This document shows, piece after piece, positions 1 through 64,000 of a stretch of 64,000 nt of DNA. The notes beneath the pieces were generated by a model. It was not told the origin of the DNA and made no database searches. It saw nothing but the letters and a program-made list of their open reading frames with translations. The stretch comes from Squalus acanthias. Lineage: Eukaryota. Within the stretch, counting starts at the first letter, position 1; every line of letters begins with the position of its first letter. The translations under genes and the position numbers were made by a program. The stretch lies in contig CM059432.1 in assembly GCA_030390025.1 (NCBI GenBank), positions 74,836,001 through 74,900,000 on the forward strand, written 5' to 3'.

Positions 1-3000
1 GGGATCAATACAAGGCATCAATACAAGGGATCAGATCAAGGGATCAATACAAGGTATCAATACAAGGGATCATTGCAAGGGATCAATACAATCGATCATT
101 GCAAGGGATCAATGCAATTGATCAATACAAGGGATCAATACAAGTTATCGTTGCAAAGGATCAATACAAGGGATCAGTACAAGGAATCAATACGATGGCT
201 CAGTACAAGGTATCAATACAAGGTGATCAATACTAGGCATCAATACAAGGGATCAATACAAGGGATCATTGCAAGGGATCAATACAAGGGATCAATAAAA
301 GGGATCAATACAAGGGATCATTGCAAGGGAGAATTGCAAGGGACCAATACAAGGGATCAATGCAAGGGACCAATAGAAGTGATCATCGCAAGGGACCAAT
401 ACAAGGGATCAATGCAAAGGATCAATAAAAGGTCTCAATACAAGGGATCAGTACAAGGGATCAATATAAGAGATCCTTGTAAGGGTCAATACAAGTGATC
501 AGTAAAAGAGATCAATACAAGGGATCATTGCAAGATATTAATACAAGGGATCAGAACATGTGATCAATACAAGGGATCAATAAGAGGGATCTTGCAAGCA
601 ATCAATACAAGGGATCAATACAAGGGATCGATACAGGGATCAATACAAGGGGATCAATACAAGGGATCATTGCATGGGATTAATACAAGGGATCAATACA
701 AGGGGATCAATACAAGGGATCATTGCATGGAATTAATACAAGTGAGCAATACAAGGGATCAGTACAAGGGATCATTACAAGGATTCATTGCGAGGGACCA
801 ATACAAGGGATCAATACAAGAGATCATTATAAGGGTCAATACAGGGGATCAGTACAAGTGATCAATAAAAGGGATCATTGCAAGAGATTAATACAAGGGA
901 TCAGTAGAAGGGATCAATACAAGGGAACATTGCAAGAGACCAATACAAGGGATCAATGCAAGGGATCAGTACAAGGGATCAATACAAGGGATCAATACAA
1001 TGGATCAATACAAGAGATCATTGTAAGGGTCAATACAAGGGATCAGTACTAGTGATCAATGCAAGGTAACAGTACAAGGCATCAGTACATGTGATCAATA
1101 CAAGAGATCAATACAAGGGATTATTGGAAGGGATCATTGCAAGGGATCAATACAAGGGATCGATACATGGATCAACACAAGAGATCAATCCAAGGGATCA
1201 ATGCAAAGGATCAATACAAGTCATCATTGCAAGGTATCAGTACAAGGCATCAGTACATGTGATCAATACAAGGGATCATTGCAAGGGACCAATACAAGGG
1301 ATCAATACAAGAGATCAATACAAGGGATCAATACAAGGGATCAGTACACCTGATCAATGCAAGGGATCAATATATGAGATCATTGTAAGTGTCAATACAA
1401 GGGATCAGTACAAGTGATCAGTACAAATTCTCAATGCAAGGGATCAATACAAGGGATCACAACAAGTGATCAATACAAGAGATCATTGTAAGGGTCAATA
1501 CAAGGGACCATTACAAGGGATCAATGCAAGGTACCAGTACAAGGCATCAGTACATGTGATCAATACAAGAGATCAATACAAGGGATTATTGGAAGGGATC
1601 ATTGCAGGGGATCAATACAAGAGATCAATACAAGTGATCAATGCAAAGGATCAATACAAGTCATCATTGCAAGGTATCAGTACAAGGCATCAGTATATGT
1701 GATCAATACAAGGGATCAATACAAGGCATCATTGCAAGGGATCAATACTATTGATCAATACAAGCGATCAATACACGGGATCAATACAAGGGATCATTGT
1801 AAGTGTCAATACAAGGGTTCAGTACAAGTGATCAGTACAAATAATCAATGCAAGGGATCAATACAAGGGATCACAACAAGTGATCAATACAAGAAATCAT
1901 TGTAAGGGTCAATACAAGGGATCATTAAAAGGGATCAATGCAAGAGAGCAGTACAAGGCATCAGTAGATGTGATCAATACAAGAGAATAATACAAGCGAT
2001 TATTGGAAGGGATCATTGCAAGGGATCAATACAAGGGATCAATAAAATGGATCGATACAGGGATCAATACAAGAGATCAATACAAGGGATCAATGCAAAG
2101 GATCAATACAAGTCATCATTGCAAAGTATTAGTACAAGGCATCAGTACATGTGATAAATACAAGGGATCAATAAAAGGCATCATTGCAAGGGATCAATAC
2201 TATTGATCAATACGAGCGATCAATACAAGGGATCAATACAAGGGATTGTTGCAGGGGATTAACACACTGGTTCAATACAAGGGATCAATACAAGGGATCA
2301 ATACAAGGTATCGTTGCAGGGGATTAACACAAGGGTTCAAATACAAGTTATCAATATAAGGGATCATTGCAAGGGTCAATACAAGGGATCAATACAAGGG
2401 ATCATTGAAAGGGATCAATACAAGCGATCAATACAAGGGATCAATACAAGTGATCAATGCAAGGGATCAATACATGGGATCAATACAAGGGATCAATACA
2501 AGGGATCAATAAAAGGGTTCAATACAAGGGATCAATACAAGGGATCATTGCAAGGGATCAATACATGGGATCAATACAAGGGATCAGAACAAGGGATCAA
2601 TACAAGGTATCAATACAAGGGATCATTGCAAGGGATCAATACAAGCGATCATTGCAAGGGACCAATACAGTGGAGCAGTAAAAGTGATCAATACAAGGGA
2701 TCAGTACAAGGAATCTGTACAAGGGATCAATACAAGGGATCAGTACAAGGAACCAATACAATGGCTCAGTAGAAGGAATCACTACAAGGTGATCTATACT
2801 AGGCATCAATACCAGGGATCAATACAAGGGATCAATACAAGGGATCAATACAAGGGAACAATAAAAGGGATCAATACAAGGGATCATTGCAAGGGATCAA
2901 TACAATTGATCAATACAAGGAATCAATACAAGGGATCATTGCAAGGGATCAATACAAGGCATCAATACAAGGGATTAGATCAAGTGATCAATACAAGTGA

Positions 3001-6000
3001 TCAATACAAGGGATCATTGCAAGGGATCAATACAAGCGATCATTGCAAGGGATCAATGCAATTGATCAATACAAGGGATCAATACAAGTTATCGTTGCAA
3101 AGGATCAATACAAGGGATCAGTACAAGGAATCAATACGATGGCTCAGTACAAGGTATCAATACAAGATGATCAATACTAGGCATCAATACAAGGATCAAT
3201 ACAAGGGATCATTGCAAGGGATCAATACAAGGGATCAATAAAAGGGATCAATACAAGGGATCATTGCAAGGGAGAATTGCAAGCGATCAATACAAGGGAT
3301 CAATGCAAGGGACCAATACAAGTGATCATTGCAAGGGACCAATACAAGGGATCAATGCAAAGGATCAATAAAAGGTCTCAATACAAGGGATTAGTACAAG
3401 GGATCAATATAAAAGATCCTTGTAAGGGTCAATACAAGTGATCAGTAAAAGAGATCAATACAAGGGATCATTGCAAGATATTAATACAAGGGATCAGAAC
3501 ATGTGATCAATACAAGGGAACAATAAGAGGGATCTTGCAAGCAATCAATACAAGGGATCAATACAGGGGATCGATACAGGGATCAATACATGGGATCAAT
3601 ACAAGGGATCAATGCAAGGGTTCAGTACAAGGGAGCAATACACGGGATCATTTCAAGGGTCAATTCAATGGATCAATACAAGGGATCATTACAAGGGATC
3701 AATGCAAGGTATCAGTACAAGGCATCAGTTCATTTGGTCAATACAAGGGATCAGTACAAGTGACCAATACAAGGGATCAGTACAAGGAATAAGTACAAGG
3801 GATCAATACAAGGGATCAATACAAGGGATCGATACAGGGATCAATACACAGGTTCAATAGAAGGGGTCAATGCAAGGGATCAATGCAAGGGATCAGTGCA
3901 AGGGCTCAATACAAGGATGAAAACAAGGGGTCAATAAAAGGGATCAATACTAGGGATCAATACAAGGGATCAATACAAGGGATCAGTTCAAGTGATCAAT
4001 ACAAGGAATCAAAGAAATTGATCAATACAAGGGTTCAATACAAGGGATCAATGCATGGGACCAATACAAGGGATCAGTAAGAAGGGATCAATACCAGGGA
4101 TCAATGCAAGGGATCATTCCAAGGGATCAATACAAGGGATCAATACAAGCGACCAATACATGGGATCAGTACAAGTGATCAATACAAGTGATCTGTACAA
4201 GGGATCAATACAAGGGATCAATACAAGGGATCAGGACAAGCTTCAATACAAGGGCTCATTAAAAGGAATCAATACAAGCTGATCAAAACCATTCATCAAT
4301 AAAATGGATCAATACAAGGGATCAGTACAACAGATCAATACAAGGTATCAATACAAGGGATCATTGCAAGGTTCAGTACAAGGGATCAATACAAGGGATC
4401 ATTACAAGGAATCAATGCAAGGTATCAGTACAAGGCATAAGTACATGTGATCAATACAAGGGATCAATTCAAGGGATCATTGCACAGGATCAATATAAGG
4501 GATCAATGCAAGGGTTCATTGCAAGGGCTCAATACAAGGAATGAATACAAGGGATCAATAAAAGGGATCAATACTAGGGATCAATACAAGGGATCAGTAC
4601 AAGCAATCAATACAAAGGATCAGTTAAAGTGATCAACGCAAGGGATCAGTACAAGGAATCAGTACAAGGGATCAATGCAAGGGATCATTGCAAGGGTCAA
4701 TACAAGGGATCAATACAAGGGATAATTACAAGGGCTCAATGCAAGGTATCAGTACAAGGCTTCAGTATATGTGATCAATGCAAGGGATCAATACAAGGGA
4801 TCAATGCAAGGGATAATTGCAAGGGCTCAATACAACGCATCAATACAAGGCATCAATACAAGCCATCAATACAATTGATCAATACAAGGCATCAAAACAA
4901 GGGATCAATACAAGGGATCATTGCAAGGGATCAATACAAGGGATCAATACAAGGGATCAGAACAAGCGATCAATACAAGGTATCAATACAAGGGATCAAT
5001 ACAAGCAATGAATACAAGGGATCAATGCAAGGGGTCAATACAAGGGATCAGTACAAGTAATCTGTACAAGGGATCAATACAAGGGATCAGAAGAAGGGAT
5101 CAATACAAGGTATCAATACAAGGGATCATTGCAAGGGATCAATACAAGCGATCATTGCAAGGGATCAATACAATTGATCAATACAAAGGATCAATACAAG
5201 TTATCATTACAAAGGATCAATACAAGGGATCAGTACAAGGAATCAATACGATGGCTCAGTACAAGGGATCAATACAAAGTGATCAATACTAGGCATCAAT
5301 ACAAGGGACCAATACAAGGGATCATTGCAAGGGATCAATACAAGGGATCAATACAAGGGATCATTGCAAGGGATCATTGCAAGGGACCAATACAAGGGAT
5401 CAATGCAAGGGACCAATACGAGGGATCAATGCAAGGGATCAATAAAAGGTCTCAATACAAGGGATCAGTACAAGGGATCAATATAAGAGATCCTTTTAAG
5501 GGTCAATACAAGGGATCAGTACAAGGGATCAATATAAGAGATCCTTTTAAGGGTCAATACAAGGGATCAGTACAAGTGATCAGTAAAAGGGATCAATACA
5601 AGGGATCATTGCAAGATATTAATACAAGGGATCAGAACATGTGATCAATACAAGGGATCAATAAGAGGGATCTTGCAGGCAATCAATACAAGGGATCAAT
5701 ACAAGGGGTCGATACAGGGATCAATACATGGGATCAATACAAGGGATCAATGCAAGGGTTCAGTACAAGGGAGCAATACAAGGGATCATTTCAAGGGATC
5801 ATTGCAAGGGATCAATACAAGGTATCAATGCAAGGGTCAATACAAGGGATCAATACAAGGGATCAATAAAAGGTCTCAATACAAGGGATCAGTACAAGGG
5901 ATCAATATAAGAGATCCTTTTAAGGGTCAATACAAGGGATCAGTACAAGGGATCAATATAAGAGATCCTTTTAAGGGTCAATGCAAGGGTTCAGTACAAG

Positions 6001-9000
6001 GGAGCAATACACGGGATCATTTCAAGGGTTGAATACAATTGATCAATATAAGGTATCATTGCGAGGGTCAATTCAACGGATCAATACAAGGGATCATTAC
6101 AAGGGATCAATGCAAGGTATCAGTACAAGGCATCAGTACATTTGGTCAATACAAGGGATCATTGCAAGGGATCAATAGAAGGGATCAATACAAGGGATCG
6201 ACACAAGTGATCAATGTAAGGGATCGATACAAGAGATCAGTACAAGTGACCAATACAAGGGATTAGTACAAGGAATCAGTACAAGGGATCAATACAAGGG
6301 ATCAATCCAAGGGATCGATACAGGGATCAATACACAGGTTCAATAGAAGGGGTCAATGCAAGGGATCAATGCAAGGGATCAGTGCAAGGGCTCAATACAA
6401 GGAATGAAAACAAGGGGTCAATAAAAGGGATCAATACAAGGGATCAATACAAGGGATCATTGCAAGGGATCAATACAAGGGATCAAGAAAAGGGATCAAT
6501 ACAAGGGATAATTGCAAGGGATCATTGCAAGGGACCAATACAAGGGATCAATGCAAGGGACCAATACGAGGGATCAATGCAAGGGATCAATAAATGGTCT
6601 CAATACAAGGGATCAGTACAAGGGATCAATATAAGAGATCCTTTTAAGGGTCAATACAAGGGATCAGTACAAGGGATCAATATAAGAGATCCTTTTAAGG
6701 GTCAATACAAGGGATCAGTACAAGTGATCGGTAAAAGTGATCAATACAAGGGATCATTGCAAGATATTAATACAAGGGATCAGAACATGTGATCAATACA
6801 AGGGATCAATAAGAGGGATCTTGCAAGCAATCAATACAAGGGATCAATACAAGGGGTCGATACAGGGATCAATACACAGGTTCAATAGAAGGGGTCAATG
6901 CAAGGGATCAATGCAAGGGATCAGTGCAAGGGCTCAATACAAGGAATGAAAACAAGGGGTCAATAAAAGGGATCAATACTAGGGATCAATACAAGGGATC
7001 AATGCATGGGATCAATAAAAGGGATCAGTAAGAAGGGATCAATGCAAGGCATCATTGCAAGGGATCGATAAAAAGGGTCAATACAAGGGATCAATACCAG
7101 GGATCAATACAAGGGTTCATACCAAGGGATCAATACAAGGGATCAATACCAGCGACCAATACATGGGATCAGTACAAGTGATCAATACAAGTGATCTGTA
7201 CAAGGGATCAATACAAGGGCTCATTAAAAGGAATCAGTACAAGGTGATCAAAACCAGGCATCAATAAAACGGATCAATACAAGGGATCAGTACAACAGAT
7301 CAATATAAGGTATCAATACAAGGGATCATTGCAAGGTGCAGTACAAGGGAACAATACAAGGGATCATTACAAGGAATCAATGCAAGGTATCAGTACAAGG
7401 CATAAGTACATGTGATCAATACAAGGGATCAATTCAAGGGATCATTGCACAGGATCAATATAAGGGATCAATGCAAGGGTTCATTGCAAGGGCTCAATAC
7501 AAGGAATGAATACAAGGGATCAATAAAAGGGATCAATACTAGGGATCAATACAAGGGATCAGTACAAGCAATCAATACAAGGGATCAGTTAAAGTGATCA
7601 ACGCAAGGGATCAGTACAAGGAATCAGTACAAGGGATCAATGCAAGGGATCATTGCAAGGGTCAATACAAGGGATCAATACAAGGGATAATTACAAGGGC
7701 TCAATGCAAGGTATCAGTACAAGGCTTCAGTATATGTGATCAATACAAGGGATCAATACAAGGGATCAATGCAAGGGATAATTGCAAGGGCTCAATACAA
7801 CGCATCAATACAAGGCATCAATACAATTGATCAATACAAGGCATCAAAACAAAGGATCAATACAAGGGATCATTGCAAAGGATCAATACAAGGGATCAAT
7901 ACAAGGGATCAGAACAAGCGATCAATACAAGGGATCAATACAAGGGATCAATGCAAGGGGTCAATACAATTGAGCAGTACAAGTGATCACTACAAGGGAT
8001 CAGAACAAGTAATCTGTACAAGGGATCAATACAAGCGATCATTGCAAGGGATCAATACAATTGATCAATACAAGGGATCAATACAAGTTATCATTACAAA
8101 GGATCAATACAAGGGATCAGTCCAAGGAATCAATACGATGGCTCAGTACAAGGTATCAATACAAGGTGATCAATACTAGGCATCAATACAAGGGATCAAT
8201 ACAAGGGATCATTGCAAGGGATCAATAAAAGGGATCAATACAAGGGATCATTGCAAGGGATCATTGCAAGGGACCAATACAAGGGATCAATGCAAGGGAC
8301 CAATACAAGGGATCAATGCAAGGGATCAAAAAAGGTCTCAATACAAGGGATCAGCACAAGGGATCAATATAAGAGATCCTTTTAAGAGTCAATACAAGGG
8401 ATCAGTACAAGTGATCAGTAAAAGTGATCAATACAAGGGATCATTGCAAGATATTAATACAAGGGATCAGAACATGTGATCAATACAAGGGATCAATAAG
8501 AGGGATCATGCAAGCAATCAATACAAGGGATCAATACAAGTGATCGATACAGGGATCAAAACACGGGATCAATACAAGGGATCAATACAAGGTATCAATG
8601 CAAGGGATCAATACAAGGGATCAATACAAGTGATCAATACAAGGGTTCAATACAAGGGATCAGTACAAGGGATCAGTACAAGGTATCAATATAAGGTAGC
8701 ATTGCAAGGGATCAATACAAGGGATCAATACAAGGGATCAGAACAAGGTATCAATACAAGTGATCAATACGAGGGGTCATTGCAACGGATCAGTACAAGG
8801 GATCATTGCAAGGGATCAATACAAGGTATCAATACAAGGGATCATTGCAAGGGATCAATACAAGGGATCATTGCAAGGTCAATACAAGGGATCAATACAA
8901 GTGATCATTACAAGGGATCAATGCAAGGTATCAGTACAAGGCATCAGAACATGTGATCAATACAAGGGATCAATAAAAGGGATCCTTGCAAGCAATTAAT

Positions 9001-10977
9001 AAAAGGGATCAATACAAGTGATCGATACAGGGATCAATACATGGGATCAATACAAGGGATCAGTACAAGGGATCAGTACAAGGTATCAATACAAGTTATC
9101 ATTGCAAGTGATCAATACAAGGGATCAATACAAGGGATCAGAACAAGGGATCAATGCAAGGTATCAATACAAGGGACCAATACACGGGGTCATTGCGAGG
9201 GATCAATACAAGGGATCAATACAGGGGATCAATACAAGTGATCAATACAAGTAATCTGTACAAGCGATCAATATAAGGGATCAGTACATGGAATCAATAC
9301 AATGGCTCAATACAAGGAATCAATACAAGGTGATCAATACTAGGCATCAATACAAGGGATCAATACAAGGGATCATTGCAAGAGATCAATAAAATTGATC
9401 AATACAAGGAATCAATAAAAGGGATGCTTGCAAGCAATTAATAAAAGGGATCAATACAAGGGATCGATACAGGAATCAATACAAGGGATCAATGCAAAGG
9501 TTCAATACAAGCGACCAATACACGGGGTCATTGCGAGGGATCAACACAAGGGATCAATACAGGGGGTCATTGCAACGGATCAATACAAGGGATCAATACA
9601 AGGTATCAATGCAAGGGATCAATACAAGCGATCAATACAAGGGATCAATACAAGGGAGCAGTACAAGGGATCAATACAAGGTGATCAATACTTGGTATCA
9701 ATACAAGGGATGAATACAAGGGATCATTGCAAGGGATCAATACAATTGCTCAATACAAGGGATCAATACAAGGGATCATTGCAAGGGATCAATACAATTG
9801 CTCAATACAAGGGATCAATAAAAGGGATCCTTGCAAGCAATTAATAAAAGGGATCAATGCAAGGGTTCAATACAAGCGACCAATACTTGGGGTCATTGCG
9901 AGGGATCAATACAAGGGATCAATACAGGGGATCAATACAAGTGATCAATACAAGGGTTCAATACAAGGGATCAGTACAAGGGATCAGTACAAGGGATCAT
10001 TGCAAACGATCAATACAATTGATCAATACAAGGGATCAATACAAGGGATCAGAACAAGGGATCAATACAAGGTATCAATACAAGGGATCATTGCAAGGGA
10101 TCAATACAAGGGATCATTGCTAGGTCAATACAAGGGATCAATACAAGGGATCAATAAAAGGGATCCTTTCAAGCAATTAATAAAAAGGATCAATACAAGG
10201 GATCGATACAGGGATCAATACATGGGATCAATACAAGCGATCAATGCAAGGGTTCAATACAAGGGACCAATACATGGGGCATTGCGAGGGTTCAATACAA
10301 GGGATCAATACAGAGATCAATGCACGTGATCAATACAAGGGATCAATACAAGGGATCAGTACAAGGGATCAATACAAGGGATCAATACAAGGGATCAGAG
10401 CAAGGGATCAATACAAGGTATCAATACAAGGGGTCATTGCAATGGATCACTGCAAGGGATCAATACAAGAGATCATTGCAAGGGATCAATACAAGGTATC
10501 AATACAAGGGATCAATACAAGTGATCAATGCAAGGGATCAATACAAGGGATCAATACAAGGGATCAATACAAGGGATCAATACAAGGGATCAGAGCAAGG
10601 GATCAATACAAGGTATCAATACAAGGGGTCATTGCAATGGATCACTGCAAGGGATCAATACAAGAGATCATTGCAAGGGATCAATACAAGGTATCAATAC
10701 AAGGGATCAATACAAGTGATCAATGCAAGGGATCAATACAAGGGATCAATACAAGGGATCGATACAGGGATCAATACACAGGTTCAATAGAAGGGGTCAA
10801 TGCAAGGGATCAATGCAAGGGATCAGTGCAAGGGCGCAATACAAGGAATTAAAACAAGGGGTCAATAAAAGGGATCAATACTAGGTATCAATACAAGGGA
10901 TGAATACAAGGGATCAGTAAGAAGGGATCAATGCAAGGCATCATTGCAAGGGATCGACAAAAAGGGTCAATACAAGG
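1..10977. repeat. 13-bp tandem satellite, consensus GGGATCAATACAA (variants GGGATCATTGCAA, GGGATCAGTACAA), >=11 kb, open at both ends
   Basis: The 13-mer recurs throughout. The ORF track shows the 13-aa cycle GSIQGINTRDQYK (3x13 nt). The array runs off the window start and into the gap. Confidence 0.98.
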
Positions 10978-11477
10978 NNNNNNNNNNNNNNNNNNNNNNN
11001 NNNNNNNNNNNNNNNNNNNNNNNNNNNNNNNNNNNNNNNNNNNNNNNNNNNNNNNNNNNNNNNNNNNNNNNNNNNNNNNNNNNNNNNNNNNNNNNNNNNN
11101 NNNNNNNNNNNNNNNNNNNNNNNNNNNNNNNNNNNNNNNNNNNNNNNNNNNNNNNNNNNNNNNNNNNNNNNNNNNNNNNNNNNNNNNNNNNNNNNNNNNN
11201 NNNNNNNNNNNNNNNNNNNNNNNNNNNNNNNNNNNNNNNNNNNNNNNNNNNNNNNNNNNNNNNNNNNNNNNNNNNNNNNNNNNNNNNNNNNNNNNNNNNN
11301 NNNNNNNNNNNNNNNNNNNNNNNNNNNNNNNNNNNNNNNNNNNNNNNNNNNNNNNNNNNNNNNNNNNNNNNNNNNNNNNNNNNNNNNNNNNNNNNNNNNN
11401 NNNNNNNNNNNNNNNNNNNNNNNNNNNNNNNNNNNNNNNNNNNNNNNNNNNNNNNNNNNNNNNNNNNNNNNNNNNNN
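10978..11477. other. Assembly gap (500 N)
   Basis: Exactly 500 N, which looks like a placeholder length. Confidence 0.99.
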
Positions 11478-12730
11478 GTGTGTGAGGATGATTCAGGGTG
11501 TGTGTGTGAGGATGATTCAGGGTGTGGGTGGGGGTGATTCAGGGTGTGTGTGAGAATGATTCAGAGTATGTGTGAGGATGATTCAGGGTGTGTGTGTGAG
11601 GATGATTCAGGGTGTGTGTGTGAGGATGATTCAGGGTGTGGGTGGGGGTGATTCAGGGTGTGTGTGAGGATGATTCAGGGTATGTGTGTGAGGATGATTC
11701 AGGGTGTGTGTGAGGATGATTCAGGGTGTGTGTGTGGGGATGATTCAGGTTGTGTGTGTGGGGATGATTCAGGGTGTGTGTGAGGATGATTCAGGGTGTG
11801 TGTGGGGGTGATTCAGGGTGTGTGTGAGGATGATCCAGGGTGTGTGTGAGGATGATTCAGGGTGTGTGTGTGAGGATGATTCAGGGTGTGTGTGAGGATG
11901 ATTCAGGGTATGTGTGTGAGGATGATTCAGGGTGTGTGTGAGGATGATTCAGGGTGTGTGTGTGAGGATGATTCGGGGTGTGTGTGAGGATGATTCAGGG
12001 TGTGTGTGGGGTTGATTCAGGGTGTGTGGGGGTGATTCAGGGTGTGTGTGAGGATGATTGAGGGTATGTGTGTGAGGATGATTCAGGGTGTGTGTGAGGA
12101 TGATTCAGTGTGTGTGGGGGTGATTCAGGGTGTGTGTGGAGATGATTCAGGTTGTGTGTGTGAGGATGATTCAGGGTGTGTGCGGGTGATTCAGGGTGTG
12201 TGTGTGAGGATGATTCAGGGTGTGTGTGGAGATGATTCAGGGTGTGTTTGTGAGGATGATTCAGGGTGTGTGTGTGAGGATGATTCAGGGTGTGTGTGTG
12301 AGGATGATTCAGGATGTGTGTGTGAGGATGATTCAAGGTGTGTGTGTGAGGATGATTCAGGGTGTGTGTGTGAGGATGATTCAGGGTGAGTGTGTGGAGA
12401 TGATTCAGGGTGTGTGTGAGGATGATTCAGGGTGAGTGTGTGGAGATGATTCAGGGTGTGTGTGTGAGGATGATCCAGGTTATGTGTGTGAGGATGATCC
12501 AGGTTGTGAGTGTGAGTATGATTCATGGTGTGTGCGTAGGGTTGATTCAAGTTGTGTGTGAAGGGATGATTCAGGGTGTGTGATTGTGTGGATGGATGAT
12601 TCAGGGGGTGTGTGTGAGAATGATTCAGCGTGTGTGTGTGCCGATGATTCAGGGTGTGTGTGTCGATGATTCAGGGGATGAGTGTGAGGATGATTCAGGG
12701 TGTGTGTGTGTGTGGGCCGATGATTCAGGG
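11478..12730. repeat. GT-rich minisatellite, unit (TG)n-AGGATGATTCAGGG, ~20-24 bp
   Basis: Tandem GAGGATGATTCAGGGTGTGTGT with variable TG number, decaying towards 12730. Confidence 0.96.
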
Positions 12731-12837
12731 GATTTGTGTGTCCTTGCTGACCTTCCCTGGCTCCTATTCCGAAAAGAATGAGGATTTAATAATTGAGGCA
12801 TTTTCTGACCTGGAGCCAGTGAATGTCAGCAAGCAGC

Positions 12838-12905
12838 CACACACACCCTGAATCAACCCCACCCACACACCCTAAATCATCCCCACGCACACACCTCAGA
12901 TCATT
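12838..12905 (-). repeat. About 3 inverted monomers of the GT minisatellite
   Basis: ACACACCCTGAATCAACCCC and CCCTAAATCATCCCCAC are reverse complements of the array unit. Confidence 0.8.
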
Positions 12906-13285
12906 CATACCAATATCAGCCTTGTGGAATGTGGGGCGAACAGGTCACGTAGCGACCTACCCACCGGTTTCTCCATGGCGGCCCCCTGTTGCCGGAGAGC
13001 ATCCTCCCCACTCAAAGCCCCCTCACCTCATCCTTCCCACACCAACACCGAGCTGTCAGCCTGCCTTGCAGCAGCACATCCTTGCACCTCACAGACTGAT
13101 TCTGGAGGTGGTGGGTTCGATCGGTGGCCTCGCTGTCACCTCGCTCTGCTTTTTACTGTTACTTTTCCTGGAACAACCACACAACCTCCAACTTTACACT
13201 GCTTCTGACGTCACGGCATTAAACTGGATCTGCGCAGGTGCGAGAAATTCGTTTTCTGCAGTTTCACTTTCAGGAACACAACCAT
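12901..13285 (-). promoter_or_regulatory. CpG-rich promoter/first-exon-like module, copy A (paralogous to 16697-17146)
   Basis: Shares blocks with copy B (CCGGAGAGCA, GAGCTGTCAG, GCAGCAGCACATCCT, GACTGATTCTGG, GCTCTGCTTTT, GCGAGAAATT). Has a CRE TGACGTCA at ~13206 and an NRF1-like TGCGCAGGTGCG. Confidence 0.45.
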
Positions 13286-13585
13286 TTTAAAACCCTCATC
13301 CTTTTTTCCAAATCGCTCCATGGCCTCATCCCCTCCCTATCTCTGTAACCTCCTCCAGCCCTACAAGCCTTCGAGATCTCTGCACTCTTCCAATTTTGGC
13401 CTCTTGCGCATCCCCAATTTTAATCGCTCCACCATTGGCGACCGTGCTTTCAGCTGCCTTGGCCCTTAGCTTTGGAATGCCCTCCCGAAACCTCTCCGCC
13501 TCTCTACCTCTCTCTCCTCTTTTAAGATGCTCCTTAAAACCTACCTCTTTAATCAAGCTTTTGGTCATCTGCCCTGATATTTTAA
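13286..13585 (+). mobile_element. L2-type LINE 3' fragment
   Basis: Blocks CTGTAACCTCCTCCAGCCCTACAA and CCTTAAAACCTACCTCTTT, with a second copy at ~14070-14310. Family assigned from recognition only. Confidence 0.65.
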
Positions 13586-14059
13586 TGCCTTTCATGGACT
13601 GCTTGCTCACTAAATTTCTTTGCTTAAAATAAAAAAAATTTGTCAGAGATAATTTTACAACCGTCGTAGCCTTATGTACAGATTATAGTGGTCAATGTCA
13701 AAACTGCCATCTTCAGCCTCTTCAGCATCTTCCAAGCCGCGTCCTGCGATTTTCGAAGATGCTGAAGACTGACATGCGCATAACGGGCGATTAGGAAACG
13801 GAATCCATTATTATAAGGGGACTGGTACAGCGGGATGAAGCACAACATTCAAAACAACCCAGGAAAAATATTAAAGGATGGTGAGGGCCAGCAGGGAAAG
13901 CGCAGAGGTACAGCAACGACCGGGAAAGCTGCAATCTGTAAGATAAGACTCTTTCCTGTGTGTTTCTGGCACCGGAGGAGACCATTTGGCCCATAGCTGC
14001 TGTGTTCAGTCTGAGCACCATTCAGCAATGGTCTGTTTCTGCACCTTCCTGCTCCATGT

Positions 14060-14310
14060 TCTCACCCCTCCCGATCTCTAACCTCCTCCAGCCATAAACC
14101 CTTCATGCCTAGGCCTAAGCTCTGGAATACCCTCCCTAAACCTCTCCGCCTCTCTGCCTCTCTCTCCTCCTTTAAGACACTCCTTAAAACCTACCTCTTT
14201 GACCAAGCTTTTGGTCACCAGTCCTAATGTCTCCTTCTTTGGCTTGGTGTCAAATTTTGTCTACTCACTCTCCTGTGAAGTGCCTTCAGATGTTTAACGA
14301 CGGTAATGTT
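14060..14310 (+). mobile_element. L2-type LINE 3' fragment (internally deleted)
   Basis: Homologous to 13286-13585 and extends to CCTGTGAAGTGCCTT. Confidence 0.65.
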
Positions 14311-14569
14311 GTCCTCCTCCTCTCCTCCCCATTCCCCGAGTGGTGGTGAAGCAATTTGTCACAAGGACTCGTGCAGGAGTTCTGCTGTTGCAGGTTTGTG
14401 ACAAATTGATCAGGAATTGGAGATTTACAGGTGGTTCAGGGGATACGATTCCCGGCTGATCAGATAGACCATCGTGGTCTCAGGTTGGATCCCAGGTCTG
14501 CCTTGAGTCAGCTGATTGCACACAGACAGCAGTGAGTTGTACAGTTTGCCTCAGCGTATCCTCGTTGAA

Positions 14570-14790
14570 ATAAATGGGTTACAGTCTGTACCTGTCCATG
14601 ACATTTTAATGATCTACATACATGGACCCTCAAGTCTCTTTGGAGACTCCACTGTTTCTAGCTTGTCACCATTTAGAAAGTACTCTATTCTATCCTTTTT
14701 AGGTCCAAAGTTAATGACCTCACATTTGCCTACATTGAAATCCATTTGCCACAATTTTGCCCATTCGCTTAATCTATTTATATCTGTTCG
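14570..14790 (-). mobile_element. Degenerate CR1 RT fragment
   Basis: ACCTCACATTTGCCTACATTGAAATCCATTTGCCAC is the antisense of a WQMxFNV.KCEV motif. Confidence 0.6.
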
Positions 14791-15709
14791 GATCTATTAC
14801 TATCTCGTTGGATCTATTACTATTTCTTTAATGAAGAGTAGACATGTAATGGTCAAACAGATAAACATATGCACCCAAAGGTCAGAACAGCACAAGGATT
14901 CAGAAGGCCTCCTGACTAACGGCAAGTCTGTAGTGTTCCTAGGTGTTTCAGGCTGTCGTGTTGACATTCTCCTGAAATTGCTTCTTTTTGTAAATCTCTA
15001 GAGAAACTGTCTCCAGACAGTTATATTGTTCCCAATACAGAATGGATCCAACTATAACTTCACATGGCGCAGTTTCTACCTCTAGTGAGCTGGGCTGCAA
15101 CAAATCTACGCAGGCCTCTTTGCCCATCGCTGAAACAAACAGAGAGAAATTAAATGTTTAACCCGCCACATTCACCTTGCTCACGGTTCCATATGACACA
15201 TTTACTTCCTTTTCCCAATGCTTGAGTCAGTTTGGTGTGTGGCTATTTTCCAGGAATGTTTTATGCAAAGCCTGCGAGAGATATGACACAGACTTACTGA
15301 CCTTTGTGCTGGCATGCAGGGCAGGTTGGTGTCCAGTTCAGAGACAAAGGCCTGGATTTTAAACCAAACCCCCCTTGATGGGTGGGAGAGGGTTGGGTGG
15401 GGAGTTAAAAGTGCGGCATTTGAGTAACCCACCCCACGCTCCATCCCCGTCTTCAGGTTAGAGAGTGGGGGAATAGAATGCGGTGGGGCCACTCATTGAG
15501 GGAGAAAAATACACATTCTTATCAGAGTGACAATCCCCAACACACTTTAGTATCAAAATAAAATGTATTTTCTTTTCTTTCACAACACAGAGGAATTTAA
15601 TTTCAACATTTCTTACAACTGCGAATGAAAAGGCCTCAGCTACATTTTCCATGTTGGAGGCAGCCAGCATCGATCGTGGCACAATTGCACCTTTGGTCAT
15701 GACTCAGAT

Positions 15710-16511
15710 GGGTGGGGGAGAAGGGGGATGGAGAGAGAGGAAGAGGGGGAGGGCAAGAGGGGGAGAGGGTAGGGCAAGGGCAAGAGGGGGAGGGGAAGAG
15801 GGGGAGCGCAAGAGGGGGAGGGAGGGAGGGGAGGGGGGAGGGGAAAGAGAGGGGGAGGGGGGAGAGGAAGAGAGAGGGAGGGGAAGAGGGGGAAGAGGGA
15901 GAGAGAGGGAGAGAGAGGGAGGGGGAGATGGGGAGAGGGGGAGGGCAAGAGGGGGAGAGAGGGAGGGCAAGAGGGGGAGGGACGGGAAGAGGGGGGAGAG
16001 AGAGAGGGGGAGAGGGGGAGAGGGGGCGGGGGAAGAGGGGGGAGAGAGGGAGGGCAAGAGGGGGAGAGAGGGAGGGGAGAGAGGGAAGGGGAGAGGGGGA
16101 GGGGAGGAGAAGGGGGAGGGGAGAGGGGGAGAGGGGGAGGCGAAGAGGGGGAGAGGGGAGGGCAAGAGGGGAGGGGGAGGGGAAGAAGGGGCAGGGCAAG
16201 AAGGGAGAGGGAGGGGAAGGGGAAGGGGGGAGAGGGGCAGGTCGAGGGGAAGAGGGGGGAGAGGGAGAGGGGGAGAGGGGGAGGGCAAGAAGGGGAGGGG
16301 AAGAAGGGGGAGAGGGAGGGGGAGGGGGAGAGGGAGGGGAAGAGGGAGAAGGGGGAGGGGAGGGGGAGAGGGGGAGGGCAAGAAGGGGGAGGGAAGAAGG
16401 AGGAGAGGGAGGGAGAGGGGGAGGGGAGGGGGAGAGGGGGGCAAGAGGGCAAGAGGGGGAGGGGAAGAGGGGGAGGGGGAGAGAGAGAGGGGGGAGAGGG
16501 GGAGAGGGGGA
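15710..16511. repeat. ~800-bp polypurine/polypyrimidine (G/A) tract
   Basis: Almost only G and A on +, with many G4-G6 runs and a recurring GGGAGGGCAAGAGGGGG unit. Confidence 0.95.
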
Positions 16512-16696
16512 GCCCTGACATGCCGATGCTGCTGGTGGAGAGGGTGGAATGGGTTACTGTGGCCCCAGCCTGCCGATGTGATTATTGCGATGCACTGAGT
16601 GTGAGTGCCGTTGGTCTGTCCGTCATCGCCCCCTCGCCCCTTGCCCCCTGCCCTTTGCAGGACGGGCTGCTGGCTCTGGGTCCGGGTCACCTCGGA

Positions 16697-17146
16697 TCAT
16701 CAATACCAATAACAGCCTCCGGGGGGCGGTGGGGGATCACACAGCGACCCTCCCCGTCGGATTCTCCCGGCCAGCCCGTCACACACATCCACCCCCTGTC
16801 CCCGGAGAGCACCCTCCCCACACAGAGCCCCCTCAACTCTTGATTCACCCTTCCCACACTCACAGCGAGCTGTCAGTCGACCATGCAGCAGCACATCCTC
16901 GCCTCTCGCTGACTGATTCTGGTGGATTGGTGGCCCCGCTGTCGCGTCACTCACAGGCCGGCCTTGCTCTGCTTTTGACCGTTACTCTTTCCGGAACAAT
17001 CGCACCACCGCCATCTTTACGCTGTTTCCGTTTTTCGCAGGATGCATGCATGGCTCGGAAGAGGCTGCAGTCGCTGAAGATGCCGTCACGGCAAAATAAC
17101 TGGAACTGTGCATGCGCGAGAAATTAGTTTCATTGTCTGGAAACAC
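16697..17146 (-). promoter_or_regulatory. CpG-rich promoter/first-exon-like module, copy B
   Basis: Read on the minus strand: NRF1-like GCGCATGCAC (~17109-17118), CGGAAA, YY1-like AAGATGGCGG (~17008-17017), then GTGAGT donor-like sites. Homologous to copy A. Confidence 0.5.
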
Positions 17147-17638
17147 AACCAAAGAAACAGAAATGAAAGGCTCCAGTCCAGAACGGCAGCCAAAGCGCCC
17201 ACACAAATGGAAACAGGGAAACTGAAGTTACATAGGCGTGGTCACATAACAAGTTTAGGACAGATAGGCCCTGGTAAGTAACCAAAAGCTATTGGAAGGG
17301 TTGAATATTGGAGGATGTACTGCTGGAGGTATTTCCATAAGAATGAAGAGCCAGGAAGTGTGCAGAATCGATCATGGGGTATAAAAACGGTGGAGAACTT
17401 GGAGGTCACTATAAGATCCAGAAGTGGGAGAGAAATGGACTACAGGGCAGGAAAATCAATTTCTGACTAGGAAACACACTGCAGCAAAATAAAGCTGAAA
17501 AAACAGTAGTACAGAGTCACGTGGACTTGACGACAGAAAATACAGATTTAGAATCATAGAATCATAGAATGTTTACAGCACAGAAGGAGGCCATTCGGCC
17601 CGTCGAGCCCATGCCGGCTCTCTGCAAGAGCGCTTCAG

Positions 17639-20460
17639 CTAGTCCCACACCCCCGCCCTTTCCCTGTAGCCCTGCAAATTTTTTTCCTTCAGGTACTTAT
17701 CCAATTCCCTTTTGAAAGCCACGATTGAATCTGCCTCCACCACCCTCTCAGGCAGTGCATTCCAGATCCTAACCACTCGCTGCATAAAAAGGTTTCTCCT
17801 CATGTCGCCTTTGGTCCTTCTGCCAATCACCTTAAATCTGTGTCCTCTGGTTCTCAACCCTTCCGCCAATGGGAACAGTTTCCCTCTATCTACTCTGTCC
17901 AGACCCCTCATGATTTTGAACACCTCTGTCAAATCTCCTCTCAATCTTTTCTGCTCTAAGGAGAACAACCCCAGTTTCTGCAGTCTATCCACGTAACTGA
18001 AGTCCCTCATCCCTGGAACCATTCTCGTAATCTTTTCTGCACCCTCCCTAAGGCCTTCACATCCTTCCTAAAGTGCGGTGCCCAGAATTGGACACAATAC
18101 TCCAGTTGAGGCCGAATCAGTGTTTTATAGAGGTTCATCATAACTTCCTTGCTTTTATACTCTATGCCTCTATTTATGAAGCCCAGGATCCCATATGATT
18201 TTTTAATCACTTTCTCAACCTGCCCTGACACCTTCAACAATTTGTGCACATATACCCCCAGGCCTCTCTGTTCATGCACCCCCTTTAGAATTGTACCCTT
18301 TAGTATATATTGCTTCTCCTCGTTCTTCCTACCAAAATGTATCACTTTGTACTTTTCTGCGTTAAATTTCATCTGCCACATGTCCGCCCATTCCACCAGT
18401 CTGTCTATGTCTTCTTGAAGTCTATCACTATCCCTCTCACTGTTCACTATACTTCCAAGTTTTGTGTCATCTGCAAATTTTGAAATTGTGCCCTGTACAC
18501 CCAAGTCCAAGTCATTAATATATATCAAGAAAAGCAGAGGTCCTAGTACTGATCCCTGGGGAACACCACTGTATACTTTCCTCCAGTCCGCAAAACAACC
18601 GTTCACCACTACACTCTGTTTCCTGTCGCTTAGCCAATTTTGTATTCATGCTGCCGCTGTCCCTTTTATTCCATGGGCTTCAACTTTGCCGGCATGCCAA
18701 TTATGTGGCATTTCATCAAACGCCTTTTGGAAGTCCATGTACACCACATCAATCGCATTACCTCATGAACCCTCTCTGTTACCTCATCAAAAAACGCAAT
18801 CAAGTTAGTTAAACACAATTTGCCTTTAACAAATCCATGCTGGCTTTGCTTAATTAATCCATAATTGTCCAAGTGACTGTTAATTTTGTCCCGGATTATC
18901 GTTTCTAAAAGCTTCCCCACTACCGAGGTTAAACTGATTGGCCTGTAGTTGCTGGGTTTATCCTTACACCCTTTTTTTGAACAAGGGTGTAACATTTGCA
19001 ATTCTCCGGTCTTCTGGCACCACCCCCGTATCTAAGGAGGATTGGAAGATTATGGTCAGTACCTCCACAATTTCCACCTTTACTTCCCTCAGCATCTTAG
19101 GAAGCATCCCATTCGGTCCTGGTGACTTATCTACCTTAAGTACAGCCAGCCTTTCTAGTACCTCTTCCTTTTTATCCCATCCAGTATCTCAACTACCTCC
19201 CCTTTTACTATGACTTTGGCAGCTTCTTCTTCCTTGGTAAAGACAGATGCGAAGTACTCATTTAGTACCTCAGCCATGCCCTCTGCCTCCATGCATAGGT
19301 TTCCATTTTGGTCCCTAATCGGCCCCACCCCTCTCTTACTACCCGTTTACTATTTATATGCCTATAGAAGACTTTTGGATTCTCTTTTATGTTAGCTGCC
19401 AATCTATTCTCATACTCTCTATTTGCCCTTTGCCCCTCTTATTTCCTTTTTCACTTTCTATATATAGCCTGATTCTCACTTGTATTCTCAGCCTGACATC
19501 TGTCATACACCCCCTTTTTCTGCTTCATCTTACTCTCTATCTATTTCGTCATCCAGGGAGCTCTGGCTTTGGTTGCCCTACCTTTCCCCCTCATGGGAAT
19601 GTATCTCGACTGTACCCGAACCATCTCCTCTTTAAAGGTAGCCCATTGTTCGATTACAGTTTTGCCAGCCAATCTTTGATTCCAATTTACCCAGGCCAGA
19701 TCCATTCTCAACCCACTGAAATAGGCTTTCCTCCAATTAAGTATTTTTACTCTAGATTGCTCCCTGTCCTTTTCCATAGCTAGTTTAAACCTTATGATAC
19801 TGCAATCACTGTTCCCTAAATGTTCCCCTACTGACATTTGCTCTACTTGACCCACCTCATTCCCCTGAACCAGATCCAGCAATGCCTCCTTCCTCGTTGG
19901 GCCGGAAACGTACTGATCAAGAAAGTTCTCCTGAACACACTTCCGAAATTCTTCCCCCTCTCTGACCTTTACACTATTACTAACCCAGTCTATATTAGGA
20001 AAGTTGAAGTCCCCCATTATCACTACTCTATAGTGCTTGCATCTCTCTGTAATTTCCCTGCAAATTTGCTCCTCTATATCCTTCCCACTAGTTGGTGGTC
20101 TATGGAATACACCTAGTAGTGTAATGGCACCTCTATTGTTTCTCAACTCTAACCAAATAGATTCTGTCCTTGATCCCTCCAGGACATCCAGCACTGTAAT
20201 ATTCTCCTCAATCAAGAATACTGCCACCCCACCTCATTTCTTTCCTTCCCTATCTTTCCTGAACACGTTATATCCAGGAATATTTAGTACCCAATCCTGC
20301 CCTTTTTTGAGCCAGGTCTCCATTATCGCCACAACATCATATTCCCATGTGTCTATTTGCGCCTGCAGCTCACCAACCTTATTTACCACACTTTGTGCGT
20401 TTACACACATGAACTGTAAACCTATCTTAGACCTTCTTGTATTCTCTCTTAGTCTGACCC
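17639..20460 (-). pseudogene. CR1 ORF2 (endonuclease-reverse transcriptase), frameshifted and internally deleted
   Basis: Split across ORFs 20234-20521, 19541-20227, 18666-19001, 18007-18609 and 17639-18022. Confidence 0.9.
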
Positions 20461-21474
20461 CACCTAATACCGTACTATTTCTTACTCTAGTGCTATCTGT
20501 CTCTCCCAATCCTTTGTGCACCTTGTTTCTCCTTTCTAATGCTACATCCTGGTGCCCGTCCCCCTGCCAAATTAGTTTAAACCCTCCCCAACAGCACTAG
20601 CAAACCTCCCCCCCCCCCGCCCCCCGCAAAGACGTTGGTCCCAGCTCTGTTGAGATGCAACCTGTCCGGCCTGTACAGGTCCCACCTCCCCCAGAACCGG
20701 TCCCAATGTCCCAGGAATCTAAAGCCCTCCCTCCTGCACCATCTCTCCAGCCACGCATTCATCTGCTCTATCCTCCTATTTCTATACTCACTAGCTCGTG
20801 GCACCAGGAATAATCCGGAGATTACTACCTTTGAGGTCCTGCTTTTTAATCTCTTTCCTAGCTCCCTAAAGTCTGCCTGCAGGACCTCATCCCTCTTTCT
20901 ACCTATGTCGTTGATACCGATATGGACCATGACCTCTGACTGTTCACCATCCCCCTCAGAATGTTCTGCAGCTGCTCAGTGATATCCTTGACCCTGACAT
21001 CAGGGAGGCAACGTACCATCCTGGAATTACGTCTGCGGCCGCAGAAACGCCTGTCTGTTCCCCTAACTATAGAATCTCCTATCACTATTGCTTTCCCGAT
21101 CTTCCTCCTCCCCCCCCCCTGTACAGCTGAGTCACACGTGGTGCCATGGACTTGGCTGTGGCTGTACTCCCCAGAGGAACCAAATGCCCTCACCAGTATT
21201 CAGTACTGAATACTGGTTGGAAAGCGAGATGCACTCAGGGGACTCCTGCACTACTTACCTGGTCCTCCTTGTCTGTCTGATGGTCACCCATTCCCTCTCT
21301 GCCTGCACACTCTTACGCTGTGGGGTGACCACCTCCTGAAACGTGCTATCCATGTAGCTCTCAGCCTCATGGATGCACCGTAGTGACGCCAGCTGCTGCT
21401 TAAGTTCCGAAATCTGGAGCTTGAGCTCCTCCAGCTGACGACACTTCCTGCACATGTGATTGTCCAGGACACGG

Positions 21475-21587
21475 TTCAAGAAGGCGGCTCACCATCACCT
21501 TCTCAAGAGCAACTAGGGATGGGCAATAAATGCTGGCATTGCCAGCGACGCCCTGATCCCATAAACGAATAAAAAAAACTAAAAAAA
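21475..21587 (+). mobile_element. 5'-truncated retroelement 3' end with poly(A), inserted in the CR1 ORF1 zinc finger
   Basis: Ends ...CCCATAAACGAATAAAAAAAACTAAAAAAA and is flanked by ACACGG (21469-21474 and 21588-21593). A related antisense copy lies at ~39980-40045. Confidence 0.8.
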
Positions 21588-22878
21588 ACACGGGAAGCGC
21601 CCTGGAGTCCCCACATGGCACAAGATATGCATTCCACGGGACTGAGGTGCCCTGCCATGTCTCTACTTAATAGACTATTGAGTAACTTAATGGAAATAAA
21701 CTTAAGACTTCAAATAAAAACAATCTCCAACTACTCACCAATCAGCTCCTTCCCTGCGCTGATGTCACTTACCTTGCTCCCTGACACTCGCGCTCCCTTG
21801 GGGCTTTTGGGCCTACCTTTATCTGCAGCCGCTCCTCTCGCTCTGCCGCAGGCCCGCTCTCGTGTCTATTATCTTAGAGACCTTGGGTTTTGTTGTTCCA
21901 CACCTCCTTTTCAGTCCAACGTCTCAACCACCTTCCTCCTCTCCACCAAATTCCTGCGCTCACAAAATTCCTGCACTCTGCTTGTGATCCATTCCGTTTG
22001 CAATCTCCCAGCTCTGTCTCCAAGCTCTGTGCTACTGGTTGGGGTTTGGCCAGTGGTGGAAGCCAGATTTTAGTATGCTCCGGGGAAGGCACAAGTAACA
22101 TTAAACTTGAACTTGTAGTTAGGCTAAAATACATCCATTATTAGAGGCAGAGGAACTAAAACAGTGCCAGAGAGGAGATTGGGGGCGAAAGGGCAAAGGA
22201 TGGCGACGGATAGCCAAGGATGCAGATCCAGAGCAAAGGAGGAAACCAGCCTAAGAGCCATATAAACCTCTCACAAATAACATTAAAAATTCTGAAAACA
22301 AGTACAATAAACAGTAGCTAATGCTCAAGTGCTCACATTTAAAGCAAATTTTCCGCTTTAAAGATAGCGGGCTAAAAATTCAATTGTGTAGCGCCCGTTG
22401 TTTAGGCATTACAGGTGCCGTTTTGGGTTGAAAATGGCATCCGAGCTACGTGCACAATTCTGGTGCGTGCCGTGCCGGATGCCACCTTGGTGAGGGCGGT
22501 AGCGTTGGCGCTGGGAGCATGTGTCAGAAGTATGTAGAGTAGGCAGATCATGACGTCAATCAGTGTGCAATGCTGATTTGACACCAGCACTGCCATTTTC
22601 ATCCTCAATGCTGGAAGTAATGGCCTGTGTTAACCTCACACAGCTGAACATGCATTCAGTAGCTGCAAGGACCCCCGACCAGCGATATTTAAAGGGATCA
22701 TCAACCACTCTCAGGTGAGTTGGTGATTAATTTCTACTGGCTCTGTGCAAGTTCGTGGAGGCGTTTGGAGCTTTCTAGAGTTATTTAAAATTGGTCAGGT
22801 GACAGGGAGTGCTGCTGCAAGTGGAGAAGGCCTTGCTTCTGACTTCAAAGGTTCTGGTCAGACCACTTGCTCCCAGTC

Positions 22879-23520
22879 ATGGGTTCTCTAGTTGTCATCT
22901 CCATTGGGATCCTTCCAGGCAGGAGGAGGCGACAGCTGTAGCATCTCCCAGTTCGCTGTCCACTGCTGCATAAGAAGGTGATAGACGCTCTTTATGCCAG
23001 GAGAGGGAACTTCATTGTCTTTTCTTTGACCAGAGAGAAGCAGGCGGTGCGTGCACGTGGCTTTGCCAGGATAGCGGACTTCCCCATGGTGCAGGCTGTT
23101 CCCTGAGTCTTTCAGCCACCAAGACAAACCAGAGGTTGGCTACTGGGTGACATGGGCTATCCGCTGACCACCTGGCTCATGACTGCGCTCCACAACCCGA
23201 CCAAACATGGGCAGCATACATACAATGAGAGAAATGCTGCCACACAGAATCTGATAAAACAGAGCATTGGTGTCCTTAAACAACGCTTCCGCTGCCTGGA
23301 CCGCTCTGGAGAGGGCCTGCACTACTCACCAGAATGCATCTCAAGATTTGTCGTGGTCTGCTGCATATTCCACAACCTTGCCAATATGAGGGCCCAGCCC
23401 TTGCCACCAGGCATACGGCGACCAGCTGAGGAGCAGGAAGAGGAGGAAGCGGAAGGGAGGAGGCAACCCAGACAGCCCCTTTCTGTCCAGGCTCTCCGTG
23501 ATCGACTCATCCGAGTGAAT
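22879..23520 (+). pseudogene. Harbinger transposase remnant with two internal deletions
   Basis: GSFQ, ISQFAVHCCI, GFPMVQ, WLLGDMGYP, IGVLKQRFRCLD and CCIFHN are present. The GAIDCTH...HD segment is missing. Confidence 0.85.
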
Positions 23521-23709
23521 GCAACCCAAATTCCCCATTCAACAATCGGCCCACACCTTAGCTTTCCTCTATTACTGACCATCACACCATCCTCTTGGCC
23601 ACAATGCTGAAATAAAAGCCACCACAAAAGAAACATTCCAATCCAACTTTATACACAAATCCATTCAATATAACCTAACAAAGTCAACTAATCACCCTTG
23701 TACATTCCC

Positions 23710-25559
23710 TTAGTGCCTGTCTCAGTATGCCTTTGCCTGTCCTAGTGCTCCTACAAAGTGCTACCCCAGTGGCTGCAGCATGTCTGGTGGCAGGCTGCTC
23801 GACTTTCAGTGCAGGAGACTGCGGTTGGCCTTGCAGGACGAACTCCAGCAGCTCTGGGCCTAGAAGGCCCCACTTCAGACTACATCACCTCAGCATGAGC
23901 GGCAGCAGTCCAGGCTGTCTGGCTGACCGGCAACAGCAAGGGCACTGGCGGAGTGACAGTGGTGGGAGGATGAATGCTGTCCTCCTGAGAGAGGACAGCA
24001 GATTCTTCCTCCACGGAGCCATTGCCACTCCCCCAGGGCGGCGCCTCAGCAATCCTAGTAATCTGTTGGAGCAAGCCCCTTTCCACACTGGTAAACGCAG
24101 CCACGATGGCAGCAGTCTGAGCTTGTGTGGCAACAAGCTGAGCCTGCATGAGTGCAGTCTGAGCTTCCACTGCAGCACGCAGACGTAGGATGCTTTGTGC
24201 TTGTGCTGCAATAGAAGCTGAGACATCAGCCATTAGACACTGTATGATGATTGGGTCCACATGTGTGCTAATGGATCTGCCCACCCCTTCCATGCTGGAA
24301 AGGATGGGCTCCAAGCTCTACGCAAAGCCCTGTGCAAGGTTGGTGCCGGACTCCTCCATGCTCTTTGACATTGCACTCAGGCTTTCTGGCAGGCCTGCCA
24401 ATGCACCTAGCAATTCGTTGTGCATTCCCATCAGTGTTCTTCTGTAGGCCGCTCCATCGAAGTCCTCATCTGAGTCCTCTGGAGTAGAACTCGTGTGCGA
24501 CCTCACCTTCCAGGGAGCTGGCACCTGCGCTACCCTTTACCCCTGCCCTGGCTGCAGCCCATGTGCCCGGTGACTCACCATGTGCAGATCCTACCTTGAA
24601 GCTACCCTCTAAACTCCATGCAGTGCCAGTATCTGAGCTGGTGGCTGTGAGTGTCAGATCTAGTGATGGTGTTTCTTCTTCTTCATCACTCTCCTCTCCC
24701 TCTTCTTCTTCAACCATTGGTTGGGCAGGTTGGATTTCTTGGATCTCTGACATGAGAAAGGCACAAAGGTCGGGTTGTTGTGAGGGGAGGGAGGAAAGCA
24801 AGAGGTATATGTTTACACCACGTGCAGCTTGTAAATCAGAAGAGATTGTAGGATGAGGGGGAAGTGGGATGTGAGAAGGAGGATAACGTATGAGGATACC
24901 GGCATCTTGTACTCTTTCAACACTGTCACTGGCCACAGCCATGTCCCTCTCAAGAATGGCCAGCATCGTCCCCTCCATGGGGGTGAGCTGATGCAGGCGA
25001 GCCTGTCTCCACTGTTTAGGTCCAGCTGGTGCCGATTATGCGCCACCTTTTCCTGCAAGAGAAAGGGAAGTGTGTCAGTGAGTCTGGTGCAATGTGTTTG
25101 GGTGATGTGCCTGTCATGGTTGAATAGTTGACAGTGTGTGCAAACTGTGAGATATGAGTGTGAGGCTTGCAGCAGTGGTAACTGTGTGAGGGTGAGATGG
25201 AGCATGGAAATGTGAGGTATGAGTTGGTAGGTAAATGATGGGGGTGTGGTGAATTGAGCAGTGTGTGAGGCTGGTGGTGCAGTTTGTGAGATATGGCATT
25301 TGAAGATGAATTCACTGAGCTTGACCATACGTGTGAGGTCATTAAACTTCTTCCTGCACTGCGTCCAGGTCCTCAGGGCCACACTGCTGGCATTCACCAC
25401 AGTGGCTATCTGCTCCCACTCTACTTTGCTCTGTTGCCTGGCGGGCCTCCTGGCTCCACGTGGAAAGAGGACCTCTCTCTTCCTATTCACCTCCTCCACC
25501 AAGGCCTCCAGTGCTGCATTGGAGAACCTTGGTGCACACTCTTGCCCCTGTTATGCCAT
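23710..25559 (-). pseudogene. Harbinger Myb/SANT-like DNA-binding gene remnant (3 exons)
   Basis: PRFSNAALEALVEEV...LFP...W..IA..VN...RTWTQCRKKFNDL. TAA at codon 3, exon-1 donor mutated (AAG|CTCAGT), frameshifts in exon 3. Confidence 0.8.
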
Positions 25560-25952
25560 CATTAATAGTTCCTTTCCAAAGTCTCCCTCTTCCAGTTCAC
25601 CGAGCTGCTGCAGGCAGAAAGCATCTCCCCATTAAGAGGTGCAGACTGCCTTTAAGTAGTGCAGGCTAGCTTTAATTGGTGCTCGCCTCACATGAACTTG
25701 GGCCCCCTGCTGAGCGGTCAGCCACTCAACGATGCATTCAGCGCTGGGCTGAATGCCACAATCATGGAAAAGAGCAAGGCAGCACAAAGTTTGCATACTG
25801 CCTGCTGTCCTCTGAACGGGCACAAGTCGATCGCGCATCGCGATCCCCACGCCCATTTTTAGGGGCAAACAAATTTCTTGGTCTCTTGTCTAGACATTCT
25901 TGGTGGAGTCTCCAACACAAAGGTTTTAAAGATTGCGCAGAATAAAAGTAGG

Positions 25953-26212
25953 TATGCGCATGCCTGACGGCGTTACCGCGCATGCCTGATGACGTTACCA
26001 CATAAGATTGGAAGTGCGCATGCTTGAGAAATTCGGCCGATTTGCACATGCACGAACCCAGCCTGGTAGAGCCTGTCAAAGGAGGACGCATGCCTGATGA
26101 CTTCAATGCATGGACGTTGAACTGCACATGCATGAACTCGAGCACATACGCAAACGTCGGCCAATGCGTGCATGCGCGAACTTGGGCCAGAGTTGTGCAT
26201 GTGCCAAACGCG
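25953..26212. promoter_or_regulatory. Cluster of ~9 GCGCATGC/GCACATGC (NRF1-like) motifs
   Basis: TGCGCATGCC, CGCGCATGCC, TGCGCATGCT, GCACATGCAC, ACGCATGCC, GCACATGCAT, GTGCATGCGCG and GTGCATGTGC within 260 bp. Confidence 0.55.
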
Positions 26213-26244
26213 TTTCACTTTGTTGGCAGGACTCACTCTGTTGC

Positions 26245-26378
26245 TTAAAACCTGTCACATCTCTAGCCCTTTCCAATTCTGATGAAAGGTCATCTACCTG
26301 AAACATTAACTCTGTTTCTCTTTCCACAGATGCTGCCTGACCTGCTGAGTATTTCCAGCATTTTCTGTTTTTATTTTA
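26245..26378 (+). mobile_element. Penelope-like terminal repeat fragment with decayed minimal hammerhead
   Basis: CTGATGA-AAGGTCATCTACCT-GAAAC-ATTAACT followed by CACAGATGCTGCCTGACCTGCTGAG...CCAGCATTTTCTGTTTTTATT. Confidence 0.65.
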
Positions 26379-27399
26379 AGTTTATGGAGGGTGAAAAATA
26401 GGAGGGCTGCCAGCAGTGTGCTGGAATAGTCATGTCTAGAGGTAACAAAGGCATGGATGTGGGTTCCAGCAGCAGATGAGCTGAGGCAGGGGAGGATCAG
26501 TACAAGGGGGATCAGTACACGGGGGATCAGTATTTGGGGATCAGCTTTTAGTTTCAGCGGCTCTCTCCCTTTTATTCAGATACGTTTCTTGCTGCGGGAT
26601 GTAACTCTTCACGTTTTAAAGGCGATCTCCTGAACAAGCTCTTATAATCATGAATCTGGACCATTCACCGACAAAGTGCAGCTTGTTTTGATGCCAGTAC
26701 ATTAATGCTGTGAATGTTGATGGTTGCTGCCACTGTGGGTGCCAACACGACCAGTGGAAGAGGGATCAAGCCGGCAGGGAGTCCTTCCACATACCCACAA
26801 TTTCCCTCGCGGTCCTAAAGCCCACCCATTTACATTCCAGTCGATTAAGATTAATTCCAAACAGCCTAGCTATAAACGCTACCTAGTTGAACCCAACTTT
26901 TGTGACTGGAAGTGTTGAGTACCAATATTATTTTAAACCGTTAGCGTGTTGAAATATTTGAGACATGACTAGCTGTAGGCATTACTACAAATCATTGCCA
27001 AAGATCTGATAATATTTATCAACAGTGTATGCAGCCACCAGGAACAACTGAATAAATATAGCTGAAATAATAGCAGGAAATCCAGCTCCAATTTGAAGAT
27101 ACGACTGTTTCATTTACATTGCATTTCTTTTAAAATGTGGAAAATAACTAAAGTGTACGGCAAACCCCTCCGATTTAAAGTTGACACATTCAGTTACTTG
27201 AGATAGTAGTGAAAGAAGTTAGATCCTAATTGAAAAAGTAAGTTACATTTAAACTTTCTGAAAACAGAAATACTTATCGTTATACAAAGATATATCAGGA
27301 AAACGAGGAAAAGAGATGTGTTGTGATAGTGGGAGGTCACCCTGCGCCTGAGTTGGAGTCATTGGTAAGTCACAGCGGGCATTAGGACCCGGTCGCTCC

Positions 27400-27603
27400 T
27401 CTCGGTGTGTTACAGGATTGAGACAGGACTACACACGCCCATTGCTGGCATCATAGCTGGTCTGGGGGCTTTATTCAAGGCACTCAGGAGAAATCGGTTG
27501 CTGGCAAAGACATCATTCCACTGTCCAGCTAAGGAGACGACATTGCAGGAGAGGAGAATTTAAAAAAAACATACAAAAAACAAAAAACAAATCCCAAACC
27601 AAG
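27400..27603 (+). other. Candidate non-coding first exon of the clavesin gene
   Basis: Unique sequence ending in a strong donor AAG|GTGAGG (27603/27604), 1.4 kb before the 29027 acceptor. The start is a guess. Alternative donors exist at 27363 and 27912. Confidence 0.35.
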
Positions 27604-29026
27604 GTGAGGTTCCACTTCTTAAAGCGGTAGAATTCATTGCCCTTCATTGCAGCATCCCAAGTATTTTTCTCAATGGCTGCTCGCCAGCACCTCCCTGCAT
27701 GGACAGCTCCTCCATCTGCAATTCATCCGCATGCACCTGCTCAGCTGGCTCTGGCTAAACCAATTCTTCAGCGGCACTGTGTGTGGTTTCTCCACAATAT
27801 CAATGGCTCTGTAGAGGCAGTAACTAGCTGTTGGTCTCTCTGATAATACGCAGTGAGGTGCAACAATTCCCCATCTATATTGCCTAAGGCAATGTCCATT
27901 AAAAAAAATAAGGTACCGTTTTATTTTCTCCTGTTAGTTTTTATAATCCAGGATTAAATAAACGCATGTCAGTAGGAAAATTGAAAATATGTGAAAATCT
28001 TTCGATGTAAACGTGCTAAACTGAGGCGGTTCATCCCCGTCTAAAGCGGTTTGGTCTCATTTAATACAGCAGTTTATCTAATACGTTTCGAATGTAGCAG
28101 CTTTACTTCCTACTACAATGTATATAATATGTTGGTAACTCGGGCTTGGAATTACAGGTTGTAGATGTAAGTATAGTTCTGAGGGTAGCTCAGCTTATCC
28201 TGGCTCTCCGTGCAATGCCCTAACTTGTTCCCAGCTCCACATTAAGACAGTGGCCGTGCTCACACGGAGCTGATCACACCACAGACACACGGGCACAGGC
28301 CGCTTTTTTTTTTAGCAAACAAACACAAATCGAACCTTTTAGCAAAATTGATCCCTTACATGAAACTCAGAAAAGATCAAGAGAATTCTACATAAGCGAA
28401 GTCAAAGAAGATAGGACAAGAAAATTAAACTGTTTTAGCGACCGTCAATCAGAGTATCTGCAGAAAAAAATGTAAGTGTGAATATTTCTATAATAAACCT
28501 TGGAAAGTAGATTCATAACCAGGGCCAGAGTGTTAAAAAGCAGATCTCATTTTTACTCCATGGAATTGCAGATGTTTTTTAGTCAGAGTTTAGGGGATGC
28601 CATTTCACATCGTTCTGCCAGTTAGAGTTACTGCTTTACGGTGACTGAACAAGTCAATTCTGGGTTTATTTTATGGGATTCCAGGATTTTTACTGACTTG
28701 GATATCGATTTCCACGATTCTATCCTATTTTTAGCAATCATAAATCCGTGGCCTTTCAAATCATCTGTTACCCCCCGTCATCTTTAAGGATACTTTGTCC
28801 CTAAACAGAAATGTAAAATGTTACTATAAAACAGAAACATCAGAACTTTAATGTGGGAGGGTGAGGGTCACCCCATTCCCATAAAATGCTGGTAGCAAAG
28901 AGTCAGGCCATATTTATCGTTTCACATTAATCTCCTTAGTAGAAACGCCAGAGAAAGACGAAAGTTAACATTTTTTTAAATAAATAATTTTCTTAATAGG
29001 GGTTTTCAATTAGCTTTTCCTTACAG

Positions 29027-29405
29027 ATCCACAGTGGAGGCAGGGCTGGAGCGGCTGTTTGAGGTAAAGTACATGGGATTTACTGTAATGAATAGACTGT
29101 AAGAGCTGGGTAGTAGTGACACGCTGGGGATATGGAGACTGTATCGTTATATAGTAATGGATAACATATCTCACTCTAATACACACATGTATGTTGCAGA
29201 AAGTCCAGCCATGTGGGTTCGCTTCAGCATCATGTTTTGTCAACAGATGGAAGAGAATGTTCAATAAGCCAACGTTATTGACGAATTCATCGGCTGGTAG
29301 AAGGGACCATGGGCACAACACTGGTTGCGACGGTGATGTCTGATCATTAGTAGCGAATCGTCAGAAAATAAGAGCACGGTCGTTGTTTTTATTATTATCG
29401 CTAAA
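29027..29405 (+). other. 5' UTR part of the first coding exon of clavesin
   Basis: Acceptor CTTTTCCTTACAG|ATCC at 29026/29027. In-frame TGA at 29334 upstream of the ATG. Confidence 0.6.
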
Positions 29406-29794
29406 ATGACCCATCTGCAATCTGGGCTCCGCGCTGAAACCATCGAGAAATCTCGGTTGGAGCTGAATGAGAATCCGGACGCCTTACACCAGGACATCCA
29501 GCAGGTCAGAGACATGATCATAACCCGCCCTGATATCGGCTTCCTGCGCACGGACGATGCCTTCATCCTGCGCTTTCTAAGAGCCAGGAAGTTTAACCAC
29601 TTCGAGGCCTTCAAACTGCTTGCTCAGTATTTCCAGTATCGGCAACAAAACCTGGACATGTTCAAAAACTTCAAAGCGGACGACCCTGGCATCAAACGGG
29701 CTCTGATGGATGGGTTTCCAGGAGTCCTCCTACAGCCAGATCACTATGGTAGGAAGGTTCTGGTATTGTTCGCTGCCAACTGGGACCAGAGTAG
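29406..29794 (+). CDS. CLVS1/CLVS2-like: Clavesin (CRAL-TRIO/Sec14-like lipid-binding protein), first coding exon
   Basis: [48 protein letters not shown]...FAANWDQSR is clearly clavesin. Donor AG|GTAAAT, 389 nt, phase 2. Confidence 0.96.
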
Positions 29795-30997
29795 GTAAAT
29801 GTAAAGATTCTACTCGTCCTTACTTGATGTTTGACCACGAACAATGGGTTAAACGTGTTTTAGAGACACTACAATAATAAAATAGGACAGTTATACTAAC
29901 ATTTTTGTGTCACTGCAAAGCGATTCCACTCCCAATGCTTGGCCTTGGCAATGCTTGGAGAGTATAACTCCAGTGCTGCATTAACCCTGATTTAAAAGGT
30001 CCTTGGACTTTCTGAGCACCTTATACATTTTCACATTACAAATCACAAGATAATTACAGATGAAGACTATTCAACCTATTTTAGCCCATCCATCCAGAAA
30101 GATCCTACAATCCTTCCAATGCAGCATCAAATTATTCATTGCTTTTGTTTCTACTCTTCTATCCAGAACTCTAATCCATGAGTTGATCACTCTCTGTGTA
30201 AAGAAGAACTTTGTGATGTCAGTTTAAAATGTTACCTTTTACTAGTTTGACCCTGTGACCCTTGTCCTACTCTTACAGTTCAGTTTAAGTTAATTTTCTG
30301 CATTTACCTTTCCCGTACCATTTGCTATCTTATACACCTCAATAAGTTCATCTCTCAGTCACCTCTTTTCAAGGCTGAAACACCCAAGTTTTTCCAGTCT
30401 TTCCTCATACCTCAGCCCTCTGATACTAGGGACCAGCCCCGTGACTCTTTGTCAGAAAATGAGTGCCCTGGGTAGCCCACCAGCTCCAGGAATGGGGGGG
30501 GGGGTGTGTGGTGGTTAATCATTCCCCATCCTTTTTGGGACATTACCGCCCTGTTTGACTGGGTGGGAGGCCACAAAATCTCCCCCATTGAGTCTTCTAA
30601 GATTCTAATTCTCTTTCAACTTTATGATTAGCTATTTCAGCATCATTTATGGAGAATGTGTGTTACACTGTTTTCTTCCTATGTGCAGTACCCTGTCAGC
30701 GTTAAATTTCATCGACCATTGTTTTGCCCACTTACATATTCTATCCAATTTATTTTGTGTTTCCTGAGCTGTCTCTTCAGAATCAACTTCCTCTCCCAGA
30801 TTGGTATCATCTGGAAATGTAACCAATTTAATTGAATTTTGGAATCCAGTGATTGATGTAAATTAGAAACAGTTGTGGCCCCAATACTGATCCCTGCAAC
30901 ATTCCACTTGACAAATGCTTTTTGAAAGTCTGGGTGCACTATGTTGTAGCATTTTCCACAGTCTACTTGAAATGTGACTTCCTCAAAAAAGTCTAAA

Positions 30998-31646
30998 GGG
31001 GAGAAATTCGGTATCGCCCCGTTTGGGCGCAGTAACTTTTGAAAGCTGGGAAACTTAGCGTCAGGCACTAATGATTCCCAGCTTTTTCTAAATTCTATGT
31101 TTGCACTCCAGGAAGGAAGTGGAGCAATAAATCAAGCATTCCACTTCCTTCCTGGAGCGCTAAAGGATGCAAGCGGCGTGGTAGTGGTGCAGCGCTGCCG
31201 CAATCTGAGGCTCCTTCCCTCCCTTAAAGGGAAGGGCCATCACTGCAGGCTCTGCATTGGGACCAGTTAGCTAATCCCTGACGGTAGCTGCGATCCGACT
31301 CGATCAGCCCCATGCACTCCAGCAGAATGCCGGGCTGATCGATCGCGGCCAAGAAGAATTGAAAAAAATTGGGGAAAAAAAGCATTGTAGAAATTTTCCT
31401 ACTTATCTCGGTAACCTTCCCTTTAACTTCCACCCCCGAAGTGCCAGGCCTCCCGGACAATGCTTCCTGTAGCTGTCGGCGTTTTCACCCAGCGATGCTG
31501 CAGGGGGCAGAACCATAGTTTGGGTCCGGGTCGCTACCGGGGTGATGCACACGGCAATGACGTCACGATCTCCAGGCGCAGGAGATTGTGGCGCAAAGTG
31601 CTACTGCCGTCACAAACCTCCCGGCCAAGTTAGTGGGAGTCGTTGT
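30998..31646 (-). mobile_element. Harbinger-family MITE M1 (one end truncated)
   Basis: Starts GGGGAGAAATTCGGTATCGCCCCGTTTGGGCGC, matching the reverse complement of the H2 right end. Hairpin at 31086-31158, CRE at 31558. No coding capacity. Confidence 0.75.
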
Positions 31647-34570
31647 CCATTTTATTTTCCAAAGTTCTATTCTCAGCCCCTCAAAATCAGCTTTTCTCCA
31701 ATCTATTACCTTCATCATACTTATGTCCTTCTCAATTATTATCTTAAAGCGTATTATATTATGGTCACTATTGCCTAGATGTTCCCTTACTTTTACTTCT
31801 CTTATCTGCTCTGGTTCATTCCCCATTACTAGATCCAATAACGAATCCTCCCTTGTTGGGCTTTTTACATATTGGGTTAGAAAGGAGTCCTGTACACATT
31901 GTAGGAACTCCATTCCCTTATCCCCTTTACCTACCTCTTCTGTCCAATTAATATCAGGATAGTTGAAATCCCCCATGATTATTATTCTATTTTTTTTACT
32001 CATTTCCCTAATTTGTTTGCATATTTCTTCCTCCACCTCCCTTCCACTATTAGGTGGTCTGTAACTCTGTTGGTGTGTTTGATCCTTTATTATCTTTTAT
32101 CTCTATCCACATGGATTCTATTTCTGTCTTGCTGATAGCTGCGTCACGTTTTTCTACTGTCATTATGTTATCCCTAATAAGTACAGCTACTCCAACTACC
32201 CTTTTTCCCTCTCTATCTTTTCTAAATATGTTATACCCTGCAATGTTTAATTCCCAGTCCTGATTTTTCTGTAGCCATGTCTCAGTAATCCCTATTATGT
32301 CTGGTTCCTCATTATGCATGCTTGCCTCCAGCTCCCCTGTTTTATTACGGACATTGTGTTCATTGCTGTACAGACAGTTTAACTCATTTTTAAATAGCAA
32401 TTTCTCTCACTTTATTTTTAACCATCTTTTTAAACTCCTGTTCTATAACTGTATTTATTCCCTGGCTATCAATGTCCTCCCTTACTTTATTCTTTCCTAT
32501 GCTCTCTTTTCCTGTTTTGTTTATATTTAGGCTGGTTTCATTTCTTGTAGATCCCTCCCACCATCTTACTAGTTTAAAGCCTTTGCCACCTCCCAATTTA
32601 CCCTTTCCGCTAGGACACGGATCCCATCCCAGTTCAGGTGGAGTCCGTCTCATCGGTTCAGCTCCTTCCTGTCCCAGTACTGGTGCCAGTGTCCCATGAA
32701 AAGGAACCCCTCTTTCCCACACCAGCCCTTTAGCCATGTGTTAATTCTCCTGATCTGACTACTTCTATGCCAAATTGCACATGGTTTGGGCTATAATCCA
32801 GAGATTATTACCCTTGAGGTCCTGCTTTTTAATTTAGTTCCTATTCTGGATACTCCTTCAGCAGGACCTCCTGACTTGGATAGAGAACTGGTTGGCAGAC
32901 AGGAAGCAAAGAGTTGGAATAAACGGGTCTTTTTCCAAGTGGCAGGCAGTGACTAGTGGGGTACCGCAGGGATCGGTGCTAGGACCCAGCTATTCACAAT
33001 ATATATAAATGATCTAGACGAGGGAACTAGATGTAATATCTCCAAGTTTGCAGACGACACAAAGCTGGGTGGGCGTGTGTGCTGTGAGGAGGATGCTGAG
33101 AAACTCCAGTATGATTTGGACAGGTTGGGTGATTGGGCAGATGCATGGCAGATGCAGTATAATGTGGATAAATGCGAGGTTATCCACTTTGGTGGCAAAA
33201 ACAGGAAGGCAGATTATTAACAGAACGGCAATAGATTGGGAAAAGGGGAAGTGCAACGAGACCTAGGTGTCCTTGTGCACCAGTCACTGAAGGTAAGCAT
33301 GCAGGTGCAGCAGGCGGTTAAGAAGGCAAATGGTATGTTGGCCTTCATAGCGAGAGGATTCGAGTACAGGAGCAAGGATGTCTTGCTGCAGTTGTACAAG
33401 GCCTTGGTGAGACCACACCTTGAGTATTGTGTGCAGTTTTGGTCGCCTTATCTGAGGAAGGATGTTCTTGCCATGGAGGGAGTGCAGCGAAGATTCACCA
33501 GACTGATACCTGGGATGGCAGGAATGACGTATGAGGAGAGATTGGGTCGATTGGGCTTATATTCACTGGAGTTTAGAAGAATGAGAGGGGATCTCATTGA
33601 AACTTATAAAATTCTAACAGGACTAGACAGACTAGATGCAGGAAGGATGTTCCCGATGGCGGGGGAGTCCAGAACCAGGGGTCACGATCTAAAGATAAGG
33701 GGTAAGCCATTTAGGACTGAGATGAGGAGGAATTTCTTCACCCAGAGAGTGGTAAACCTGTGGAATTCTCTACCACAAAAGGCAATTGAGGCCAATTCAT
33801 TAAATATATTCAAGAAGGAGTTAGATATATTTCTTAAGGCTAAAAGGATCAAGGGATATGGGGAGAAAGCAGGGACAGGGTACTGAATTTGGATGATCAG
33901 CCATGATCTCATTAAATGGCGGAGCAGGCTCGAGGGGCCCTGTTCCTATCTATGTCATTTGTTCTGACATGGACCACGACAACTAGATTTACCCTCTCCC
34001 TTTCCAAATTCCTCTCCAGCTGCCACGAGATATCCCTTACCCTGGCAACACACCCTTCGGGATTCTCGTTCTTGGCTGCAGAGGACACTATCCACCTAAT
34101 TATAAAATCCCCTATCACTACCACATTTCTATTCTGCTCTTCTCCCCCTTGGACAGCTTTCTGAGCCATGGTGCCTTGGTCTGCATTGTGGTTGTCTTCC
34201 CCGCAGTCTTTATCCTTGCCCTCACAGGTAGCGAGTACATCGTACCTGTTGGACAGGACCAGTTTCTGCGGGACCTCCTTCTCAACCTCTCCTAAGTCCC
34301 TGCTACTCGGCTCCCTGACAGTCATACCCTCCCCTTACTGAACCTGTACTTTCCTCTGGGGTGTGACTGTATTCTGGATAAAGCTGTCCAGAAATTCCTC
34401 CGCCTCCCTTATATTTCGGAGTGTCTCTAACTCGCACTCCTGCTCAATGACTCTGAGCTGGAGTGACTGAAGGCAGAGACATTTTCTGCAGATGTGGGAA
34501 TCCGGGACAGTCTCGCTGTCCACAAACTCCCACATACTACAGTCCCGACACATAGCCCTGCCCTGCCATC
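31647..34570 (-). mobile_element. CR1 LINE 5' half (ORF1 + APE domain), 3'-truncated, interrupted by another CR1
   Basis: CRDCSMWE..HICRKC, VVVIGD, VVVVHV.TNDI, GITETWL, IIIMGDFNYPDINW, LLDLVMGN. Confidence 0.9.
32873..33937 (+). mobile_element. 5'-truncated CR1 (RT C-terminus + 3' UTR) inserted in the antisense CR1 ORF1
   Basis: GVPQGSVLGP, KFADDTK, LVRPHLEYCVQFWSP. The host sequence resumes on both sides. Confidence 0.92.
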
Positions 34571-34818
34571 TCTGGAATTCTTTATTTATTTGCTTATTGA
34601 TAACCTGAATTAATTTAATTAGTTAAAGTTTTTATTCAAATGATTATTTATAGTTATATTGATTAATTAGTTTATCTAGCTAAGTTATTAATTTAATAAA
34701 GTAATGGATTCCCTTCTGAATCCATGTTGACTATTGTTTACAAGGTTATTATTACACAGATAATCCTCAAGTTTACTGCTGATAATCAATTTAATTATTT
34801 TACATGATATTAAAGATA

Positions 34819-35610
34819 GGGGGAGAAATTTGGTATAGCCCTATTTGGGGCGCTAAAACATTAAAAGTTGAAGAATTAGCACCAGGCACTAATCATTGTC
34901 GACTCCCACGAAATTCATTGTTAGTGCTCCAAGAGGGAAGTGGAGCACTAAAACAAGGGCTACACTCCTAACTTAGGGCGCTAACCTCTGAGAGCGGGGC
35001 GCTACCGGCAGAGCGATAAAGCAGGTCATGCGCAGTCCAAGCGGCACTCTTTAATCACACAGGCTGCTTCCATCACTTAAAGGGAAGGGCCAATCACGCT
35101 GTATAACCTCGTAGTCATCAGTGGTGTTTTTCAACGCGACCTGGGCGACTGCCATTGCAGCCCCCATCACTTTCAGAAAGTGCAGCATTTGGAGATGTTT
35201 GAGGAAAAGGTGTACAAAATTTTGCAGGCAGCAGACTGGTGCAAGTAATAAACGGTGCGATCACTGAAAGCGCCTTTTTCGCGATGTTCAAGCGACATGG
35301 AAACATTCCCTTTAATTACCGCTCCTGCAGCGCACTTCCGAGTGCACAAATCCTCCTCTCACTGGTGTTGTCGGCGCGAGGCGCTAAAGCAGGGGGCGAA
35401 AGACAATTTTACATAGGGGCCGTTAACGGGCTGTTGCACACGCATTGACGTCACCATGTGAGAGGTGCTAGAGGCCTAGGCGCTAAACTGTTAGCGCCGG
35501 CGCTAAACTGTTAGTACCAGCGCAAATTCGCCACTGAAGGTCGCGTGCGGCGTTGGATTCACTGTGGCCGGGCACTAACGGGAGGCGCTAACCTACTGAA
35601 TTTCACGGCC
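34819..35610 (-). mobile_element. Harbinger-family MITE M2 (~790 bp)
   Basis: Ends GGGGGAGAAATT and AATTTCACGGCC. Subterminal GCGCTAA motifs, CRE at 35446, and end homology to H2. Confidence 0.8.
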
Positions 35611-36399
35611 TAAATATTTAAGTTGCTGCATCTGCTTTGTCCCTTTTTGAAAATGGGTACAACATCAACCTGTTTATAGTATACCAGTACCTCCCTTGTT
35701 CCTCTTAGTTATTTGTTTTGAGCTTTGTTAGACTGTCTAGGACTTCCATTTCATTTATATCAAAGTCATTAATACTATTTATGTTATTACTACTTAGCAA
35801 AGACATGTTATTCATTTCATCCCCTTAAGGAAGTAATCATTCAGAATATTAACTATCTTATGCTCATCTTCGGTTTCAGTCTCTTTGCATCTGTTATGAT
35901 TCTTGCCTCTTTTATGTCTCCTTACTATTGAAGTACTGAAATTATTTCTTACTCTTACTGCTTTGTGTCTGCAGCTATGTCCAGATCTCTCTTAGCCCCT
36001 CTGACCAGTGTTAATGTGTTTCTGCATGTTTCTATATTCATCCCAATCAACTTATTTACCTTTTCCCCTCCAGGATTTGTTGAAGTCATTCATTTAACTT
36101 CTGATTAACCTATTAATCCATTTAGAGCCACATTTGTTTAGCATATATTTGCTGATCCTAAGTATTCAATCATTTTTATATGCATACTTGTCAACTGCTG
36201 AAGTGCTGTTAAATAACCCTCCTCCCCAGTCAATTTGCTTAAGTTGTTCTGTCATTTCTTTGAATTTTGATCTTTTAAAATTATATGCTGTTCCTGGACC
36301 TCTGTATTTCTGTATCTGGTATCATGTCAAACATGCTCATTCTGTGGTCACTTTTTCCTTGCACAAGGTTACTGCCTCTTGTGGCTTATCCAACACTGT

Positions 36400-37098
36400 G
36401 AGCTGGAAATTTGGTGCATTTGCGCCTCCCGTTAGTGCCTCCGGGGGGCGCTAACGGGGCACAAACTGACTTTTCGCCCGGGCGCAGCACCGCTAACGAC
36501 TCCTGCTAAATTCAGCGGCAGTTTAGCAGCGGCGGAAACCGGTAGTGCCCCACTACGCTGTGCAGGCAATGACAACGGCATCACCGTGCGCAGCGGCCCC
36601 GTTTTTGCCCCGCCTGCAAAATTGGCCCGTGCCCCCTGAATCTGCACCGGGCGATGACAGCGACCGATTCAGGGGGTGGGAACAGAGCGGCAGGAGGCTC
36701 GCGGGACGATAACTAAAGGGAAGGTGGCGGGCGGGGGGAAAAAAAATCGGCCGACTTACTTGTCGTGGCCCGTTGCGTCTTTTAACACGGAATCTGTGAT
36801 CTGGCAGCCCGGCACTTCTCTTGAGTGCCGGGCTACTGGCACAACACCCCGCTCCCCAGTGGTCCAGGTAGGCCCCCGCAGAGTTGCGGGCTTGGGCCCT
36901 CCCCTTTAATGAGGGGAAGAGCCCTTCCATGCGGCAGCGCTACATGGCCCAGTGCGTAGCGCTGTAGAACGCACCGCCCCGATATTCGGGGTTAGCGCTC
37001 CAAGAAGGAAGTGGAGTGCTTGAATTAGCGCTCCACCTCCCTCTTGGGGCACTAAAACTGAAGTTAGCGATCGCCGGCGCGATTTTTCGATGTTAGCC
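36400..37098 (+). mobile_element. Harbinger-family MITE M3 (~700 bp)
   Basis: GAGCTGGAAATT...TTGCGCCTCCCGTTAGTGCC...GCCCGGGCGCAGC matches the H2 left end. The hairpin at ~36997-37050 matches the H2 right subterminus. Confidence 0.8.
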
Positions 37099-40000
37099 AT
37101 CCAAAATGTTCGGAAACTAATTTTTCCCTTACTGAGTCATGAATTATATTTATCAACTTAGATTCCAAACTGCTTGGATATTCCCAATTTATATATTGTT
37201 GATTAAAGCCGCACATTAATGGAACTTTCTTGTTTTCACATACCCTCCTTATCTCTTCTTCGAGCAAACTGCTGCCCTTCTCATGCTGACCTGATGGTTT
37301 GTAACCCATTGTGTTAGCTTTGTCTTTTCATATTAAAAGTATTAAATCAAAGTACTTCATTGTGTAACTTTGCATTTCCCACTTCCCAGAATCAATTTCT
37401 TTAACTTTCAAGGTGTCCCTGACATAAGGCTATACGAATTCCTCCCCTGTTTACGCTTATGAAAGTAACTGGAATTATTTTCACACCTGACTGCCAGACA
37501 TTTATTTACATGCTCAATTTTCTTGGTGAACTGCCCTCCTTTACCTAACACTGAAAGTATACTAAAGAACATTACTTTCCTTCCTTTATCTTTGCGTTTT
37601 GAGGTGCCCCTCGAGTACTGACTTGTAAAGGCCTTCTATTATTTCTCCCGCTGTTGTTCACCTCTACGCAGACTACCACCATTGGGCCTCTTCCAGGCTC
37701 TCTCAGTAGCTCTTCTAGATTTAGTTTTCAAGATAAAATGGAAAGCTGTACTTGTTGGAACTCAAAAACAGACATGGCTAGAAGTACACATCAGGTTAGT
37801 TAACATCTGGAAGAGAAAAACAGTTTGCAGTTGCAGTAAAGCGCTCTACCTACAATGTTAACTGTCTTTCTCGTTCAGATGTCGTGTTTCAACTAAGGTA
37901 TATATGGAATTATAGATGAACTTTATGTGAATAAACATTACAAAGTATAACAAATAATACTTAAAATAATTTAACAATTCTGTTAAAGGGTTTTAAATAG
38001 ATGGCAGAATTTGTCACATGTTGAAATTACCATTGAATAAATAGCCTATTATCACTCATCATGCTTTATTTAAACACATCCTTGCGGTATTGTTTCCAAA
38101 CCAATTTTTATCATGGCCTCCAAGATCAAATGCACTAATTATTTAAAAAATGCTATTAGTCATTTTGTGAAATCACACTGAAGCCAGTTAAGCTTCTTTA
38201 TAATATAATGGGAAAGCTCCAGAGATGCTATTCTGACATTATAAAGACAGAATTATTCAATTGCAATAGAATAGTGAAGTTTTATTTGCATGATTTGTAA
38301 TACTGTACTTGTGGTATAAATTTCCATTCACCAAAAAATATGATTCGATCATTTGGCTAATAAACATTGTTCAGCTTATTTAGATGAAACTTTCAAGTGG
38401 CCTAAGGTGAGTTCAGAAATAGAGTAGCAATTTAAGGTCAGATTTTGTCAATCTTTCAAAGAATAGTGTTAAGTCTGTATCTCTTCTATGACTAGAGCTG
38501 TAACAGACCAGACAGCCAGGCTGAGGTGAGCCAGGCTTAGAGTTGCAGTTTTTCATTGTCAGGATGTTAGTTCACAGGCCATGGCTAAGTTGCTGATATT
38601 GCTACTTTTCATTTTTATTTTTGCTCAAGAAGATGTTTACAGAATATTTTTAATACTTTCAACAGAATAGGTAAAGCCTACTAGCACTAAACCTGACATG
38701 GGGGTACTTCTTGACACAGGTGAAAATATTGTATAACACTGTTTAATATGCATCATGAATCATAACTAATTAGGCCAGCTAGTGCTGAATAGTAAAGTTT
38801 TTGTCTATGCGCTGGTTTGAATGGGCCACAGAAGATAACATCACATTCAGGATGAAATTACAGGCTAAAGACCTCTGTGAAAGTTTAATTTATTTTGAGG
38901 ATGCCATATCAAATCACATATTTCTATTTTTTTAAACCAATGGAGCAGTGTTTCAAGTATTTAATCTACTTTATAATGGGCTGTTAAATTCAGTATAATG
39001 ACTTTCCAGAATAATATATTGGAAAAAATTGTTTATTTGCAACTGAAATGATCCCTTGTCTCTCCAAGGGCTAAGTATAACCCAGTTCCCTCTTGCTGCC
39101 CCCATACTTGGCCCTTGCACTCCTGTACGTAGAGCGAGTGTTTGATTGTTTTTACTATGAGCTTCAGAGTCCACATGAAATTAAAATGGAAACTCACATC
39201 AAGGAAATATAGAAAAATCATCATACCCTTAAAGCCAACAGTACATTAAAATGACTTTGAAGCACCTTGGGCTGTTTTTACTACATTAAAGGCGCTGTAT
39301 TAATGCAAGTTGTTGTTGGTGGTGATTGTGACAGTTGTTGCTTTTATTACACAATATCCATCACATCAGTATGGATTACCCCGTAGTAGGAATTTAATTG
39401 GGTATCAAAGAATATAATTTACATATAACAATAATTAGCCAAATTCTACTCTTTAGAGCAAATACATCTAATAGTGCCAATAACATTAATTCCTTGTTTT
39501 ATTTAGGGTAACAATTTACCTAGCAAAGCTGTGGCTTAGTATAGTGTTTGTCATTACATCAGTGCATTTAGACCATACAGTGACCTGTTGAATTCGCCTT
39601 AAAGCGAAGGACACCACAGTCAAACTGGAGAATGCCTAAAGAATGAAATGGGTATCTAATTGATTGTGGTGGCCTCACATTGAACCATGACTAGAATGAC
39701 CATTGAAACGTGAATGGGGATTATTTGCTTAAACCTCACTGCAGTGAAAGATCTCTTCAATAACTTTGAAATACATATATCTTTTCCACTATAAAATCAG
39801 TAAAAAAAACTTCTAAGCTTAGGAATTACTGTTGACTATATTAATGAACAACCACTTAATGCAGCCACTGAAATATTCTTTTGTCTGCTATTTTAACAAG
39901 TCATTAACTCATTTATTTTAAACAAACTAATCCCTTTGTCAAAATAACAAACAAAGGAATGTTATACGAACGTGTAAAAAAAATTTTTTATTCGTTCATG

Positions 40001-40584
40001 GGATGTGGGCATCACTGGCAAGGCCAACATTTATTGCTCATCCCTAAAGAATTTAAGAATTGTAACCTGTGTTCAGCACTGTTATTGGGCATTCACACTG
40101 CACATGTTTAACAATGGTGCAAAGCCAAAACTTCTTTGCAGTGACACTAAACTGGGAGTGTAAACTGGATGTCAAGGCCGAAAGTTACACTGAAGTGAAT
40201 AGGAGTGAGGCACCATCTTCCAGTATCAGGTGAGGTCTAACACCAGATTCTGGCTGCATTTATACAATGGCCCACATTTTGCTGTGAGTGGCGAAGGAAC
40301 GGCTTTCACCATTCACCTCATGTACAGTTTCCCAGAGACTTTTTGCGGCTTGTCAATGGAGGTTTCTAGCAATTGGGTGTCTGATCCAGTGCAGCTCCCT
40401 CTACAGCAGGTCAAGCAGCAGAGAGGTTCTTCAACCAATCAGATTGAAGAATAGTCACTGAGACACGCAGACTGCAAAGCAGGAAGTAAAAAGCAAGAAA
40501 TATAAATTACATTTAAATCATTGTACAGGAAATGAAATAAAGATTGGGACATACACATAGGATTAAGGGTGAGACATAAAAGAG

Positions 40585-40963
40585 AAACATACAAAATTCC
40601 TACAGGGCTTGACAGGATAGATGCAGGGAGGATGTTTCCCCTGGCTGGAGAGCCTAGAACCAGGGGTCACAGTCTCAGAATAAGGGGTTCGGCCATTTAG
40701 GACTGAGATGAGGAGAAATTTCTTCACTCAGAGGGTGGTGAATCTTTGGAATTCTCTACCCCAGAGGGCTGTGGAGGCTCAGTCGTTGAGTATATTCAAG
40801 ACAGAGATCGATAGATTTTTGGATATTAAGGGAATCAAGGGATATGGGGATAGTGCAGCAAAGTGGAGTTGAGGTAGAAGATCAGCCATGATCTTATTGA
40901 ATGGCGGAGCAGGCTCGATGAGCCAAATGGCCTACTCCTGCTCCTATTTCTTATGTTCTTATG
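40585..40963 (+). mobile_element. 5'-truncated CR1 3' end, same subfamily as 59277-59626
   Basis: Near-identical to the CR1-A 3' end, with tail CCTATTTCTTATGTTCTTATG. Confidence 0.92.
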
Positions 40964-43734
40964 AAAAAGATTTTTTTTTTAAATCTGCAACATTCATTTT
41001 TTTCTGATGGAATGAGACTCCACATTTGTAAAGTTAATTTTTCATGCCAGAGAGGTTGTTCAGCAGTAATTATCACTTATTACGCTGTTAAAAATTCACC
41101 TGCTCCTGATTGCACAATCGCTAATGTTTTCATCTATCCTTACTGCGAGACGAGTGGGTAATTACCCTAAGTTCATGCCATTACAGTGATTTCTATGCAG
41201 ATTCCACCGGCGAAGTCTACAACAGCGCAGCCTGTGGAGGAGCGGGGTATCACTGACAGCATGTGCACCCTTAGGTTGTTTCACGTCTCCTCTTAATTTA
41301 CAGTGTAAATAGGGTGAGGAGTGTCATAATTTATGTAACTAGCATGTTTTATGATTTGAAAGTTCTATGTTTTTGGTGGAAATTACTACATTTTGCAGCT
41401 TTTAGCAGACACATTCATTTTAAGTTAATAACAGAGTTGAACAATTTAACAGTCAAAGAGTACAAAACAGTATTATACAATTTGTAGCATAACTTTATAA
41501 ATCTGCTACCTAGCTACAATAAATAGGCTAAACAGGCATGGTAATAATCATAAGACTTTACTTTTAAAGCTAGTTTCCCTTTTTGAAGAAACCAAAGATT
41601 ATCCAGTGTTCTTTGTATACATGGACTGATCCAGAAATGCACATCACCAAAGTAAAATAAAAATTACTTTTAAAAGCAAGATACTGGAGTTGGAATAAAG
41701 GAATTGAAGCAAATAATACCGAGAACTAGCACTTAATAAGAACTTCACAATCCGGCTTTGGTAGTCTGTGTGGGATTACCCCACTTCACTTTGAGATAGT
41801 TCTATGTTCCGAGTGCATGTCAAAGCTCATTTAGTTGACATCTTTCCATATCAAATTTTAGTGGCTAATTAAAGGTGATTATTAACTAGTTGGTGTATAA
41901 ACACACACACAGGCTCTCTATCTCTCACTCTGGTGACTAATACATTTCCAGCCAAAAGTTAACTAAAAATATTGACAAAGCAACATTAATTTTCCTCTAA
42001 TTGACTCAAGCTGTGCCTATTTAGACCACTACCCACAGGGAGCACCTTAGCAGTGGCCTTAAGGGCACAGGCCAGGTTAGTAATTAAGTATCACAACCAT
42101 GCTGCAGAACCCAGACTGTCTCTGAGTAATTCCATGGGAGATCAGGTTGTATAATAAATGATTGGATATTATTCCACTAGCCTTGTAACTGGACTGAACC
42201 AGCAGTTTTGGGTGCAGAAGAAGTCTAGGAGAATATCCAATGGACCAAAGTGAAAACTGATTTAGGATGACTTCATAAGTCATGAAGTTCTGAGTGAGTC
42301 ATCTAGGTAGTCAATAAGGAAATCTAAAATTGTTATTTTGCTGTGGTCATCCAGTGTGATATTTATACCTTCAATTTACTTGTTTTAAAAATAAAATATG
42401 ATCAAATTAGTTTCAAAGTACTAATTTAGGAGGTACACCCTCGCATTGCTGATTAGTAAAATATTAAAAACATGGGAAGGTGGAACTGAGGAAAAAGCCA
42501 TTCAACCCATCAAGCCCACTCTCTTCACAGAACCCTCTCCGATCACTTTCATTTGCACCTGCTTTAGTGCCAAATTTATACCTCTGTTCACTGTAGAATC
42601 ACTGATCTGTCCATTTCTTTTTGGAATGCATCATCAGAGTCCACATTCTCTGTGCTCTGTGACAGTCTATCCCATAATTTGGGAATGTTGTGATCTATTT
42701 ATTCCTGAACTTGCAATCATGCCTCCTGGTTCTTTTCATGATTTTAAAAGCTTGGATCATGTTCCCCTTCCCCCCCCCTCCCTCTTTTTCTCCAGAGAGA
42801 ACAGCTGCTTCTCTTGCAGCTCAGTGATTTAAGGCCCAGACCGTCTTTGTTGCTTTTCTTTGAATGCTTTTTCAGTGCCACTAAATAGTAATACCTCTTT
42901 AGCAATGCATGAACCCTGCATAATACCCATGTGGGTCCTTTATCTGGGTTATTTCTTAGAAAAACATTTAAAACAAGGCACAAGTAAAACAGAAAAAAGT
43001 ACCAGGAAGGGCTATGAGTATTTTTGGATGTGATATTATAATTTTGTATTTTATGTTATGATATAAAATTGATATTTTAATGATGTCTGCATGCATAAAA
43101 AAATCACTACAGCTTAGGGCAGCTTCTTTCTTTTCAAAAATGTAATGCAGTTTTATAGTCTAACCTATTTAAAATGTGAATTCCCAGGAATCCAGTTTGT
43201 GCAGCACTGCTACAGATTACTTGTTTGTAGGTACCAAACCATAGGAACTAACGTATAGCTAACTATTTAAAATTTATTAAACAGTCTTTGAAGTAAATCT
43301 TTTGTTCTCAAACACTACACTCAATGATTGGGTGATGCTGTAGTTTAGCACATTAATATTTCATCTCTGGATCTGGGTTCAAGTCTAGACCAACCTGATG
43401 GGATAAAAGTGTCTTCTCTCTGTTGGCTGTTAGGGTCCTAAGTAAAGTAAACCAGCAATCCTATTCAGAGAGATCCTAAAAGTAACTAATCTGGGACATG
43501 GAAAAATGTAAAGTCTGTGCCAAGGCTGGTCTGAAACTGATCAATAGGAGGTGTGTTAAAGTAGTGCATGGTAGTTAGCCCTGTGTTGTTCCTCTTTGTG
43601 AGGAAGCACATGGCCTCCATTTGCTACCACTCTACAGCAGTAGAGCTAAGATGGGAAGTCAGTCCATGAAGGTTTTGGACACAAACCCATGTCCTATCAC
43701 TCTATGGCACTCTATGGCATTGTGTATTGGGACT

Positions 43735-43840
43735 GCATAGCAACAGTGACTACACTTCAAAAGTAACTCAGTGGCTGTAAAGCACTTTGGGACATCCTGA
43801 GGTCATAAATGGTGCTATATCAATACAAGTTCTTTCTTTC
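43735..43840 (+). mobile_element. SINE 3' fragment with L2-type tail
   Basis: CAACAGTGACTACACTTCAAAAGTA...GGCTGTAAAGCACTTTGGGACATCCTGAGG...AAGTTCTTTCTTT. A similar tail lies at ~39258-39322. Confidence 0.55.
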
Positions 43841-46663
43841 CAGGTTAAATATCCCAATTTGAGGCAGCCAATATGGCTACACTGTAATATTTAAATATTG
43901 GAAGACTTAATTTCCTCTGGTAGGTTACTAGTTAACATATTCACATAAAATTCCATTTTGTATGATTTTAATGCAGTTGTTAACCCATTTATTTTAAACG
44001 ATTGCCAACTGTGTTAAATTAATACACAAAGATTTTATGCAAACACATCAGGCAGTTCACTACCAAAGGAAATTAAACGTTGGTTTGTGCAGTGCACAGC
44101 ACCATCAGCATGATACAAAATGACTCAAAAGAAAAGCTTACCCAACAGTACATTATAGATTACTTGCCGTTTTATTTGTGGTGTCGTTTCCCTGTGGGGT
44201 ATTTACATCACACCTCTATGATCCTGGTTGAGGCTGTCACTTTAGTCCATTTACCAATAAATATGGGACTTTCTCACAAATTACTATATAGCTTGAATAA
44301 TCAGTTCACTGCCAGGCTGCTAAATGTGGTGTCCCACCGTGAGAAAAAGTGACAATCAGTTTGTCTTCTGCCAGCAGGCAATGGAACAATCTAATTACTC
44401 AATCTCCTGCCTGGAAAAGCATGGCACGTTGAAAAGTAGCTTGGGGAATAGGGGTGGGGGGGGAAACAACAAATTACAATAGTTATAGCAATAAATAAAG
44501 TCACACATCAAGAAGAACAGAAAGATCATATTTATTTTACAGGCATGATATTTGCAATATGCTTCAATAAGGTTCTGTTTCATTTAAAAATAACTACTTG
44601 GAAAGTAAAGGCCTATAATGTACAACAAGGTTCAAAAAATAGGAGAATATTAGGCAAATCGAGAAATAGTCATGAAGTGAGAACAAGCTTAGATTTTAAA
44701 AGCCTGTAGGTTATGGGAGGAAAGGAATACTGAGGGAGATAAGGAGCTCCATTGTTTTAATATCACCAGACAACAATGACATAAATATGAATCTAATATT
44801 ATTTTAAACAATGTCATAGCTAGGAATAGAAATTTGGGTAGGACCCAATTTATGGTGGATGAACAATGACCAAAGGTCTGACAACACAGCAAATCATTTA
44901 AATTGTAAATAATATAAAAACAATTAAAACCCCAAATACATTAAATATTGCCCCATACCTCCACTCAACATGTTTAAATAGACAAAAATAGATTCTACAT
45001 AAATCTACAGTAAGTGTACTTAAAGAAGCAATGTAAAATAAAGCTGAAATACAGAAATGTTTGGGATTTCCAACACATTCTGGCCGCATGCCTCACAACC
45101 TGTCAATCAAATGTTGCTTGCACATAGTTTGTTGTGAGAGGAAGATCCCACCCAAACATTGCATCATAATAGCTGTCATTGATTGGTCAAAGTCTGCTAC
45201 ATATTTTAAAAATAGCCTATTTCTTTGATAGCTGAGCTCCTGCCTTCAAGGTGCATGGTTCAAAAAAAAAAGCCTGTTAATAAATTTGCTTAAATTGGCT
45301 ATTCACACAGGCTAGGATTTGGGTGATCCTGGGAGCTAATTGGATGGGCGTAGCTCACTCAGGCCTACCTGTGGCTATGCCTCTGTTTCAAACTTATGTA
45401 TTCAGATATATTGCAATATTTTGCTGCATAATATATGCTTGATTCATTTTATTCTCAGAAAACTTATTGTCTGTGTAAGAATCCAATAATGCACTTCCAT
45501 TCATTGTTCCTAATTAGTCCTAATATTTTACTACAATAAAGTGTTAACAGTTTGAAGTATGATCTTTCAGTACAGTTAAGGATAGGAGACGTAGGATTGT
45601 GCAGGTCACGATCTATGTAAAACCAACCTTACTGCAGTATTTGTACTGTAATCCATTGAGGCATGGAATCTGTAACTGAGTTAAAATTATACCTATCCCA
45701 TTGATAAAATATTAATCCTACCTTTTACGATAGCTGAGACCAGTAGTTAAAGAATCACTTCTAGCCTGGCAGAACTTGATTTATGCTACTTGGCTGCAGG
45801 GAGAACTCCAAGAACCAGGATCGAGCTCTGTGCATGTGTACCTATAAATTTCACTCTTGCCATTAAATTCTAAATGTACTGTGAGTTCAGGCAGGAGCGA
45901 CTCATAGTGACAGCATAACTACACCCTTGATGAAAGGATCTCTTACAAGAAGCTGCTAATATGTAAAACATGGGCACTGTTATATTAAAGGTACCAGTCT
46001 GAGATTGGCATCTGCTGAGATTTATACAGGGCCACCGAGTTACCTGCCAGCTTGACATCATTCTATTGCCACCATACTGAATACTGTTTGAATTTTAATA
46101 TTGGCTGTAAAAAATTTAAAAATTGGCTTTAAAAATTCTTTTAACATTTTGTTTGGCACTGACTGCAGTTATACTACAGCTGATATGCAGCTAAAGTGGC
46201 GGGACACAACCTCCTTCAATTGATCTGTCTCACACCTCTTCCCTAAATTTGATTTGGGCAATTTTACATCCAAGTTATGTCAAGCTGAAACTGCTTTCCA
46301 TTAACACAAATGTGCCAAAAATTGGCTTTCTAATAGGCTTCTGTTTTTCTTTAGTATTATATTATCAGGATTATTTTATATAAGAGAACTAAATGGGAAA
46401 TTTGGTTTATTGGAATTTTGTGCTTGGATCAGAATTACTTTCAGATTTTAGTACCTAGATAGTTTGGTATACAGTGCTGTCTAAATCATGTGTAAGAAGT
46501 AAATGAGCCCTTAATTAAATTCAAACTCTTCAACAATGAGATCCAGGTGGAGCACAATGCCACAGTATTGTTTTAAAATTAGGTATCAATGATTTTTTTC
46601 TTGTTCCACAGACTGTGGCTAAAAATTCTAATCCCTTTGGTGTTATATGGCTTTCTCTTTTAG

Positions 46664-46838
46664 GAATACCTTTGTGGACATTCTCCGAGCTATTCTTCTG
46701 TCCCTGGAAATCCTTATTGAAGACCCAGAGTTACAGATAAATGGATTTGTGCTAATTATAGACTGGAGTAATTTCACATTCAAACAAGCCTCCAAGCTGA
46801 CTCCCACCATACTAAGACTAGCCATAGAGGGCTTGCAG
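46664..46838 (+). CDS. CLVS1/CLVS2-like: Clavesin, second coding exon (gene continues beyond window)
   Basis: Acceptor TTTCTCTTTTAG|G and donor CAG|GTCAGT, 175 nt. Joins in frame (AG|G = R) to [58 protein letters not shown]. Confidence 0.96.
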
Positions 46839-48537
46839 GTCAGTAATTCTTTTTAATAATTAAAACATTTTGCATATTTCTTTCCCTTCTAGTTTAGAGT
46901 GAAATTTTCCAATGTTTTATCAATTGTTATCTCCAGGACTTGAGAAAATAAAGCACATAGTACAGTGGTTCATCACATAAGTAACACACAGTAATAGGAT
47001 GTAGATTCTTGCAAAGTGACTTCCAAATCAGTAAGGGGCACTGAACAGAGGTCAGGCACTTCCCAATAGAGAGGGAAAGAAATCAGAAGCCAAGTTATTC
47101 GGAACCTGTATCTCTTTGCAGCTCACTCAAGAGTATTCTTGACAGATGCCTCAGAGCAGGTCATCAATATGTTTGATCTAATAGCCATTATGGAGATGTG
47201 GTTGCAAAGTGACCAAGGTTCAGAACAAAATGTTCCAGGATGCTTAACTTTTAGAAGAGATAGGCAAAATGGAAAAGGAGGAGGGGTAGTCCTGATAATA
47301 AAGGATTGGATAAAGACAGTAGAGAGAAAGGATCTTCGCTCTGAAAATCAAGAAGTAGAATCAGTTTGGGTGGAGCTAAGAAACAGCAAAGGGCAGAAAA
47401 CATTGGTGGGAGTTGTTTATAGGCCCCCAAACAGTAGTTGTAATGTAGGGCAGAGTATAAATCAGGAAATTAGAGGCGCATGTAACAAGGGTAATACAGT
47501 AATCATGGGGGACTTTAATCTACATATAGACTGGGCAAACCAAATTTGCAGTAATAGTATGGAGGACGAGTTCATGGAATCTATACAAGATAGTTTTCTA
47601 TATCAGTATGTTGAGGAACCAACTAGGGAACAGGCTATTTTAGATCTAATATTGTGCAACAAGAAAGGGTTAATTAATAATCTTGCAGTAAAGGGGCCTT
47701 TAAGGAAGAGTGACCGTAATATGATAGAATTTTATATTAAGTTCAAAAATGATTTAGTTAAATCCGAAACTAGGGTCTTAAATCTAAACAAAGCAAACTA
47801 CATAGGTATGAGGGGCGAGTTGGCTAAGGTAGATTGGAAACTACATTAAAAGGTATGACGGTAGACAAGCAATGGCTAGCATTTAAAGAATTAATACATA
47901 ATTTACAACAAATATACATTCCATTAAGGCACAAAAACCCCACAGGAAAAGTGGTCTAACCGTGGCTAACAAGAGAAGTTAAAGATAGTATTAGATCAAA
48001 GGAAGAGGCTTACAATGTTGCCAAAAAGAGTAGTAAGCCTGAGGATTGGGAGGATTTTAAAATTTAGCAAAGGAGGACCAAGAAATTGATAAAGAAAGGG
48101 AAAATAGAATATGAGAGTAAACTAGTGAGAGACATAAAAACAGACTGTAAAAGCTTCTATAGGTATGTAAAAAGGAAAAGATTAGCGAAAGTAAACGTGG
48201 GTCCCTTACAGGCTGAGACAGGAGAAATTATAATGGGGAATAAGGAAATGGCAGAGAAATTAAACCAATACTGGATTTTCCGTCTGGAGACGGGTTCGTG
48301 TCGGGTTCAGTGTTTGGCGGGTTCTGGACCCGCTATCGGTTCCATCTGCAGTGAGATAACGATTTTTAGTAGATTGGGCTTATTAAGCCCGCTGTGCGCA
48401 TTACCCGGCCCAATCAGTGGGTGCGGGTCTGCTGCTCGCCTTTGATGATGTCTTTGACTCAGCTACATTTAAGGGGGCCATGTCCCCTTTGGGTTTCATT
48501 TACATTTTGATGCTCCTGAGTGCTGGTGTTTGCCGAG

Positions 48538-50424
48538 ATGACTGCTTCTAGAACAAAGGCTGCTCCCCGTTTTGATGATGACTCCCTCCATGTTCTTGTG
48601 GAGGGAATAAAAGGGCACAAGGAGGTTCTATTCCCTTTGGATGGAAGAAGGAAGCCTCCTCAGCATACCAAGGCAGCCTGGCTGCAAATTGCTGAGGAGG
48701 TGAGTGGGAGGTCTGTCTGTACACGCACCTGGGTCCAGTGTTGGAAGAGGTTCAATGATCTCCTGCGTTCAGCAAAAGTGAGTATAACAGCACACTCGCC
48801 TTCATTCTGCTGTGCCTGTCTTCACATCCCCATCAATCTGCATTGCCAGTCCTACTCTTGCACATCCTAACTCACCCCAACATCCCTTGCACCATCACCC
48901 TCTCTCCGTATGTACAGAATCACATCCCCATCTTTCTATGCACCCCTCACACTCATTCTCAATGTTATGCCATGATGACAACTAACAACTCACAAGGAGG
49001 AAAATTGGTATTGGCATCTCACTCCAGCATAGTCTCCCTCCAAACATCTATTCAATCCATTCTTTACACTCATTCCATCACTCTCACTAAAACTGCACTT
49101 CTGTCCCTCATTGCAGGAAAAGAGATCCCACAATAAGAGGGAGAGGAGAGAACAGGAGGAGGAGCACCATCCATGGCGCAGCTCACCCACACTGAGGAGT
49201 CAGCTCTGGACATTGTTGCAGGTGCTGAGGAGCTTGAAGTGGGGGCAGAGAGACGGGTTCAGCCGAACAACCTGGTGACAGAATTATTTTTCCAAACATC
49301 TGATTTGGCATTCAGGATTAACTGATACGGGATCTGATGTTCCTAGAGATTGAGTGCTAATTACTTGCACAAGAGAATATGTGTGCAACCTACATATCAC
49401 ATGTCTTTACTCTCCCACAGGACCATCAAGAGCCCCCCTCCGTACTGTCCAGAAGGAAGAGCAGGAGGACTCCTCAGAGGAACCTCCAGCCTCTGAGGGA
49501 GCACCGTCAGCAGAAATGAGCGCAACCTGCACCCTGCACCATCGCAGAGACGCACACCTCGGTGGGTCCAATGCGAGATAGAGTAGTGTTGTCACCTGGT
49601 GTCTCATAACTCACAAGTGAGCAAGAGCAGATGGTGGAGACAGGGACAGGTGTGGAGAGTCCTCATCAGAGGCCGCAGGACTCTCCTAGCTTTGCTGAGC
49701 TGCATGCAGACACTGAGCCTCGGGGGCCATCCAGAAAGAGAGCGGTGCTGGAGCTTCAGGAACAAGTGCAGGAGGCTGACTGGGTTAGCAACCACGGTGA
49801 CTGTGAGTATGCAGAGAATGGAGGAGTCCATCTCCAATATGAGCAACGCCATGGTGCAGGCACTGGCAAATGTAGGTCCCGCCATGGAAAGGATGGCCAC
49901 CTCCATGGAAGACATAAATCGCCAGACACAGGAGAACATGGTAACACTTCTAAATAGATGGTCAGCTATGGAGGATAGCTGGGCATCTATTGATAAGAGA
50001 AACCAGAGGTTCATGGACGTCTTTGTTATGAGGAATGTCAGCACAGACACGGGTCCTCATGGCCCCACTGATGTGCAGCAAAGTGCTCCCCAGCAACTTG
50101 CTGGCAGAGAAGTGCGGGTGGCCCATGAGAGGGATGGTGGTGGAAGGGGAAATGAAAGTGGGGGCTCCTCTCCAAGCACTCATCCCATTGCCCACCCCTC
50201 GGTCAGAGCCCCAGATGCCTCCCCCAACAGAGATGGCCGAGTCTGCCCCTGCACAGCCGCAGGAAGAGCAGACTTTGGCGGGACCCTCACAGGCTCCACA
50301 ACCCAGAGGATGGCTGCCAAAGCAGGCGTGGCAGGGAAGTGAGCAAGCTGCCTCTGCATCTGCTGAAGCCACAGGGGAAGCACCACGAAGAAGCACGCGT
50401 AAGAAAAAGCTAACACACAAATAG
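48538..50424 (+). pseudogene. H1 Myb/SANT-like gene, exons 48538-48777, 49117-~49274, 49421-50424; frameshifted
   Basis: AAPRFDDDSL..LVEG...VLFP....AW.QIAEEV...RTWVQCWKRFNDL, donor AAA|GTGAGT and acceptor TTGCAG|GAA. A 1-nt frameshift lies just before RTGGG, with more in exon 3. Confidence 0.8.
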
Positions 50425-50734
50425 TCACAAGGGTAGTCACTTGGGTGCTTTCATATAAATCAGTGTAATGTTTGTGCTCTTTCATTTTATTGTATTAAAG
50501 TGATGTCATGTGATTGTACTAAAGTGATGTCATGTGAATGTTTCAAAGCGTTGCCCTATATGTGCTCACAATTGGAGGTGTCACAGCGAGGGGTAAGGGC
50601 GCCTTTCATCTGAAGCAATGGTGGTGAAAGGGCTAGGAATGCACAGTTCATTGGAGGGCTGCTCTATGGTGTGGAAGTGGCGTCATGCGAACATTCACGT
50701 GCATGTGGCAGCCACATGTAAGTGATGCCTAAAG

Positions 50735-51985
50735 TTAGTTGAACCTGGCATGGATTAGGCCATCCCTTGCCTGATGGGCAGCAATGTGCTTGCGTGCTGG
50801 TCGCACTGGGTCAGCCACCATCTCCAGGTGTTCCTCATCTGCAACCTCGTTCGGCTCTTCTTCCTTCTCCTCCTCCTCCTCATCCTCTGAAGAGGCTGTG
50901 CACTCTGTGACCTGTTCCTCAGGCAGCGCTAATCCCCATTGCAGTGCGATCTTGTGCAGGGCACAGCAGACCATGATGATTCTCGATACCCTGGCTGGTG
51001 CGTATTGTAGGGCTCCACCAGATCTGTCCAGGCATCTGAAGCGCATTTTGAGCAACCCTATTGTTTGCTCAATGACACTTCTGGTGGAGATGTGGCTCTG
51101 ATTGTAGCTCTCCTTTGGCTCGGTTGATGGCCTCCTCATCGGCGTCATTAGCCATGTCTTCAGGGGATAGCCCTTGTCTCCAAGGAGCCATCCGGAAAGG
51201 TCATTTGGCGGAGCGAAGAGCTGAGGCACAGTGGACTGGCGCAGGAGGCAAGAGTCATGGCAGCTGCCAGGGTACTTTGCGCACACATGCATTATGCTCT
51301 TCCTGTGGTTACACACCAGCTGCATGTGAAGGGAGTGGAAGCCCTTGCGGTTCACAAATACTGCTGGGTTGTAATGGGGTGCCCTGATGGCCACATGGGT
51401 GCAGTCGATGACGCCCTGCAACCGTGAAAAGCCAGCCAGAGTGAGACAGCCAAGTGCCCGCACGGTAACATTTGCTTCATCGGTTGAAAAGTGGATGTAA
51501 TTGGCGGACTTTGCAAAAAGGGCATCGGTAACCTGCGTGATGCATCTGTGGGCGGCCGACTGGGAGATGGCGCTAATGTCTGCTGCTGATCCCTGGAAGG
51601 ACCCTGATGCAAAGAAGTTGAGGGCAGTAGTGACTTTGACAGCCACTGGTAAGGCGTGCCCACCCGCTCCTCTGGGCTGCAAGTCTTGGTGCAGCATAGC
51701 GCAGATGTCTGCGACTACCTCTCGCGAAAGTTTCAGGCTCCTTTGGCAGTGCTGCTCACTCATGTTGAGGAAGCTCATCCTCTGTCTGTAAACCCGGTGT
51801 TGGGGGTATCTCCTGCGGCGCGGGCCAGCCAAGCACTGACGCCCTCTGCCCTGTGCAGCATCCGGCAGCTGAAGAGAAGGTTGGCGCTCTTGTTGGTGCT
51901 GCTGCTGTGCCTGGTTCTGCAGCTGCCGCGGATGATCCTCTTCCGAATCGGAGGACCAGGATGCGAGAGTATAAATGGCTCCCAT
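50735..51985 (-). CDS. Harbinger (HARBI1-like, DDE_Tnp_4) transposase, 416 aa, open ORF
   Basis: [57 protein letters not shown]. The D-D-E triad is present. Confidence 0.92.
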
Positions 51986-54210
51986 TCTGCTGTTATATCT
52001 GGCAGTTGAGGATGAGATGTTATCAGGAGTAAGTCAATCGGGAGAGAGCCTATTCCGAGGAGGTGACAGTGCATATAGAGTTCACAGCACACACTTACAA
52101 CCTCAATATAGCTCAAAGGTGTCCTCCAAATAATGAATTCAGCCACTTCGGCCATTTGAAAATGAACTGATGTGATTGGTAAGTTTATATGCAGCACTTG
52201 CAACTGTGAATTATTCAGCTCATTGGAAGACCCAACACACTCAGCTGGCGTGGTTGTCGAACGACGTGAAACACATTGAAAATGGAATTAACCTGGCAAA
52301 ATAGCATTTAACAAGGAGTTAACAACCTTAAATGTCTCTCCCGCCGCTTGGTGTTGGGTCTGCTGTGAAGGCACAGAACCGACACTTTGGAAACAGGCGT
52401 GGAGGTGGGTTAGCGACGGGTTCCAAACCCGCCATCAATCATTTTGGATTTAACAGCTGACCCACCTCCAAACCCGCCATCTCAGCGCCGGCAAAATTGC
52501 AGCCTTTGTGTTTGTCTTCATGGAAGAAGATGCAAAAAACTTCCCAGAAATAGTGGAGAACCAAGGGTCTAGCGAGAATGGGAGACTGGTCAAGAAGGTA
52601 AGAGCCCATGGGATCCAGGGCAATTTGGCACATTGGATCCAAAATTGGCTTAGTGGCAGGAGGGTGATGGTCGAAGGTTGTTTTTGTGACTGGAAGCCTG
52701 TGTCCAGCAGTGTACCGCAGGGATCGGTGCTGGGTCCCTTGCTGTTTGTAGTGTACATTAATGATTTAGATATGAATGTAGGAGGTATGATCAGTAAGTT
52801 CGCAGATTGGTGGAGTGGTAAATAGCGAGGAGGGAAGCCTCAGGCTACAGGATGATATAGACGGGTTGGTCAGATGGGTAAAACAGTGGCAAATGGAATT
52901 TAACCCTGAAAAGTGTGAGGTGATGCATTTTGGGAGGACTAACAAGGCAAGGGAATACACAATGAATGGTAGGACCCTAAGAAGGACAGAGGATCAGAGG
53001 AACCTTGGTGTGCATGTACATAGATCCCTGAAGGCAGCAGGACAGGTAGATAAGGTGGTTAAGAAGGCATATGGGATACTTGCCTTCATTAGCCGAGGCA
53101 TAGAATATAAGAGCAGGGAGGTTATGCTGGCACTGTACCAAACGCTAGTTAGGCCACAGCTGGAATACTGTGTGCAGTTCTGGTTGCCACACTATAGGAA
53201 GGATGTGATTGCATTGGAGAGGGTGCAGAGGAGATTCACCAGATGTTACCTGGGCTGGAGCGTTTCAGTTATGAAGAGAGACTGGACAGGCTGGGGTTGT
53301 TTTCCTTTAGAGCAGAGAAGGCTGAGGGGGAACCTGATGAGGTGTACAAAATTATGAGGGGCATAGATAGGGTAGATAGAAAGGAACTTTTCCCCTTAGT
53401 AGAGGGGTCAATAACCAGGGGGCATAGTTTCAAGGTAAGGGGCAGGAGGTTTAAAGGGGATTTGAGGAAAAACATTTTCACCCAGAGGGTGGTTGGAATC
53501 TGGAACTCACTGCCTGAAAGGGTGGTAGTGGCAGGAACCCTCACAACATTCAAGAAGCATTTAGATGAGCACTTGAAACGCCATAGCATACAAGGCTACG
53601 GACCAAGTGCTGGAAAATGGGATTAGAATAGATAGGGCTTGATGGCTGGCGCAGACACGATGGGCCGAAGGGCTTCTTTCTGTGCTGTATGACTCTATGG
53701 GGTAAAAATTCAGTTGGTTGCGCCTCCCGTTAGCGCCTTAAGAGGGCGCTAATGGGGCGTTAAGGCGCTAACGCCCGGGCGCAGCGCTGTTTGCGCCGCT
53801 CGAGAACTTAACTTGAGATTGTGCGGCGGCGCTAAAACTTACCGCTGCGACCACCTGCGCGCGCAGATTGTGACGTCATTCCGTGGTGCAACGCCCTTGG
53901 GGCGCCCCGGAGCAGAAATTGAGTGGCGCCCCCTGCCTTACCGCCTGGCGCTTCCAACGACCGGAAGACTGGAACGTTATCAATCGGTGTGGGGCTGGGG
54001 GGGGCGCTATTTAAAGGGGGCCTCTTCCTGTCTTTTTCTGTGGTCGACATTTATGCACCACTCGTTCTGAGAGAGAGAGAGAGATTCGGAGAGAGAGAGA
54101 GAGAGACTTCTACATTGACTCAACGCTTTGTGAGGTAGTTTTGCCTAGTTCATCCTAACTTTGCTGCTACTTTAGTTGCTGTACCTCATTACTTTTCTGG
54201 CAAAGAGAAT

Positions 54211-55371
54211 ATGGGGGCTGCAATGATTGGGGGCGTCGTCCTGCTCCAGCTCAATCGGAGGATAGTGAGACGCAGACAGAGAGTGGCAATGATGGCCAGA
54301 CGGAGGAGGGCCATCAGGCGCATGTACAGGAGAGCTTACCCTCCCAGGGTATATCGTGAACAGCTCTCCTACATCCACATGTCCGAGGAGCTGTGTTTGC
54401 GAAGGCTGCGATTCAGCAAGGAGGTGGTCACTGAGCTCTGCCACCTGCTGCAGCCAGATCTGCAGCCTCAGCTGAGGTCCAGGACGTCTCTGTCGGTGGC
54501 AGTGAAGGTCACAGTGGCTTTGAACTTCTACGCCACTGGCTCATACCAAGCTGCTGTTGGGGACCTCGCCAATATCTCCCAGTTTGCGGTGCATTGCTGC
54601 ATCCGGCAGGTCACCAATGCCCTCTTCACAAGGAGACGAGACTTCATCTCCTTCCCTATGACCCCAGACAAGCAGCATGACCGTGCTATGGGCTTTGCGA
54701 GGGTAGCGGGCTTCCCCATGGTGCAGGGCGCCATTGACTGCACGCATGTGGCTTTGCGTGCTCCGCGAGAGAATGCAGAGGAGTTCCGGAACAGAAAGGG
54801 GTTCCATTCCTTGAATGTGCAGTTGGTCTGTGACCACAGACAGGTGATTCTCGCTGTCAATGCCCACTATCCGGGCAGCTGCCACGATGCTTTCATCCTG
54901 CGCCAGAGTACTGTGGCAGAAATTTTCGAGGCACCGCATCAGCCAGTTGGTTGGCTTCTGGGGGACAAGGGGTACGCATTGAGCACCTGGCCGATGACAC
55001 CGCTCCGTGCGCCAAACACCCCTGCTGAGCTGCGGTACCAGGAAAGCCAACAAGCAACCAGGAACATTATTGAGCGCACAATCGGCGTGCTCAAACAACG
55101 ATTCCGCTGTCTGGACCATTCCGGAGGAGCCCTGCAGTACTCGCCTGAGCAAGTTTCGAAATTCGTAGTCGTGTGCTGCATGTTGCACAACATGGCAATC
55201 CTCAGGACGCAGCCAATGCCACCAGGCCTTGCAGCACCACAAGAGGAGGAGGAGGAAGAGGAGGAACAGGACGAGGACGATGATCAGCAGCAGCACCAAG
55301 GCAGGAGGGCGGCCCACAATGGTCAAACTGCAAGGGCCGTCCGTCAACGACTAATAGCAAGCCGCTTCTAG
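54211..55371 (+). CDS. Harbinger (HARBI1-like, DDE_Tnp_4) transposase, 386 aa
   Basis: [73 protein letters not shown], acidic tail. Confidence 0.95.
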   Translation: MGAAMIGGVVLLQLNRRIVRRRQRVAMMARRRRAIRRMYRRAYPPRVYREQLSYIHMSEELCLRRLRFSKEVVTELCHLLQPDLQPQLRSRTSLSVAVKVTVALNFYATGSYQAAVGDLANISQFAVHCCIRQVTNALFTRRRDFISFPMTPDKQHDRAMGFARVAGFPMVQGAIDCTHVALRAPRENAEEFRNRKGFHSLNVQLVCDHRQVILAVNAHYPGSCHDAFILRQSTVAEIFEAPHQPVGWLLGDKGYALSTWPMTPLRAPNTPAELRYQESQQATRNIIERTIGVLKQRFRCLDHSGGALQYSPEQVSKFVVVCCMLHNMAILRTQPMPPGLAAPQEEEEEEEEQDEDDDQQQHQGRRAAHNGQTARAVRQRLIASRF

Positions 55372-55665
55372 GGCCCCTGCCATTGCTACAAACACGAATC
55401 AACCCAGCACGCAACCCCTAAGCCGGCCAAGGCACCAATAATTCCAACCACCAGCCATGTATATTTTGAATACAGAAACTTATTTATTGTACAAACTCTG
55501 TGTGTGTCAATTCCTCATGACAAACTCATAGAAATAAACACAAAAAAACAGTCAATAACATAACTGGTTCTCACAACCTGGAGATAATGTCCAAAACACT
55601 AAACAAAAGTTGGGCCATGAACCTCGGCCTTTAATAAAAAAATGACCAGCATTTTGGCACACCTC

Positions 55666-56732
55666 CTACTTTTTGCCCTTCGAGGGTGATCTCCTTCCCT
55701 TGCGCACTTCCCCCCTTCTAACCCTACTGCTCCTCCGTAATGGGACCTCAGTGGCTGCAGCAAGGCTGGTGGAAGGCTGCTGCTCGTCAGACCCTGACAC
55801 TGCAGATGCCCCTGAAGGACGGCCTCGACCACTTCTGGGCCTGGAGGGCCCGGCTGCAGACTGCACCAACTCTGCATGGGCGGCAGCAGTCTGTCCTACA
55901 GGCGGTGGCAAGTGCAGTGGAGAAGTGACAGTGTTGGCAGCAGGAATGCTGTCATCGTGAGAGAGGACAGCAACTCCCTGCTCGCCCGACACACTGGCAC
56001 TCCCACGGGGCAGCACTTCAGCATCCGGAGCAATTTGCCGGAGAACAGATTGCTGGCCTGCTGCGGCGCGGTGACAGCCCCGGGGACATGTGCACGAACC
56101 ATCGAGGATGGCAGCAGTCAGTGCTCGCGTGGCCTCAATCTGAGTCTGCATGAGAGCAGTCTCAGATGGGTTCCTGGCAGCCAGTGACTGAATTGCAGCA
56201 CTAAGCTTTAGTGTGGCATCCGCCTGTGCTACAGCGAAGTGCTCCACACTCCTTGCCAGTGCCTCAATGCATTCGGGCACCCTTCCCACTGCACCCATGA
56301 GCTCAGTGTGCATGCCCACCGCCTGGCTGTTCATTTCTGCAATCAGCCGCTCCTCCTCTGCGTCCATTGCATTAGGAGTGTCTGGCATACTCTCCCTCTG
56401 GGGAGAAGGCTCCCGTTCTTCCCTCCCCCCCCCATGGCGTTGCTGCAGCCCGCTGGGTCCTGGAGCTTCACCATCATCAGCCCCTTCCCCCCTGCTCCCC
56501 CGTTCTTCTCTCCCCCCCCAATGGCGTTGCTGCAGCCCGCTGGGTCCTGGAGCTTCACCATCATCAGCCCCTTCCCCCCTGCTCCCCTCCGGGGAAGGCG
56601 TGTTCCCAGTGTGGCCATGGGCTTCCTCGGGAGAGGGTGGCACTGATGCTCCGGCTTCCTCTTCCTCCTCAGCTGCAGCATCACTCCCAGTGGCAGCTTC
56701 AGGGACCATCTCCTCAGCTGGTGAATCGCCAT
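55666..56732 (-). CDS. H2 Myb/SANT-like protein, exon 3 (spliced product 488 aa)
   Basis: Acceptor CCCTGCTTTCAG|AT joins in frame to ORF 55666-56709. 237+163+1067 = 1467 nt. Basic C-terminus RRSSRVRR..KGRRSPSKGKK. Confidence 0.85.
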
Positions 56733-56891
56733 CTGAAAGCAGGGAGGTACAAGAGTGGCTTTAGCGTGAGGACAGGGTGGCAGTAAGGGAGGAATAAGTG
56801 CAGCGAGTTAGCAAGTTGGATTGAAAGTGTCAAAGGCTGGTATTGTGAGGGACAAGTGGAAGGACAGAGGACAAAAAGGTGATGACCTTAC

Positions 56892-57054
56892 CATTGCTGT
56901 CCACAACGGGGTCGGCGTCCCCAGTGGCGATGGGACCGATCACCCGGCTTGCCACAATCCTGTGGACGCGCTCCTCCAGATCGCTGAGGGGTTGCAGCTG
57001 AAGCCGCCCTCCACCCGTCCGTTGCTGCTGTCTCCGATTATGAGCCAGCTTAGC
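56892..57054 (-). CDS. H2 Myb/SANT-like protein, exon 2
   Basis: Acceptor TTTTTCTTGCAG|GCT, AKLAHNRRQQQRTGGG...LSDLEE, donor ATG|GTAAGG, 163 nt, phase 1. Confidence 0.88.
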
Positions 57055-57086
57055 CTGCAAGAAAAAGGACAGCATCTGAGTAAATA

Positions 57087-57252
57087 TACAGCCATGGTCT
57101 TGCCTGATGTGCCTCCCATAGGTGAATAGCCCTTACAATATGCAGCCATGGTCTTGCCTGATGTGCCTCCCATAGGTGAATAGCCCTTACTGTATGCAGC
57201 CATGGTCTTGCCTGATGTGCCTCCCATAGGTGAATAGCCCTTACTGTATGCA
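57087..57252. repeat. 54-bp tandem repeat x3 in H2 Myb intron 1
   Basis: GCCATGGTCTTGCCTGATGTGCCTCCCATAGGTGAATAGCCCTTAC at 57091, 57145 and 57199. Confidence 0.95.
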
Positions 57253-57392
57253 AAGTGTGGAATGTGTGTGTGTGTTTGATGAAAGGGCCATAGGTGTTGC
57301 ATGAGTGTTGTGCATTGGAGTTTTAAGACCCTCTGGCCATATAGTGAGGTTGAGATGGAGGGATGGAGAGGTATTGAGAAAAAGCCACTCAC

Positions 57393-57629
57393 CCTGACGA
57401 CCCGAGTGAGGTCGTTGAATTTTTTGCGGCACTGAACATGGGTCCTGGGCACCATGCTCCTGGAGGAGACGCTCTGAGCCACCTCCCTCCACACTCTTCT
57501 GAACTCGCGTGGCAAAGGCCTCCTGCCACTCTCCGGGAACAGCATGCATCGTCTGCGCTCCACTGCGCCAACCAGAGCATCCAAGGCCCGCTCGGTGAAG
57601 CGATGAGCGCGTTCTCTCACCCTCTCCAT
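57393..57629 (-). CDS. H2 Myb/SANT-like DNA-binding protein, exon 1
   Basis: MERVRERAHRFTERALDALV...LFP...W.EVA..VS......QCRKKFNDL, donor AGG|GTGAGT, 237 nt, phase 0. Confidence 0.9.
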
Positions 57630-59779
57630 GCTTGGCAGCAAAATGGATTACAAGTCTCTCTAGGCTGAGATTCAAGGCTGCAATGAGCAGGGTGTGGCTG
57701 GGGAGCAAGTGGCCCCCCCCCGCTTTAAGAAGTGTCCGGCGCCAGTGTGTCTGTGTTCCCTCGCTAACTGGCAGCAGCTGCGCTGCGCTCGTGCGCTGAG
57801 GTAGCGCCTCACTCCTAGGCCTTTGCGCCTTAAGAGAGGTGTGCAGCGCCTAATTTAGCGCTCCACTCACCTCCCGGGGCGGTAAAAGTGAAGTTTACTG
57901 TCAGTGCCGATAATTAGCGCCAGGCGCTAATATTTGCGCGCGGACGATATTTGCGCCCCAAATGGGGCGCGACCTAATTTCTACCCCTATGACTCTAATG
58001 AAGAACTGAAAGAAATTAAAATTATTTAAAAAAAAATAGTACTGGAGTAATTAATGGGACTGAAAGCCGATAAATCCCCTGGACCTGAAGGCCTACATCC
58101 TAGGGTTTTGAAAGAGTTGGCTATAGAGATAGTGGATGCATAGGTTGTCAACTTCCAAAATTCCATAGATTCTAGAACAGTTCCCGCGGATTGGAAGGTG
58201 GCAAATGTAACCCCATTATTTAAGAAAGGAGGGAAGAGAGAAAACGAGAAACTACAGACCAGTTAGCCTGACATCGGTAGTAGGGAAAATGCTAAAATCT
58301 ATTATTAAGGACGTGGTAACAGGGCACGTAGAAAATAATAATAGGATTGGGCAGAGTCAACATGGATTTATGAAAGGGAAATCATGTTTGATGAATCTGT
58401 TAGAGTCTTTTGAGGTTGTAACTAGCAGAATTGATAAGGGGGAACCAGTGGATGTGGTGTATTTGGATTTTCAGAAGCCATTCGATAAGGTGCCACACAA
58501 GAGGTTATTAAACAAAATTAGGGCTCATGGGATTGGGGATAATATACGAGCTTGGACTGAGGATTGGTTGACGGACAGAAAACAGAGAGTAGGAATAAGC
58601 GGGCCATTTTTGGGTTGGCAGGCTGTAACTAGTGGAGTACCGCAAGGATCAGTGCTTGGGCCTCAGCTATTCACAATCTATATCAATAATTTGAATGAGG
58701 AGACCAAATGTAATATATCCAAGTTTGCTGATGATACAAAGCTAGGTGGGAATGGAAGTTGTGAGGAGGATGCAAAGAGGCTTCAAAGGAATATAGACAA
58801 GCTAAGTGAGTGGGCAAGAACATGGCAAATTTAATATAATGTGGAGAAATGTGAAGTTATCCACTTTGGTAGGAAAAGTAGAAAAGCAGAGTATTATTTA
58901 AGGGTGAGAGATTGGGAAATGTTGGTGTTCAAAGGGACCTGGGTGTCCTTGTACACAAATCACTGAAAGTTATCATGCAGGTACAGCAAGCAATTAAGAA
59001 AGCAAATGGTATGTTGGCCTTTATTACAAGAGGATTGGAGTACAAGAGTAAAGACGTCTTACTGCAATTATATAGGGCCCTGGTGAGACCACACCTGGAG
59101 TATTGAGTACAGTTTTCGTCTCCTTAGCTAAGGAAGGATATACTTGCCATAGAGGGAGTGCAACGAAGGTTCACCAGACTGATTCCTGGGATGGGGGGAT
59201 TGTCCTATGAGGAGAAATTGAGTAGACTAGGCCTATATTCTCTGGAGTTTAGAAGAATGAGAGGTGATCTCATTGAAACATACACAATTCTTACAGGGCT
59301 TGACAGGGTAGATGCAGGGAGGATGTTTCCCCTGGCTGGGGAGCCTAGAACCAGGGGTCACAGTCTCAGAATAAGGGGTCGGCCATTAGGACTGAGATGA
59401 GGAGAAATTTCTTCACTCAGAGGGTGGTGAATCTTTGGAATTCTCTACCCCAGAGGGCTGTGGAGGCTCAGTCGTTGAGTATATTCAAGACAGAGATCGA
59501 TAGATTTTTGGATATTAAGGGAATCAAGGGTTATGGGGATCGGGCAGGAAGGTGGAGTTGAGGTAAAAGATCAGCCATGATCTTATTGAATGGCCTACTC
59601 CTGCTCCTATTTCTTATGTTCTTATGTACCTGCCTGTCTGTCCTGTCAGCCAGTGAATGGTGTTTGGCTCACTGAGATACAAGAGAGGTAACAAACAAAA
59701 TAAAATAAAATAGAGAAATAAAGGTGAGGATTATTAAAATCATTTATTTTAATTGAAAAATTAAAGTGGAAGACCAAGG

Positions 59780-60480
59780 GTCATAGCATAGGGCACCACC
59801 AAAAGGAAAAGAGGTGAGGCAAATCAGAAAGCAAGAATTGAGTTACTCAGCTTGAGTTTTAAAAGTCTGATGATTTAGCAAAAAGGAGAAACAATTCCAC
59901 AATTTTGTGGTACATGAAAATGTTGTTGGAGTAGGAGATTGTATAATAGGTTGTCTTTCAATAGAACAAGAATGTAATATAGCTGCAGCTGAGGAGTAAC
60001 AAGAAAGGAAAGTTGAGAGGCGCACTGGCCATCGTAGCGTTGATTAAAAAAGAACGGTTGCAAAACAGATAGTGGTTGGAGGCTAGTGGTGAATGAAAGA
60101 TCGTCTATCAGTACAAGCTTTTTCTTGAATTCAGGAGTATAAGACAATCGGGGTAATGAAGAATGAACAAGAATATCCCAGAGGAAACCGAGAGAAGAGG
60201 GGAAGGCAGGGAGGGGAAGATGTGTTTCGTGGTGGGATCATCTAGTAGGTGGTAGAAATAGTGGAAGATAATCTGCAAAATATCAGGTTAGTAGGATGGA
60301 AGGTGAAGACGAGGGAAATTCTGTTGTTGAGAGGAAGGTGACGGGCACTATGAGTTGTTGGGAGGAAAAGAAGTGTTTGACAAGAAAGAGCAAACTAATA
60401 ATAAGATAAATTTTCCTCTTTCCTGCACCTGGGGAATGCTCAGTGAAGAGGAAAAAGGGGTGAAGACCCATCTATATCAG
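59780..60480 (-). mobile_element. Very degenerate Penelope-like RT remnant
   Basis: Antisense traces FYHLLDDPTTKH, VSSG and PIV, in the order expected for a PLE RT N-terminal region. Recognition from memory. Confidence 0.4.
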
Positions 60481-61073
60481 TTCTCCACCCCAACTGTGTT
60501 CTGCTGGGACTTCCTCAGCATCTCCAGATAGGTACAGCTGGGATTTCATTGCCAGCTTGTCCGATAGTTGGATCCGACAGCCCTATGTCCACAGGATTAG
60601 AGGCCAAAGAAACTGGGCAATGGTATTTGTGTGGGGACCTCTGTGGACTGGAGGGTCTGCAGGGGTCCCGGGAGAACCCAGAAGGTTTTGCAGGTATGTT
60701 TGTTTTTAGTAACTTCAACTCTCCATGGGACGATCTTTGGACCTTGGGACTTCTGGCTGCTGCTTTGTAGTAATCAGAAGGTCCTGATGCCAGTGGTCAG
60801 CAGCATAGTTGCATACCATCAGGAGACGAGCTGCAAAACTTTAAATTCAAGGGCACCTCTTCAGGCGCAGGGAACCTCCAGTAAATTGTGCCTGTTCAGC
60901 AGCCAGTGAGGGGGTCCCAGAGGAAAATCTATTCGAGTGAGGTGAACAGCTGAAGAAGGACTAAGGGTGTAGCTAGCAATACTCAGTAATGATTGCTTTT
61001 CATTGGACTTGCAGGAGACGTAAAGAATGCGTCTTTGTAGAATATGAAAGAAACAAAGTTACCTTGGACAATT

Positions 61074-61603
61074 GGGTAAAAATTTCAAGACTGTATTTCT
61101 GGCGCGGAACCTTGCTCAACGGAACCACAGATCAGAGAATTGGGCATAAGATCTGCGTGTCTGACGTCTGGTGCTCCTGCATTTGCAGTCGGCACGTTTT
61201 CTAGTGACTGGACATTTGGAAAATTTGGCATTGCGCTTGCTAACCTCCGCATTCGATTCTCTGATTTATGTTCCTGCTGAGTGAGGCTCCCACCAGGAGA
61301 AGCAGCCTTGCAAAATTGACCTTAATATGCTTTAAGGTAATTGCTAAGTAAAGATGAGCAGAAGTGGAGGAAGTTCATTCCTTGTTTGTGGAGAGTCATG
61401 ACCCATCAACCTGTGTGAAGTCCAGTTCAAAGCCTGGAGTTCGTATAATGCATAGATATTAAAATGTAATTCCTGCTACAAATCAAACAAAGTTTAACAA
61501 AAATCCGGTGGGCTTCATTACGTGCGGATTGATCCCTATTTTCCTCTGTATGCTTCACCCAAGTGATTATTTCCGCCCAAGTGCAATATCGGAAAATCTA
61601 CCC
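61074..61603. mobile_element. Possible Harbinger-type MITE (~530 bp)
   Basis: Ends GGGTAAAAATTTC and GGAAAATCTACCC form imperfect TIRs like those of H2, with CpG-richer ends. TSD imperfect (ATT/TTT). Confidence 0.45.
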
Positions 61604-64000
61604 TTTTGTCTGCTGTTTTCTTTTAAAATTCCTATAACCCTACAGGAAGAGCAGTTATTTCTGCTGGCGGTTTGTTCCAGATGTGACCAGCACTCACCTC
61701 ACTTATCTATGTCTCTGTGCAGGAGCAAATTGGTAAAAGGCAGTGTTCCATGGGCCAGATAAATAATTGGCCAGGGGGCCAGATGTGGCATGTGGACAAA
61801 CAGTGGACCCCTGTACTAGAAGGATGAGGTTCGATGGGCCAAATATGGGCCGAATAGCCTTGCATTGACCTTGGCTTTTCTTAAAAAGTAGTATTAAATG
61901 TCATGGAAAAAGGCCCAGTAAACTCCACATTATCTGATTATTTAAAAACTCTTGTGCTGAAAATACAGAAAAACCTGAAAGGTCATAAATGTTTTCTGAA
62001 AATATCACTGTTATATTAAATATTTATCAATTCACAACTACTCAGCAGAACATTACAGTTATAATGAAACTGTTAAAGGTGTTAGAAACACATCCATCAG
62101 CTATGTAAATGTGTTAAATTGTGCCATCAACTGTTATGAACAGTTGGAATCTATTGAACAAAACAGAAGTGAAAGCTAATAACAACCACTATTTTTGTAT
62201 TTATATTTTGCTTCTCACGTAAATAGAAATGTTAAAGCACTTCACAATCCAAAGAGCATGAAAAGGAGGAAATCTAAAGGGGGTAGAGAGCAAGAATATT
62301 GTCAAACAACAGTAAAAACTGGAAACACACAGCAGCTCAATCAGCATCTGTGTAGAGGACAGACTGTCCGTGTTTCAGATGTGTAATCTTCTTGAAACAT
62401 GGTCAAGGAGATAGCTTTTGTAAGCAGGGAAAGAGCTAGGAAGGTGAAATGTTTTGGAACAGGGGCATAATACTTAAATGATTTTATAGCAAAGAGAGCA
62501 GGAAACAAACAGTACTCCACAGTCAAAGGAGCAAACGTGCACACAGATATATATTGCTGAAAAAAAAATTGTTCAGAAAAAATTGAGAAATGCCATGGAG
62601 AAATTTGAAGATGAAGATGAAAATCTTGCAGTCAATTTGCTAGGGCACTGAAAGCCAGAGGAGCTTGGCAAGAACTGAGGTGATGCGTGGGATGTGGAGT
62701 AAGCAGATTGTTTAACTTATGCTACGCAATACCTAAGAACACGAGCGCAAAATTAACAAGCCTTAAGATGAAAGGTTCTACTTTATTCCATTCACTAATT
62801 TTAGTGAAAAAGTACATGTAAGTATAAATTGAATACCACTTTATACTCACTTCTACTTTATTGCTAAGATCAGCACACAGAGGAATTATGCTCCAGGGTG
62901 ATTTGGCCTATCATTTTTTTCCTGCAGTAAGTTCTTCCTAAAAGTAGCCAGTGAGTGAATAGACAAAAGCAGTTCATTGTGTGTTGATTAACTCCTGTAA
63001 AAAATGAAGCTGGATAAATATCTGGCTAAGAACAGGATTGAAGGCAATAAGGATAAGTATAGATATTGATGAGTAATGGTGCCTGTGCTACTGGGACCAT
63101 AGGAATGCCTTCTATGGCATGAAACTGGTTAAGGATGAAAAAGGAGATTAGTGAAAATATAGGGTAGATTTTATGAATTAGCAGTCCCATCGCAGGAAGC
63201 TCTGCACTTGGAGCAGTAATTTGTAAGATCTAACCCATGAAGTCTAAGAAGGAGACATTTAATAAAATTAAGGCTAGTAATATGGAAGAAACCCACTAGA
63301 AAAAACAAAAGGAGAAAGCGCCTTAAAGTGGGAAATTTGGAGGATTGAGAGTGTGATAAAAAGACCATCGGTCAACATAGAAGTATAAAGTTTACAGGCT
63401 GCACTCTTGAGCCGTGCTTGACCGGAGAGTTGGTGTGGAGGTCAGTGTGTCCAATACATGGCACTCATGAATATCCACTGAAGCTTAGAAAGTTTACCCT
63501 ATCAGTTAACAACAAAGGACATCAAAGCAAGAGTATAGGCAAAGAAGGAGTTAGACCACTAAAGGGTTGAAGATGGCAATCTGATGCAGAATGAAAGAAT
63601 TTCAGAGATGCTTAGCAAGTATTTTGCCTCTGTATTTACAAAGGAGAATGAAGGAAGGGCTGTAGGATTACCAGAAATAAAGTCACAGCTTCAATGTAAG
63701 TAACTATCAGCTGCCATTTTCCCATGCTCTTCACCGGGAATGTGCTGATAGCATTGGACGCCCATATAAAGTTGGCACTGAAGGGTACGCTGATTCAGAC
63801 CCTTGAAAATTGGATACTTAAGAGTGTAGTACTTTGTTTATTAGTCCTTTTTATTCCTTTTACTTACATTTTGATTCTAACAACTTTTTAAATTTTGTTT
63901 AGCCCTTTTGTATATTTTTGGAAACTTGCCCCACCCACTTATTGCAAACATTTATCCCCATCCTATGGCTTTAAATGTGAAATGATGACTTGGCTGGAGG

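Follow-up and report, generated by a model that had tools for sequence, protein, structure and literature searches.

The window, a stretch of 64,000 nucleotides of Squalus acanthias (assembly GCA_030390025.1, contig CM059432.1, forward-strand positions 74,836,001 to 74,900,000), carries at 53699..57987 a complete two-gene cut-and-paste PIF/Harbinger transposon, here called H2, with a DDE transposase and a convergent Myb/SANT gene. Table 1 compiles its features and those of the repeats that host it.

Table 1. Features of H2 and its host repeats in the window.
Feature	Position	Strand	Remark
Host: 5'-truncated CR1, octamer tail is the landing site	52581..53698	+	tail resumes at 57991-57996
Left TAT duplication	53696..53698	+	
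Left TIR GGGGTAAAAATT	53699..53710	+	shared by nearly all sister copies
CpG-rich left subterminal region, likely transposase promoter	53711..54020	.	4 GCGCTA/TAGCGC motifs, putative Myb-protein sites
Harbinger DDE transposase, 386 aa (ATG to stop)	54211..55371	+	private F112Y, R129C, L261P
Transposase codon 261, proline	54991..54993	+	
Myb gene exon 3, acidic, low-complexity C-terminal part	55666..56732	-	
Myb gene intron 2, 159 nt, GT-AG	56733..56891	-	
Myb gene exon 2	56892..57054	-	junction motif matches P0124
Myb gene intron 1, 338 nt, GT-AG	57055..57392	-	splicing predicted from homology
Myb gene exon 1 (starts at 57629), Myb/SANT-like DNA-binding domain PF13873	57393..57629	-	
CpG-rich right subterminal region, likely Myb-gene promoter	57631..57975	.	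4 GCGCTA/TAGCGC motifs, putative Myb-protein sites
Right TIR GGGGTAGAAATT, minus-strand reading	57976..57987	-	
Right TAT duplication	57988..57990	+	
Outer host: older CR1 ORF2, end approximate	57997..59630	+	continues fragment ~52505-52580, AATG duplicated

Anatomy of H2 and the repeats around it

The terminal inverted repeats (TIRs) agree at 11 of 12 positions when the right one is read on the minus strand, and they are flanked by an exact TAT duplication. The ends are CpG-rich, with observed/expected ratios of 1.13 (53699-54020) and 0.82 (57631-57987) against 0.37 for the whole window. These traits, like the two-component organization, had been described in a sequence-only reading of this stretch and are confirmed here. 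The hexamer GCGCTA or its complement TAGCGC occurs eight times in the ends, once inside H2 and 19 times in the remaining window, an enrichment suggesting that these motifs may be binding sites of the Myb protein.

The transposase frame is intact, as had been claimed, and its product matches the DDE_Tnp_4 profile (PF13359, E=4e-37) and retains D176, D226, D252 and E288 in the homologue alignment. H2 shows the features of the PHIS superfamily, namely a DDE_Tnp_4-type transposase with the catalytic triad D176, D252 and E288, a second gene with a Myb/SANT domain, and short TIRs beginning with G together with a 3-bp duplication. No solved structure with profile similarity to the transposase was found at E<=0.01.

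The second gene is predicted to splice through GT-AG sites into a protein of 488 aa, in agreement with the three-exon model proposed earlier. Exon 1 matches Myb_DNA-bind_5 (PF13873; E=4.7e-9, 36.5 bits, cut-off 21.7), the spliced product can be aligned over its full length with the homologue P0124 (36% over 537 columns, E=7e-85), and junction 1 is crossed in the alignments to 53 of the 70 exon-1 homologues. As a word-index query exon 3 alone returned no homologue, and neither exon 2 nor exon 3 had a significant pairwise match to P0121. Between 56412 and 56587, exon 3 contains poly-C runs and a tandem repeat of 87 bp, where the frame is shifted in many sister copies; intron 1 contains a 54-bp tandem repeat whose copy number varies. 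Splicing was followed in four sequencing runs whose RNA nature is a guess: the joint 56732-56892, which removes intron 2, appears in one contig of organism B (run X19, depth 622, 24 letters on the short side), but no joint for intron 1 occurs among those from the four runs, and six further joints are non-canonical and of low depth. The gene model is supported by homology, with intron 2 seen spliced once. The same layout, which had been noticed in the elements H1 and H3, is recognizable there as segments homologous to exons 1, 2 and 3, though both elements are decayed and the first splice donor of H1 reads CT.

The view of H2 as the innermost layer of its nest also stands, as the truncated CR1 that carries it in its 3' tail is itself inserted in an older CR1, where AATG is duplicated. 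The MITEs said to lie nearby fared differently: the MITE-like pieces at ~30998-31593, 34819-35603 and 36420-37065 show similarity to H2 or to its MITEs in no more than short stretches, the longer of these at 67-80%. They belong to older relatives, and the MITE family of H2 is found elsewhere in the genome.

Family size and target site

An exact 26-mer from the transposase has 2,897 copies in the genome, one from the left end 17,089, and a 17-mer from the right end 9,252, with 0 for the reversed controls. The genome holds about 2,900 transposase-bearing copies and thousands of ~893-bp MITEs; 2,897 copies of 4.3 kb in 3.7 Gb put the full-length elements at ~0.3% of the genome. Among 40 copies taken in order of position on contig C1, 38 are full length, 30 have an open transposase, 18 an open Myb gene and 15 both, and their mean pairwise divergence is 1.6%. 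The genome search that had been recommended found many close copies that are not clearly diverged, and the family is recent.

Such numbers bear on the idea of a domesticated host gene pair of the HARBI1/NAIF1 or MSANTD kind, which would be single-copy, without TIRs and in conserved synteny. The nearest homologues are indeed named "putative nuclease HARBI1" in databases, but this is an automatic label given to many elasmobranch paralogues; with TIRs, target duplications, about 2,900 dispersed copies and an insertion in a CR1 tail, we regard domestication as extremely improbable and reject it. Homologues occur across sharks and rays at 40-66% identity, with none above 66%, a spread that would fit vertical descent; horizontal transfer finds no support in this distribution.

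Six copies with one end missing in their stretch were left out (L011, L019, L029, L056, L058 and L131), and four others (L021, L022, L062 and L070) and two MITEs, whose flanks are common to another row, were excluded from the target and selection counts. An exact 3-bp duplication is present at 113 of 126 sites. The target is a 15-bp palindrome, ARASWC-NWN-GWSTYT, of which the central three bases are duplicated. CWG, the duplication of the NuwaI group and Harbinger3_DR, was seen at 0 of 113 sites, and TTA or TAA, corresponding to the TWA of PIF/Harbinger in the narrow sense of PMC4482050, at 21 of 113. The duplication is preceded by C in 74 and followed by G in 78 of the 113 sites. The palindrome occurs in CR1 octamer tails and in a small number of other repeats, which have been struck repeatedly; 1,001 of 10,135 matches to one CR1-tail motif (~10%) run directly into a Harbinger TIR.

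Selection, succession of copies and present activity

Substitutions common to at least three copies have a pN/pS of 0.33 in the transposase (p=0.0015 against neutral), and in Myb exons 1-2 the ratio is 0.89 among private changes but 0.22 among such shared ones (Fisher p=0.028); in exon 3, purifying selection was not seen (shared pN/pS 2.2, p=0.15). Private transposase changes also lie below neutral (pN/pS 0.54, p=0.008), in part through the choice of about half of the copies by transposase identity, and for this reason the contrast between private and shared changes is not significant in this gene (p=0.24). The transposase and Myb exons 1-2 of the source elements are under purifying selection, although the counts are small, which would indirectly support the dependence of transposition in this family on both proteins.

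The family tree is a ladder on which H2 stands midway and not at the tip. From its closest sister it is separated by 14 differences in 3,755 sites, and no daughter of H2 was found among 111 sister copies. F112Y, R129C and L261P are private to H2, occurring in none of these sisters, and two of the three alter residues that 28-29 of 29 homologues conserve. The motif WPMTP, read in H2 where H1 and H3 have WLMT, is correct as sequence: position 54992 is T in 111/111 sisters, which makes codon 261 a leucine codon, and the residue is L or I in all 29 aligned homologues. In the predicted structure (pLDDT 87 for the model) it lies within a beta-bridge and adjoins the strand that bears the catalytic D252. 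The suspicion that this proline is damaging is therefore upheld as probable, and L261P likely impairs H2's own transposase.

The sequence-only reading had put H2 forward as a natural active element. Its frames, splice sites, TIRs and catalytic residues are intact, and the structure model folds with the proline, though the alignment behind that model consists of leucine homologues. The three private transposase changes, the mid-ladder position without a daughter, and the presence of the right junction in two samples (in contigs whose element side is just 15 letters long, against a 31-letter rule) weigh on the other side, and no empty-site joint from 53698 to 57991 occurs among the 15 of 42 joints listed. 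We consider activity of H2 itself improbable; it appears to be an ordinary copy and a poor candidate. With good confidence we place H2 in a two-gene PIF/Harbinger family that is very large and was amplified recently, as a copy that looks intact but is probably crippled. By analogy with the zebrafish element, the spliced Myb/SANT protein would bind the GCGCTA repeats in both ends and recruit the DDE transposase, which would excise the element and insert it at the centre of the palindrome, duplicating the central three bases. The family spread through a ladder of successive source elements, which presumably also drove the ~893-bp MITEs, as these have the TIRs and target in common with it. After landing, H2 acquired nine private substitutions, and it may still be movable by the proteins of sister copies.

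Whether the family moves today turns on the tip clade, in which both genes are open in 26 of 39 copies and private divergence is 0.08%. Five of its copies (L121, L124, L135, L140 and L142), on five contigs and with different flanks, are identical at each of the 3,755 unmasked sites and have both genes open. The clade may thus be a living autonomous source with many polymorphic or new insertions: its divergence is about half the diversity of another shark (pi 0.002; PMC10587355), so that insertions could still segregate, and element sequence with one spliced joint occurs in the probable-RNA runs. On the other hand, the private changes at the 1,639 sites kept out of the selection (11/14/9/3/1 copies, plus one copy with 7) fit a single Poisson distribution (expected 10.3/13.7/9.1/4.1/1.4), and hence there is no excess of brand-new copies; the non-CpG divergence of 0.053% corresponds to ~0.76 million generations (0.38-3.8 million over the interval) at 7e-10 per generation, and tandem-repeat number varies among the five identical copies. 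We take present transposition as a serious prospect, while leaning somewhat against it.

The same rate would also allow a family long dead, whose youthful look is due to slow mutation in sharks. Sequencing runs of eight organisms contain 0.37-0.87 of the sampled words, and contigs of organisms D and G match the element at ~96-99%, so the burst may predate the species splits. However, the rate is borrowed from another species (PMC10587355), the samples of the eight organisms may merely contain DNA of this animal, the tip clade is only about one third as diverged as H2 and includes identical copies, and many copies keep both genes open. Extinction is to us a possible reading, rather doubtful than not.

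Comparison with known Harbinger systems

Transposition needs both proteins in Harbinger3_DR and in Ping/Pong (PMC2836001). The survey of 2015 catalogued 88 potentially active two-ORF PIF/Harbinger families, calls PHIS elements absent from sharks and lists no shark family (PMC4482050). A 2022 study found none in the elephant shark and called for a check of further cartilaginous fish (PMC9179366), and a 2025 reef-shark paper gives Harbinger only as a line of its repeat summary (PMC12498223). We found no description of a shark Harbinger family in the open literature. Our results indicate that PHIS elements in an elasmobranch can be numerous, of recent origin and for the most part still able to code.

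The novelty claimed for H2 was nevertheless overstated, given those 88 families and Harbinger-Snek: intact, expressed natural vertebrate Harbingers are already known from sea kraits (PMC8437027). Laticauda colubrina is reported to have 269 fully intact copies, the intact copy in L. laticaudata has RNA over both genes, and the element was proposed as possibly still moving. Both families are natural vertebrate two-gene Harbingers with a large recent expansion and many intact copies, but Harbinger-Snek arrived by horizontal transfer and occupies 8-12% of the genome, against ~0.3% and a pattern that would fit vertical descent here.

NuwaII elements of the PHIS superfamily (PMC4482050) resemble the H2 family in the C and G flanking the duplication, a TIR starting with GG, and DDE and Myb/SANT genes; their target is C|TNA|G, whereas a TNA centre occurs at only 24 of our 113 sites, and the resemblance is a tentative one. 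Rice Ping/Pong/mPing (PMC2836001) likewise combines a two-protein system, MITEs and a 3-bp duplication within a longer preferred site, but it belongs to a plant, duplicates TTA in the assay, prefers a 9-bp site and is proven active in vivo.

Another close relation of the H2 family in architecture is the zebrafish Harbinger3_DR (NuwaI-2_DRer; Sinzelle et al. 2008, via PMC2836001, PMC3016246, PMC8151067 and PMC4482050), with ~4.2 kb, a 12-bp TIR, DDE_Tnp_4 and Myb_DNA-bind_5 genes and a 3-bp duplication. Its target, AAACACCWGGTCTTT, fits our consensus at each of the 12 flank positions, but the duplicated centre is NWN here in place of CWG. Its Myb protein has 221 aa against 488 in H2, and only ~28 of 56 transposase core residues, counted by eye, are identical. 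Harbinger3_DR was reconstructed, while many natural copies of the H2 family have both genes open. Tentatively, we may be dealing with a living natural vertebrate Harbinger lineage of about a thousand copies with both genes open, evolving as a LINE-like ladder under purifying selection, which has kept the 12 flanking target bases of the zebrafish element, has relaxed CWG at the centre to NWN and has in CR1 tails a landing site that renews itself. If so, its tip copies would offer a ready transposon system with a sequence preference and no need of reconstruction, and would represent a distinct target class in the superfamily. Should the tip clade move, it would provide an unreconstructed vertebrate Harbinger that could be paired with Harbinger3_DR to ask what sets the duplicated centre of their shared 15-bp target.

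Anatomy and setting of H2

In every PIF/Harbinger superfamily feature that could be examined, H2, the element under study, agrees with that superfamily. Its plus strand encodes a 386-aa transposase of the DDE_Tnp_4 type in which, by alignment with homologues, the catalytic-type residues D176, D226, D252 and E288 are all kept, and whose closest homologues, named 'putative nuclease HARBI1', come from sharks and rays (40-66% identical), which makes an elasmobranch the likely host. On the minus strand, three exons joined through GT-AG introns give a 488-aa product, with a PF13873 Myb/SANT domain as exon 1. The spliced product aligns over its full length with the database protein P0124 (36%, E=7e-85), the exon junction being predicted as KKFNDLTRVVRAKLAHNRR in H2 vs KKFNDFTRVTMAKLAHNRR in P0124, and in 53 of 70 exon-1 homologues the alignment runs on over the predicted junction. 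Intron 2 is precisely absent, with canonical ends, from one contig of a probable-RNA run (depth 622); the joints recovered included none for intron 1. The terminal repeats, TAT duplication, intact DDE transposase and spliced three-exon Myb partner described in the sequence-only reading are thus borne out.

H2 lies in a truncated CR1, inserted in its octamer tail. That CR1 in turn breaks an older one, with AATG duplicated, so that H2 forms the innermost layer of its nest, as had been read. The other two Harbingers of the window, H1 and H3, have decayed and are distantly related, at about 51% identity in the transposase; the three-exon layout attributed to them was recovered as homologous, though decayed, exons. 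The MITE-like pieces of the window, taken earlier for H2's own MITEs, do not belong to it.

Features of H2 and of the surrounding window
Feature	Position	Description
H2, whole element	53699-57987	4,289 bp; 11/12 TIRs and exact TAT duplication
H2, intron 2	56733-56891	
H2, exon 3 repeat	56412-56587	87 bp, in frame; one to several units across copies (Myb product 457-575 aa); poly-C runs are the chief frameshift site among copies
H2, Myb residues ~309-342	~56100-56200	Dense amino-acid-change cluster, ~11 older copies vs the rest
H3	about 48271-52504	Second Harbinger family, in the same older CR1 as H2's host; Myb gene decayed, one end damaged
H3, transposase frame	50735-52033	Long and open; PF13359, E=9e-38
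H1	22369-about 26269	Third Harbinger, decayed; right end uncertain; stops, frameshifts, one splice donor lost
Satellite	1-10977	~11 kb; 13-bp unit (TCAATACAAGGGA-like); stops at gap
Gap	10978-11477	500 N
Minisatellite	11478-12915	22-24-bp GT-rich units; inverted block 12837-12915
Simple repeat	15687-16500	Purine-rich

Family size and target site

In the 3.7-Gb genome, a 26-mer from the transposase has 2,897 exact matches, one from the left end has 17,089 and a 17-mer from the right end has 9,252 (reversed controls, 0). In the stretches retrieved for the first 40 transposase matches on one contig, 38 copies had their full length; the transposase was open in 30, the Myb gene in 18 and both in 15. 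Scaled from 15/40, roughly 1,100 copies genome-wide would have both genes open (about 650-1,550 by sampling error), in a sample that the exact-match filter biases towards young copies. Broken Myb genes mostly carry one-base slips in the poly-C runs of exon 3, which may partly be assembly error. Of 20 left-end loci, 9 of them selected for having both ends seen, 19 are ~870-900-bp non-coding elements with H2's TIR type and target, most being 92% and 84% like H2's ends; the remaining one is an autonomous sister family, 92.6% identical (L109:312-1991, 386-aa transposase frame open). At L098:270-2099, two adjacent ~900-bp MITEs share orientation and have identical flank letters before both.

An exact 3-bp duplication flanks 113 of 126 insertion sites. 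In these 113, its middle base is A or T in 109. On the left side, position -4 is A in 97 and position -1 is C in 74; on the right, +1 is G in 78 and +4 is T in 108. The consensus is ARASWC-NWN-GWSTYT. CR1-tail-like flanks occur at 16/126 sites; genome-wide, the tail motif follows 419 of 9,252 right ends (counted in one orientation), and 1,001 of 10,135 CR1-tail motifs continue into a Harbinger left TIR, H2's or a related family's. One 27-bp site of another repeat is common to six copies (L026, L074, L089, L114, L119, L146) and a further repeat site to five (L030, L037, L046, L136, L103); these are independent insertions at the same repeat base, in either orientation.

Selection and age

Each site was counted once, without a tree, across 71 copies, and the counts are small. 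Transposase changes common to at least three copies comprise 19 N and 18 S (pN/pS 0.33, p=0.0015), a depletion of amino-acid changes, and private transposase changes are likewise below neutral. In Myb exons 1-2 the shared changes are 6 N and 9 S, with pN/pS 0.22 vs 0.89 for private ones (Fisher p=0.028); shared changes of exon 3 showed no depletion in these copies (26 N, 4 S, p=0.15). The depletion of amino-acid changes in the transposase and Myb exons 1-2 supports the view that the source elements made working versions of both proteins, read in the frame predicted here. For the Myb ~309-342 cluster, recombination with a sister family and relaxed constraint are both possible.

A tree of 75 copies, rooted on the sister family at 92.6%, has the topology of a ladder of successive source elements, with H2 in the middle. 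Nine H2 substitutions occur in 0/111 other copies, including F112Y, R129C, L261P and Myb V121I; all 29 aligned homologues have L or I at position 261 and 28 have F at position 112, and a confident structure model places residue 261 in a beta-bridge a little after D252. With these private changes and its mid-ladder place, the H2 copy is a poor choice as the natural active candidate it had been proposed to be.

The family may still be moving today. In the tip clade (39 copies chosen as closest to locus L063), five copies on five contigs show no difference over 3,755 unmasked sites and 26 have both genes open; against current activity, a single Poisson (mean 1.33) fits the private changes at unselected sites, and the non-CpG divergence of 0.053% corresponds to ~0.76 million generations (0.38-3.8 million over the rate interval) at the epaulette-shark mutation rate (PMC10587355). 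Near-identity in a shark is thus not proof of present movement. Three copies (L130, L126, L122) join tip-clade left halves to right halves with older alleles, mosaics that suggest recombination or gene conversion among copies. The right junction of the H2 locus is present, with 15 letters on the element side, in two DNA runs from different samples, one of which may be the assembly source; the joints listed for DNA-run contigs included none of an empty site.

Mechanism and known systems

In Harbinger, the element's ends are bound by the Myb protein, which also carries the transposase to the nucleus; both proteins are required (PMC2836001). Beyond the anatomy, copy number, target, ladder, selection and one spliced intron established here, the Myb protein would attach at the GCGCTA motifs of the ends and the MITEs would be moved in trans; L261P probably harms the H2 transposase, and H2 would be mobile only with outside help.

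H2 is a genuine, well-formed Harbinger of an already known type, and interest attaches to its family, not to the copy itself. No account of a shark Harbinger family was found in the literature searched. Natural vertebrate Harbingers, intact and expressed, are already published from sea kraits (PMC8437027); Harbinger expression is published in teleosts (PMC9179366), and an animal Harbinger family causes insertions in Caenorhabditis inopinata (PMC13668399). With TWA at 21 and CWG at none of 113 sites, the family falls outside the TWA and CWG groups as defined in PMC4482050, and all 12 flank positions of the Harbinger3_DR target, AAACACCWGGTCTTT (PMC3016246), are compatible with the H2-family consensus.
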